Virus record (IMG/VR): IMGVR_UViG_3300045921_000167
Coordinates: 1-40,436 of that record
Length of the DNA: 40,436 nt
Source: a virus
Reading direction: 5' to 3' (one strand)
Position numbers and translations under genes: made by a program. The notes under the pieces were generated by a model. It did no database searches. It had not been told where the DNA came from and saw only the letters and a list, made by a program, of their open reading frames with translations. Shown here in pieces: positions 1-40,436 of this stretch. Within the stretch, counting starts at the first letter, position 1, and the number at the start of each line of letters is the position of its first letter.

Positions 1-21
1 TGTTGCAGCGTTTGTTGCAGC
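1..21. repeat. 21-nt terminal direct repeat TGTTGCAGCGTTTGTTGCAGC, identical to 40416..40436 (contig closure overlap)
   Basis: Exact identity read directly at both ends. It is itself built from a 12-nt unit, TGTTGCAGCGTT followed by TGTTGCAGC. Confidence 0.9.
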
Positions 22-33
22 CTCCGATTATAC

Positions 34-46
34 GTAGTGATCCAAG
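34..46. repeat. Right arm (GTAGTGATCCAAG) of a perfect 13-bp inverted repeat; left arm CTTGGATCACTAC at 40403..40415
   Basis: Reverse-complement identity read directly. In the circular molecule the arms flank a 33-nt spacer that contains two TGTTGCAGC units. Confidence 0.85.
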
Positions 47-165
47 GTTGTCAACAGGCAATTAATGAAAAAAGGAGCACTATGTTGCGCATAAAATCAC
101 AATTTAATAATAATCATATACATAGTTTTGTATTAATTTTTTACTTTAATTTACAAGGATGTCTT

Positions 166-387
166 ATGGATCACTTATCTCGTTTAGAAAAAAGAATAAG
201 AAAAAATTTCCCAGATATTTCAGAGCAGGAATTAAAGGAAAGGATGGCAATTGCCAAGGGTTTAATTGCAATTGCACATCAACAGAAAAAAACCTTGAAA
301 GGATTGAAGAAACCGCCTGAAAGGTTCAAGAGCCATGTTAACGATTGCACCAATCCTAAGCCTATTAACAATATAAAAACACAGTGA
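166..387 (+). CDS. Hypothetical protein (73 aa, from an internal ATG of tracked ORF 37..387)
   Basis: The ATG at 166 is preceded by AAGGA. The upstream part of the tracked ORF runs through the junction repeats and looks non-coding. Confidence 0.4.
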   Translation: MDHLSRLEKRIRKNFPDISEQELKERMAIAKGLIAIAHQQKKTLKGLKKPPERFKSHVNDCTNPKPINNIKTQ

Positions 388-434
388 GGTTTTTATGACT
401 ACCGTGACATTTTTATCATTATAGGGAGGTTTTT

Positions 435-1205
435 ATGATTATAGATGCATTTACTTTATTAAGAAAGATCTCTGGGCAAGAAAATATTGAAACAACCCCA
501 AAGATTTATATAAAACTGCTTGAATGTCGCAATAGAGCATTCGTGCTTAATCAAATTATTTTTTGGTCAGATAAATCTACAGACTTGAAAGATGGGTGGT
601 TTCACAAAGACTATAACGAATGGTTTGAGGAAACATCTATTCCAGAAAGGTCAATGAGAAGAATCCTTACTGATTTGCATAAACGCGGGTATATAGAAAA
701 AACATCAAGAAAAATAAGAGGGAATAAAAAACTAATATTGAGGCCAGTTATTGAGAAAATAATGGAAGATTTAAGCTGTATAATAAATGACCCATCCGGC
801 CAAAATGGCCGGAGAGCTATCCGGCCAAATTGTCCGTTTACCGAAGATGATACTTATATATATACAGAAGAATACACAAAAGATGCACAATCTCCTCCTG
901 CGGAGGATAATCTTTCTGTTTCTAAAGAAGTTAACGAACTGATCCAAGTATGGAATGAAGTAGCTACCAAGGTTGGTTGCCCTGCTATGGGTAAAAACAA
1001 AAGAGAACTGAATGCCATAAAAAGACATGTAAAAGAAATAAAACAAAAATGGGACAAAGTTTTATGTAAAGAATCTTTTTCTGCTTTTTTAAATCTTGGC
1101 ATAAAGTCAGAGCATTACATGCTGACAAAATACAAACACCCGATGCACATCATTCTCAGGTGGCATAATTTTGAAAGCATATACAAGAAAATTCTTGATT
1201 ACTAA
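435..1205 (+). CDS. Putative replication initiator / winged-helix DNA-binding protein
   Basis: GGGAGG SD. The N-terminal wHTH-like segment (IPERSMRRILTDLHKRGYIEKT) follows an 'IIFWSDKS..DGWF' motif typical of phage replication and origin-binding proteins. It lies immediately upstream of the DnaB-type helicase. Confidence 0.5.
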   Translation: MIIDAFTLLRKISGQENIETTPKIYIKLLECRNRAFVLNQIIFWSDKSTDLKDGWFHKDYNEWFEETSIPERSMRRILTDLHKRGYIEKTSRKIRGNKKLILRPVIEKIMEDLSCIINDPSGQNGRRAIRPNCPFTEDDTYIYTEEYTKDAQSPPAEDNLSVSKEVNELIQVWNEVATKVGCPAMGKNKRELNAIKRHVKEIKQKWDKVLCKESFSAFLNLGIKSEHYMLTKYKHPMHIILRWHNFESIYKKILDY

Positions 1206-1217
1206 TAGAGGATTTGC

Positions 1218-2588
1218 ATGAGTACAAACCAAAAACCAACTAAATATGATAGAAACTCAGAAATGGGTGTTCTTTATAAACTTGTTAATCCTTCCACTGC
1301 AATGGAAGAAATTGAAATTATACTGGCAACATTAAACGAAGATCATTTTTATTTGCCTTATACACGAGAACTATTTATTTTCGTTAAAGAAAGACATCAA
1401 CAAGGAAAGGCATTTTCTTTTGTTAATCTAGTAGGAATTGTTCCTGATAATCTTCATGATTTATTGCATGATGTTATATCGGATATTTATTTTATGCCAA
1501 ACATTTCCGTTGCTATTGATTCATTAGAAAAGCATAGAAAAATCCGTCCTTTGTTAAATCATCTTTTTGTTTCTCTTGCAAAAATTAGTGAACAAAAAGA
1601 TATAGACATCTGCAACGATGAAATACTCTCATTGATGCAATCATTAGAGAACAATGCACCATTGTCACGTGAAGATTACATGTGCACATACGAAGATTTA
1701 ATTGAAGAATGCCTATCCGAAGGATTTGAGGAAACCCAACCAATCCAAACAGAATTAAAAGATTGGCCTCCATTCCCGCCAAGTTCAATGATTACAATCG
1801 CTGGTCGTTCAGGAGGTGGAAAAACATTTCTAGGGATTTACCTCATGGAAAAGCTATTAATGGCACAGCCAGACACAGTTGCTTTATATTTTAATATTGA
1901 AATGGAAAAGCAAACCATGTTTTCCAGACATGCTAATCTGGTTGAACCAGTAACAGGAAGTATAGTTGATGCTCTTAAAAATGGTCTTGCATCAAAGATG
2001 CTTCAGAGGAACGTTATTCTTGTTAATAAATCAGGTATAACCATTGAGGAAATAGAATCTATCGTAAAAGCCATTTCATTAAAAAATAAAATTTCCGTGG
2101 TGGTGGTTGATTACGTTGGATTAGTTAAATCGCGTAAAAAATATGAATCCCATTATCTCATGCTCGATGCTATAGCGGAACGCCTATCAGGGTTGGCTTT
2201 AAAACATTCTTGCATTGTTCTTGCTCTGCAACAAGTATCAAGAAAACCAGCAGATAGAGCCAAAAATGATAGGGTTCCTTACCCAACAGATGCAGCAGGT
2301 ACACAAGGATTTGAACGGTCTTCTCATTGGTGGCTTGGCATAGATAGACCATCTATAGATGAACCAGATAATCCCGCGCTGGAAGGTATTTTTGTTATTA
2401 AAAACAGAAAACAAAGAACTAATGCTGGTTACTTCACTATTTATCATGAATTCAAGGACGGTAGATTTATGGAAATCTGCCAGAGAACAGCAGATGAAAG
2501 ATTCAAATCTTTATCTAATCCCTTGAGTTCATTTTCTAAATCAAATAATTACCCTAATAAGTATTACGACTGTCCAGAAAATTTTTAG
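1218..2588 (+). CDS. DnaB-family replicative DNA helicase
   Basis: Walker A AGRSGGGKTF, Walker B VVVVDYVGL and ALQQVSRK (DnaB motif H3-like). Length is 456 aa. Confidence 0.85.
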   Translation: MSTNQKPTKYDRNSEMGVLYKLVNPSTAMEEIEIILATLNEDHFYLPYTRELFIFVKERHQQGKAFSFVNLVGIVPDNLHDLLHDVISDIYFMPNISVAIDSLEKHRKIRPLLNHLFVSLAKISEQKDIDICNDEILSLMQSLENNAPLSREDYMCTYEDLIEECLSEGFEETQPIQTELKDWPPFPPSSMITIAGRSGGGKTFLGIYLMEKLLMAQPDTVALYFNIEMEKQTMFSRHANLVEPVTGSIVDALKNGLASKMLQRNVILVNKSGITIEEIESIVKAISLKNKISVVVVDYVGLVKSRKKYESHYLMLDAIAERLSGLALKHSCIVLALQQVSRKPADRAKNDRVPYPTDAAGTQGFERSSHWWLGIDRPSIDEPDNPALEGIFVIKNRKQRTNAGYFTIYHEFKDGRFMEICQRTADERFKSLSNPLSSFSKSNNYPNKYYDCPENF

Positions 2589-2662
2589 CGTAAAACGAAA
2601 GAATTACCGCTTTAAATCTATTTAAAATAAAAAATAGTACTTAGGTAGCTATAAAAAAGAAA

Positions 2663-2698
2663 ATGCCCTATAACGCAAATTTGAAGGTTTTAGGGCAT
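2663..2698. terminator. Hairpin in the convergent gap between helicase (+) and leftward early genes (-); possible bidirectional terminator
   Basis: ATGCCCTA (2663-2670) pairs with TAGGGCAT (2691-2698), an 8-bp stem. The loop is long (20 nt) and there is no clean T-tract. Confidence 0.25.
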
Positions 2699-2746
2699 AT
2701 GATGGAGATTGTATATTATGGAGATTTACATGGTAATTATAGCAAA

Positions 2747-3037
2747 TTATTCTGGTTTAGTCATTGAAAGTCTATCGTTTGCCTTATGACTTTCAAAAGC
2801 AATTACAGATTGAAATTCTCTAAGTTTTTGCAATCTTTCGCACCTGTATTTTGATTCATTTGGATTCATAAGGTGATCTTTTAAATCTGAAAAACTAGAA
2901 AAGGTTTGCTGCATTGGTTGGCAAAACATACATGGTTCAGTATTTACTTGTTCATGGCCTTTGCTTACCAGAAAGTTAATTTCATCTGCAACCTGTATTT
3001 TCAGCATGTTTAAATATTCTTTGTTAAAATTAGTCAT
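2747..3037 (-). CDS. Hypothetical protein (96 aa)
   Basis: Last gene of the leftward block. Its start overlaps the upstream stop by 8 nt (translational coupling). Confidence 0.5.
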   Translation of the reverse strand: MTNFNKEYLNMLKIQVADEINFLVSKGHEQVNTEPCMFCQPMQQTFSSFSDLKDHLMNPNESKYRCERLQKLREFQSVIAFESHKANDRLSMTKPE

Positions 3038-3320
3038 TTGTCATACCTGTTTTCATTTGTTCAATAAGCGCATTAAAGCGTTCTTGTATTGTGTTTAAAT
3101 CATCAATTGCAGTTCTTTTTTCTTCTCTATGCAAAGTTTCCTGAATAATTCGCATTAAATTGCTTTGCAACGTGATAATGAAGCCACCAACTGCCCAATT
3201 CCTGTTTTGATTTTCTAATTCACGATCAAAAAGTGTTTTTTTAATGTCGTTTAATGAAGCTATGGTATAATCCATAGCTCCAACGATTGTTCTACGCTGT
3301 TTCAAGTCGTTCGTTTTCAT
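3030..3320 (-). CDS. Hypothetical protein (96 aa)
   Basis: In-operon ORF with a purine-rich SD. It overlaps both neighbours. Confidence 0.5.
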   Translation of the reverse strand: MKTNDLKQRRTIVGAMDYTIASLNDIKKTLFDRELENQNRNWAVGGFIITLQSNLMRIIQETLHREEKRTAIDDLNTIQERFNALIEQMKTGMTND

Positions 3321-3822
3321 TGGCTAACCCTGCCTTTTTAAGTAGTTCTTCCCTAAGTTTTTTGTTTACTTCTGATTCCTCTGGTTCTGCATCATCTTCA
3401 CCAGATATTTTTGCAACCTGTACTCTGGCTTTACCAGATAAACCAGCTTCAAGTGCTTTCAGTAAGCCTACAAGTGGATTTTCATCTTCCGAATCTTCAT
3501 CTTCAGAATCTTCATCTTCCTGTTCAAAAATTGATAAAGCTCGGTGTTTGTTTTCTGTCAAAAGTTCTGATTCAAAAGGGAAATTTTCTTTATGAATGGC
3601 ATAACCCGCAAGCATTGAGCTATTAATAGTCCTCATTGTTGTTTTAATAAAATCATGCAAACTAGTTAAGAAAAGATAAGATTTCAGTTTGTCAAAATAG
3701 CAATCACTATCAAGCTCCTTTTTCATATTTTTAATTAAGCCAGCCATATTATCAGCTATATCTTTATATGCATCTATACAATCCTGATCAATTTTTAATT
3801 CCTGTTTAGTATCGTTAGTCAT
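3292..3822 (-). CDS. Hypothetical acidic protein (176 aa) with a poly-acidic tract
   Basis: AAGGAA SD. Contains EQEDEDSEDEDSEDENPL and GEDDAEPEESE. Confidence 0.55.
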   Translation of the reverse strand: MTNDTKQELKIDQDCIDAYKDIADNMAGLIKNMKKELDSDCYFDKLKSYLFLTSLHDFIKTTMRTINSSMLAGYAIHKENFPFESELLTENKHRALSIFEQEDEDSEDEDSEDENPLVGLLKALEAGLSGKARVQVAKISGEDDAEPEESEVNKKLREELLKKAGLANENERLETA

Positions 3823-3846
3823 TTTTAATTTCCTTTTTTGTAATAA

Positions 3847-4110
3847 TTAATTTTTTATCAAATATTCGCTTAAATGGCCTATCGCAACCTCTGCTAATTC
3901 GTGCGCATGTTCGCGGTTATTTTCAGCAATATAATGCAAAACAACGTCTAACTTAGCCCCAAGTATTTCAAACATGTAATGTAAATCACGATTAGATAGG
4001 CCTTTATCACACCATGTTTCATGCAACAATAAATCCATTTTTCCCCTGAAATTTAATCTTTCTTCAATTTCATCTCTATTGAGTTTACAAAGGTTTTTTT
4101 CTTCTGACAT
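3847..4110 (-). CDS. Hypothetical protein (87 aa; start moved to an internal ATG)
   Basis: The ATG at 4110 (MSEEKNL..) is preceded by AAGGAAACC. It lies 19 nt after the integrase stop at 4130, which removes the 47-nt overlap in the tracked ORF. Confidence 0.5.
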   Translation of the reverse strand: MSEEKNLCKLNRDEIEERLNFRGKMDLLLHETWCDKGLSNRDLHYMFEILGAKLDVVLHYIAENNREHAHELAEVAIGHLSEYLIKN

Positions 4111-4129
4111 TTTTGGTTTCCTTTCGTTG

Positions 4130-5278
4130 TTAAATAAATTGTGCTGATTTATGACGCTCTGATAGTTCAACATCAATGTAGCGGTCTGTTATTGCGCTCG
4201 AACTATGCCCTGCATCATCTCTCACGTGTTCGCGTGGCCTATAGCGTACAGCATCAGAAATCCCGGTGTGTCTTAACCAGTGAACCGTGGCGTATTGCAG
4301 GTTTTCCGCTTCATCTTCCTGACCGTTCGCTATCAATACGTTTTGCGCTTCATCAAAGCATTTTTGGATTATTCTACGGATAGAGGCTGTGTTACTCATT
4401 GCGCCATCGCCTTTATGACGTGGGAATAATGGGATAGTTTCATTAGGATTAGGCAATTCAGGTAAGCCCATAGATCGCCTATAACGTTTTAATGCATTTA
4501 ATACATAGCTATTTACAGCAATAGTGCGGAGTTTATTGCCTTTGCCCAGCACTTCAAACCACCAACGGCCATGTTGATCTTGGAAAAAATCTCGCATCTT
4601 AGGTATCCATTTTGGGCGTGCTGTTAACTCAGAAACTCGCAAGTATAACCCATAAAGCATTTTAAGCATAAAAAGGGTTCTTTCGTGCTCTATATGTAAA
4701 TCAGCCATAGTGATAGCGACCATTTCCACAACGTCCCATTGCTTTTTACTTAATCGCCTGATTGCCTGATATTCTTGGCCTTTTTGAATAAATTGGCTTT
4801 TTTGCCTTATTTGTTGCACTGGGTTGGAAAATAAATACTCCTCACACACTAGAAAATTAAATAGCGTAGATAAAATGGTAAATATATGCGCAACGCTAGC
4901 CTTAGAAAGCGTTGAATCTTCACCAGCAAAAGGACGCCAAACGGGGTTAGGTACACGCTGATTATTGATAACAAGATATCTAGGCACTTTATAACTGGAT
5001 TTCCAATCTTCAGGCGGTAACTGACAAAAGCGGATAAACTCCTCTATATGCTCTCGCTTAATGTCTTTTAATGTCATGTTTTTAATATGCCAAGCCCACT
5101 GTAATAAACGCTCTGTTTCTCGCCTGTAGGCATTGTACGTGCCTTCACTGCCAGCATAGCAGCAAAGGAACTTATGACATATTGTAAAATCATTTAAAAA
5201 GCGTTTAGCTGGTAATTTAACATTGTGTAAATTAGTTGCTCTATAGTTTAAATTGTCAAACAGAGGTAATAGTTTCAT
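4130..5278 (-). CDS. int: Tyrosine recombinase / phage integrase
   Basis: Box I LRVSELTAR, box II HWLRHTGIS, and C-terminal GHSSSAITDRYIDV carrying the catalytic Tyr. Length is 382 aa. Confidence 0.9.
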   Translation of the reverse strand: MKLLPLFDNLNYRATNLHNVKLPAKRFLNDFTICHKFLCCYAGSEGTYNAYRRETERLLQWAWHIKNMTLKDIKREHIEEFIRFCQLPPEDWKSSYKVPRYLVINNQRVPNPVWRPFAGEDSTLSKASVAHIFTILSTLFNFLVCEEYLFSNPVQQIRQKSQFIQKGQEYQAIRRLSKKQWDVVEMVAITMADLHIEHERTLFMLKMLYGLYLRVSELTARPKWIPKMRDFFQDQHGRWWFEVLGKGNKLRTIAVNSYVLNALKRYRRSMGLPELPNPNETIPLFPRHKGDGAMSNTASIRRIIQKCFDEAQNVLIANGQEDEAENLQYATVHWLRHTGISDAVRYRPREHVRDDAGHSSSAITDRYIDVELSERHKSAQFI

Positions 5279-5289
5279 TTCATAGTTCC

Positions 5290-5784
5290 TTAATCTGTAA
5301 AAAGCTCGCCATCTTCAAAATATTCATGATCATTGGATTCAATCCTTGCCAGTATGTTTTCATCTTCATACTGGTATTCGCAATCACGCTTAATCGCATC
5401 AATGCCGTATTCCAAGCCATGCTTAAACGCTCTCAAGGCGTCACCAGTGCTTTTAAACTCATTGTAAAACTCAAGGAAAAAATCTTGGTCAAGACAATAA
5501 CCAGTTGGCATATAATCACGCATAAACTCGCAATCTTTGAGTTTTAATCCTCTAAAGTTTTTATTGCTAACTTCAACTTGGGCATAGCATCTATTAAATG
5601 GGCATAGGAAATAATCTTTAAGTTTTACATTGAAATGTTCACAATATGCCTCAAGCGATCTCTCACCCTCCCATAAACAATGATCGTGCAACCAGTCATC
5701 ATTTTTGTAGCTATCAATCACTTTTTGCTGTACTTCATGGGTTAATTCATCAAATTTGTAAACATTTTTTGTAATAGTGCGCAT
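5290..5784 (-). CDS. Hypothetical protein (164 aa, Cys/acidic-rich)
   Basis: In-operon ORF. Its start overlaps the upstream stop in a TAATG arrangement. Confidence 0.55.
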   Translation of the reverse strand: MRTITKNVYKFDELTHEVQQKVIDSYKNDDWLHDHCLWEGERSLEAYCEHFNVKLKDYFLCPFNRCYAQVEVSNKNFRGLKLKDCEFMRDYMPTGYCLDQDFFLEFYNEFKSTGDALRAFKHGLEYGIDAIKRDCEYQYEDENILARIESNDHEYFEDGELFTD

Positions 5785-5954
5785 TAGATTAACTCCCCAC
5801 GGTTTACAGATTGAATTAATTGTTGTTTTGTCCAGTCGCCAAGATATTGTAATGTGGCAATGTCAGCACATTTGTATACACTGTATTGGCCGTTACGCTG
5901 TCGTTTAATTTTGTAGGTTTTTAAACCTATGGTGAGGTAAGTTTGTAGTTTCAT
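5784..5954 (-). CDS. Small hypothetical protein (56 aa, below the ORF-track cutoff)
   Basis: Hand translation gives MKLQTYLTIGLKTYKIKRQRNGQYSVYKCADIATLQYLGDWTKQQLIQSVNRGELI. It has an AGGAAC SD box, and its stop overlaps the next start (TAATG). Confidence 0.4.
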   Translation of the reverse strand: MKLQTYLTIGLKTYKIKRQRNGQYSVYKCADIATLQYLGDWTKQQLIQSVNRGELI

Positions 5955-5991
5955 GATTCATAGTTCCTGTTTAGTTAAAAAATTAAAATAA

Positions 5992-6228
5992 TTAAAATAT
6001 CCCGCCTAAATGGGCAAACAATGCGCCCAAAATTAGGCCATATATGCCTAAAATATAGTTGGTAAAGTTACCAAACTGGGTTTTAATGTTCTTTTCCATT
6101 GAGTCAATCCTACTATCTACGCTTAATAGTCTTTTGTCTAAATTATCAAGCGTTTTTCCTATGTGCTGAGTGTTGGATTTTAAAATCTCAATCTCTAACT
6201 GCTCTTGTGTGTATAGTTTTGTTGTCAT
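5992..6228 (-). CDS. Small C-terminally membrane-anchored coiled-coil protein (78 aa)
   Basis: AAGGCGA SD. Hydrophobic C-terminal segment NYILGIYGLILGALFAHLGGIF. Confidence 0.5.
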   Translation of the reverse strand: MTTKLYTQEQLEIEILKSNTQHIGKTLDNLDKRLLSVDSRIDSMEKNIKTQFGNFTNYILGIYGLILGALFAHLGGIF

Positions 6229-6300
6229 GATTTCGCCTTAATTAAAATCTAATAATCCTGAAGTCCATCTCTTTTAAGCTAATTATTCCTATGCCTTCTA

Positions 6301-6663
6301 TTATTGCCATGCCCTACCGCCTTTTTGCATATAAGGCTTATCCCACTTGCCTAAATCAAATCTAAGGTAATAGTTAGGGATTGAACCATAATCTGGATTA
6401 TCATCAATTTCATATTGCGGCAGTATTTCGAGTATTGTTTCCATGATCTGTTCGCATAAAGAATGCTCATTACTACCATGTTCAAATTGTCTATGGTAAT
6501 GATAGTTCAATCCTTGCTGGTAAGTCTCACCTTCAAACTCCACAAAAGAAGACATAAGCGCAACTCTTAGCGAGTTATAATCTGAAATAACGCTGAATTT
6601 GCAATCAGGGAAACGAGTTTTTAATACTTTGCGTAGTTCTTTTGCTTTTTCTACTATGTTCAT
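6301..6663 (-). CDS. Hypothetical protein (120 aa)
   Basis: Preceded by the conserved AACAGGAACTAAGAATC box, in operon orientation. Confidence 0.55.
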   Translation of the reverse strand: MNIVEKAKELRKVLKTRFPDCKFSVISDYNSLRVALMSSFVEFEGETYQQGLNYHYHRQFEHGSNEHSLCEQIMETILEILPQYEIDDNPDYGSIPNYYLRFDLGKWDKPYMQKGGRAWQ

Positions 6664-6668
6664 GATTC

Positions 6669-6839
6669 TTAGTTCCTGTTAGTTAAATATTGATATCTTT
6701 CTAAAACTTCATAATCAGTTAATAAAAACCCATCTATTCGATAGCATGGACGAAAATTACAGTAAAATTTCTGTTTCTCTACGGCATGGCCTTTTGCCTT
6801 TAATACTTGGATTATTTTTGGTAAATCTTTTAATCGCAT
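6669..6839 (-). CDS. Small hypothetical protein (56 aa, below the ORF-track cutoff)
   Basis: Hand translation gives MRLKDLPKIIQVLKAKGHAVEKQKFYCNFRPCYRIDGFLLTDYEVLERYQYLTNRN. AAGGGGA SD. It fills the gap better than the + strand ORF 6746..6940. Confidence 0.4.
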   Translation of the reverse strand: MRLKDLPKIIQVLKAKGHAVEKQKFYCNFRPCYRIDGFLLTDYEVLERYQYLTNRN

Positions 6840-6851
6840 TCTTTGTTCCCC

Positions 6852-7043
6852 TTAGTGTAAAGCACATATCAAAACAAAACTTACAAGCCATAAGGCGCAG
6901 TAGTTCATGCTGGTATAAGCTATGCCTCTTGATATTTTAGCCCATGTTGGGTAGTTCGTTTCTGTTGTTTGCGATACGTCCCCAAGTAAAAACATAAGGA
7001 AAAACGCAACTGGCAGGCTTAACATGTAAATTTGTTCTATCAT
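6852..7043 (-). CDS. Small membrane protein (63 aa, about 2 TM; start moved to an internal ATG)
   Basis: The ATG at 7043 (MIEQIYML..) is preceded by ACAGGAGCAAAGA. Two hydrophobic segments are present. Confidence 0.45.
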   Translation of the reverse strand: MIEQIYMLSLPVAFFLMFLLGDVSQTTETNYPTWAKISRGIAYTSMNYCALWLVSFVLICALH

Positions 7044-7184
7044 TCTTTGCTCCTGTTTAGTTGAATATCTTGTATGTGCTAATAATATCAAATTTATTTT
7101 AACTTGCAATAATTAATTTGTAACTGAATTGTAAAGTTGATAAAGTGGGCAATTAATATTTAGTTGAATATAAGGATATGACAA
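7044..7184. promoter_or_regulatory. Divergent early control region between the leftward (7043) and rightward (7185) blocks
   Basis: 141-bp AT-rich gap between divergent first genes. The 13-bp direct repeat TTTAGTTGAATAT occurs at 7056-7068 and 7159-7171. Confidence 0.4.
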
Positions 7185-7529
7185 ATGGAAATGATTAGAT
7201 GCCCAGCGTGTAAAGGGACTAAGAAAGTAGCGGGCTTAGGAATGATAGTTAATGATTGTACTATGTGCTATGCAACCGGAAAGATTAAAGCAAGTGATAA
7301 GCCCAAGCCCATTGAACAGATAGTTGAAGAATCAGTAAAAGAAGTTATAGCAGAAGTATCTAAGCAAGAGCCTACTATTTTATTTAATGATGAATTAGTT
7401 AATGAGATTAAAGAAGAAACAAAGCAAGTTAATGAGTTAACAGAAGATAAAGCAATAGCAGTTAATGATAGTCCAGTGGTAAAGACTGGTAAAAGAGCTA
7501 TATATAGAAAGAAGACTATATCTAAATAG
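7185..7529 (+). CDS. DnaJ-type zinc-finger (CxxCxGxG-like) protein with an acidic tail
   Basis: CPACKGTKKV and CTMCYATGKI motifs. AAGGA SD. Confidence 0.55.
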   Translation: MEMIRCPACKGTKKVAGLGMIVNDCTMCYATGKIKASDKPKPIEQIVEESVKEVIAEVSKQEPTILFNDELVNEIKEETKQVNELTEDKAIAVNDSPVVKTGKRAIYRKKTISK

Positions 7530-7544
7530 ATAGGTGTAAAATAA

Positions 7545-7913
7545 ATGGTCAGGATTAATGGACAGCATAGGCCAACGATAGAGGAAAGGGCAATAGTTAA
7601 GCGCATGGCACAAGCAGGGATACCTAAAAAGAACATAGCCAGCCTGCTAGCCCTTAGCTATGATGAGCTTGACCAGCATTACTGGCGAGAGTTAAAACAC
7701 GGGTTAGATGAGAAGATACTTGCATTGAGTGATACGGCTACTCAGTTGGCGCTGAACGGTAATGAGAAGTTATTGCAGTTTTTGTTAAGAACGCAGGGAT
7801 ATAAGTATGGGTTTAGTGAAAAACAGGTTGTGGAGGTGCATAACTCTTCTGAGTTAGAGCAACTTGAAAAACAAATACAGCAACTCGAACAACAATATGA
7901 TAAAGACTATTAA
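7545..7913 (+). CDS. HTH DNA-binding protein; possible small-terminase-like or regulatory protein
   Basis: The N-terminal HTH (IPKKNIASLLALSYDEL) is followed by LLQFLLRTQGYKYGFSEK, which resembles the 'W-L-x-R..P..YG.K' segment of some TerS proteins. The gene is not adjacent to TerL. Confidence 0.35.
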   Translation: MVRINGQHRPTIEERAIVKRMAQAGIPKKNIASLLALSYDELDQHYWRELKHGLDEKILALSDTATQLALNGNEKLLQFLLRTQGYKYGFSEKQVVEVHNSSELEQLEKQIQQLEQQYDKDY

Positions 7914-8041
7914 TCAATCAACGTGAACAATTAATCAATAAGTGTAATAATAAGTCACCAAACCAGTTCATTAATTAAACTAATTGTTAGTACAAAAATT
8001 AAACTAATCATTGCAATCATAATTAATAATAAAATCAATCA
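7910..8041. repeat. AT-rich short direct-repeat cluster in a non-coding region
   Basis: TTAATCAAT occurs at 7910-7918 and 7931-7939. AATCAATCA occurs again at 8033-8041. AATTAAACTAAT occurs at 7973-7984 and 7997-8008. Confidence 0.6.
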
Positions 8042-8112
8042 CTTACATTGATATGTCTGATAATAGTCATTACCGTGTATATGATTTAACGCTGATTTCA
8101 TGGGGTTTTCAT

Positions 8113-8190
8113 CTACCTATGTGCAGGTAGGTGAAGGGGGGGTATGCCCCCTAAAAAGAGGGGTGGGTGCGAATGCTGGAGCCTCTACCT
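8113..8190. other. GC-rich structured island with mutually exclusive hairpin options
   Basis: AGGTAG (8125-8130) can pair with CTACCT at 8113-8118 or at 8185-8190. An internal GGGGG/CCCCC hairpin lies at 8138-8151. Confidence 0.35.
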
Positions 8191-8430
8191 CACCAAATAC
8201 CAGACTATCCCTAAAATATAAGCACAATTTTTATCCAATTACTCTTCACCAGCCATCAACCAACTCCCAGACTACTCCCAAATACATTGATTTATTATTA
8301 AACACTTACTCATTCCCAAGTAAATCCCAAAGTATTTTTAAAAGCTATGTACAATTTTCACCCAAACCATTTTCCATTCCCCACTAATCCCCATAAGAAA
8401 ACGACCTACCCCATACCCCCATATATCCCC
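8191..8430. repeat. G-depleted, C-rich non-coding tract with helically phased TCCCA/TCCCCA motifs
   Basis: My hand count gives about 11 G against about 78 C in 240 nt. TCCCA occurs at 8265/8276 (11-bp spacing) and 8314/8325 (11 bp). TCCCCA occurs at 8378/8388 (10 bp). C-runs follow at 8409-8412, 8416-8420 and 8427-8430. Confidence 0.6.
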
Positions 8431-8557
8431 GGGAATTTTTTAAAAATGTCTGTATTATTTTTTATCACCCTAGACGCACTTAAAAAATCAGCCATCGTCT
8501 TTCTTTATAGAATGGTTATTTTTCATGGTAAGATTGGTTGCCCATACTGGAGTTAAT

Positions 8558-8740
8558 ATGACTTTATCTGAAATAAATGAATTGTTATCCGCTCACCAAG
8601 AAGGTTTGTCTAGCGACCAACTGGATATAATAGCTTCCTATCAACCAAGAGATAAGAAGCCAATATGGGTTTTTATGGATGGTTCAGAAGGGTATTATGA
8701 TACCTCTAACCTAAGATGGGTTGTTTTGCAAAAGATTTAG
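8558..8740 (+). CDS. Hypothetical protein (60 aa; start moved to an internal ATG)
   Basis: The ATG at 8558 (MTLSEINELL..) is preceded by GGAG. Confidence 0.4.
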   Translation: MTLSEINELLSAHQEGLSSDQLDIIASYQPRDKKPIWVFMDGSEGYYDTSNLRWVVLQKI

Positions 8741-8987
8741 GAGGTTGGTTTTTTCTGGATTCCCAATCTTTTTTAAATTCCTCCTGTGTAATATGTTTCA
8801 TCATCAAGGCAGCATCTCTTTGCATAATATTTTGTGTTTGTTCAGGTAGTTTGGAATCCACTGGCGGTAACACGCCCTGTTCTATTAATGTATTTATTTC
8901 ATCCATTAGTTGTTTATATTGTTGTTCCCATGTAGATTTCTTTTTCTGTCTTCCAGATTGTCGGTTACGTTTTTTATCGTAGTTCAT
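8706..8987 (-). CDS. Hypothetical basic protein (93 aa), a lone minus-strand gene in a plus-strand block
   Basis: The ATG at 8987 (MNYDKKRNRQSGRQKKK..) is preceded by AAGGGGAAAA. Its 3' end overlaps 8558..8740 by 35 nt. Confidence 0.45.
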   Translation of the reverse strand: MNYDKKRNRQSGRQKKKSTWEQQYKQLMDEINTLIEQGVLPPVDSKLPEQTQNIMQRDAALMMKHITQEEFKKDWESRKNQPPKSFAKQPILG

Positions 8988-9079
8988 TATTTTCCCCTTA
9001 AAGTTAAAATTTATTTGCATTCGTTAGAGTCAAAATGGTTTAATACGCTGATTACGAAAGTATTCATTATGGACTTACG

Positions 9080-9274
9080 ATGCTACTAACTAACCAGCAA
9101 GCCTTGATGCTAATGCAGGTGCTATCAGATAGCTTAATGTTTAATGACAACGCCTATTTCAAGCTATCTTTTGACACTCGCAAGAACTTGCTTGAGCACA
9201 TATTATCCCAGCAATCAAAGCATCTTATTGAGTTGGAAGATTTATCTAGTCCAAGTATAAAAACTTTACAATAA
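9080..9274 (+). CDS. Hypothetical protein (64 aa)
   Basis: ORF in block orientation. The SD is weak. Confidence 0.4.
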   Translation: MLLTNQQALMLMQVLSDSLMFNDNAYFKLSFDTRKNLLEHILSQQSKHLIELEDLSSPSIKTLQ

Positions 9275-9284
9275 GGGAATTACA

Positions 9285-9533
9285 ATGAGTGATAAAGAAA
9301 TCTCAGAACAAAGTCAAATTTTATACAACACAGCAATAGGGATTATTAATGATATGCCCATTCAAGGGTATGATCGCTTTGCTGCAACTGTTACTGCTAT
9401 AAAATATCTTCTTGCTAACTTGGTTTTAAATAGCATGAGAACTGATAATCCATTGGATTACTATGAAACAATAGACGAGATATGTGAAGAAGCAAAACAA
9501 GTAATTGCCAACAAGCTTGGAGATTCACAATGA
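9285..9533 (+). CDS. Hypothetical protein (82 aa)
   Basis: AAGGGA SD. ATGA overlap with the next gene. Confidence 0.5.
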   Translation: MSDKEISEQSQILYNTAIGIINDMPIQGYDRFAATVTAIKYLLANLVLNSMRTDNPLDYYETIDEICEEAKQVIANKLGDSQ

Positions 9534-9862
9534 CCCCAGCACAAGCATTGGAAGACTTTAGACTGAATTCAATAATTAGCGAGATGACAAAGGCCATTAT
9601 AGAGGCAATGAACTCGTTTTATTCACAAACAGACAGTGGTAAGGAATATGGCTTGGTGTCCTTTAATGCTCTGGCTAATGTGATATGTGCTCTTACGGAT
9701 GGCATTAATGTTGCTGAAGATGCCAATGAATATGAACTCAAGCGTATGTTTATTGAGGACTTAGGTCGTACTGCAAAGCAAAAGATAGAGTCTCATTGGG
9801 CAGACAAGGCAATGCAGGAGCGCACAGATGCGGGTATTGTTGATGTGGGGGATTTGCAGTGA
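9530..9862 (+). CDS. Hypothetical protein (110 aa)
   Basis: ATGA-coupled to the upstream gene. Confidence 0.5.
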   Translation: MTPAQALEDFRLNSIISEMTKAIIEAMNSFYSQTDSGKEYGLVSFNALANVICALTDGINVAEDANEYELKRMFIEDLGRTAKQKIESHWADKAMQERTDAGIVDVGDLQ

Positions 9863-10110
9863 ATAGTTTCGACATTGGTGACACAGTTTATTATTTAAAG
9901 CTATGCCCAGAAACAAAAGAAATTGAAATCCTATCTGGAAAAGTAGACAGAATAATCGCTGAGCATGACAGCAAGCGTTTATTTATTTCTAAAAAAAGAA
10001 TTTGGCTTGACGTGCATTTTGATTGCATATTGTATGAAAACGCTTACAAAACCAAAGAGGACTGCATTTTGGGAGCTATAGATAAATTACAGGGTATGTT
10101 AGAAAAGTAA
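9859..10110 (+). CDS. Hypothetical protein (83 aa, GTG start)
   Basis: GTGA overlap with the upstream stop. GGGGGA lies 8 nt upstream. Confidence 0.45.
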   Translation: MNSFDIGDTVYYLKLCPETKEIEILSGKVDRIIAEHDSKRLFISKKRIWLDVHFDCILYENAYKTKEDCILGAIDKLQGMLEK

Positions 10111-10127
10111 CCGCATATAGGATAATT

Positions 10128-10313
10128 ATGGAAATCCCACAACAACTGCGTCATGACATGCTGGTATTGTTAGGTAAATTGGAAGCCCTGTCGTTTCCTT
10201 TGATGTGGCAAGCCAATAATGAAACGCTTAATCAATCGTATTATGACTTAATTGATTCAATAAAAAGCCAGTATGAGAGTATTTTGAAACGATTAATAGC
10301 GTATGAGGGGTGA
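10128..10313 (+). CDS. Hypothetical protein (61 aa)
   Basis: AGGA SD, in-block ORF. Confidence 0.45.
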   Translation: MEIPQQLRHDMLVLLGKLEALSFPLMWQANNETLNQSYYDLIDSIKSQYESILKRLIAYEG

Positions 10314-10471
10314 TGATGACTGAATTTCAGAAAATTAAACATGAGCTAGAGAAACTCTACGCATTTTTAAATGGTGCTCATTTGGCAACCAATGATGAAA
10401 ATGCCAGTGGTACATTCCATCAAGCATGTCATAAGTTACAGGATATTTTGGGGATGTTTCAGAATGATTGA
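10313..10471 (+). CDS. Small hypothetical protein (52 aa, below the ORF-track cutoff)
   Basis: Hand translation gives MMTEFQKIKHELEKLYAFLNGAHLATNDENASGTFHQACHKLQDILGMFQND. It has a TGATG overlap upstream and an ATGATTGA overlap downstream. Confidence 0.4.
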   Translation: MMTEFQKIKHELEKLYAFLNGAHLATNDENASGTFHQACHKLQDILGMFQND

Positions 10472-11042
10472 CTACATAAAACCAAAAAACAACCCGCCTG
10501 AATATTTTAAAGAAGGCATACATGTATTAATGCTGATTAATAGAGGGGTGCAGAGTAGTAATAAAGGTTCAAAAAGATGGGTAAATAAAATTATTACAAC
10601 CAATCCATTAGAGTACGATAATGCAGTCAGCGCACTGATTTCCATGCAAAATTATTTGAATAACCCAGATATAAGATTATATGCCTCTATTAATGACAGG
10701 AAATTTAATTCCGCTATTAAATTATTCAAACACCAGCAATTGGATTTGCTTCCAGAAAATGAATATAAATTTTATTCAAAAATAAATGATTCATTTTGTA
10801 GTTGTTTAATGCAGCCTGAATGCAGGAATAACAATTTGTTTTTGCTTGATGTTGATTCAAAAGACAGAAAAGAGGTAGACGGATTTTTAATAACCAACTT
10901 TGGAATAAAAATGCACTATATGTACCCGACAATCAATGGATGGCATTACATTGTCGAGCCTTTTAACCCAAAAATGTGTGAATCTATGACAACATTTGAA
11001 GTAAAAAAAGACGCATTAATGTTAATAAATTGGATTGATTGA
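10464..11042 (+). CDS. Hypothetical protein (192 aa) with DxD and GxH motifs; weak primase-polymerase (AEP)-like resemblance
   Basis: The start was moved to MIDYIKPK (ATG 10464), coupled to the upstream ORF. Motifs are NLFLLDVDSKD and, about 30 aa later, INGWHYIVEPF. Confidence 0.5.
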   Translation: MIDYIKPKNNPPEYFKEGIHVLMLINRGVQSSNKGSKRWVNKIITTNPLEYDNAVSALISMQNYLNNPDIRLYASINDRKFNSAIKLFKHQQLDLLPENEYKFYSKINDSFCSCLMQPECRNNNLFLLDVDSKDRKEVDGFLITNFGIKMHYMYPTINGWHYIVEPFNPKMCESMTTFEVKKDALMLINWID

Positions 11043-11045
11043 AAA

Positions 11046-11912
11046 ATGATTGACTACCAAAAACTGAAAGAAGCGCATGAGTTAATGCTTATATTAAGTA
11101 ACAACAATGGATGTTCATTAAGATTAACTTTTTGCGATGGAAAATTTTGGAAATATTTTTTACAGATAAACGACAAAAAAGATATTTTTGAGTTCAATTG
11201 TATTGACGACCTAATCACCAAACTCAAAGAACTAACACAAACAAAACCTAAATATGCACTTGGGGATATAGTTTGGTTATATGACTACTCCATTAATGAG
11301 ATCCAATCTTTCAAAATAGATGCGATAACACTAAAAACATTTAAATATAGCGGGAATTGCATTGAGGATGGGTTTGCGTATGAAGAAATAGCAGAAAAGG
11401 ATATTTACCCTTCCCGCGATGCCCTTATCGATGCGCAAATTGAGTATTGGAAAGGTTTAAAACAAGATAAAGTTGTACCTGTTGAAGAAAGCCAAGAGTC
11501 TAAAATATGCCCTGAGTGCGGTAGTTATTTAGATGCTTATGGGGTATGTTGGCAAACAGGATGTAGCTATATTAAGCCACTTAAGCCAGAAGACATGCAC
11601 CCCAAGTTTGAAGGTGAAGTGAAAGGGTTTAATCATTGCGAACACGATTTTGATGCATTAAAAGATGACGCTAGGTTCCGGTATTTAAGAATGATTAATG
11701 GGTGTGATTATTATATATCACGCTACAAATTCAATAATGAAATATATTGTAGTTGCGGACTTCCAGCCGATGTACCTCATGCTTGTAAATGCCGAAAATG
11801 TGGTGCTGGAAAGATAATGCCGTGTGAGCATGAACAAACAACTGAATATTATTTAGCATATCCATATAAAAAACCTAATAAATGCAAAAAATGCGGGGAG
11901 TTTTATAGATGA
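11046..11912 (+). CDS. Cys-rich zinc-ribbon protein (288 aa)
   Basis: Contains CPECGSYLDAYGVCWQTGC, CKCRKCGAGKIMPC and KCKKCGEF. Confidence 0.55.
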   Translation: MIDYQKLKEAHELMLILSNNNGCSLRLTFCDGKFWKYFLQINDKKDIFEFNCIDDLITKLKELTQTKPKYALGDIVWLYDYSINEIQSFKIDAITLKTFKYSGNCIEDGFAYEEIAEKDIYPSRDALIDAQIEYWKGLKQDKVVPVEESQESKICPECGSYLDAYGVCWQTGCSYIKPLKPEDMHPKFEGEVKGFNHCEHDFDALKDDARFRYLRMINGCDYYISRYKFNNEIYCSCGLPADVPHACKCRKCGAGKIMPCEHEQTTEYYLAYPYKKPNKCKKCGEFYR

Positions 11913-12148
11913 GTGATTTTACAAAGCAAGATTTACAGATGCTTTATAACATGATTATACATGTTAGAAATGACTACCCTGCGCTTATTAATGATAAAGA
12001 CTGTACTGATTTAAAAAATAAAATTAAAGAAAAGATAGAGCGAGAGGAACGCTACGAAAAAACCAAAATTGCTTTCGATAAAATGCGTCAATCTTTGTAT
12101 GAATCATCTCCTGATATTCTTTTAAAAGAAAAAGGCGAAAAGTCATGA
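11909..12148 (+). CDS. Hypothetical protein (79 aa); N-terminus paralogous to 12374..12604
   Basis: ATGA coupling. Starts MSDFTKQDLQML. Confidence 0.5.
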   Translation: MSDFTKQDLQMLYNMIIHVRNDYPALINDKDCTDLKNKIKEKIEREERYEKTKIAFDKMRQSLYESSPDILLKEKGEKS

Positions 12149-12381
12149 CTAAGCATGAAAAGGTTGCCAATATTATCACTTTTTTCGCCATTATGTTTGG
12201 TGAAGATAGTTCCATATGGTCTGAGGTAATGAAATTTAGTCCTGAATATATCATTGAAAAATTTGAAAGGTATGTATTGTCAACAGCAATCGAGAACCCA
12301 TGGAATATGCATCCATTACTAAAAAACACTCGATTTGATGCTTATGTTGATATATGGGGATTGGAGTTAAAAGATGAATGA
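12145..12381 (+). CDS. Hypothetical protein (78 aa)
   Basis: ATGA coupling. Confidence 0.5.
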   Translation: MTKHEKVANIITFFAIMFGEDSSIWSEVMKFSPEYIIEKFERYVLSTAIENPWNMHPLLKNTRFDAYVDIWGLELKDE

Positions 12382-12604
12382 CTTTACGAAAGAAGAATTA
12401 AAGTTATTAGGTGGCTGTGTTTTTAGTAAATTTGTCTCATCTTTAGATGATCCATCAATACATCATTTACAGCCTGATTTAAAAAAATTAAGAGATAATA
12501 TTCAATCCATGATTGAGAACTATTGTGAGCATGAGTGGAGAAGGAGCGCAATTAATGCAATATATTGCCCTTATTGCCAAAAACATGTGGAGTACAGTGA
12601 ATGA
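12374..12604 (+). CDS. Hypothetical protein (76 aa) with a C-terminal CxxC; N-terminus paralogous to 11909..12148
   Basis: Starts MNDFTKEELKLL and contains CPYCQKH. It overlaps both neighbours. Confidence 0.5.
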   Translation: MNDFTKEELKLLGGCVFSKFVSSLDDPSIHHLQPDLKKLRDNIQSMIENYCEHEWRRSAINAIYCPYCQKHVEYSE

Positions 12605-12903
12605 CAATAAAAATAAACAAAGAGCTTTTACAAGAGATAGTTGGGGAATATGCGCAGCAAGAGCGATTTGAAGTAGTGCAAAATGTTATCAGTGATCATG
12701 GTCGTTGGTCTATTTACTATGACTGCACTATCAAAGACAAAGAAACAGGCAAGTTTTATGATGCCTCTTATTCACAAGGAGCAACCGAATCACAAGACGA
12801 ATACCCATTTGAAAACGATGAACCAGATGAAGATGGAAACATTGAGCTTCATGAGGTAGAGCCATATGAGGAAATTGTGACGAAGTTTAGGAGAGTCAAA
12901 TGA
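12601..12903 (+). CDS. Hypothetical acidic protein (100 aa)
   Basis: ATGA coupling. Contains ESQDEYPFENDEPDEDGNIELHEVEPYEE. Confidence 0.5.
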   Translation: MTIKINKELLQEIVGEYAQQERFEVVQNVISDHGRWSIYYDCTIKDKETGKFYDASYSQGATESQDEYPFENDEPDEDGNIELHEVEPYEEIVTKFRRVK

Positions 12904-12979
12904 TGTTAGCAGGTTGCTCGATAGAATAAATACTCAACAATCCGAAGAACTAAAGGAAATAAAGTGAATATTACTCGCA

Positions 12980-13009
12980 TTGAACATCCCTTTTAACTTT
13001 TAATATGCT
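12980..13009 (+). promoter_or_regulatory. Candidate sigma70-type promoter ahead of the packaging/head genes
   Basis: TTGAAC (12980-12985), an 18-nt spacer, then TATGCT (13004-13009). Sequence match only. Confidence 0.25.
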
Positions 13010-13162
13010 ATATTAATAACAGCCCCCTAACTCCGTTGTTGATTTTTAAGCTCATGAAATTAACTTATAGGGGGCAATATCCTAACAATTTAGCAATAAA
13101 TCTTTACATTTCCGCAATAATTAACTTGTTTTTGATCAAATTTTCGTGATAATTTGTCAGCA

Positions 13163-13194
13163 ATGAGTCATTTTTACCCTTGTGGATGACTCAT
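13163..13194. other. 9-bp perfect hairpin 36 nt upstream of TerL
   Basis: ATGAGTCAT (13163-13171) pairs with ATGACTCAT (13186-13194) around a 14-nt loop. A second stem, CCCCCTA/TAGGGGG, lies at 13023-13029 and 13068-13074. Confidence 0.4.
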
Positions 13195-13229
13195 GCGCAT
13201 GGAGCAACTAGGCAAAGGACTGCCCCTTC

Positions 13230-14783
13230 ATGGACAAAATGCAAGCCGAGTTAAAGCGAGCCGAATTGGCTGCGAAACTCAAAGGTAGTTTATTACTATT
13301 CATTCAAGCCTTTTATCCGATACTGACTGGCCGAGATTTTATTATTTCAAAGCCAGTTGGTAGGGAAAGTCATTTCATTACGATTTGTAAAGCATTAACC
13401 AAGTGTTCCAGATTGGAATCTTTAAGGCTTTTGATTAATGTCCCTCCGGGGCATGGTAAATCAACATTAGTAACATTTTGGATTGCATGGTGTATGGCTA
13501 AATGGCCAGATTCAAACTTTTTGTATATTTCTTATTCTAAAACACTGGCTGCTAAACACACTGATTTAGTCAAAAGGATAATGTCTTTATCACAATACAA
13601 GACTTTGTTTGGCGTTAAGTTAAGGGATGACTCACAAGCCAAAGATTCTTTTACGACCGAAAATGGGGGTACAGTCGCAGCTTTCGGTTCTGCTGGTTCG
13701 ATTACTGGTAACAACGCAGGATTGCCCGGACTAGACAGGTTTTCTGGTGCTGTGATTATCGATGATGCTCATAAGCCAGATGAAGTGCATTCTGATTTAA
13801 TTCGCGAAGGCGTCATCAATAATTATAAAGAAACCATCCAACAACGACCTCGCGGTATCAATGTCCCTATTGTGTTCATAGGACAAAGGCTTCATCAAAA
13901 GGATTTGCCAGCCTACTTTATAGATGGGGAAGATGGATATGTCTGGGATAAGGTAATACTGAAGTCTCTTGATGAGGCAGGAAACGCTCTTTATCCAGAG
14001 GCTTTCCCGCTAGAAATGTTGCTTATAAGAAAAGAAAAAGACCGCTATGTATTTGCAGCACAACACCAGCAAGACCCGCAGCCTGCTGGTGGTGGTTTAT
14101 ACATGGAAACGGATTTTGCATTACTTGATTACGAGCCTGAGTATTTAGTCACCTTCATTACTGCTGACACTGCTGAGACAGAAGACCCTCGTAATGATGC
14201 CACTGCATTTTCCTTCTGGGGTTTGTATTACATTGAAACCCAAGGGAGAAAAACAGATGTATTGGGATTGCATTGGATATCCTGTCGTGAAATGCGAGTT
14301 GAGCCAAAGAAACTTGAAGGTGAGTTTTTGGATTTCTGGCAAGATTGTGCAAGACATCCTATGCCTCCTATGCTTGCTTTTATAGAGAAAAAATCAACAG
14401 GGGTAACGCTTGTATCAGTTTTAAAGGACATGCGTGGTCTTAAAGTACGTGAAATAGAGCGCACCAGAGCTTCGGGAAGTAAGTCCCAAAGATTCATTGA
14501 TATTCAGCCATACATAGCAGCAAAACGAGTGTCATTGCCTGTTGATGGTGTACACACAAAAATGTGTATAGAGCATATGACAAAGATTACAAACAACGAC
14601 TCACATGCCCATGATGATATAGCCGATACCGCAAGTGATGCCGTTAATATCGCATTAATGGGTAATTTGCTTTTTGCTTACACTAAAAAGAGTAGCAACT
14701 ATACAAACGCATCAAGAGAAGCAGTAAAAAATTATAAACAACTCATGAACCTTAGAAATAAGGCTTACGTTAAAAGGATTTAA
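13230..14783 (+). CDS. terL: Terminase large subunit
   Basis: Walker A VPPGHGKST and Walker B AVIIDDAHK. Nuclease-domain acidic motifs FITADTAE and HDDIADTASDA. It lies directly upstream of the portal gene. Confidence 0.9.
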   Translation: MDKMQAELKRAELAAKLKGSLLLFIQAFYPILTGRDFIISKPVGRESHFITICKALTKCSRLESLRLLINVPPGHGKSTLVTFWIAWCMAKWPDSNFLYISYSKTLAAKHTDLVKRIMSLSQYKTLFGVKLRDDSQAKDSFTTENGGTVAAFGSAGSITGNNAGLPGLDRFSGAVIIDDAHKPDEVHSDLIREGVINNYKETIQQRPRGINVPIVFIGQRLHQKDLPAYFIDGEDGYVWDKVILKSLDEAGNALYPEAFPLEMLLIRKEKDRYVFAAQHQQDPQPAGGGLYMETDFALLDYEPEYLVTFITADTAETEDPRNDATAFSFWGLYYIETQGRKTDVLGLHWISCREMRVEPKKLEGEFLDFWQDCARHPMPPMLAFIEKKSTGVTLVSVLKDMRGLKVREIERTRASGSKSQRFIDIQPYIAAKRVSLPVDGVHTKMCIEHMTKITNNDSHAHDDIADTASDAVNIALMGNLLFAYTKKSSNYTNASREAVKNYKQLMNLRNKAYVKRI

Positions 14784-14785
14784 CA

Positions 14786-16918
14786 ATGGCATTAGCTAAG
14801 AAATACACCAGTCAAATTGACAGGATAAAAGACTCTGTTGAGCAGGCTTACATGTACTTTAGGCCAAATTATGAACGATATCATGAGTTCATGAAGTTTG
14901 TTTATAAAACAACATTAACAGATGATGATATTTCTGTACTAACTTACACCGGAAAGCCACAGATTGAATTTAACGTAATGGAAGCGTATCTCTCAAGGCT
15001 AAGGGGTGAGTTCTCTCGCATGGAACCGGGATTTGTAATCAGAGCGCAAGATGGATTTGAAGCAGACCCAGAATTACTTAAGATTTTGGAAGCTCATTTC
15101 AGGTCAATACTTGTCGATGCGGATAACGATGGATTTTCTTATGATGTCTATACAGATTGCTTAGTGGGTGGATTTTCTGTTGTAGAAGTGTACACGGATT
15201 ATGTATCTGAAATGTCGATGGATCAGCGCATTTGTGTAGATAGAGCATTTGATCCAACCTTATGTGGTTTTGACCCACTTGCAAGAAAATCTCATAAAGG
15301 TGATGGTTCTTTTTGTTTCCAGTTCTATCCAAAGGAGCGTGAGGAAGCCATTAGAGAGTTTGGCTCGGATGTAGTAAAAGGACTCAAATTTGCTAGAAGT
15401 TTTGGTGGTTTTAACTGGTCATATCGTGCAGCAAAGAAAGATATTGTACTTATTGCTGATTACTATGAAAAAACTTACAAGAAAGAGCGAATTACAAGAC
15501 TTACGAATGGTCGTGTTATTGCAATAAAGCATTATGAAGAATTGCTGCAAATGTGGGATGAGGCAGGTTACATCGAGCAGCCACCACAACCAATAGGCAA
15601 AATAAGAGAAACAACAATAGAAGAAATCTCACGTTATCGATTGTCAGGGTGTGAAATATTAGATCACCAAAAAACCAATTACAAAATGTTGCCATTAGTA
15701 TTTTTTGACGGCAACAGTGCCATGATCAGAGATAACGTAAACTCCACAGCCGAGCAGATGACACGGCCTTACATTTACAACGTCAAAGATTCTCAACGCC
15801 TTAAAAACTTTGCTGGTCAGTCTCTTGCAAATGAATTGGAAAATACTGTTGAACATAAATTCATTGCAATGATAGAATCTATACCAGAAGATTATCTTGA
15901 CGCATATATCAACGTACAGAAGCCTTCTACTCTCCTCTATAATGGTTTCCTTGATGGTGATCCGAATACACCACTTGCCGCTCCAAGGGAAGTGGTGCGG
16001 ACTCCTATACCACCCCAGATTGCTGAAACTTTCCAGATGTCTGACAACTTGATTCAGTCCATCTTAGGTAGTTATGACGCTGCATTGGGCATACAAAACA
16101 ATGAACTTTCTGGTGTAGCAATCATGCAAGGCGCAATGCACTCAAACGCTGCTGCAATGCCTTACACTGTCGGATTTATGAAAGGATTAAATCGTGTTTG
16201 TCAGATTATCCTAGACTTAATTCCAAAGTACTATGTTACTCCAAGGTCGATTCCTGTAGTTCAACCTGATGGTAAAAGGTCTTACAGGGTAATTAATAAA
16301 CCCGGTAATCCTTTTATGAATTACGATGCCAGAAGCCTTGAGGTAAAAGTTGAGGCTGGCGTTAATTTCCAAGTACAAAAACAAATTAGCCTTGAAACGA
16401 TTATTCAATTAATGCAAACCTCCGAGGCATTTAATGCGTTTATGAATCGCAAGGGCTTGGGTATTCTCCTTGATAATATTGATATACGTGGTGTTGAGGG
16501 CTTACGTGAGCAAGCAGCGCAATACATGCAAGAGATTGAGCAAGAACAGAAACAAGCCCAAGAAATGCAAATGCAAGCAATGCAAAATCAAATCGATCCT
16601 AATCAATTACTGCAAATGCAATTACAGGCTGAAATGGCCAAAGTTGAGCAAAAACGAGAAGAAGCCGAGCTTAATGCTAATGTCCAATTGACTAAAATTG
16701 CTACAGACGATGCAATTAAGAACAAACAAGCTGATATTGATTTGCTTGAAGTGATGTCAAATGTTGAAAATAAAAGCATGGAAAATCAATTAAAGCAGGA
16801 AAAGATTGATGCAGAACAAGCAAGAACTGCTGTGAGCGTTGCACTGGATGTTAGTAAGCATCAACATGAAGTTGATCAGGCTATGAAAGAACGCAAGGAA
16901 AAATCTAATGAGGAATAA
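14786..16918 (+). CDS. Portal protein (P22-like, long Q/E-rich C-terminal coiled coil)
   Basis: 710 aa, immediately after TerL. The C-terminal region of about 130 aa is coiled coil (QEIEQEQKQAQEMQMQAMQNQ..), comparable to the P22 gp1 barrel. Confidence 0.8.
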   Translation: MALAKKYTSQIDRIKDSVEQAYMYFRPNYERYHEFMKFVYKTTLTDDDISVLTYTGKPQIEFNVMEAYLSRLRGEFSRMEPGFVIRAQDGFEADPELLKILEAHFRSILVDADNDGFSYDVYTDCLVGGFSVVEVYTDYVSEMSMDQRICVDRAFDPTLCGFDPLARKSHKGDGSFCFQFYPKEREEAIREFGSDVVKGLKFARSFGGFNWSYRAAKKDIVLIADYYEKTYKKERITRLTNGRVIAIKHYEELLQMWDEAGYIEQPPQPIGKIRETTIEEISRYRLSGCEILDHQKTNYKMLPLVFFDGNSAMIRDNVNSTAEQMTRPYIYNVKDSQRLKNFAGQSLANELENTVEHKFIAMIESIPEDYLDAYINVQKPSTLLYNGFLDGDPNTPLAAPREVVRTPIPPQIAETFQMSDNLIQSILGSYDAALGIQNNELSGVAIMQGAMHSNAAAMPYTVGFMKGLNRVCQIILDLIPKYYVTPRSIPVVQPDGKRSYRVINKPGNPFMNYDARSLEVKVEAGVNFQVQKQISLETIIQLMQTSEAFNAFMNRKGLGILLDNIDIRGVEGLREQAAQYMQEIEQEQKQAQEMQMQAMQNQIDPNQLLQMQLQAEMAKVEQKREEAELNANVQLTKIATDDAIKNKQADIDLLEVMSNVENKSMENQLKQEKIDAEQARTAVSVALDVSKHQHEVDQAMKERKEKSNEE

Positions 16919-17019
16919 AAAACGAGGAGGATGCTGGTGTGACTACTGTAGATTTAAAGGGCGCACAAGTTGGTGGAAAAATTTATTAAAAGAAAAGGAT
17001 ATAAAAAAGGAGATCCAGT

Positions 17020-17238
17020 ATGGCCAAATTAACAAGCAAAGCACGGAATAAATTACCGAAGTCGGACTTTGCACTTCCGGAATCCAGAAAGTATCCAGTG
17101 GACACAAAAGCCCGAGCTGCAAATGCCAAAGCACGTGCGCAGCAACAATACGATAAAGGCAACATAAGTAAATCCACTTTAAGCAAGATTGATGCTAAAG
17201 CCAATAAGGTTTTAGGCAAGAAAAAGGAGAAAAAATGA
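17020..17238 (+). CDS. Small basic conserved phage protein (72 aa)
   Basis: AAGGAG SD. The motif PKSDFALPESRKYPVDTKARAANAKARA recurs in small proteins of many head modules. Confidence 0.6.
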   Translation: MAKLTSKARNKLPKSDFALPESRKYPVDTKARAANAKARAQQQYDKGNISKSTLSKIDAKANKVLGKKKEKK

Positions 17239-17363
17239 AACACATGCCAAAACGAGGCCAACGTACTGAAACAAATAAGCGCACCAAAAAAATGCGTCAT
17301 ACCGATGAGATGGAAGATAAAAAGATGATTAAGAAAATGGTGAAGAAAACTGCACTAAAGTGA
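17235..17363 (+). CDS. Very small basic protein (42 aa, below the ORF-track cutoff)
   Basis: ATGA coupling and AAGGAGAAAAA SD. Sequence is MKHMPKRGQRTETNKRTKKMRHTDEMEDKKMIKKMVKKTALK. Confidence 0.35.
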   Translation: MKHMPKRGQRTETNKRTKKMRHTDEMEDKKMIKKMVKKTALK

Positions 17364-17395
17364 CGGAAATTGTCACAATAGAGTGGATATCTTCC

Positions 17396-17424
17396 ATATG
17401 AGTTAAAATTTGCTATACTCATAT
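17396..17424 (+). promoter_or_regulatory. Hairpin overlapping an extended -10-like element in the 184-nt gap before the scaffold gene
   Basis: ATATGAGT (17396-17403) pairs with ACTCATAT (17417-17424). TGCTATACT (17411-17419) resembles TGnTATAAT. A downstream hairpin CTCAC/GTGAG lies at 17494-17508. Confidence 0.3.
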
Positions 17425-17547
17425 CAAACAAACTTGACTAGACAAGTGATTCTCTAGGACTTCTTACGCAGCTATGCGGAAAAATAGCCCATACTCACAG
17501 GACGTGAGGTTTATACGGTCACACCGGGAACAGTGAAAGAGGATTCA

Positions 17548-18273
17548 ATGGATAAGGATATTGCAGAAGATTTGCAAGAGAATAATGTTATTGCTGAAAC
17601 CGACTCGTTAGATAACGTGGAGGAAACGCCTCCAGAGAAGATGCTTCCTGCTTCCAAAGTGAATGAGCTTATTAAAAAGGCCAAACATAAAGGAGAGCAA
17701 AAAATGCAGGAGCAACTCGAACAGGCGCAAAAAATCATTGAGCAATTACAATCTAGTCAACAAGCCTCACCGCAAATTGACTTGGAAAAACTCCAAAGCC
17801 AGATTTTGGAGAAAATTGAAGGTAAATTGCGCAGTGAAAAAGAGCAATTAGAGCAACAACAACTCCAAAGGGAGGTTGATCAGATTGCCCAGCAATACTA
17901 TGGGAAGATGGCGCAAGGTAAAGAGCTTTATGATGATTTTGAAGCCGTTACCGCAGATTTCGATCCGTCTGCTTTCCCTCAAATCGTTTTCTTAGCAAAT
18001 CAGGTGGATAACACGCCGGAAGTGATTTATGAGTTAAGTAAGAAGCCCGGGAAATTGGCAGAATTACAAAAACTCCTAGAGCATTCTCCGCAGTTAGCCA
18101 GAAAACAAATGATTAATCTAAGCCAATCTATTAAGAACAATAGAGAAGCAAAGAATAATCTTATTGAACCGCAAGAACCCTTAGACAGAATGAAACCCTC
18201 GCCAATTGCAGGAACTGACAATGGCGTTAAAACTGTTAGGGATTACAAAAATATGCCTTTCTTGAAGGTATAA
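17548..18273 (+). CDS. Scaffolding protein
   Basis: The ATG at 17548 follows AAGAGGA. The protein is acidic and Q-rich coiled coil and sits between portal and coat. Confidence 0.65.
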   Translation: MDKDIAEDLQENNVIAETDSLDNVEETPPEKMLPASKVNELIKKAKHKGEQKMQEQLEQAQKIIEQLQSSQQASPQIDLEKLQSQILEKIEGKLRSEKEQLEQQQLQREVDQIAQQYYGKMAQGKELYDDFEAVTADFDPSAFPQIVFLANQVDNTPEVIYELSKKPGKLAELQKLLEHSPQLARKQMINLSQSIKNNREAKNNLIEPQEPLDRMKPSPIAGTDNGVKTVRDYKNMPFLKV

Positions 18274-18333
18274 CCCGCCCGTTTAGGCCATTGTTAGTTT
18301 CTAAATAATTATGGACAATTATTGGAGAAGAAC

Positions 18334-19578
18334 ATGGCCGTTCCAAACAACATTTTACAACAAGTACAAACCTACCAAATGTCGAATTTGGCGTACTTGC
18401 AAAACTTAAACGTATTTGTGAACACTGCAAATACAAAATTCAAAGACTTTGAGAAGCTGACAGCAAACTTGGGTGACACGGTTACCTTTGATTTGCCACC
18501 ACGCTTCGTGACTGCTGCAAGTCTTGTTGCAACATTCCAATCTGCTGACCAAAGAGTTGAAAACTTGACAGTGGATAGTGCTGCTAACGTTTCTTATGCA
18601 TTCACAGCACAACAATTCATCTTTAACGTTGAAGATTACATGGAGAAATTCGGTAAATCTGCAACAATGGAATTGTCTGCCGAGATTGAATCAGACGTTG
18701 CTCGTGTTTGCGTAGAAGCACCTTATCGCTTCTATGGCGATGGCGTTACCCCAATCAACTCCTATGGGCAGTTAGCGAATGCATTGGCAATGTTCAGAAA
18801 CTATGGTGCTGCACCTGATAACACCAAGTTCTATTTAAGTGATATTGCACAAGCTGCAATCGTAAATACCGGATTAAACCAATTCGTTCAAAATCGTAAC
18901 GAAAAGGCTGCAATGTCTTGGGATGTTGGTGATTTCAATAGAGCTTCTTTCTATATTTCCAACTTGTTACCAATTCATACTGCTGGAACAGTTGGTGAAG
19001 ATGGTTTGACTCTAACTGTAGTTTCTGTGGTTAAAAACGCTGATGATGCTGTGATTCAAATCACTTTCTCTGGTGCAAACGTATCTGATGCTGATTCAGT
19101 CAAAGAGTTTGATAAATTCCAGTTTGTGGATGGCGTTGGTAGTTTGCCAAACATGCGCTATTTAACATTCATTGGACACAAAGTATCAAGTAACCCTGTT
19201 CAATTCAGAGCTACTGCTGATGCTGGCTCTAACGGTGGTGGTCAAGTAACTGTTGACGTTTATCCTCCTTTGAAAGCATCTGCTGGTAATACTCGCAACC
19301 TGAACACTGAAATCCAAGTTGGTATGCAGGTTACTGCTCTGCCTTCACATCGTGCGGGTATGATCAACTCTGGTAATTCTTTGTTTATTGGTATGCCAAT
19401 GCTGCCAGAGGAAGTGCCATTCCCAACAGGAAATATGGTTGATCCAGATACAGGCGTTAGTTTACGTCAGTACTATGGAAGTTTGTTCGGGCAAAACCAA
19501 CGCGGGATGATTCATGACGCTATTTGGGGTAAGAAGCAGGTGCCAGAGTATGCGATGTCAATAATATTTCCTCTGTAA
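18334..19578 (+). CDS. Major capsid (coat) protein, P22-coat-like
   Basis: The ATG at 18334 follows GGAGAAG. It has 414 aa and sits after the scaffold gene. A central insertion-like segment (LTLTVVSVVKNADDAVIQITFSG..FDKFQFVDGV) resembles the P22 gp5 architecture. Confidence 0.8.
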   Translation: MAVPNNILQQVQTYQMSNLAYLQNLNVFVNTANTKFKDFEKLTANLGDTVTFDLPPRFVTAASLVATFQSADQRVENLTVDSAANVSYAFTAQQFIFNVEDYMEKFGKSATMELSAEIESDVARVCVEAPYRFYGDGVTPINSYGQLANALAMFRNYGAAPDNTKFYLSDIAQAAIVNTGLNQFVQNRNEKAAMSWDVGDFNRASFYISNLLPIHTAGTVGEDGLTLTVVSVVKNADDAVIQITFSGANVSDADSVKEFDKFQFVDGVGSLPNMRYLTFIGHKVSSNPVQFRATADAGSNGGGQVTVDVYPPLKASAGNTRNLNTEIQVGMQVTALPSHRAGMINSGNSLFIGMPMLPEEVPFPTGNMVDPDTGVSLRQYYGSLFGQNQRGMIHDAIWGKKQVPEYAMSIIFPL

Positions 19579-19644
19579 AATATAGCTTGGCTCTAATTCT
19601 TGCCAAAAGATAATCCATAATAAATAATTAGTGTGGAAATTTCA

Positions 19645-20274
19645 ATGGGGAGAATTATGGCCAAGCCAAATTGCAGTAAATGTGGTGCTTTAAAAAAAGG
19701 TTCTTATAAAAAAGAATCATGGTGCGGTGACTGCATAGGAGCGAGGCGAAAAGAACTTCGTGCTGAGAGAAGGAAGGAAAGGGATCTTCCGGAATATGGC
19801 TCTGGTAGAGATCCAAAATGCAAGATATGCCGTGCTTATAAAGAAGAGCGTTATATGAATGGCAGTTATTGTGCCAAATGCAAGCTTGAAAAGTTAAAAA
19901 TTGCATATGCTGAAAAAATAAAAAAGGAAGGCAAAGAGCCAAGGAGAAAAGGAAGAAATCCGATTTGCAGATGTGGGCGCACAAAAAATAACTTGAAGGC
20001 TGCTCTTTGTAATTTTTGCGAAGCTTTTAAAAAGCGTGCATATCATGAGAAAAACAAAGATTCTCCTATTTATAAAGTTAAGATTGCAGCCCGCACGACT
20101 TTAAATCGTTATATTCGACTTGGGCATATTGTCAAACAACCTTGCGAAGTATGCCAAACAGAAGATAATGTTGAGGCTCATCATGATGACTATTTGAAAC
20201 CATTGCAGGTAAGATGGTTATGTAAGAAGCACCATGCAGAGCATCATAAAAAAAGAAAAGCTGTAAAATTGTAA
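19645..20274 (+). CDS. HNH-motif protein with three N-terminal zinc-ribbon repeats
   Basis: C-terminal CEVCQTEDNVEAHHDDYLKPLQVRWLCKKHHAEHH. Three zinc-ribbon units of about 20 aa, two CxxC..CxxC and one CxC..CxxC (CSKC..CGDC, CKIC..CAKC, CRC..CNFC). The start is uncertain (19645 or 19657). Confidence 0.7.
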   Translation: MGRIMAKPNCSKCGALKKGSYKKESWCGDCIGARRKELRAERRKERDLPEYGSGRDPKCKICRAYKEERYMNGSYCAKCKLEKLKIAYAEKIKKEGKEPRRKGRNPICRCGRTKNNLKAALCNFCEAFKKRAYHEKNKDSPIYKVKIAARTTLNRYIRLGHIVKQPCEVCQTEDNVEAHHDDYLKPLQVRWLCKKHHAEHHKKRKAVKL

Positions 20275-20314
20275 CCGGGAGCAAGAAGCTCCCATAAACT
20301 ATAAGGATATAAAC

Positions 20315-21055
20315 ATGGCAATTAGCTTACCAGTTGTAAATGCTCCTAATCTGTATGTTGACGGATTAGAACTATCATGGGCATCCGCTACCACATTGAC
20401 TGTGGCTGATGGTCGTGCTCGAAATTCCACAAACCAAAATGACATTATCCTTGATGCTGCTGTAACCATCAATGGTGCTGTTTCTGGCGCGATTAATGGT
20501 CTTGATCAAGGCGCATTAGCCAATAACACTTTCTATGCTGTTTACATTGTTGGTGACTCCTATGGGAATAACGACACTGGCGCAATGATATCTACCGACA
20601 CAGATAGTCCATTACTACCCGGCGGTTACGACATGTCCAGAAGAATTGGTTGGGTATTAACTAATGGTTCTGCTCAATTCTTATTATTCTGGCAGTACGG
20701 AAACGATAAAGAGCGTCAGTATTACTACGATGTAGGTATTAGTGAATTGGCTGGCGGTTCTTCTGCGACTTTTGCTGCTGTTGATTTGGCAACCTCCGTA
20801 CCACCAATCGCAACCGAAGTACTTTTTGACGTTGCATACACACCAAACGGTGCAACAGATGTTGCAGAGTTTCTGCCATTTGGCTCAAGTGCAACCAATG
20901 GAATTGTGCGCTTTGGTTATGGTGTTGCTGCTGCTCAGGTTGGTATGGCATCTGTTCCTTGTCGCTTGGACGCTGGTGTTCCAAAAATCCAATATAAGGT
21001 AACTGCTGGCGATACCTTGACCTTGTTGACTATAGGTTACAAAGACTACCTGTAA
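20315..21055 (+). CDS. Virion structural protein of unknown role (246 aa)
   Basis: AAGGA SD. Ala/Gly/Thr-rich beta-type composition, located between the coat and neck genes. Confidence 0.5.
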   Translation: MAISLPVVNAPNLYVDGLELSWASATTLTVADGRARNSTNQNDIILDAAVTINGAVSGAINGLDQGALANNTFYAVYIVGDSYGNNDTGAMISTDTDSPLLPGGYDMSRRIGWVLTNGSAQFLLFWQYGNDKERQYYYDVGISELAGGSSATFAAVDLATSVPPIATEVLFDVAYTPNGATDVAEFLPFGSSATNGIVRFGYGVAAAQVGMASVPCRLDAGVPKIQYKVTAGDTLTLLTIGYKDYL

Positions 21056-21064
21056 GGAGTAATT

Positions 21065-21769
21065 ATGGCCTACACCACATTGCAGTTGATTAACCATGCT
21101 TACTATGAGTCAGGCATCGTTGCCCGTGGTTTTGAAACGGTGACAGGCCAACAAGCACAGGATGGTTTAATGTTTTTGAATGACTTGATTGCGGATAAGA
21201 CTGTGGAGAATGGTCTTATCCCATATTATCAAGAATACAATTTTAATGCTGTAGCAGGGCAAGAAAAATATTTTATTGAAAACCTCATTTCCATAGACAC
21301 GTTTGTTTTTTTTATCGATACAGTTCGCTATCAAACCTTGCCACAAGGAAGGCGAAATTACTTTGGTAACTCTCGTGCCGACAACATTCAATCATTGCCG
21401 GGAACATGGCATTTAGAGCGAACCTTTGGTGGCGCAGATTTATATATTTATTTTAAGCCAGATAGAAACTTTCCTTTGACCATATGGGGACAGTTCCGAT
21501 TGGCTGAAGTCACCCTTAATCAGGATTTATCACTTACGCTGGATAGATTTTATATCAACTATCTACGCTATGACTTGGCCGTAAGGTTGTGTGCTGAATA
21601 TAACTATTCCGTACCACCATCTGTACAAAAAGCATTAGATAGGTATGAAGAATCAATTAGTAAAAAAAGTGGGCCGATTGACCTACAATTGCAAAAACTG
21701 TCTAGTTTGCAGCGTAGGGGAGGAATCAACTATGCTCAAGTGAATATTGGGAAAGGGTGGACTATATGA
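21065..21769 (+). CDS. Head-to-tail adaptor (P22 gp4-like) candidate
   Basis: AAGGAG SD. Its position precedes the gp10-like gene. The N-terminal pattern LINHAYYESGIV...QDGLMFLNDLI resembles the gp4 N-terminus. Confidence 0.45.
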   Translation: MAYTTLQLINHAYYESGIVARGFETVTGQQAQDGLMFLNDLIADKTVENGLIPYYQEYNFNAVAGQEKYFIENLISIDTFVFFIDTVRYQTLPQGRRNYFGNSRADNIQSLPGTWHLERTFGGADLYIYFKPDRNFPLTIWGQFRLAEVTLNQDLSLTLDRFYINYLRYDLAVRLCAEYNYSVPPSVQKALDRYEESISKKSGPIDLQLQKLSSLQRRGGINYAQVNIGKGWTI

Positions 21770-21806
21770 TTTAGGTCATGGATGGGCTACTTAAAGAGAG
21801 ACAAGG

Positions 21807-23387
21807 ATGATTTACACCCCACAGGCTAAACAAGTACCAGTAAAAATAGTAGGAAGCTCTACCTTCGGTATCTACCCTATGATTTCAGACGAGCGTACAT
21901 GGAATATGTATATCTCGGATGGCTGGCTATATAATTTTGCTGGTTACGATCAGGCTATAGAAATTGAAAACCAACCATCTGAAGGTAGGGGTATATTTCA
22001 TTCTACTCGTGGCAATTTCATGCTTGTGGTTATTGGACGTGCCGTTTATAGGGTAGATTCCAACTTAGGGTACACGCAAATATTGACTTTAGACAGCCAA
22101 ACTGGCGAAGTCTTTATGGATGAGAATTTGGCATCACAAATTGCGCTGGTAGATGGTTTAGATATTTATATTTATAACTACACAACTTTAACTGCTGGAA
22201 AGGCAGTTTATACAGCACCAGATTTAGTACCGAATTATGTCACGTATCAAAATACATATTTCATTTTTGGTAATGGCGATACTACTACAAATGGTTCCCA
22301 ATGGTATGTATTTGAAACAGCATTCGATCCTAATACGTTAGCCAACCCATTAGGTTTAACGTTAGTAACAAGATTAGCTATACAAACGAAGCCAGATTTT
22401 GCTAAGGCAGCCATACGTATTCCTTCTCATGGCAATAACTTATTGGTCTTAGGGAATATTGTTGGTGAGATTTGGACAAACGTAGGCGGTCTGCAAATTT
22501 ATCAGCGTCAATCATCAATCAATATCGACTATGGCGTTGCTAGTGTTTCTACAATCGCAGCTAATGATGAGATGGTCGCATGGCTTGGTATCAATGAAAA
22601 ATCATCACCAGCAATCATGGTAATGGCTGGAGGCCAAGCACAACGCATTTCAACCGATGGGATTGATAATCTATTGAGTCGAGTGCAACACCCAGAACAA
22701 TCAACGGCCATATTTTATAGGCAAGCTGGGCATTTGTTCTATATTTTGACGTTCTTTAATCCTGACGATAATTTCACAATTATGTACGATTTTACAACCA
22801 ATATGTTCTTTGATTTAACCGATTGGGATTTCAGTTATCACCCAGCAAGGCAAATTGCATATTTCAATAACAGGACATATTTTGCAAGCCTCAAGCAAGG
22901 TAGCGTAATGCGCCTTGGAACTGATATTAACTATATATCTACCGATATTCAAAATCGATATGAAATTCCACGCATAAGAAAATGCGATACATACAGAGAA
23001 CCCGGAAGTGAAAAATTCATTGTTAATCGCTTTGCATTTACTATCCAAAATGGTGTTGAGCCGGATGTTGATGGTCAATTTGAATGCGATGGGTTTATCC
23101 TTGGCGAATCAAGCGGTCTTATCATGTACAGTGAAGATGACTTGCCTTTGCTAGTGGAAGGAGGTTCATGTCAGGTTTACAGGCCAAGAATTGACTTTTC
23201 TTTTTCCAAAAATGGAGGCCATACTTATAGTAACGTTGTAAGTTATTATATGCATCATACTGGACAATATAAGAACTTACCTAAGTTTGACAAGCTGGGA
23301 GAAGCTAATCAATTTACAGTTCAAATGCGATTTTGGGGATTTGGAGCCGTAGTTATTACCGATGGCGTACTGGAGGTATATCGATGA
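21807..23387 (+). CDS. Tail hub / packaged-DNA stabilisation protein (P22 gp10-like) candidate
   Basis: 526 aa. The C-terminal pattern FSFSKNGGHTYSNV...KFDKLGEANQFTVQMRFWG..VITDGVLEVY parallels the P22 gp10 C-terminus (SATTDGINYG...WKRVGRIRRLIGFKLRV..LSGCQIRLE). Confidence 0.5.
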   Translation: MIYTPQAKQVPVKIVGSSTFGIYPMISDERTWNMYISDGWLYNFAGYDQAIEIENQPSEGRGIFHSTRGNFMLVVIGRAVYRVDSNLGYTQILTLDSQTGEVFMDENLASQIALVDGLDIYIYNYTTLTAGKAVYTAPDLVPNYVTYQNTYFIFGNGDTTTNGSQWYVFETAFDPNTLANPLGLTLVTRLAIQTKPDFAKAAIRIPSHGNNLLVLGNIVGEIWTNVGGLQIYQRQSSINIDYGVASVSTIAANDEMVAWLGINEKSSPAIMVMAGGQAQRISTDGIDNLLSRVQHPEQSTAIFYRQAGHLFYILTFFNPDDNFTIMYDFTTNMFFDLTDWDFSYHPARQIAYFNNRTYFASLKQGSVMRLGTDINYISTDIQNRYEIPRIRKCDTYREPGSEKFIVNRFAFTIQNGVEPDVDGQFECDGFILGESSGLIMYSEDDLPLLVEGGSCQVYRPRIDFSFSKNGGHTYSNVVSYYMHHTGQYKNLPKFDKLGEANQFTVQMRFWGFGAVVITDGVLEVYR

Positions 23388-23641
23388 ATATACCAACGTT
23401 CGTAAGAGTAAAGTTTGTACAAGCGGATGGGTATTTAACGCCTGAAATGCAATTGTATAATGATGAATTGAATCAGGCATTGCAAAATGGATTAAGTAAT
23501 AATGGTTGGACAGTACCTCAGTTAACGACTGCCCAGATTACGGCAATTGCGCCACAAATGCCCAGTGGAACTTTATGGTACGATATAGATACGAACCAGT
23601 TAAAAGGCAAGATCAATGGCGTAGTAACAGTAATAGTATAA
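23384..23641 (+). CDS. Small structural-module protein (85 aa)
   Basis: The ATG at 23384 overlaps the upstream stop (ATGA) and follows GGAGG. Confidence 0.5.
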   Translation: MNIPTFVRVKFVQADGYLTPEMQLYNDELNQALQNGLSNNGWTVPQLTTAQITAIAPQMPSGTLWYDIDTNQLKGKINGVVTVIV

Positions 23642-23650
23642 GGACATACT

Positions 23651-24292
23651 ATGAGCATTTTAAGTAAAATATTTGGTTTTAAAAATCCTGCGGACTCTGC
23701 TATGCCATATTTGAATCAAATACCGGGCATAGGTCAGCAATATTACGATCCTTTTGTACAATCTGGTCGTACGGCCGGGACTCGCTTAGAAGGCGAGTAT
23801 GACCAACTATTGTCTGATCCCAATGCATTCATTGATAAGTTGATGTCGGGATATGAGCCATCCAAAGGCTTTCAATTTCAAAAAGATTTACTGAGCAAAG
23901 CATTGGGAAGCACTGCTGCTGCTGGAGGCTATCGTGGCACTGACTTTGACCAATTGCAGCAAGGCGAGGCTATTCAAGGTTTATTGTCAAAAGACATGCA
24001 ACAATATCTGCAAAACGTATTGGGGGCATATAAAACTGGCCTTGAGGGTGAACAAGACATTTATGGCAAAGGATTCCAAGCATCTGGAAGTCTTGCCGAT
24101 TACTTGGGTTCTGCATTAGGTCAACAAGGACAAGTAGCTTTCCAAGGACAAGCGCAAAAGAATGCCAATAAAGCAGGTTTATTTAAACTATTAGCTCAGG
24201 CTTTAGGTGGTGCTGCTGGTTTAGGTGGTCTTGGTGGATTAGGTTCTTTGGCCACTGGTGGGTTAGGTTCAAGTATGTTTGGTGGAGGTTAA
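23651..24292 (+). CDS. Gly-rich internal virion / ejection-type protein candidate
   Basis: AAGGA SD. C-terminal GGAAGLGGLGGLGSLATGGLGSSMFGGG. Its position corresponds to the P22 ejection-protein block. Confidence 0.45.
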   Translation: MSILSKIFGFKNPADSAMPYLNQIPGIGQQYYDPFVQSGRTAGTRLEGEYDQLLSDPNAFIDKLMSGYEPSKGFQFQKDLLSKALGSTAAAGGYRGTDFDQLQQGEAIQGLLSKDMQQYLQNVLGAYKTGLEGEQDIYGKGFQASGSLADYLGSALGQQGQVAFQGQAQKNANKAGLFKLLAQALGGAAGLGGLGGLGSLATGGLGSSMFGGG

Positions 24293-24293
24293 T

Positions 24294-25523
24294 ATGGCAT
24301 TACAAACATTTAACTGGGCTAATTTACCTGTTCAAGAATCACCTTATGGAAATCTGATTGAGGATATCTTCAAAGGATATCAAATTGGTCGTGCGCCAGA
24401 ACAAATGAATGAAGAACAACTTAAGAGGCAATTGGCTAATAAATTAAGCCAGATGGAAGTTGAGCATAAGCCGACTGAGTATGCGTTAGGAGATAAATCC
24501 AAACAACTAGCCATTGCTCTTCAGTCAGCAACATTAAACAACTTGCCTATGGAACAGCAATATAAACTTGAATTATTAAAACAGCGTATTGCCTCTGAGC
24601 AGCAGAAGGGCGTAAAAACTAAATTAATGGCTGATATATTACAAAAGTACATTAATAAAGATGCTCGAGAATCCCTGCAAGACAACGGCCAATCTGAGAT
24701 GCCTGTCGATACATCAGAAGACATGTCAAGGCAAGAACAAGCAAGAGCAGCAGAAGCAATGCTTGCATCAAAACTTGCTGGCTTTGATCCTAAAGTTATT
24801 GATGTTGATGGCGTTAAAACTGCGGTTACTCCTTTTGGTAATTTTCCATTGGCAAGAGGCCAAACTCCTTTGCAAAAGGAATTAACTAAACAAGATGCAA
24901 AAGCTATCGCAGATTTGGAAAATGTTGCTAGAAAAGGATTAGAGGCAGCTCCAACATTAGATCAACTTGCTGAAATAACTTCCAATCCCACATTTCAATC
25001 TATGCGGAAAAGTGATTTAGCACCCGGATTAGAATTGGAATATTATTTAAGAAAAGGAAGCCCAGAGCAAAAAGAATTGGCAGGTAATTTTTTAACTTAT
25101 GCTAATGCAATAATTAAAGATTCATCTAGGGATTTTGCTGGCCAATTCAGGGTAGGAGAACAAGAGCTTTTGGAAAAAATGAAATTAAGTCCAAAAGATA
25201 CATTACCCGTGGCTCAAGGAAAATTGGAGGCATTGATGTTAATGCGCCAATTAATGACAGATCGTGCGTCAATTGCATCTGATTTAGCAAGAAATCAAGG
25301 GATGTCTCCTTTAAAAGCAATTGAAACTGCTGAAAAAAGATTGGATGTTAAGAAAATAAAAGATGAAATAAAAAACAAAGTAGGCATAAAGTCAGCAAAC
25401 ATAAAATTACCAGAATGGGCTATAAAAAAAGGCTATTCTATGAAAGATGTAGAAGATACCGCCAAGCAGTATAATATGACAGTTGAGCAAGTCATAAGAA
25501 AAATGGAGGCTCATCGTGGTTGA
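24294..25523 (+). CDS. Internal virion / ejection-type protein candidate (409 aa)
   Basis: The ATG at 24294 follows GGAGG. The protein is helical and charged. Confidence 0.45.
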   Translation: MALQTFNWANLPVQESPYGNLIEDIFKGYQIGRAPEQMNEEQLKRQLANKLSQMEVEHKPTEYALGDKSKQLAIALQSATLNNLPMEQQYKLELLKQRIASEQQKGVKTKLMADILQKYINKDARESLQDNGQSEMPVDTSEDMSRQEQARAAEAMLASKLAGFDPKVIDVDGVKTAVTPFGNFPLARGQTPLQKELTKQDAKAIADLENVARKGLEAAPTLDQLAEITSNPTFQSMRKSDLAPGLELEYYLRKGSPEQKELAGNFLTYANAIIKDSSRDFAGQFRVGEQELLEKMKLSPKDTLPVAQGKLEALMLMRQLMTDRASIASDLARNQGMSPLKAIETAEKRLDVKKIKDEIKNKVGIKSANIKLPEWAIKKGYSMKDVEDTAKQYNMTVEQVIRKMEAHRG

Positions 25524-26682
25524 CATATTTAAACAAGAAGGAATAAAAATAGATGAGCCTGAAGATAGTGTATATAACAAATATATAAAGCCCGGATTGC
25601 AATATGAAGCTGGTCTTGGCCTTGGGTTAACTCAAGGATTAGTAAATGCTTTATCATCAGTTGGTAATTTAGCTCCAGAAGCTTATGAATTAATAACAGG
25701 TAAAGATGCCCCTCGCTTCCCAAAAGTTGATTTAATGCAATATGCACCAGAATCAAATGCTGCTCAAATTGGAGGAATGATTGGAGATCCAATTGGAGGA
25801 ATTGCTGCTCCCGGTGGACTGATAGCAAAAGGAGCAAGTAAATTACCATTAATAAAATCTTTGCCACAATCACTTAAGGCTGTTATTGGAGGTGGATTAG
25901 CAGGAGGCGCACTGAGCGAAAACCAAAGAGCATTAGGGACTGCCTTGGGAGCAGGGGTAAGCGCACTACCAGCAGTAGCAGGTGGGGTAGCCAGAGCATT
26001 TAAAATGCCAGATTTAAAACAGGGTGTAAGAGAAATTCAACAAAAATTTACTGAAAAAAAGAAAGATATTCAGAATGTATTTAAAGAAATCACAAAAGAA
26101 GTTGAAAAAAGAGGAATTAGTAAAGTTGATATTGATGATGATTTAATAGAGAAAGCAAAAACATTTTTACCAAAAGATGAAGCTACAAAATCATTAATCA
26201 AAAAGGCAAAAGAAGGCGATTATACTGCTTTGCGTGATTTGCAATCTGATTTAAGAAAACAAGCAGAAGAAGCATTGTCGTCTGAGTTTATGGCCGAACG
26301 CAATATGGCCAAAGAAATAAATGAAACTCGGACAAGAATAAATGATTCAATTAGTAATCATCTGGAAAGTAAAGGCCATCAAGATTTGGCAGAAGCACTT
26401 GAAAGAGCAAAATCAGATTATGCAAATATGCAGAGTACTTATTTTTCTGACCCACAATTAGCTAGGATATTTGGAAAATCAAAATACGTGCCAAGAAATC
26501 CGTTGACTACTTTTACAACAGAAAATATTTATTTTGAAAGATTTTTACAAGAACATCCAGAAATGGAGAAATTGATTTCTCAAGCTTTACGCTCAAAATC
26601 AAATAGAAAAAAGGGATGGTATGTTGGTGGATTATTAGGATTTGAAGGCGTACATGAGCTAGTAAATAAGTTAATGCGTTAA
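25516..26682 (+). CDS. Internal virion / ejection-type protein candidate with a Gly/Ala-rich hydrophobic region (GTG start)
   Basis: The GTG follows GGAGG by 6 nt and overlaps the upstream stop. Contains IGGMIGDPIGGIAAPGG...GGGLAGGAL...AGVSALPAVAGGVA. Confidence 0.45.
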   Translation: MVDIFKQEGIKIDEPEDSVYNKYIKPGLQYEAGLGLGLTQGLVNALSSVGNLAPEAYELITGKDAPRFPKVDLMQYAPESNAAQIGGMIGDPIGGIAAPGGLIAKGASKLPLIKSLPQSLKAVIGGGLAGGALSENQRALGTALGAGVSALPAVAGGVARAFKMPDLKQGVREIQQKFTEKKKDIQNVFKEITKEVEKRGISKVDIDDDLIEKAKTFLPKDEATKSLIKKAKEGDYTALRDLQSDLRKQAEEALSSEFMAERNMAKEINETRTRINDSISNHLESKGHQDLAEALERAKSDYANMQSTYFSDPQLARIFGKSKYVPRNPLTTFTTENIYFERFLQEHPEMEKLISQALRSKSNRKKGWYVGGLLGFEGVHELVNKLMR

Positions 26683-26744
26683 ATTTTATTTTAATTAATG
26701 TATAAATTTTGTATAATATAGCATTAAAATTTGAGGTAATAAAA
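26683..26744 (+). promoter_or_regulatory. Candidate promoter ahead of the tail-fibre genes
   Basis: A perfect TATAAT at 26712-26717 is immediately preceded by TG, in an AT-rich 160-nt gap. Confidence 0.3.
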
Positions 26745-26810
26745 ATGTCAACATTTATCGCTCTTTTAATGTTTATAGGTGGAGTTTGGTTAATGACTTC
26801 AATGGAATAA
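26745..26810 (+). CDS. Possible 21-aa hydrophobic micropeptide
   Basis: GAGGT SD, sequence MSTFIALLMFIGGVWLMTSME. It is too short to support firmly. Confidence 0.2.
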   Translation: MSTFIALLMFIGGVWLMTSME

Positions 26811-26842
26811 AAACTATTTAAGACAAAGCAAAAGGACTTGCA

Positions 26843-29017
26843 ATGGCTCTTGATCCATATTTCATTCCAGCGTTTAGCTTGGAAACAGTTTTTCTTGATA
26901 AAGATACAGGAGAACCTCTGTCTGGTGGTTTGGTATATTTTTATGAAGATGCTCAACGGGGCAATCTAAAGCCAGTTTATCAATTAACAGGAACTAGTCC
27001 AAATTATCAATATACTCAATTACCAAACCCAATGACATTGAGTTCTATAGGGACATTTCAGGATTCTTTGGGCAACCCGATTATTCCTTACTTTTTTCCA
27101 TTTAACGCAGAATTTGAACCAGAATATTATTTTGTTTATGTAACAGATGCCGGTGGTGTTGAGCAAATGTCTAGAGAGGCAGTTCCTTACATACCACAAG
27201 AACTGAACCCATCTGAAATGGCGATTAGTTATACCAACGAATTATCTAATCCTCAATTTGCAGACGTTTCATTTGATACGAGTACAGCAACATATACATA
27301 CAATTTCACTGGAGCAGCCCTAGAGGCCGTTGAATTAGCCCCCGGATGGGATTTAGTGGTTACTGGAACTGGTTCTGTAACAGTTTCCCAAGAAACACCA
27401 CAAGGCCAAAATAACTTACCTACCAATCCGGGAACTTATTTAAAAATAACGTCTGCTGGAATCACTGTATTGCGCTTAAGACAGAGATTAATTGGCTCGC
27501 CTAACTTATTTGCCAACAGTCGTGTATCTTTTACTATGATGGCAGCCACGGATTCAGGAAGTGCAGTGGTAAGTGCCTATTATTTACCTTCGAGTGGTAT
27601 TGCTGATCCGGGTACTTTAATTGGTAACATGACATTAACTACAACATTTGGTGAAAAATACGCCAATGTTTTGATTCCTGCATCGGCCAGCCCAGATACA
27701 TTCCCTGATGGATATGTTGATATATTTTTAAGTCTTCCTGTTTCTACAACATTAAATATTACCAGCATTCAATTAGTTTCGACAGGAGATACAGCAGTTT
27801 CAAATGTTCCTTATGATCAGGTAAGCAATGAAAGGCAAACTGATTTTCTGTATTGGTTTGATAAACCTTTATTAGAATACAAGCCAATACCAAGCATATT
27901 AACCGCATGGGATTTCCCTTTAAACCCAGCTCAAGCACGTGGCACATCAATGAATATTGAAATAGCCCCCACTGCTGCAAATTGCTATATATGGGATCAG
28001 CTTATTTCCAAGAGTGTCGCAGGAAACGTGGCGGTTGCCAGAAATGCGGTTACGGGAGGAATACAATGTACTACTGCAAACAATAATGAAGCGTTTTATT
28101 TCTTACAATACTTATCAGGAAATCAGGCAAAAGAAATTCTTGGTACACGTTTATCGGTCAACATTAATGCTTGGCGCACCCAAGCTGGTGGGGATGTTAC
28201 TGTTCATGCATATCTTTATAGAGGAAGTTCATCAGCAAGCATTCCAACATTGCCAACAACGATAGGCACAACTAATGCTAATGGCATATTTTCTTTAACT
28301 GCTGCGAATTGGTCTGAAATACCACGCTCGAACAAAGGCACAGCAGTGGGTACATTATCAACTGTAAGAACGACTAATTATGAAGACTTAAATGATGTAG
28401 TGGATTTGTCTTTTAACGGATGGGAAATTACGGATGGCACACAAATTAGTGACACTGATAAATTTGCAATTGTAATAACTTTTTCTTGTCCCACTACAGG
28501 TACAGTTGTCGTAGTAGATTCCATCTCATGCGTAAAAGGCGATATACCAACTAGACCTGCGCCACAAACAATCGATCAGGTATTACATGAATGTGAATAT
28601 TATTATGAAAAAAGTACAGCAACAAATGTTTTAGTAACAAGTGGAGGATTGGATAATTCATTATTTTTGTTGCAAGAATATTTTGTATCAGGAGCGGTTC
28701 TTTATTTAATTAATTCTCCATTTGGGGTTAGGTACAACACCGAAAAAAGAATAACAATAACACCCACAATTTATGATACGGGGGGATCGTCAGGAAATGT
28801 GACTGGATATACTTATGGGGATGGATCACAGATTGGCACTGGTCAAATACCTATAGCAAGATGGACATTGACTGGGCAAAGAACAAAAGGATTTACTTAT
28901 GTTCCTAATGCATCGGGCGCAGTCGAATTTATTGGTGCTGCACATGGAGCAACAACAAGATATAGTGCAGCTATAAGATTTCATTATTCTGCTGATGCTC
29001 GTTTAGGGATAGTTTAA
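26843..29017 (+). CDS. Tail fibre / tailspike-type receptor-binding protein (724 aa)
   Basis: AAGGA SD. It is the largest distal structural gene, Ser/Thr/Gly/Asn-rich with beta-type composition. Confidence 0.6.
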   Translation: MALDPYFIPAFSLETVFLDKDTGEPLSGGLVYFYEDAQRGNLKPVYQLTGTSPNYQYTQLPNPMTLSSIGTFQDSLGNPIIPYFFPFNAEFEPEYYFVYVTDAGGVEQMSREAVPYIPQELNPSEMAISYTNELSNPQFADVSFDTSTATYTYNFTGAALEAVELAPGWDLVVTGTGSVTVSQETPQGQNNLPTNPGTYLKITSAGITVLRLRQRLIGSPNLFANSRVSFTMMAATDSGSAVVSAYYLPSSGIADPGTLIGNMTLTTTFGEKYANVLIPASASPDTFPDGYVDIFLSLPVSTTLNITSIQLVSTGDTAVSNVPYDQVSNERQTDFLYWFDKPLLEYKPIPSILTAWDFPLNPAQARGTSMNIEIAPTAANCYIWDQLISKSVAGNVAVARNAVTGGIQCTTANNNEAFYFLQYLSGNQAKEILGTRLSVNINAWRTQAGGDVTVHAYLYRGSSSASIPTLPTTIGTTNANGIFSLTAANWSEIPRSNKGTAVGTLSTVRTTNYEDLNDVVDLSFNGWEITDGTQISDTDKFAIVITFSCPTTGTVVVVDSISCVKGDIPTRPAPQTIDQVLHECEYYYEKSTATNVLVTSGGLDNSLFLLQEYFVSGAVLYLINSPFGVRYNTEKRITITPTIYDTGGSSGNVTGYTYGDGSQIGTGQIPIARWTLTGQRTKGFTYVPNASGAVEFIGAAHGATTRYSAAIRFHYSADARLGIV

Positions 29018-29029
29018 TAAGGACATAAC

Positions 29030-29419
29030 ATGACCACTTTATATAAAATACAAAATGACATTGCTGGTTACAATGGATTTGGATTACCAGTAAGTGATAC
29101 AAAATTTACTGCTAGTCTTGCAGCAACTACAGATACAACATTGGCAGTACCAAATGGGGCAGCCATGGGAATGCCATTAAATCAGGTTAATCGTTTTTTA
29201 GCGATCATAAGTGTTGAGTCTGGTGGCAATGTATATTTTGCAGTGAATGCAACGGCTGCTGTGCCTGCGGGAGCAACATTTGCATCATCAACTTCTGAAT
29301 TAATCGTAGGCGGACAATATTTTGCTCGTGAAGTATTGGCAACAGACGTGTTGCATTTCTTTACTGCAACTGCTGCTACAGATGTAAGTGTGACTTTTTA
29401 CGCATTAAACGCTAGTTAA
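29030..29419 (+). CDS. Structural-module protein (129 aa)
   Basis: AAGGA SD, Ala/Thr-rich, located between two fibre genes. Confidence 0.5.
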   Translation: MTTLYKIQNDIAGYNGFGLPVSDTKFTASLAATTDTTLAVPNGAAMGMPLNQVNRFLAIISVESGGNVYFAVNATAAVPAGATFASSTSELIVGGQYFAREVLATDVLHFFTATAATDVSVTFYALNAS

Positions 29420-29438
29420 TAGACAAGGAGCGTCAGTT

Positions 29439-30773
29439 ATGGCATTAGTTCCTGATCAAAAGTTCAGTACTTTTGACAATGGAGGTGATTTACAAGTCGG
29501 CGACATTATTGTCGGTTTGCGTAATGGCCTCAATACCAGATTTAATTATACTGGGCAACTTCCTTTAGGTTTTATTGTCCCTGTTTCTCAAGGTGGGACA
29601 GATGCCAACAACGTGGTGGATGCAAGAACCAATCTTGGTTTAGGCACAATGGCCACGCAGAATGCCAATAACGTGAATATTACTGGCGGTGTTGCTGCTT
29701 TAACCAGTTTAACTCTAGCAACTGCTTTGGCTAAATCATCTGGTGGCACAGGGGTCACTTCTGCAACCACAACTCCAACAGCCAATGAATTTGCAGCATG
29801 GGATGCCGATTCCAACTTAAGAGCTAATAATTTTATTGAAAGATTTGCAACTACTGCAACGGCTGGTGGAACAACTACTTTAACAGTATCCAGTGCTGGA
29901 ATTCAGGAGTTTACCGGTACATTAACACAAACTGTAGTAATGCCAGTTACCACAACTTTAATTGCAGGACACCAATTTGTAATTATCAATAATTCCAGTG
30001 GGAATTTAACAATTAATTCATCTGGTGGTAACTTGATTTTGACAATGGCTGCTAACACAACTGCTTTTATAACTTGCGTTGTGGCAAGTGGTACAGGAGC
30101 AGCATCTTGGAATGCCAGTTATGTGTTCGATCAGGGAGCAGGGGTATTATCAATAACTGGAACGGCTAATCAGATTGCTGCAAGTTCGTCAATGGGAAAC
30201 GTAACATTAAGTTTGCCAGCAGCCTTAGATTTTCCGGGCACGTTTACAGTACAGAATACAGTAGATATTGATGAAATCCTTGATGAAGACAACATGGTTT
30301 CGGATAGTCCGACCGCATTGGCTACACAGCAAAGTATTAAAGCTTATGTTGATAACGCTGTTACCAACTTAGGAATTATTACGGACTGGGTAGCTTACAC
30401 TCCGACATTTCAGGGATTTGGATCGCCCTCATCGATACAAGTTTATTCACGTAGGGTTGGTGATACACTTCAAATCAGAGGCCGATTTACGAGCGGAACA
30501 ACCACAGGTTCGCAAGCAAGGATGACATTAGGGTATAATGGCACAAACTCAAATGTCACATCATCAAATACAAAAATAACTGGAATACAAAGAGCCGGAT
30601 CATTTTCATTTTACACAGCAAGCATACTTATTCAAGCCAATGTCGGGTATGTTACTTTTTCAGCTACAACTTCGATTGCAAATTCTATAGTACCTCTCAA
30701 CGGCAATGCATTGTTTAACAATGGTGATGTATTAACATTTATGATCGAAGTGCCAGTTGATACTTGGCCATAG
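29439..30773 (+). CDS. Tail fibre protein
   Basis: N-terminal FSTFDNGGDLQVGDIIVGLRNG, then SQGGTDANNVVDARTNLGLG and SDSPTALATQQSIKAYVDN. All are recurring tail-fibre motifs. Confidence 0.75.
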   Translation: MALVPDQKFSTFDNGGDLQVGDIIVGLRNGLNTRFNYTGQLPLGFIVPVSQGGTDANNVVDARTNLGLGTMATQNANNVNITGGVAALTSLTLATALAKSSGGTGVTSATTTPTANEFAAWDADSNLRANNFIERFATTATAGGTTTLTVSSAGIQEFTGTLTQTVVMPVTTTLIAGHQFVIINNSSGNLTINSSGGNLILTMAANTTAFITCVVASGTGAASWNASYVFDQGAGVLSITGTANQIAASSSMGNVTLSLPAALDFPGTFTVQNTVDIDEILDEDNMVSDSPTALATQQSIKAYVDNAVTNLGIITDWVAYTPTFQGFGSPSSIQVYSRRVGDTLQIRGRFTSGTTTGSQARMTLGYNGTNSNVTSSNTKITGIQRAGSFSFYTASILIQANVGYVTFSATTSIANSIVPLNGNALFNNGDVLTFMIEVPVDTWP

Positions 30774-30781
30774 GAGACATA

Positions 30782-31009
30782 ATGAAGCGAGTATGGGTTA
30801 ACAAAGATAATGTAATTATAAAAATTTTAGAAGAAAACATTGATGTTACTTCCGTTCGTATAGAAATAGTCCCTGACGACTGCGAAATAGGATGCCAGTA
30901 TATTGATGGTCAATGGATTCCAAGGCCAAAAAATGATTTGGAAAAGAAAATTGAAGCATTGGGAAAGGCTGTTTTAACTGGCGATAAAAGCGATTTAGAA
31001 GCATTATAG
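30782..31009 (+). CDS. Small protein after the tail fibre gene (possible fibre assembly factor)
   Basis: The ATG at 30782 follows GGAGA. Assigned by position only. Confidence 0.4.
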   Translation: MKRVWVNKDNVIIKILEENIDVTSVRIEIVPDDCEIGCQYIDGQWIPRPKNDLEKKIEALGKAVLTGDKSDLEAL

Positions 31010-31043
31010 AATAAACTCATTAACTCTTTATAAGGACATAAAG

Positions 31044-31733
31044 ATGGCAATTTTAAGCATAAATAGTTATCCAGCAGGTTTAGTCGATGTAAATCCAACC
31101 ATCCTTTACATCAACACAAACGACACCATAGCAACAGTAACTGCTGCTGGTTACCTTAATAAAGCAGTTCAGCAAGGATTTGTTGTTAATGAATATATGA
31201 AAGCATTAGTTGCAACAAAAACATCACCAAACGCAACTGCTGTTGCTGTTACTTGGTATGACGTTTCCAAGGTTGGTGATGACTGGTCATTAACAGCATC
31301 CAACGAGCAACTGCTATTGCCAAGTGCTCAACTATTTGTTGGCAATGCTTCTGGTGTAGCTCAAGCAAGAGACTTATCCGGGGATGCAACAATTTCTAAT
31401 ACTGGCGTATTGACCATTGCTAACAATGCGATTACAACTGCAAAAATACTTAATGCTAACGTAACTTTAGCAAAATTAGCTGCGGGTATTACTCCAAGTC
31501 ACATTATCAAATTTGCTGGGAAAGAAAACAATGGTGGTGGTTCTGCAACAATTGCAATTACTGTGACCGGTGCTCTCGCTAGTGATATTGCATTTGCACA
31601 AGTTCAAGCAAGTACTAACGCAGTAAGCGTTCAAAAGGTTACTCCAAGTGCTGATACTGTAACAGTGCTCTTGTCAGGGGATCCCGGTGCTGCTACAGTC
31701 ATTTCCTACGAAGTTTTAAGGGCTGCTGCATAA
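31044..31733 (+). CDS. Tail-fibre-like structural protein (229 aa)
   Basis: Contains ISNTGVLTIANNAITTAKILNANVTLAKLAAGI, a fibre-type repeat. AAGGA SD. Confidence 0.55.
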   Translation: MAILSINSYPAGLVDVNPTILYINTNDTIATVTAAGYLNKAVQQGFVVNEYMKALVATKTSPNATAVAVTWYDVSKVGDDWSLTASNEQLLLPSAQLFVGNASGVAQARDLSGDATISNTGVLTIANNAITTAKILNANVTLAKLAAGITPSHIIKFAGKENNGGGSATIAITVTGALASDIAFAQVQASTNAVSVQKVTPSADTVTVLLSGDPGAATVISYEVLRAAA

Positions 31734-31942
31734 TGGAATTAACTTTGGAAGAATTAAAAAGAAGATTGGAATTAATTGAAACACAAATGACTCAGACTGC
31801 TAACTTATACCAACAGTTAGCAGGGCATAAGGATGAGATAGAGCATTGGATGAAACGATGGCATGAGGATAATTTTAAAAAACAAACAACGCCTAGTGAC
31901 ATTGATTCATCAAATGCGGTAGAATCCGAAACTGACTTATAG
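31733..31942 (+). CDS. Hypothetical coiled-coil protein (69 aa)
   Basis: TAATG coupling to the upstream gene. Confidence 0.45.
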   Translation: MELTLEELKRRLELIETQMTQTANLYQQLAGHKDEIEHWMKRWHEDNFKKQTTPSDIDSSNAVESETDL

Positions 31943-31998
31943 AGTTTTTAAAACAGTCCATATTCTTTGAAAACAATACGTTCTATAAGTCTATGGGC

Positions 31999-32040
31999 GT
32001 GGGGAGCTTGTCTTTCTGCGTCCCCCACTTCTCTAATTTA
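31999..32040 (+). terminator. Candidate intrinsic terminator after the tail genes
   Basis: GTGGGG (31999-32004) pairs with CCCCAC (32023-32028), followed by the T-rich TTCTCTAATTTATTTT. Confidence 0.4.
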
Positions 32041-32079
32041 TTTTCATTGATATAATCTCCTTATTAATTAAGGAAGATT
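32041..32079 (+). promoter_or_regulatory. Candidate promoter and SD for the lysis cassette
   Basis: Perfect TATAAT at 32051-32056 and AAGGAAG SD before the ATG at 32080. Confidence 0.3.
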
Positions 32080-32613
32080 ATGCGCATACAAAGGAATTTA
32101 TTTTTATTTATAATAATTGCATTGGCTGTATTTTTACTTGCCTCTTGCTTATTGCCACGAACCAAAGAACACACGGTTTACTTTATTAACGAAGCATGTA
32201 TTAAACCTTACAAGGATTATACTTACCGTACTTGTGATAACTTATATGTTTTGATCGATGGTGATGAATATGTCATACCAAAGAATTTTAAGACGAATTT
32301 GGCTTCTATTCCGCGTATCCTTTGGACGTTTTATCCTCCACAGTATTCCAGTTACGTTGCCCCAGCTATCGTACATGACTTTTTTTATCATTGCCCTAAT
32401 GGTGTGGATAGAAGATTTGCTGATGAAGTCTTCTATGATGCATTGAGGTCGCAAGGAGTTTCCTCAAGGACAGCAATTAAATTTTATACGGCTGTTAGAT
32501 TATTTGGTTTTGTTCATTTTGATAAAAACAATCAATGTTACGAAGGGATCAAATTAAGTTCAGATGAATTTGAAATGGATTGGCGATTAAAGGGTGAATC
32601 ATGGACGAGCTAA
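32080..32613 (+). CDS. DUF1353-family lipoprotein
   Basis: Signal peptide with lipobox LLASC. The SIPRILWTF...YVAPAIVHDFFY motif is characteristic of DUF1353. Confidence 0.7.
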   Translation: MRIQRNLFLFIIIALAVFLLASCLLPRTKEHTVYFINEACIKPYKDYTYRTCDNLYVLIDGDEYVIPKNFKTNLASIPRILWTFYPPQYSSYVAPAIVHDFFYHCPNGVDRRFADEVFYDALRSQGVSSRTAIKFYTAVRLFGFVHFDKNNQCYEGIKLSSDEFEMDWRLKGESWTS

Positions 32614-33146
32614 CACCAGAAGGGCGTTTTCAGCATTGCGTTAACATAATTATTCAGCATGAAGGGGCATTATCGTTACATGCTCGTGATCCCGGTGGAA
32701 TTACTCATTGGGGGGTATCATTGCGATTTTTAAGAACCATAGGATTAGATGTTGATGGTGATAATGATGTTGATGCAGATGACATCATTGCTTTAACACG
32801 TCCCGGAGCTGAACAAATATACCGCAAGCATTGGTGGGATAAATATCATTATGCAGCTTTTAATGAGTTAGTAGTAGTAGAGAAGGTTTTTGATATGGCG
32901 GTCAATATGGGTGGACGTGCTGCTCATAGACTTTTGCAAATAGCTATAAATCGACTCAATGAAAAACCAATTGCTGTTGATGGTATTTTGGGTGGTATCA
33001 CATTCGGAGCAGCCAATAAAACCGATCCTATTGCTTTAAGGCAAGAATTAAGGGAATGCGCCAAGCATAGATATATTGAAATACTATCCAAGAATAAGCA
33101 TCTGGAAGTATTTCGTAAAGGCTGGATGAATAGAGCTGCATTCTAA
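32601..33146 (+). CDS. Endolysin: GH108 muramidase with a PG_binding_3 domain
   Basis: QHEGALSLHARDPGGITHWGVS is the GH108 catalytic region. C-terminal AVDGILGGITFGAANK. Confidence 0.85.
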   Translation: MDELTPEGRFQHCVNIIIQHEGALSLHARDPGGITHWGVSLRFLRTIGLDVDGDNDVDADDIIALTRPGAEQIYRKHWWDKYHYAAFNELVVVEKVFDMAVNMGGRAAHRLLQIAINRLNEKPIAVDGILGGITFGAANKTDPIALRQELRECAKHRYIEILSKNKHLEVFRKGWMNRAAF

Positions 33147-33511
33147 TGCGATTACAGCCAGAAGAAGCCATCATGGTGGCAGTATTTGATTATGTGCGTC
33201 TAATCAAGATGGACAGGTATATTTGGCATATAGCCAATGAACGCAAGACATCTCCTCAGTATGGGCTTAAATTAAAGCGTATGGGCGTTAAGTCTGGTGT
33301 TAGTGATATCTTTGTGGCAATACCAAAGAAAGAGTTTCATGGCCTTTTTATTGAAGTTAAGACAAAGAAAGGAAGACTTACGGAGTCTCAAAAAACATTT
33401 ATTAATGACATGCTGGAAATGGGATATTATGCTGTTGCCTGTTATGGAATTGAGGATGTATTAGACACCCTCAACTGGTATCTTAAATTGCCGAATTTTT
33501 CACAATCTTAA
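33146..33511 (+). CDS. VRR-NUC domain nuclease
   Basis: GVSDIFVAIP...GLFIEVKTKKGRLTESQKTFINDMLEMGYYAVAC is the PD-(D/E)xK VRR-NUC pattern. Confidence 0.8.
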   Translation: MRLQPEEAIMVAVFDYVRLIKMDRYIWHIANERKTSPQYGLKLKRMGVKSGVSDIFVAIPKKEFHGLFIEVKTKKGRLTESQKTFINDMLEMGYYAVACYGIEDVLDTLNWYLKLPNFSQS

Positions 33512-33851
33512 GAGGTTTTTCATCTTCTGGAATTTCAGGATCAGCAGCATAAAGCAATGCTGACAATTGCGCATAGTTTAGGTTTCTCAAAGATTTAATA
33601 CCCTTTTTTACCTTAAGTTTTTCTCTATCAAATCTTTTGTAATATAAAACAAATCCATTTGTGTCCCAAAACAAGCATTTAATTTTATCCATGTTTTTAT
33701 TGTAAAAAACATAAATAGAGCCATCATACAAATGCGTTTCTTTATTTGATTTAATTAATGCTGACAATGAATCTATCGACATTCTAAAATCAATAGGCTC
33801 CCCAGCAAGATAAATCTTCCTTTGGTCGGCAGGTAATAAAATATTTTCCAT
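33483..33851 (-). CDS. IS66 Orf2 (TnpB_IS66)-like protein
   Basis: RKIYLAGEPIDFRMSIDSLSALI..DGSIYVFYNKNMDKIKCLFWDTNGFVLYYKRFDREKL...LNYAQLSALL aligns by eye along its full length to IS66-family Orf2 (e.g. IWL..DMR.G.NGLA..GHLFIF..R.D.IKVLW.D.DG.CLF.KRLERG.F.....L..AQLSMLL). Confidence 0.8.
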   Translation of the reverse strand: MENILLPADQRKIYLAGEPIDFRMSIDSLSALIKSNKETHLYDGSIYVFYNKNMDKIKCLFWDTNGFVLYYKRFDREKLKVKKGIKSLRNLNYAQLSALLYAADPEIPEDEKPLKIVKNSAI

Positions 33852-34409
33852 TTAAATCTCCATCATAAAATTAATAATCTTTGCAAGTCGTTCTGGTTGA
33901 ATTTTGTTGTAAAACGATATTTTAATGTCCTGATTAACCATAACTGATATTTCATTTGATTTTGGTATAACAGTTGAATCAGGTTCTTCCTGTTTGACTG
34001 GGACGACTTTTTCAGGAAGGGACTCTTGTTCAGGTTCTAATTTTAGAAATTGCATAGCACTCTCGTCATTTGTTAATTCATATATAATATTCATCCAGCG
34101 AATCCATGTAGACACTATTTCAAGTCGAGATTTTTTTATATTATGAATCTTCATGAATTCTGATTTAGAAATAATAGAGTCTCTGCTATTCCATAAAAGA
34201 GCTATTCTGATTTCTTCTTTTTTGCGATGTTCTTTCTCAATTCCCCATGGGTAGAGCCTGTAAAAGGTATTTCTTGCTTTGTCGATATCTAATTTATATT
34301 TATTGCAATATTCGGGGAGGGATATAGGTAAATCCCTCTTTTCTATTTCAAACCGTTTTCTTTCATTCCAGTAAAATATTAATTCATCATCAGTTATAGA
34401 TTGTGCCAT
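33852..34409 (-). CDS. IS66 Orf1-like accessory protein candidate (185 aa)
   Basis: Its stop abuts the Orf2-like start (TAAATG). The C-terminal EISVMVNQDIKISFYNKIQPERLAKIINFMMEI resembles the conserved C-terminal beta-hairpin plus helix of IS66 Orf1. The N-terminus is unrelated to anything I recognise. Confidence 0.45.
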   Translation of the reverse strand: MAQSITDDELIFYWNERKRFEIEKRDLPISLPEYCNKYKLDIDKARNTFYRLYPWGIEKEHRKKEEIRIALLWNSRDSIISKSEFMKIHNIKKSRLEIVSTWIRWMNIIYELTNDESAMQFLKLEPEQESLPEKVVPVKQEEPDSTVIPKSNEISVMVNQDIKISFYNKIQPERLAKIINFMMEI

Positions 34410-34427
34410 TCATTGCTCCATTAATGC

Positions 34428-34796
34428 CTAAAAAGGCAATTCATCATTCTCAGGATATTTTGATTCGTTTTTTTGACTGCTCTTTGGTATTAATTTAATT
34501 TCCTTTGCAATAACAGAAAATTTAATCCGATCAGAACCATCCTGACCCTTGTACTTTTGGGAATCCATTGCACCATTAACGTACAACAAATCTCCTTCGT
34601 GCACATACTTTGTGACAATTTCAGATAATTTTCCATAGAGAACCACATTGTGCCACATAGACTTCTCTTGCTTTTCCCCATTTTTCATGGTTTTTTCAGT
34701 AGTAACCATACTGACATTAGAGACAGGAGTTCCTTGTGGCAATGTGCGCGTGTCAATTTTCCCAACACGACCTAAAATTTGTGCAAAATTAATCAT
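34428..34796 (-). CDS. ssb: Single-stranded DNA-binding protein
   Basis: OB-fold pattern (ILGRVGKID...WHNVVLYGKLSEI..YV.EGDLLYVNG) and an acidic C-terminal tip NDELPF. Confidence 0.85.
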   Translation of the reverse strand: MINFAQILGRVGKIDTRTLPQGTPVSNVSMVTTEKTMKNGEKQEKSMWHNVVLYGKLSEIVTKYVHEGDLLYVNGAMDSQKYKGQDGSDRIKFSVIAKEIKLIPKSSQKNESKYPENDELPF

Positions 34797-35800
34797 TATG
34801 CTTTCCTCAATTGAGTGATAAAGTGATCGGCTATTTCAGGTGTCATGGATTCTATCGACTCACATTCATAGTATTTTAATGCTTTCTGTATGCGGTCTTC
34901 TGAAATTTGTTTGCCTTCAATAAAAGTATAAATATCTTTCAATTGCTTATCACTCAACCTTCTATTTTCACTAGAGCTATGATGTGTTTCATTTTCTTGT
35001 GCTCCAGTCTCGCCCAATTCAACAGACTTTGAGTTCTCAATTGTCTGCGCCTCAGCATATTGATCCGAATCCTGTGAAGATAAATCCTGATTAATTTCAT
35101 TCGTTTCTCCTTTTTTAGTTAAAATATCCTTTTTAAGCATTTCTGTTCGTGAAGGAGCAGAAGTATCAATGACAGCATATTCAGCTTCAATATAATCCTG
35201 TACTTCCTCAACACATTTAAGACCTTTTAGAGCGTCTGCAAAAGTGTCTCGTAGAGCAAATGCTCTGGCTCTCATCTGCAACATGCGAGCAGTATGATCA
35301 GTCCATACTCCGGGCTTCCCAAGCAGTTTCGCTTTCTTAGCATCCTCAAGAGTATAGCATCTTGTCTTATCTGCTCTGTTTTTGCGTTTAACAGTGCATT
35401 TAAATCCACTTAAAGTTTCCCCGGTATAAATTGGCTCCTCAATAACATCAATACATTCAGGGTGATTGAGTACCAAAGCCAACATACCATCTCCGTATAA
35501 ACAAGGCTTGCCATTAATTACAGCAATATCCTGTATGGCTTGCTCAATAGGCAATCCTAACTGATAGCCCATGGCCATTGCCACAAAGATATCAGCCGGC
35601 TTTCCTATGTACTGCTTAGGAACAAGGCTAGATTTCGATAAGTATTCAGCTATTTTCCTAAAATGCTCTGCATGTTCTGGTGCAAATAGACTATCAAAAA
35701 CCTTTTCTCTTTTCTGTGCCAATTCTTTGCGCAATTCTGCAATATGCGAATTAAGAACAGCAACATTTTTAACCAACTCCTGTACGGCTAATTCATTCAT
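34796..35800 (-). CDS. RecT/Red-beta-superfamily single-strand annealing protein
   Basis: GLPIEQAIQDIAVINGKPCLYGDGMLALV and GVWTDHTARMLQMRARAFALRDTFADAL (compare Bet GPWQSHPKRMLRHKA..ARLAFG). It sits between the exonuclease and SSB genes. Confidence 0.75.
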   Translation of the reverse strand: MNELAVQELVKNVAVLNSHIAELRKELAQKREKVFDSLFAPEHAEHFRKIAEYLSKSSLVPKQYIGKPADIFVAMAMGYQLGLPIEQAIQDIAVINGKPCLYGDGMLALVLNHPECIDVIEEPIYTGETLSGFKCTVKRKNRADKTRCYTLEDAKKAKLLGKPGVWTDHTARMLQMRARAFALRDTFADALKGLKCVEEVQDYIEAEYAVIDTSAPSRTEMLKKDILTKKGETNEINQDLSSQDSDQYAEAQTIENSKSVELGETGAQENETHHSSSENRRLSDKQLKDIYTFIEGKQISEDRIQKALKYYECESIESMTPEIADHFITQLRKA

Positions 35801-35804
35801 CTTT

Positions 35805-36638
35805 CTATCCTTTTAAAGTGAATACTCTTGTCCCTTTTTTATTGGCTTTCCATGTGGCCAAAATCTCGCCTTCCAAATCCACTAAATATTCAGCATTTCC
35901 CATATGCTGCATTAGCTTCATCTTGTAGTGTTCTTCTTTATCCGAAAGCCTCTTAAGTTCCATTTTAACATTCATTAACGAAGCATAATCCTGCTTTGCT
36001 TTGAATGTGGCTTCAGCCATTAAATCAGGCTTTGGATTATTGTATTTTAACCTGCAATCAGTAATTGAAACTGGTTCTGGCTCAATCCTACGCTGCACAC
36101 AATCCCAAAACTTTAAATCCGACTCCAGTATAAGTTTTTCTAATTCAGTGTCACGCTCGTAGGTGAACTGCATGTATTCATAACCACCTATCAGAACAGC
36201 GCAAAACCCTTTTGAAGCATTCTTAACCGCAACCTGTTTAGCTATCTGGATAAGATAAGTTAATGGAATACCATCCTCATAAGCACTATCCCATTCCTTC
36301 CTCATGAATGAATTAGCCATTTTCGCTTCAACTACAGCATCCATCGATGGAATATAACCATCCAGATTTGCAAAAATAAAAGGGTAATCTGGGTGATAAA
36401 TTGTGTCAGGAAACTCTATCTCAACATTATTTACCTCACCAAACCTTTGAACGATCAAAGGCTCAATCCTGTTTCCCCAGTACTGCAAATCCGTTACTTC
36501 ATCTTCAGGGGTAATAATCCCCGTTTTTTCCAAGTACAATTGGTATGGTGTTTTGTAGCTAGAATAGCCCATAATAACGGGCGAATCAGACGCACCAATA
36601 CCATTTACACGGTTTTTTCGTTGCTCATCCGTTAGCAT
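35805..36638 (-). CDS. YqaJ-type (lambda Exo-like) recombination exonuclease
   Basis: The ATG at 36638 follows AGGAG. Contains NGIGASDSPVIMGYSSYKTPYQLYLEKTG and VVEAKMAN. Confidence 0.8.
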   Translation of the reverse strand: MLTDEQRKNRVNGIGASDSPVIMGYSSYKTPYQLYLEKTGIITPEDEVTDLQYWGNRIEPLIVQRFGEVNNVEIEFPDTIYHPDYPFIFANLDGYIPSMDAVVEAKMANSFMRKEWDSAYEDGIPLTYLIQIAKQVAVKNASKGFCAVLIGGYEYMQFTYERDTELEKLILESDLKFWDCVQRRIEPEPVSITDCRLKYNNPKPDLMAEATFKAKQDYASLMNVKMELKRLSDKEEHYKMKLMQHMGNAEYLVDLEGEILATWKANKKGTRVFTLKG

Positions 36639-36725
36639 TTCGACTCCTGTCGTATATGTTAAATAAAAATTTATTTTAATCAATTAAATTTTAATTTATT
36701 ATACCCTGATTTGAGAGACAGTAAC
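36639..36725. promoter_or_regulatory. Divergent control region between the recombination operon (-) and the cro-like operon (+)
   Basis: 87-bp, almost pure AT gap between divergent first genes. It holds only low-complexity AT palindromes (AAATAAA aa TTTATTT; TTAAT ca ATTAA). Confidence 0.4.
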
Positions 36726-36965
36726 ATGACAATAGATGAAGTGATTGCTTACTTTGGCAATTTGAATAGAGTTATGAAGGCACTGGGACTGGCCTCACAA
36801 AATATGACAGCATGGAAACGTAATGGCTATATCCCTCTGTTGCAGCAATATCGCATTGCAGAGTTAACAGGTGGCGCATTAATGCCAGATGATGATGATC
36901 CAAAGTTTTCTAAACAAAGGAAAAGAGAATTATTAACAAAAGGAAGTAATTATGAAAAAAGGTAA
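36726..36965 (+). CDS. Cro / YdaS-family HTH regulator
   Basis: The start was moved to MTIDEVIAYFGN. Contains VMKALGLASQNMTAWKRNGYIPLLQQYRIAELTGGAL, the YdaS/Cro-like pattern. Confidence 0.65.
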   Translation: MTIDEVIAYFGNLNRVMKALGLASQNMTAWKRNGYIPLLQQYRIAELTGGALMPDDDDPKFSKQRKRELLTKGSNYEKR

Positions 36966-37785
36966 ATTATTGGCTATAAGCGCACTGGTATTGGGATTAA
37001 ATGCTTGCGAGAGAGTTCCTCCGGGGTATCGAGGTGTGATGGTAAGCATGATGGGGAATGGGAAAGGAGTAAATGAGCAGTCTGTAGGAGTTGGATGGCA
37101 ATACACGGGGTTTTATAGCCAATTATTTTTATTTCCAACTTTCCTGCAAAATCATTCTTGGATAGATGAAGAAGCCATTTCTATGCAAACATCTGAAGGA
37201 CTATCTATCACGACAGCAGCAGGAATAACCTATCAAATTAAAGAAGAAAACGTCGTTAAAGTTTTTACTAAATACAGACGTGGAATTAAAGAAATTACTT
37301 CCATTTTTTTGCATAACATGGTTAGAGATGCCATGAATGAAGTCGCTAGCACTATGACAGTTGATCAGATTTATGGAGCCAAAAAAGAATATTTTATTGA
37401 ACAAGTAAGCAAAAAAGTTATAAGAGATGCCTCAAAGAATGGCATAGATGTCGATAAAATTTATTTAATTGGCTCTTTTATTTTGCCACCATCTGTTAAA
37501 GATGCCATTGACGCAAAAATTCAAGCATCACAAAACGCTGTAAAAGTGGAAAACGAGATTCAAACCAGCAAAGCAGAAGCCCAAAAAAGAATAGTTGATG
37601 CAGAAGCCAGAGCAAAGCAAATATTAATTAATGCAGAATCACAAGCTAAAGCTAATAAAATCTTGGCAGAATCATTGACTCCAGAATTTGTTCAATACCA
37701 AGCAATTTTAAAATGGAATGGCAAATTGCCTACAACTAACGCCTCAAATGCCGTTCCTTTTCTGAACATAGGCAGCAAACCATGA
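36952..37785 (+). CDS. SPFH/Band-7 (prohibitin-like) domain lipoprotein
   Basis: Signal peptide with lipobox-like LGLNAC. The SPFH core starts at PPGYRGVMV. C-terminal coiled coil AEAQKRIVDAEARAKQILINAESQAKANKILAESLTPEFVQYQAI. Confidence 0.75.
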   Translation: MKKGKLLAISALVLGLNACERVPPGYRGVMVSMMGNGKGVNEQSVGVGWQYTGFYSQLFLFPTFLQNHSWIDEEAISMQTSEGLSITTAAGITYQIKEENVVKVFTKYRRGIKEITSIFLHNMVRDAMNEVASTMTVDQIYGAKKEYFIEQVSKKVIRDASKNGIDVDKIYLIGSFILPPSVKDAIDAKIQASQNAVKVENEIQTSKAEAQKRIVDAEARAKQILINAESQAKANKILAESLTPEFVQYQAILKWNGKLPTTNASNAVPFLNIGSKP

Positions 37786-38003
37786 GATCGATCATATATA
37801 GGATTTTGTTTTATTTATTTGGCTTGATCATGATCCAAGGCTGCATTTTGCCTTGGGTTATCTCGAATGCCATTTTACCTGCACCAGTTAACATAGGGAT
37901 TGTCTGTTTAATTGTTTTATTTTGGTTTTATATGATTGAGCTTTTAATAAAAAGAATTAATAAATTATCCAAGGACGATGAAGATGCTACTAATCAACGA
38001 TAA
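37782..38003 (+). CDS. Small 2-TM membrane protein with a charged tail
   Basis: ATGA coupling to the SPFH gene. Contains ILFYLFGLIMIQGCILPWV and IGIVCLIVLFWFYMIELLI. Confidence 0.55.
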   Translation: MRSIIYRILFYLFGLIMIQGCILPWVISNAILPAPVNIGIVCLIVLFWFYMIELLIKRINKLSKDDEDATNQR

Positions 38004-38799
38004 ACCAGTGAATTATTTTTTCTTTCCAGCAGGTGAGATACAAGTAAGATTGCCGGAGATTGAAACAGAACGTGTCATTTTGACATCACTTCCTAAATCT
38101 TCCGATGATATTATGTTGATAATGCTGGTTGTTAATGCATTAAAGCAGCAGGGAATTACTGATATTGATTTGGATTTATTATATTTGCCTTATGCAAGAC
38201 AAGACCGAGTGTGCTCGAAAGGCGAGGCATTCAGTCTTGAGGTCATGGCAGATATTTTGAATTGGTTGTCTATCAATGTGCGATTATATGATGTCCATAG
38301 CAATACTTCTTTGGATTTAATTCATTACAATTCCCATATCTCTGTTTCAAATATATTTAAACGCTATGGGATTTTGGATAGATATAATTTAGAAAACATT
38401 ATTTTTGTTCAACCTGACAAGGGTTCCTCTGAGAAATTATTTAATTTGTGCATCAATTTAAATTTATCAAATACACTACTTCAGTGTGATAAAGTACGTG
38501 ACCCTTCTACAGGGCATATTATCAGGTATGAAGTCCCCCCATTTAATAATTACAAAGATATATTTGTCATTGATGACATTTGTGATGGTGGAGCAACCTT
38601 TTTGAAGCTCGGTGAGGAGTTAAAGCAGCGTGGCGCAAGATATATGATTCTTTACGTTACGCATGGCATTTTCAGTCAGGGATTAAGTCAATTAAGGCAG
38701 TATTATGATGAAATAATTTGCCATCATGTATTCGATCCTCTTTTGGAGAAATCGAAAGAATTAACTGTTTTAAGGAAAATACACAATGTTAATTGTTAA
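37978..38799 (+). CDS. Ribose-phosphate pyrophosphokinase (Prs)-family protein; candidate ADPR-pyrophosphate synthetase (Adps) of NARP1
   Basis: LLYLPYARQDR (Prs YARQDR motif) and VIDDICDGGATF (PRPP/ribose-phosphate loop). Length is 273 aa. The start may be 37984. Confidence 0.7.
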   Translation: MKMLLINDKPVNYFFFPAGEIQVRLPEIETERVILTSLPKSSDDIMLIMLVVNALKQQGITDIDLDLLYLPYARQDRVCSKGEAFSLEVMADILNWLSINVRLYDVHSNTSLDLIHYNSHISVSNIFKRYGILDRYNLENIIFVQPDKGSSEKLFNLCINLNLSNTLLQCDKVRDPSTGHIIRYEVPPFNNYKDIFVIDDICDGGATFLKLGEELKQRGARYMILYVTHGIFSQGLSQLRQYYDEIICHHVFDPLLEKSKELTVLRKIHNVNC

Positions 38800-40258
38800 C
38801 CCACTTTATGCAATAGATTTTTACAAAGCAGACCATAGAAGCCAATATCCTAAAGGAACAACTGAAATCTATTCAAACTTTACACCAAGGTATGTAAAAA
38901 CTGAATTGCCATTTTTTGACAATAAAGTCGTGGTATATGGAATACAAAACATGATTCAGGAGTTCTTGGATTATCAGTGGGCAAATATAAGCGATATATC
39001 AATCTTGGGTTACAGGAATTTAATGAAAACCTCTTTAGGGGCTAAGGATTTTGACATAAGCCATTTAAGAGCATTAAAAGACCTTGGCTATTTACCAATA
39101 TCGATTAAGGCACTTCCTGAAGGTACAAGGTGTCCCATTGGTGTTCCCCTACTAACCATACGCAACACTCACCCGGAGTTTTTTTGGTTTACAAATTACT
39201 TGGAAACAGCTATTTCCTCTATGCTATGGAAGCCAATCACAGTAGCTACAATTGCATTTCACCTGAAGGTTATCGTCAAAAAATTTGCTTTATTAACTGG
39301 TGGTGATCCGGGATTTTGCGATTTTCAGGTTCATGATTTCAGTTTCCGTGGTATGTCAGGAATTGAAGATGCTATTCGGTGTGGAGTAGCCCACTTAACG
39401 AGTTTCAAAGGAACCGATTGCGTTCCAGCTATCCCTTATATTCAACGATATTTTGGGCAAGATGAAAGCAATCTTGGGTTTTCTGTTCCTGCAACTGAAC
39501 ATAGTGTCATGACATGTGCAGGAAGGGACAAAGAGCGTGATACAGTTTATCGATTGATTACTGAAACATATCCTGAAGGCATTGTATCGATTGTTGCGGA
39601 TTCATATGACTTTTGGGGATTTTTAGCAAATATATTGCCAAGTATGTATAAAGAAATCATGGAGCGCAATGGCAAGCTCGTTATAAGGCCAGATTCAGGT
39701 GATCCATTTAAGATTATTTGTGGTGATCCAGATTCAGAAGACCCCTTTGAAAAGAAAGGTGCTCTAAGGCTTTTATGGGATCAATTTGGTGGAACGATTA
39801 ACAATGCAGGATTTCGTGTTTTAGATTCGCACATAGGGTTAATTTACGGGGATTCAATTACACCATCACTTGCACATAGAATTTTGCAGCAAATGGCTGA
39901 TATGGGGTTTTGCTCTCAAAATATTGTTTTTGGCGTAGGTTCTTACACCTACCAATACATGACAAGAGATACGTTTGGTTTTGCAATGAAAGCAACAAGT
40001 GCGGTTATTGGTGGCCAGCGTCAAGCAATTTACAAAGATCCAAAAACATCAAACGGTAGCAAAAAATCAGCAAAAGGTTTGATTTATGTTGGAAAAGACA
40101 CGAAAGGTGAGTATTTCATGAAAGAAGATGTCACAGAAGAATTAGAATCCAAAGGAGAATTACAAGAGGTTTATAGGGATGGAAATTTATTAAACAAGCA
40201 AACTTTTATTCGTATTAGAGAGCGATTAAGCCTTGAAGTTGAAAGGCTAACCGGGTAG
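38786..40258 (+). CDS. NAMPT-family phosphoribosyltransferase; candidate nicotinamide ADPR-transferase (Namat) of NARP1, or NadV
   Basis: Contains DFYKADHRSQYPKGTTEIYSNFTPR, DFSFRGMSG, ATEHSVM, IRPDSGDP and FGVGSYTYQ. It overlaps the Prs-like gene by 14 nt. Confidence 0.85.
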   Translation: MLIVNPLYAIDFYKADHRSQYPKGTTEIYSNFTPRYVKTELPFFDNKVVVYGIQNMIQEFLDYQWANISDISILGYRNLMKTSLGAKDFDISHLRALKDLGYLPISIKALPEGTRCPIGVPLLTIRNTHPEFFWFTNYLETAISSMLWKPITVATIAFHLKVIVKKFALLTGGDPGFCDFQVHDFSFRGMSGIEDAIRCGVAHLTSFKGTDCVPAIPYIQRYFGQDESNLGFSVPATEHSVMTCAGRDKERDTVYRLITETYPEGIVSIVADSYDFWGFLANILPSMYKEIMERNGKLVIRPDSGDPFKIICGDPDSEDPFEKKGALRLLWDQFGGTINNAGFRVLDSHIGLIYGDSITPSLAHRILQQMADMGFCSQNIVFGVGSYTYQYMTRDTFGFAMKATSAVIGGQRQAIYKDPKTSNGSKKSAKGLIYVGKDTKGEYFMKEDVTEELESKGELQEVYRDGNLLNKQTFIRIRERLSLEVERLTG

Positions 40259-40297
40259 ATTAGCCTAACAATAAACCTTAACATAATTTTTTTACTT

Positions 40298-40317
40298 CAT
40301 TGCTTTGCAGAGCAATG
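40298..40317 (+). terminator. Hairpin 40 nt after the NAMPT-like stop (weak terminator candidate)
   Basis: CATTGCT (40298-40304) pairs with AGCAATG (40311-40317) around a 6-nt loop. There is no downstream T-tract. Confidence 0.25.
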
Positions 40318-40360
40318 GTTCGGATAACCGAAAGTAAACAAAGAACGACAGCATTGGAAC

Positions 40361-40436
40361 ACCGTTAGCGTTGGCGTTGCTATTGGCGTTTGTTGCAGCG
40401 TTCTTGGATCACTACTGTTGCAGCGTTTGTTGCAGC
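40361..40436. repeat. Iteron-like repeat cluster at the circular junction (continues into 1..46)
   Basis: GCGTT pentamers occur at 40368, 40374 and 40386 and inside each unit. TGTTGCAGC(GTT) units start at 40391, 40416 (=1) and 40428 (=13). The left arm of the 13-bp inverted repeat lies at 40403-40415. Confidence 0.75.

What the first reader, a model, noticed from the sequence alone, without database searches (positions are those of the whole stretch)
33483..34409. Orphan IS66 Orf1/Orf2-like accessory pair, without transposase, embedded in the Exo-annealase-SSB recombination operon
Seen in sequence:
- The 122-aa ORF aligns by eye end to end with IS66-family Orf2 ('TnpB_IS66').
- The abutting 185-aa ORF (TAAATG junction) has an IS66 Orf1-like C-terminus.
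- Both are co-oriented and tightly packed behind exo, the annealase gene and ssb.
- No Orf3 DDE transposase follows. The next sequence is the convergent 3' end of the VRR-NUC gene, which overlaps Orf2 by 29 nt.
- I saw no IS-type terminal inverted repeats.

Established knowledge: IS66 elements normally carry orf1-orf2-orf3, and the function of Orf1/Orf2 is poorly understood.

Inference: the pair looks domesticated as part of a phage recombination or DNA-transaction module rather than being an IS remnant. That could shed light on what these accessory proteins do, for example DNA-end or recombination-intermediate handling, or hijacking and defence functions.
Basis: partly seen in the sequence, partly recalled or inferred. 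Interest (0 to 1): 0.65.

Follow-up and report, generated by a model that had tools for sequence, protein, structure and literature searches.

The report
Transposase-less IS66 TnpA/TnpB pair in phages
Two small genes in this phage descend from the two helper genes of IS66 insertion sequences, but they belong to a phage-only lineage that has lost the transposase and is kept by selection, so the helper proteins must do something without transposition, and what that is remains unknown.

Summary
Orf2 (33483-33851, minus strand) is a clear IS66 TnpB (Pfam E 1e-26). Orf1 (33852-34409, minus strand) abuts it (TAAATG). There is no DDE transposase, no transposase fragment and no IS66 inverted repeat.

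The pair is not an IS remnant. Both genes are under purifying selection (dN/dS 0.02-0.05 and 0.24-0.31). They belong to a monophyletic phage clade of 41 distinct TnpB-like genes. Each is preceded at -4 to +4 nt by an Orf1-like gene of 156-373 aa, and none is followed by TnpC. Orf1 is a TnpA derivative with two HTH repeats, a linker and a conserved C-terminal tail.

The proposed link to recombination is not general. Only the window lineage has the pair behind exo-recT-ssb. Relatives with the same operon layout lack it there. In 25 of 41 cases the pair lies 9-2807 nt upstream of the large terminase gene, and some close relatives lack it altogether.

Best reading: an accessory two-protein DNA-binding module taken over from IS66, with a fast-evolving specificity subunit (Orf1) and a conserved core (Orf2). 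Its cellular role is unresolved. I found no description of such a clade in the searchable literature.

The parts
33483..33851 (-). Orf2, 122 aa: TnpB_IS66-like core protein and the earliest-branching member of the phage clade
   Evidence: PF05717 E 1.2e-26. NF033819 86 bits. 154.8 bits to a phage-clade HMM built without the window, against 129.0 bits to a canonical IS66 TnpB HMM. dN/dS 0.02-0.05. NJ tree.
33852..34409 (-). Orf1, 185 aa: TnpA-derived partner protein (F1 family)
   Evidence: An HMM of the genes upstream of phage TnpB-like genes matches Orf1 end to end at 69.6 bits, E 2e-23, against 6.9 bits to a canonical TnpA HMM. 225 family clusters in 1.84e9 representative proteins. dN/dS 0.24-0.31.
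34254..34391 (-). Orf1 residues 7-52: first three-helix HTH-like unit
   Evidence: hhalign of the F1 profile against the canonical IS66 TnpA N-terminal HTH: probability 95.8%, E 7e-9. Helices 7-26, 31-37 and 42-52 in the AF2 model.
34068..34241 (-). Orf1 residues 57-114: second HTH-like unit, an internal duplication
   Evidence: hhalign against the same TnpA HTH: probability 93%, E 3.5e-7. Helices 57-74, 82-89 and 93-114.
33960..34067 (-). Orf1 residues 115-150: low-complexity, probably disordered linker that starts with the conserved MxFxxV motif
   Evidence: pLDDT below 50. F121 is the only invariant column of alignment A3. Length varies across the family.
33855..33959 (-). Orf1 residues 151-185: C-terminal beta-hairpin plus helix tail, the best-conserved part and the inferred docking site for Orf2
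   Evidence: Mean column conservation 0.66 against 0.36 for the HTH units. Colinear with the canonical TnpA tail: hhalign E 0.019, NCBIfam E 0.038. BLASTP E 1e-4 to the tail of the L009 partner.
33849..33861 (-). Orf1 stop / Orf2 start junction (TAAATG) with GGAG 6 nt upstream of the Orf2 ATG; inferred translational coupling
   Evidence: Sequence. In 35 of 38 family pairs the junction is -4, -1 or 0 nt, as in canonical IS66 tnpA-tnpB.
33483..33511 (.). 29-nt overlap between the 3' ends of Orf2 and the convergent VRR-NUC gene
   Evidence: This stretch is 99-100% identical between lineages, unlike the rest of the pair.
33551..34450 (.). Local divergence island that coincides with the pair
   Evidence: Nucleotide identity of the window to L001 and L002 is 80-91% here and 97-100% in the flanks. 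dS is 0.2-0.9 for the pair and 0.09-0.18 for recT, ssb and vrr. GC dips to 0.29-0.32 against 0.37-0.40.
34428..36683 (-). Context: exo (YqaJ, 35805-36683), recT (34796-35800) and ssb (34428-34796), the early-left operon of which the pair forms the distal end
   Evidence: Pfam and PHROG hits. 18 nt separate the ssb stop from the Orf1 start. No terminator-like site between them on the minus strand.
33146..33511 (+). Context: convergent VRR-NUC gene, the last gene of the rightward late/lysis unit
   Evidence: PF08774 E 1e-8 and phrog_824 E 1e-35.

Best explanation
The pair is a transposase-independent derivative of the IS66 tnpA-tnpB helper operon that a lineage of uncultivated temperate phages has taken over. 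These phages have a P22-like portal and a phrog_38 large terminase.

Shown:
- Orf2 keeps the conserved TnpB core.
- Orf1 is a TnpA relative in which the N-terminal HTH is duplicated and the C-terminal tail is retained.
- The two genes are always adjacent.
- There is never a TnpC or an IS end next to them.
- Both genes are under purifying selection.
- The pair is present in most but not all related phages, and at different genome positions.

Inferred mechanism:
- Orf1 and Orf2 are translationally coupled and made together as the last products of the early-left transcript.
- The conserved beta-hairpin/helix tail of Orf1 docks on the highly conserved Orf2.
- The two fast-evolving HTH units of Orf1 give sequence-specific DNA recognition.
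- The complex therefore acts as a DNA-bound two-subunit module: a variable specificity subunit plus a constant core. It reuses whatever TnpA-TnpB does at IS66 ends, but without cutting or moving DNA.

It is an accessory, allele-diverse function and not a core part of the phage life cycle. It has no demonstrated tie to Exo/RecT/SSB recombination. Which DNA transaction it modulates is not resolved. Candidates are the switch to packaging or late expression, and conflict with other mobile elements or host defences.
For: Family assignment:
- Orf2.
- Orf1 to the F1 family.
- F1 to canonical TnpA: HTH probability 95.8% and 93%, and Legionella TnpA hits the F1 HMM at E 1.6e-6.

Phage-only, TnpC-less clade:
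- 37 IMG/VR contigs plus unbiased look-ups.
- 41 distinct genes with the partner upstream: 38 detected automatically, the other 3 explained by a start-codon call, a frameshift and a contig end. TnpC hits: 0.
- The clade is monophyletic in the NJ tree.
- Canonical IS66 controls in bacteria show tnpA of about 100-130 aa (most 100-112), tnpB of about 121 aa, tnpC of 510-565 aa and GTAAGCGCC inverted repeats.

Selection: dN/dS 0.02-0.05 for Orf2 and 0.24-0.31 for Orf1.

Variable adaptor with a constant core:
- Median pairwise identity is 27% for F1 and 71% for F2.
- The tail is the best-conserved part of F1.
- The same pattern holds among the three window-lineage alleles.
- The divergence island has sharp edges.

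Accessory status:
- Five contigs of 39-52 kb with the same TerL (76-81% identity) have no TnpB-like gene.
- Position varies.

Coupling: junction statistics and the GGAG sites.
Against: - There is no direct evidence that Orf1 binds DNA or binds Orf2. The AF2 monomer models are only moderate (pLDDT 60 and 68, with the tail below 50) and no multimer prediction was possible.
- Foldseek and PDB sequence searches gave no informative match for either protein, so the biochemical activity of the TnpB core stays unknown.
- The phage clade has replaced four basic residues that are conserved in canonical TnpB: R5L, R17S, K24M and R27D. The ancestral activity may therefore have changed.
- One relative (L064) has an Orf1-like gene without Orf2.
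- No candidate binding-site repeats were found.
- The NJ tree has no support values. The window Orf2 is only about 26 bits closer to the phage profile than to the canonical profile.
Confidence: 0.6

Rival explanations
1. The pair belongs to the phage recombination module. Orf1 and Orf2 would handle DNA ends or recombination intermediates together with Exo, RecT and SSB.
For: The pair is co-oriented and tightly packed behind exo-recT-ssb in the window and in two sister lineages. It is probably co-transcribed with them, since no terminator lies between.
Against: None of the 12 RecT-related or 27 VRR-NUC-related loci has the pair. In L115 ssb directly faces vrr-nuc. The other 40 clade members sit elsewhere, mostly upstream of TerL and away from any exo/recT gene within the loci read. 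The pair has a different divergence history from recT and ssb.
Confidence: 0.08
2. The pair works at the switch to packaging or late expression. It would be a pac-site or terminase specificity factor, or an activator of the late operon.
For: In 25 of 41 cases TerL lies 9-2807 nt downstream on the same strand. In L018, L021, L046 and L264 the pair is the immediate upstream neighbour of TerL. No recognisable small terminase was found in the window or in the close TerL group. Orf1 has HTH domains and evolves fast, as small terminases and regulators do.
Against: An Sf6-like small terminase (PF20901, E 1e-25 to 1e-31) coexists with the pair in L046 and L049, and an F22-family homologue of it lies in L045 and on the contig of L034/L086. 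F1 shows no profile similarity to that terminase: probability 0.6%. Five near-complete relatives with the same TerL lack the pair. In the window the pair is 20 kb from TerL. Accessory genes (RNA ligase, phosphatase-like, F3) often separate the pair from TerL.
Confidence: 0.13
3. The pair is a conflict module of an accessory locus. It could be anti-defence, superinfection exclusion, or a toxin-antitoxin-like pair in which Orf1 is an HTH antitoxin with a C-terminal neutralising tail and Orf2 is the conserved effector.
For: Presence varies among close relatives. There is a sharp divergence island and a GC dip. The upstream partner evolves fast and the downstream partner is conserved. The genes are closely apposed and probably coupled. 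An orphan Orf1-like gene exists but no orphan Orf2. In relatives the pair lies among RNA-ligase, phosphatase-like and F3 accessory genes, and in the window it lies near NAD-salvage genes.
Against: There is no significant hit in PADLOC: the best is KwaB at 16 bits, E 1e-3. In relatives the pair is embedded in operons with 1-4 nt overlaps and has no promoter of its own. Canonical TnpB is reported to be needed for IS66 transposition and is not known as a toxin (my own knowledge: Han et al. 2001).
Confidence: 0.15
4. The pair is a decayed or non-autonomous IS66 insertion. Either TnpC was lost recently, or the pair is moved in trans by a host IS66 transposase.
For: GC dips over the pair. The pair sits at the junction of two convergent transcription units, a common insertion site. 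The nearest canonical relatives are Legionella-type IS66 elements. Real IS66 insertions do occur in phages such as Pseudomonas phage Marin, Streptococcus phiStag1 and Leptospira LE1.
Against: There is no TnpC fragment and no inverted repeats, while positive controls show both. Only 18 nt and -29 nt of flank are available. dN/dS is far below 1. The same TnpC-less architecture occurs in 41 distinct genes that form one clade. Orf1 has a derived two-HTH architecture not seen in canonical TnpA.
Confidence: 0.04

Closest known systems
IS66-family insertion sequences (tnpA-tnpB-tnpC, e.g. IS66, IS679, ISRel24; here the Legionella israelensis plasmid copy, L265)
   Same: Orf2 passes the curated TnpB models. 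It shares the core P.DFR...GL...G..Y.F.N...KIKCLFW..NGFVLYYK with canonical TnpB. Orf1 shares the TnpA HTH and tail. The tnpA-tnpB gene order and the coupled junction are the same.
   Different: There is no DDE transposase TnpC, no GTAAGCG terminal repeats and only one copy. Orf1 is 185 aa with a duplicated HTH, against about 100-130 aa (most 100-112) with one HTH. Four conserved basic residues of TnpB are replaced. The pair is embedded in phage operons.
Genuine IS66 insertions in phage genomes (Pseudomonas phage Marin, Streptococcus phage phiStag1, Leptospira phage LE1)
   Same: A TnpB_IS66 gene inside a phage genome.
   Different: Those copies are about 30% identical to Orf2, are followed by TnpC and are ordinary IS copies. 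No deposited phage genome in the phage collection searched carries the TnpC-less clade.
IS66-family elements that consist of TnpC only (ISBst12 group; my own knowledge of ISfinder, not tested)
   Same: They show that the three IS66 genes can be uncoupled.
   Different: This is the reverse case. There the transposase works without helpers. Here the helpers persist without the transposase.
Type II toxin-antitoxin operons (architecture only)
   Same: A fast-evolving upstream HTH protein with a flexible linker and a conserved C-terminal tail, followed by a closely apposed, highly conserved partner of about 120 aa. Patchy distribution in mobile elements.
   Different: There is no sequence or fold similarity to any known toxin or antitoxin. 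No own promoter is evident.
Sf6/P22-type small terminase
   Same: The usual position just upstream of the large terminase, and an HTH-containing protein of 150-200 aa.
   Different: No profile similarity. The pair coexists with a true Sf6-like small terminase in L046 and L049 and is absent from some phages with the same TerL.

Membership tests
IS66-family insertion sequence (complete or decayed element) | TnpB (PF05717 / NF033819) accessory protein | tested here: met
   93 bits against a cutoff of 26.6, and 86 bits against a cutoff of 50.
IS66-family insertion sequence (complete or decayed element) | TnpA accessory protein of about 100-130 aa directly upstream and coupled to tnpB | tested here: inconclusive
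   Orf1 is upstream and abutting, but it scores below the curated threshold (14.6 bits against 74) and only 6.9 bits to a canonical TnpA HMM. Homology shows only at profile level. The architecture is derived: 185 aa with two HTH units.
IS66-family insertion sequence (complete or decayed element) | DDE transposase TnpC (about 500-560 aa) downstream of tnpB, or recognisable remnants of it | tested here: not met
   The TnpC HMM gives no hit in the window or in 100 related loci, while controls score 368 and 170 bits. The best tblastn hit is E 0.014, inside exo on the wrong strand.
IS66-family insertion sequence (complete or decayed element) | Terminal inverted repeats of about 15-30 bp that begin GTAAGCG | tested here: not met
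   Canonical controls give 15-19 of 20 matches with GTAAGCGCC. The window lineage and 12 other phage pairs give 13-15 of 20 AT-rich matches with no GTAAGCG. No GTAAGCGC-like site with at most one mismatch lies between 33156 and 36975.
IS66-family insertion sequence (complete or decayed element) | 8-bp target-site duplication and multiple copies per genome | not testable with these tools
   No element ends can be defined. The pair is single-copy in the window.
Phage TnpC-less TnpA/TnpB clade (defined here) | TnpB-like protein that scores higher to the phage-clade profile than to the canonical IS66 profile and groups with phage sequences | tested here: met
   154.8 against 129.0 bits, with the window left out of the profile. 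It is the basal branch of a 35-tip monophyletic group (NJ, no support values).
Phage TnpC-less TnpA/TnpB clade (defined here) | Upstream partner of the F1 family: two HTH repeats, MxFxxV, and the tail ..IE..I..G.KV......I...K.IKIIE.LK.L | tested here: met
   End-to-end match at 69.6 bits, E 2e-23. Alignment A3.
Phage TnpC-less TnpA/TnpB clade (defined here) | Located in a phage genome, co-oriented with neighbouring genes, with no transposase | tested here: met
   The window encodes TerL, a P22-like portal, tail, lysis, integrase and DnaB genes. No TnpC.
Phage TnpC-less TnpA/TnpB clade (defined here) | Usual position 0-3 kb upstream of the large terminase gene | tested here: not met
   In the window the pair lies about 20 kb from TerL, between ssb and vrr-nuc. 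This is a lineage-specific relocation and so not a defining feature.
Small terminase (Sf6/P22 type) | Sequence or profile similarity to known small terminase families | tested here: not met
   No Pfam or PHROG small-terminase hit for Orf1 or Orf1-like proteins. hhalign probability 0.6%.
Known anti-phage defence systems (PADLOC) | Significant match to a defence protein model | tested here: not met
   The best hit is KwaB at 16 bits, E 1.3e-3, for Orf2. Orf1 has none.

The most novel reading that the evidence does not exclude
The IS66 TnpA-TnpB unit has a biochemical activity of its own that needs no transposase, and phages have captured it as a programmable DNA-targeting module. In this reading Orf1's interchangeable HTH units choose the site and Orf2 is a constant effector. 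In the TerL group that lacks any recognisable small terminase, the module may mark the genome for packaging or discriminate against competing DNA. If so, these phages would be a natural separation-of-function experiment that reveals what the long-unexplained IS66 helper proteins do.
Probability: 0.15. Interest if true: 0.85.

Novelty: new variant of a known kind. Interest (0 to 1): 0.6.

Why it matters
- The roles of IS66 TnpA and TnpB are still undefined (my own knowledge; seven full-text literature searches here found nothing mechanistic).
- A conserved, selected clade that lacks the transposase shows that the two helpers form a functional unit of their own. It also gives a simple system for testing that unit: two small genes in a 40-kb phage.
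- The contrast between the variable HTH part of Orf1 and its conserved tail and partner predicts which part gives specificity and which part forms the interface.
- These genes are routinely labelled 'transposase' or 'integration and excision' (PHROG 623, JGI names). That label would wrongly suggest IS insertions or transposable phages in viromes.

Tried and rejected
- **Structure.** AF2 models of Orf2 (pLDDT 68) and Orf1 (pLDDT 60) were searched with Foldseek against PDB and BFVD. No match had E below 1e-3 and TM-scores were at most about 0.35. A PDB profile search gave nothing.
- **Small-terminase idea.** Rejected as a general explanation, for three reasons:
  - it coexists with an Sf6-like small terminase;
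  - it shows no profile similarity to one;
  - relatives with the same TerL lack the pair.
- **F3 family.** This family sits directly upstream of TerL in relatives and was considered as a small terminase. I rejected it from its motif (IFVFGSN..HGKGAA..SYAIPTK), which does not look like a small terminase. It has no Pfam hit and is absent from the window.
- **IS ends.** No inverted or direct repeats bound the pair. The 18-nt perfect inverted repeat at 33304/35577 comes from identical codons for 'DIFVA' in two genes and is not conserved in L001.
- **Empty-site boundaries.** Nucleotide-level comparison of L063 with L060 failed because the region is too diverged.
- **Deposited phages.** No nucleotide similarity to any deposited phage. 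The closest TerL of an isolated phage is about 33% identical.
- **Word-indexed search.** A profile of Orf1-like proteins returned only 6 proteins. The full HMM scan was needed.
- **Defence models.** Nothing significant.
- **Host.** Not identified. The window has no tRNA gene.
Full report
**1. Observation**

The two ORFs exist exactly as described.
- Orf2 (33483-33851, minus strand, 122 aa) matches Pfam TnpB_IS66 at E 1.2e-26 over nearly the whole profile, and NCBIfam IS66_TnpB at 86 bits against a cutoff of 50.
- Orf1 (33852-34409, minus strand, 185 aa) abuts it. TAA is followed at once by ATG, and each start has GGAG 6 nt upstream.
- Orf1 has no Pfam or PHROG hit. Its only hit is a sub-threshold one to an IS66 TnpA model through its C-terminal half (E 0.038).
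- Exo (YqaJ), RecT and SSB lie directly upstream on the same strand. The convergent VRR-NUC gene overlaps Orf2 by 29 nt.
- GC falls to 0.29-0.32 over the pair, against 0.37-0.40 around it.

**2. Not an IS, complete or decayed**

I took canonical IS66 elements from bacterial genomes as controls.
- They have tnpA of about 100-130 aa (most 100-112), tnpB of about 121 aa and tnpC of 510-565 aa.
- Their inverted repeats begin GTAAGCGCC and match at 15-19 of 20 positions.

An HMM of 30 of these TnpC proteins finds the transposases of real IS66 copies in Pseudomonas phage Marin and a Streptococcus phage (368 and 170 bits). It finds nothing in the window or in about 100 related loci, and tblastn finds no fragment. 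The flanks of the pair, in the window lineage and in twelve other phages, show only chance-level AT-rich matches.

Across the three lineages that share the locus, dN/dS is 0.02-0.05 for Orf2 and 0.24-0.31 for Orf1. Both genes are therefore maintained by selection.

**3. What the pair belongs to**

- The closest relatives of Orf2 (48-57% identity, 115-121 aa) are not in IS elements.
- Unbiased contig look-ups and two scans of IMG/VR give 41 distinct TnpB-like genes.
- 38 of them have an ORF of 156-373 aa ending within 4 nt of the TnpB-like start. In 35 of the 38 the junction is -4, -1 or 0 nt.
- The other three are explained by a start-codon call, a frameshift and a contig end.
- None is followed by TnpC.

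An HMM of these upstream ORFs matches the window's Orf1 from end to end (69.6 bits, E 2e-23). A canonical TnpA HMM gives 6.9 bits. A full HMM scan of 1.84 billion representative proteins finds 225 clusters of this partner family, nearly all 165-225 aa.

Profile-profile comparison shows that the family carries two copies of the IS66 TnpA HTH (probability 95.8% and 93%). It also shows a colinear but weakly scoring C-terminal tail. Legionella TnpA proteins hit the family HMM at E about 1e-6. Orf1 is therefore a TnpA derivative with a duplicated HTH.

In an NJ tree the phage TnpB-like proteins form one clade with no IS66 sequence inside it. The window is the earliest branch, and Legionellaceae IS66 is the nearest canonical relative. 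The tree has no support values. The margin between profiles is modest: 154.8 bits to the phage profile and 129.0 to the canonical one.

**4. Context**

These phages share the window's large terminase (74-81% identity in the close group) and its P22-like portal.
- In 25 of 41 cases the terminase gene lies 9-2807 nt downstream of the pair on the same strand. An RNA-ligase-like gene, a phosphatase-like gene and a gene of the uncharacterised F3 family often lie between them.
- Only the window, L001 and L002-L008 have the pair behind exo-recT-ssb.
- Twelve RecT-related and 27 VRR-NUC-related viral loci lack it.
- In L115, which has the same layout (cro divergent from exo-recT-ssb, with vrr-nuc convergent), ssb faces vrr-nuc across 8 nt.
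- Five contigs of 39-52 kb with the same terminase have no TnpB-like gene at all, as far as the pattern-based scan can tell.

The pair is therefore accessory and changes position. Its recombination context in the window is lineage-specific.

**5. Clues to how it works**

- The partner family evolves much faster than the TnpB-like protein: median pairwise identity is 27% against 71%.
- Within the partner, the C-terminal tail is the most conserved part (0.66) and the HTH units the least (0.36).
- The same pattern holds among the three alleles of the window lineage.
- The AF2 model of Orf1 shows two three-helix units, a disordered linker, and a beta-hairpin plus helix of low confidence. A segment that folds only on a partner would look like this.
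- The Orf2 model has a beta-alpha-beta-beta-beta core at pLDDT 75-88.
- Between near-identical genomes, the pair forms a sharply bounded island of 80-91% nucleotide identity. The flanks are 97-100% identical. Specificity or conflict loci typically look like this.
- Compared with canonical TnpB, the phage clade keeps the core motif but has replaced four conserved basic residues.

From these points I infer a two-subunit complex. Orf1 recognises DNA through variable HTH units and holds the constant Orf2 through its tail. This is inference. Neither DNA binding nor complex formation has been shown.

**6. Alternatives**

- *Small terminase or late regulator.* The usual position of the pair suggests this, and no small terminase is recognisable in this group. 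Against it:
  - an Sf6-type small terminase coexists with the pair in L046 and L049;
  - there is no profile similarity to one;
  - some relatives lack the pair.
- *Conflict module.* An anti-defence, exclusion or toxin-antitoxin-like role fits the patchy distribution and the divergence island. No database supports it.
- *Non-autonomous IS.* Essentially excluded.

**7. Novelty**

No deposited phage genome carries this clade. Seven full-text literature searches found no description of TnpC-less phage TnpA/TnpB pairs and no mechanistic work on IS66 TnpB.

I rate the pair a new variant of a known kind: IS66 helper proteins taken over by phages. The role of the helper proteins is a long-open question, and this pair makes it testable. 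The mechanism remains unknown.

Noticed in passing
window 36952-40258 (+): A Band_7/SPFH protein, a PRPP-synthetase-like protein (273 aa) and a NAMPT (490 aa) lie next to the early region. This is a phage-borne NAD-salvage pair of the kind linked to countering NAD-depleting defences (that link is my own knowledge).
   Followed up: partly
window 12904-13229 and upstream ORFs 10371-12903: No recognisable small terminase lies upstream of the large terminase (13230-14783). There is a 327-nt non-coding gap, and the nearest ORF (100 aa, phrog_6343) has no known function. The same is true across the close TerL group.
   Followed up: partly
window 33304-33321 and 35577-35594: A perfect 18-nt inverted repeat with one arm inside VRR-NUC and the other inside RecT. 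Both arms encode the peptide DIFVA with identical codons. Only one arm is intact in L001, so it is probably coincidence.
   Followed up: yes
window 383-461; 5948-5979, 6657-6688 and 7034-7065: Three repeats at 20-nt spacing (AGGTTTTTATGAyTA), and three copies of a 32-nt motif upstream of minus-strand early genes. They may be operator, iteron or shared translation-start elements.
   Followed up: no
window ends (1 and 40436) compared with L001: The gene order in L001 runs from the window's start-proximal genes (DnaB and its neighbours) straight into NAMPT at the window's end. The window therefore appears to be a complete, circularly permuted genome of about 40.4 kb from a temperate phage with an integrase (4130-5278, minus strand).
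   Followed up: partly
L064:337-1485: An Orf1-like protein with four HTH repeats (382 aa) and the conserved tail, but no TnpB-like gene after it. It is the only partner without a core protein that I saw.
   Followed up: no
L012-L015, about 4430-5000: The Orf1-like gene is split into two overlapping frames (162 aa and 79 aa) in all four loci read (L012-L015; the adjacent TnpB-like protein is on 13 contigs). This could be a frameshift mutation, a sequencing error or programmed frameshifting.
   Followed up: no
L025, L030, L083, L096, L103 (TerL ORFs of 793-894 aa): Several relatives have large terminase ORFs 280-380 aa longer than the usual 518 aa. That suggests an intein or another inserted domain.
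   Followed up: no
relatives, directly upstream of TerL (e.g. L040:3257-3664): A conserved family of 120-182 aa (IFVFGSN..GIHGKGAA..SYAIPTK..IGCGLAG) occupies the slot just before the terminase gene in 38 loci. It has no Pfam hit and is absent from the window.
   Followed up: partly
L262:1428-2122: A Fic-domain gene with a small TraY-like gene upstream of it sits on the opposite strand among early genes of a pair-bearing relative. It is probably a toxin-antitoxin or host-modifying accessory locus.
   Followed up: no

Follow-up and report, generated by a model that had tools for sequence, protein, structure and literature searches.

The window, that is, the whole stretch of 40,436 nt that was analysed, carries a pair of overlapping genes within a series of rightward genes headed by a cro-like gene:

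36711–36965, + strand: cro-like gene (Pfam P22_Cro, 5e-10), the first in the translationally coupled unit that holds adps and namat
36952–37785, + strand: SPFH/Band-7 lipoprotein gene (Band_7, 5e-22; phrog_200, 6e-68)
37782–38003, + strand: TM73, encoding a 73-aa membrane protein, between the SPFH gene and adps
37984–38799, + strand: adps, predicted ADP-ribose pyrophosphate synthetase of the Prs family, 271 aa (273 aa from an alternative ATG at 37978)
38786–40258, + strand: namat, predicted nicotinamide ADP-ribose transferase of the NAMPT family, 490 aa, overlapping adps by 14 nt

The five genes are chained by overlaps of 14, 4, 26 and 14 nt. When the coordinates were re-derived, the open reading frames of 273 aa (37978–38799, + strand) and 490 aa (38786–40258, + strand) were recovered with the overlap originally predicted. 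In the smaller gene, translation probably begins at the ATG at 37984 rather than at 37978, as favoured by the spacing to the ribosome-binding site and by two independent gene calls. On the minus strand opposite adps and namat, all open segments were 77 aa or shorter. The first 21 nt of the window are identical to the last 21 nt, so that the sequence closes into a circle of 40,415 bp; independent assemblies of the same genome yielded contigs of 40,445 and 40,610 bp. The identical ends and the independent assemblies show that the 40 kb makes up the whole genome of the phage, which comes from metagenomes, is temperate, with an integrase gene at 4130–5278, and has a P22-type portal.

NARP1, the pathway to which the original prediction had assigned the pair, has already been published, with 859 phage genomes, or about 4% of phages, carrying it, and a NARP1 (ADPS/Namat) model family is part of AntiDefenseFinder. 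The original preprint described the enzymes of the Bacillus phage SPbetaL1 in vitro and the Bas63 and Fado systems in vivo (bioRxiv 10.1101/2024.02.11.579819); structures of the SPbetaL1 Namat were reported together with a P. foliorum pair (PMC12774641), and DyoEdafos and the NrsAB pair of ICP1 are further experimental cases. The Pfam and NCBIfam labels of the window proteins, Prs-like and NAPRTase/NAMPT, would also suit classical nicotinamide salvage, in which a true PRPP synthetase and a Nampt/NadV enzyme would make NMN, as in NARP2, and a host NMNAT route (NadR, NadM, or PncC plus NadD/NadE) would finish NAD+. Homologous bacterial prs–nadV operons have historically been interpreted in this way.

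The small protein carries the following motifs:

38191–38208, + strand: YARQDR (aa 72–77 counted from 37978), the Prs-family ATP/diphosphoryl-transfer motif
38491–38520, + strand: K172-V-R-D-P-S-T-G-H-I, with K172 aligned to K162 of the SPbetaL1 Adps
38566–38601, + strand: PRPP-type loop VIDDICDGGATF (aa 197–208)

The first of these aligned with YARQDR in E. coli Prs and with YSRMDR in SPbetaL1. A K162A mutant of the SPbetaL1 Adps is inactive (bioRxiv 10.1101/2024.02.11.579819), and the surrounding signature, K-x-R-[DN]-x-x-T-G, was present in 49/73 viral and 64/73 bacterial Prs-like proteins linked to a Namat and was absent from E. coli Prs. The loop belongs to the DDICDGG[ARGK]T type, the dominant variant in the Namat-linked family, where E. 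coli Prs has DDMIDTGGT.

The protein matched the profiles phrog_619 (1e-64), TIGR01251 (7e-31) and Pfam Pribosyltran_N (7e-08). On the curated Prs model TIGR01251, which has a cut-off of 113 bits, it scored 107.3 bits, compared to 106.0 for the validated SPbetaL1 Adps and 422.7 for E. coli Prs, and this was its best result against the 11 NCBIfam Prs cut-offs, all of which it failed to reach. Conversely, an Adps HMM built from five phage Adps sequences with the window protein left out gave 167.8 bits for the window protein and 105.4 for E. coli Prs. Like E. coli Prs (b1207), the protein belongs to the PRTase-type fold family and has YARQDR, the catalytic Lys/Arg dyad region and a DD-x-x-D-x-G-x-T loop; unlike it, and at only 25% identity, it lacks the N-terminal segment, the conserved ribose-5-phosphate element (H-A-x-Q-I-Q-G-F-F; QGFFD in E. 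coli Prs) and the C-terminal tail, and it shares the Adps-type indels common to its family. It is 42–44 aa shorter than E. coli Prs, in agreement with the difference of about 40 aa given in the original prediction. A housekeeping Prs was rejected on the curated thresholds and the missing element, and the same two observations argue against a true PRPP synthetase in a salvage pathway, the more so as the score profile is that of the SPbetaL1 Adps, for which Prs activity was not detected in vitro (bioRxiv 10.1101/2024.02.11.579819). Because its identity to characterised Adps proteins is low (26–32%), the assignment rests on profiles, indels and synteny; these place the small protein in the Adps clade, apart from the housekeeping Prs enzymes. 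Its dN/dS of 0.21–0.28 indicates purifying selection.

In the large protein, the following features were found:

aa 11–14 of Namat: DFYK
38882–38926, + strand: selectivity-clamp loop (SCL) TPRYVKTELPFFDNK (aa 33–47), with K38 at the position of SPbetaL1 R40
aa 185–189 of Namat: FSFRG
39494–39505, + strand: TEHS (aa 237–240), containing the catalytic His239
39686–39703, + strand: RPDSGD (aa 301–306), with R301 and D303 corresponding to SPbetaL1 R306 and D308
39938–39970, + strand: selectivity-clamp helix (SCH) GSYTYQYMTRD (aa 385–395), with Y387 and Y391 as the adenine-stacking aromatics

The motifs YARQDR, the PRPP-type loop, DFYK, FRG, TEHS and RPDSGD of the original prediction were located at verified coordinates. 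The large protein matched phrog_448 (8e-184), NF006629 (1e-161) and Pfam NAPRTase (1e-38), and among PDB entries the best matches were the SPbetaL1 Namat structures 9w5x and 9w5w at 482 bits, with human NAMPT at about 239 and the Xanthomonas Nampt at 230. It was 47–48% identical to the Namats of SPbetaL1 and DyoEdafos and 33% identical to the Nampts of NARP2, the Nampt plus Nmnat system of the Vibrio phage KVP40 type (KVP40-like and Miro sequences). The C-terminal profiles phrog_15800 and phrog_12872 separated the groups in the same way, with 284 and 230 bits for the window protein, 312 and 263 for the SPbetaL1 Namat, and 103–111 and 78–79 for the NARP2 Nampts.

The catalytic core residues F185, D211, R301, D303, H239, D11 and Y13 are identical to F189, D215, R306, D308, the catalytic His, D13' and Y15' of SPbetaL1, where R306G and R306A mutants are inactive (PMC12774641; bioRxiv 10.1101/2024.02.11.579819). 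All 20 NAD+-contact residues of the SPbetaL1 Namat are identical or conservatively replaced, and the catalytic His is likewise conserved. The SCH fits the Namat-only consensus GS-X-Phi-X-Phi-X-Phi-TRD (PMC12774641). NARP2 Nampts share the NAMPT-family fold and the NAD+ end product, together with a catalytic core made up of R, D, His and the F/Y that stacks on nicotinamide, but at the clamp site they have GGGLLQQLDRD or GGGLLQEVTRD, similar to GGGLLQ in the human enzyme; they also have PAREHS where the Adps-linked clade has PATEHS, and QGD for YGDS, lack an adjoining Prs-like gene and require a phage Nmnat. The SCL is less typical. Among 160 clade members, the R40-equivalent position was R in 90, K in 48 and H in 6; it is reported to permit R, K or Y, the published examples having either Arg or a Lys/Tyr followed by an aromatic stacker (PMC12774641). 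The window sequence reads RYVK-T, with Thr39 directly after K38. Y36 or F43/F44 could serve as an alternative adenine stacker, and one of the three adenine-stacking contacts predicted for the window Namat is not clearly accounted for.

In a neighbor-joining tree of 162 sequences, with bootstrapping on a 42-taxon subset and only two NARP2 sequences as the outgroup, the split between these two Nampts and the Adps-linked clade, including the window protein, had 100/100 bootstrap support. Distances from the window Namat were 0.54–0.90 to clade members and 1.42–1.46 to NARP2 Nampts. A KVP40-clade Nampt was rejected on the 33% identity, the presence of the aromatic clamp motif and this separation. 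The dN/dS of 0.046 for namat indicates purifying selection, adps evolving about 5-fold faster in these terms. Altogether, the comparison proposed with the original prediction, in which profiles and structure entries of characterised Adps and Namat are set against Prs and NadV, placed both proteins with Adps and Namat.

Pfam searches with each of the 55 ORFs that are 70 aa or longer, and PHROGs searches with many of them, gave no match to CTP_transf_like/NMNAT, NUDIX, NadR, NadM, PnuC, Macro or RyR. When all six frames of the complete circular genome were searched with a purpose-built HMM for Nudix regulators of the NrtR family, together with regular expressions for the Nudix box and HxGH, the only return was a noise match of 11.8 bits, and no NUDIX or NrtR_WHD domain was present in the window. 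The predicted lack of an NMNAT or Nudix gene in the 40 kb was therefore borne out, and over the complete circular genome. On the 55 ORFs and the six-frame search, membership in NARP2 was rejected for want of a phage-encoded NMN adenylyltransferase. NARP3, which by definition pairs a PnuC-type nicotinamide riboside transporter with a bifunctional NadR-like kinase/adenylyltransferase (PMC13464706), was rejected with neither domain in any ORF, and the extended forms of NARP1 (NARP1-AP with the Macro-domain Adpp, and the RyDEP-linked form) with no Macro or RyR (PF02026) match in the operon or genome. The original argument that NARP1 is favoured over NARP2 when an NMNAT is missing starts from a true absence, yet this is the weakest line of evidence; it is the motifs and the clade that discriminate.

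These results also bear on classical salvage. In vitro, Namat enzymes are still able to convert PRPP to NMN (PMC12774641; bioRxiv 10.1101/2024.02.11.579819), as salvage would need, and because of this the window Namat may have some classical Nampt activity. However, it has the selectivity clamp for ADPR-PP, a feature missing from Nampts, and the PRPP-preferring phage Nampts split off in the tree; the homologous Bas63 pair is functional without host pncC and nadR; and among phages that encode a KVP40-type Nampt, 94% also encode an Nmnat, whereas the window genome has none. We consider salvage quite unlikely as the main role of the pair.

Among the known NARP1 systems, that of SPbetaL1 (Osterman et al. 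2024) resembles the window in having adps followed directly by namat, an Adps of 272 aa (271–273 in the window), a similar SCH (GSFTYQYNTRD), conserved NAD+ contacts and Adps catalytic Lys, and a temperate lifestyle with no Nmnat. It differs in that the Adps proteins are only 26% identical, the window SCL has Lys38 for Arg40 and four extra residues, the PRPP-type loop is DDLSSFGGT rather than DDICDGGAT, and the pair is terminal in a 134-kb SPbeta-like genome instead of following cro in a 40-kb phage. The Felixounavirus pairs (Bas63 type, with Escherichia phage dune as representative) share an identical SCH, an SCL Lys and the Adps loop DDICDGG-x-T, with 46% Namat identity, but these phages are lytic myoviruses and their SCL Lys is followed by Trp, not Thr; in dune, the two genes have an HNH homing endonuclease gene between them, and the Namat, which contains an insertion, is 593 aa long. 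The Mycobacterium phage DyoEdafos and the Vibrio phage ICP1 also have an Adps–Namat pair with an aromatic SCH, at 48% and 46% Namat identity, respectively. DyoEdafos has a RyR-domain glycosidase (RyDEP) between the two genes, whereas the window lacks any RyR or Macro accessory gene.

The original prediction had the pair as the last genes of the cro-side operon, which proved incorrect. Beyond the circular junction, 3' of namat and on the same strand, follow orf116, a replication-initiator gene and dnaB, so that the pair is mid-operon, with cro on its 5' side and replication genes on its 3' side. The SPFH and TM73 genes were also found in relatives L013, L015, L016 and L093, while the closest relative, L174, has neither, and adps follows cro directly. 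The two genes are a separable insertion outside the NAD module, and adps and namat are kept beside cro in relatives of the phage lineage. The same pairing was found in 74/79 related viral loci, none of which (0/79) had an NMNAT.

The integrase gene raises the alternative that the pair serves lysogenic conversion or housekeeping, the prophage expressing it to control host NAD+/ADP-ribose homeostasis rather than to counter defences during lytic growth. The chromosomal adps–namat–nrtR operons of bacteria, to which it would be likened, probably do this; surveys suggest such roles for chromosomal NARP1, and the bacterial homologous pairs are 47–59% identical, mostly with the ADPR-sensing NrtR. Against this, translational coupling 3' of cro and 5' of replication genes places the phage pair in the early operon of lytic growth, and lysogens normally keep that operon repressed. 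Moreover, there is no NrtR or other dedicated regulator in the window, the sequence preceding the pair has no conspicuous promoter-like site, and NrtR was found in 0/79 related viral loci. A role in lysogenic conversion or housekeeping is very improbable.

Most probably by far, then, adps and namat are a standard NARP1 module of a temperate phage with a P22-type portal and a complete genome of 40,415 bp. The NARP1-type interpretation of the original prediction is supported at the sequence level by the clamp motif, the NAD+ contacts, the Prs-model scores, the lost ribose-5-phosphate element, the operon layout, the lack of an Nmnat and the tree. According to this model, a host NADase effector (TIR, SIR2, SEFIR and similar) would cleave NAD+, releasing ADP-ribose and nicotinamide. 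With ATP, the 271-aa Adps would pyrophosphorylate ADP-ribose at the free ribose C1, producing ADPR-PP, and the 490-aa Namat would then replace the pyrophosphate with nicotinamide, restoring NAD+ directly with no NMN adenylyltransferase step. Since the genes are in the rightward early operon, both enzymes should be made as lytic growth begins. The defences that NARP1 would counter are the NAD+-depleting systems Thoeris I, DSR1/2, SIR2-HerA and SEFIR. We infer both enzyme reactions, their timing early in lytic growth and the effect on host defences from characterised homologues at 26–48% identity.

A NARP1-like pair with a changed substrate scope, acting on modified ADP-ribose such as phospho-ADPR or the product of another NADase class, is suggested by the unusual K38–T39 in the SCL and the fast-evolving Adps, and defence systems producing ADPR variants are known (aRES makes ADPR-1P), but it is barely conceivable given that Lys is the second commonest residue at its SCL position, single SCL changes lower activity only 1.3–1.7-fold (PMC12774641), the remaining ligand contacts are all canonical and the known extensions to ADPR variants rely on extra genes (Macro Adpp, RyDEP) that are absent here.

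As a standard NARP1 module, the pair is soundly annotated as a predicted further case of a published pathway, with no new mechanism. Through it, the pathway gains a divergent member that naturally has no NMNAT, with Adps and Namat 26–32% and about 47% identical to characterised enzymes, and the pair provides a fresh sequence for probing the variability of the Namat clamp loop, where K38–T39 may change the substrate scope, and of the structurally uncharacterised Adps. That 2.3 kb of the early operon is spent on predicted NAD+ rebuilding implies that the hosts commonly use NAD+-depleting defences.

The bacterial prs–nadV–nrtR operons (Acinetobacter, Shewanella, Cytophaga and others; Rodionov et al. 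2008) combine an Adps-type Prs paralogue and a Namat-type NadV with the same motifs, at 47–59% Namat identity, in the same gene order and often overlapping. They differ in being chromosomal and mostly NrtR-linked, the phage pair being regulator-less and in an early lytic operon; an NrtR-regulated prs–nadV operon was rejected for the window, where an adjoining NrtR is absent. Among 79 bacterial loci sampled with a Namat-type enzyme, the ADP-ribose-sensing repressor NrtR was found in 63/79 and an Adps-type Prs paralogue in 73/79. With somewhat less than an even chance, the phage pair is a regulator-less, early-expressed version of the ADP-ribose-induced bacterial operon. If the chromosomal enzymes run NARP1 chemistry, the "NadV salvage" operons would be ADPR-recycling modules induced by their own substrate, which would explain the dedicated Prs paralogue left open by Rodionov et al. 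(2008), and the bacterial operons would be a likely source of phage NARP1. The contrast in NrtR linkage ties the regulatory puzzle of 2008 to the NARP1 chemistry of 2024 and may outweigh the annotation of the window itself: the link is usual for bacterial Adps/Namat-type pairs and never occurred among the sampled phage pairs.

The gene pair was recovered as two overlapping ORFs, and the motifs quoted for it in the original prediction were all present at verified coordinates:

37978–38799, + strand: adps ORF, 273 aa from the ATG at 37978
38786–40258, + strand: namat ORF, 490 aa
Small protein residues 72–77, + strand: YARQDR motif
Small protein residues 197–208, + strand: loop VIDDICDGGATF

The overlap is 14 nt, as described. 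For adps, the ATG at 37984 (271 aa) was favored as the start by the spacing from the RBS and by two independent gene calls. The large protein has DFYK, FSFRG, TEHS and RPDSGD at verified coordinates, and also GSYTYQYMTRD (aa 385–395), which the original prediction had not listed. Family matches were far beyond chance for both the small protein (phrog_619, 1e-64; TIGR01251, 7e-31) and the large protein (phrog_448, 8e-184; NF006629, 1e-161; Pfam NAPRTase, 1e-38). Open segments on the minus strand beneath the pair were all ≤77 aa. Comparison with close relatives showed purifying selection on both genes (dN/dS 0.046 for Namat and 0.21–0.28 for Adps).

According to the structure of Namat from the Bacillus phage SPbetaL1 (PMC12774641), Namat is set apart from Nampt by a "selectivity clamp" for the ADPR-PP adenine. 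The helical part of this clamp, SCH, follows the consensus GS-X-Phi-X-Phi-X-Phi-TRD, in which the third and seventh positions are aromatic; its loop part, SCL, is variable but has R, K or Y as the third residue. The SCH of the window protein, GSYTYQYMTRD, is identical to the Felixounavirus (Bas63-type) motif and close to that of SPbetaL1 (GSFTYQYNTRD), whereas NARP2-type Nampts have GGGLLQQLDRD (a KVP40-like Vibrio phage) or GGGLLQEVTRD (Klebsiella phage Miro) at this position. The 20 NAD+-contact residues of SPbetaL1 Namat, as well as the catalytic His, are all identical or conservatively replaced in the window protein. The only contact changes, from SPbetaL1 to the window, are R40 to K38, A362 to S357 and F392 to Y387. 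Most members of the Namat clade likewise have Ser and Tyr at the S357 and Y387 positions. K38 is followed by Thr, where the Lys-type examples in PMC12774641 have an aromatic stacker.

Against the PDB, the large protein scored 482 bits with SPbetaL1 Namat (9w5x/9w5w; 47% identity), compared to ≈239 bits with human NAMPT and 230 bits with Xanthomonas Nampt. The profile phrog_448 alone discriminates poorly, since NARP2 Nampts score ≈550 with it, but two C-terminal profiles, phrog_15800 and phrog_12872, separated the classes, yielding 284 and 230 bits, respectively, for the window protein, 312 and 263 for SPbetaL1 Namat, and only 103–111 and 78–79 for NARP2 Nampts. A neighbor-joining tree of 162 sequences placed the window protein inside the Adps-linked group; with a 42-taxon subset, bootstrap support was 100/100 for its separation from NARP2 Nampts and 95/100 for the clade of its own lineage. 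Taken together, the clamp-helix motif, contacts, PDB scores, C-terminal profiles and tree place the large protein with Namat at the sequence level.

For the small protein, pairwise identity did not discriminate (25.8% to SPbetaL1 Adps vs. 24.7% to E. coli Prs), so profiles, indels and motifs were used instead. TIGR01251, a curated Prs model with a cut-off of 113, gave 107.3 bits for the window protein, like the biochemically validated SPbetaL1 Adps (106.0 bits), whereas E. coli Prs scored 422.7 bits; the window protein also fell far below the remaining ten NCBIfam Prs models. Conversely, an HMM made from five phage Adps sequences (SPbetaL1, Felix-type, ICP1, Staphylococcus Kayvirus and DyoEdafos, not all of them experimentally tested) and built without the window sequence gave 167.8 bits for the window protein and 105.4 bits for E. 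coli Prs. Here, too, one profile alone, phrog_619, discriminated poorly (E. coli Prs scored 193). The profile-HMM comparison proposed in the original prediction came out in its favor for both proteins.

In the alignment, every Namat-linked protein, including that of the window, lacked three parts of Prs: the N-terminal segment of ≈18 residues, the ribose-5-phosphate element H-A-x-Q-I-Q-G-F-F-D and the C-terminal tail. Where Prs has DKRRPRAN, these proteins have K-x-R-[DN]-x-x-T-G-x-I. K172 of the window protein aligns with K162 of SPbetaL1 Adps, and the K162A mutant of the latter is inactive (bioRxiv 10.1101/2024.02.11.579819). There is no solved Adps structure for comparison. The profiles and indels do discriminate, and support an Adps-type rather than a Prs-type assignment.

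Nucleotides 1–21 of the window are identical to 40416–40436, showing that the assembly closes into a circle and represents a complete genome of 40,415 bp. Two contigs assembled independently, of 40,445 and 40,610 bp, encode the identical pair of proteins, and near-identical contigs came from three samples (JGI 3300045911, SRR30649435 and SRR30649437). We scanned all 55 ORFs of ≥70 aa against Pfam, and many also against PHROGs. The genome is that of a temperate phage, with a large terminase, a P22-type portal (2e-91), a GH108 endolysin and the following features:

4130–5278, − strand: integrase
34428–36683, − strand: YqaJ exonuclease, RecT and SSB
36711–36965, + strand: Cro
435–1205, same strand as the pair: O-like replication initiator
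1218–2588, same strand as the pair: DnaB

The completeness of the genome made the claim that it lacks an NMNAT testable. No scanned ORF matched an NMN adenylyltransferase, Nudix, NadR, PnuC, Macro or RyR domain. A six-frame search with a purpose-built Nudix-regulator HMM and with Nudix-box and HxGH regular expressions gave only an 11.8-bit match, in an ORF at 3030–3320 (− strand), which we regard as noise: this 96-aa helical protein has no Nudix box and no Pfam match. The absence of any NMNAT or Nudix gene was thus borne out. No Rfam family matched anywhere in the window, and no tRNA genes were found in the genome.

The successive overlaps between cro, an SPFH lipoprotein gene, a gene for a 73-aa membrane protein, adps and namat are 14, 4, 26 and 14 nt. 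Downstream of namat, a 193-nt structured spacer is followed, across the circular junction, by orf116, the replication initiator and dnaB, all on the same strand. The rightward early operon thus continues beyond the pair, which occupies a mid-operon position rather than the end that had been proposed. The whole layout is common to four lineage relatives (L013, L015, L016 and L093), with 56–59% identity in Namat and 43–48% in Adps. In the closest relative, L174 (Namat 94%, Adps 85%), cro is followed directly by adps and namat, showing that the SPFH and membrane protein genes are a separable insertion outside the NAD module. Consensus scans for promoters and terminators gave fewer matches than shuffled controls and were uninformative, so we infer early expression of the pair only from gene order and overlaps.

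The inserted genes (36952–38003, + strand) encode an SPFH/Band-7 lipoprotein of 277 aa (lipobox LNAC) and the 73-aa protein, translationally coupled between cro and adps. Lambdoid phages have cII-type functions at the corresponding position, which suggests a possible membrane, FtsH-related or exclusion role for the two proteins. In L176, an 89%-identical relative, the Namat frame (L176:1174–1861) is open only from the position matching residue 37, following a gap of 94 nt; a frameshift, a misassembly or a 5′ truncation of the gene in this short contig may be the reason.

The NARP1 reading of the original prediction is thus supported by the clamp helix, contacts and tree of Namat, by the profiles and indels of Adps and by the absence of an NMNAT. 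Very probably, the pair is a plain two-gene NARP1 module, used early in lytic growth to counter NADase-based defenses. In this pathway, Adps would pyrophosphorylate ADP-ribose with ATP and Namat would join the resulting ADPR-PP to nicotinamide, forming NAD+; expressed early, the pair would restore what NADase-based defenses deplete. We infer this chemistry and phenotype from the characterized homologs: SPbetaL1 and DyoEdafos (in vitro), Bas63 and Fado (in vivo), ICP1 NrsAB (by genetics) and Paenibacillus foliorum (in vitro and in vivo; PMC12774641). A salvage pathway in which a phage Prs and Nampt are completed by the host would also fit a phage genome with no NMNAT, but the two proteins group with Adps and Namat, and we consider it improbable. 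Somewhat less probable still is prophage housekeeping or lysogenic conversion; the phage is temperate, but the position of the pair points to early lytic expression. A NARP1-like pair with altered substrate scope, for which one might cite the Thr after K38, is the least credible, since all other ligand contacts are canonical.

Among the other known pathways, NARP2 requires a phage Nmnat and a KVP40-clade Nampt, and NARP3 consists of PnuC and a NadR-like enzyme; the window has none of these. Nor does its domain content include the Macro-domain phosphatase (NARP1-AP, 15% of NARP1 phages) or the RyR-domain glycosidase (RyDEP) of extended NARP1. NARP1 itself is already known, having been reported in 859 phage genomes (4.3%). 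AntiDefenseFinder covers NARP1 with a model family (ADPS/Namat) and finds the pathway on bacterial chromosomes as well, with 469 occurrences in Acinetobacter. The window pair is a fairly divergent further member, from an uncultured temperate lineage. Searching 50,697 phage records with the nucleotide sequence of the region gave no match, so the phage has no close sequenced relative among them. The portal is ≈24% identical to those of cultured phages. A first genome scan with the single protein gave no match, and a second found only relatives at ≤59% identity, spread over many phyla.

We surveyed the best 80 viral-contig loci, L013–L092, which are 45–59% identical to the window Namat. An intact Namat-like ORF was present in 79 of these, with an Adps-like ORF in the flanks of 74; three of the five exceptions (L042, L071 and L091) have <500 nt of upstream sequence. 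The aromatic SCH motif was found in at least 73 of the 79 loci, and an NMNAT in none; the single Nudix match was a Nudix–thymidylate kinase fusion. Bacterial Namat-type genes (L093–L172) adjoin a Prs paralog in 73 of 79 loci, which is Adps-type rather than housekeeping Prs, and in 63 of 79 also NrtR, an ADP-ribose-sensing regulator that was absent from all 79 viral loci.

The best match in the phage database, L002 (CAKLQF020000015.1, "Acinetobacter phage MD-2021a"; locus L002:3093–6310), has a third gene (L002:5543–6310) annotated "bifunctional NMNAT/ADP-ribose pyrophosphatase". Together with the similar genes at 63 of the 79 bacterial loci, this raised the possibility of a classical NadV–NadM salvage layout. 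However, the third gene scored 197 bits with NrtR (PDB 3gz5/3gz6) and only 26 bits with a true NadM–Nudix protein, and matched Pfam NrtR_WHD and NUDIX. By sequence it is the regulator NrtR, not an NMNAT; the bacterial relatives are thus also without NMNAT, and the NadV–NadM alternative was rejected. The 112-kb L002 record, which carries fepC, an AraC-family regulator, TauE and hlyD, looks like a bacterial chromosome rather than a phage.

These bacterial loci are the prs-nadV-nrtR operons of Rodionov et al. (2008; PMC2330246), who showed that ADP-ribose is the de-repressing effector and left the dedicated Prs paralog unexplained. If the bacterial pairs carry out NARP1 chemistry, the inducer of the operon would be its own substrate. 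For the family, though not the window as such, phage NARP1 may be a regulator-less form of this ADPR-induced operon. In the literature library searched, NrtR and NARP1 were named together in a single paper, which used NrtR only generically.

Several minor observations were made. In Bas63-type phages, represented by the Felixounavirus Escherichia phage dune (L009:1072–4270), an HNH homing endonuclease gene lies between adps and namat, and the 593-aa Namat aligns with the window protein in two separate tblastn segments, indicating an insertion within the enzyme. The profile phrog_12872 (547 positions) matches Adps-like proteins at 1–225 and the Namat C-terminus at 374–541, which suggests fused or mis-joined Adps–Namat proteins in some phages. 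In the window, a 122-aa ORF at 33483–33851 (− strand), flanked by the lysis/VRR-NUC genes and the recombination module, matches IS66 Orf2 (TnpB_IS66, 1e-26); no IS66 transposase accompanies it, and it is conserved in two sibling contigs, L004 and L005. A perfect inverted repeat of 13 bp, CTTGGATCACTAC / GTAGTGATCCAAG, spans the circular junction (40403–40436 joined to 1–46), within the spacer that separates namat from orf116. Between its arms are two TGTTGCAGC direct repeats, of which a third copy lies at 40391. A distinct hairpin at 40239–40271 spans the namat stop codon. Possible functions of these elements include those of an operator, of a terminator or antitermination site, or of an origin element. 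Finally, the ≈7.6 kb adjoining the integrase (5290–12903) hold some 20 small ORFs on both strands, at lower GC (0.33–0.36), almost none of which matched Pfam or PHROGs (the sole match was LPD29, at 6301–6663). This is likely an accessory or moron region, and could harbor further defense or anti-defense genes.
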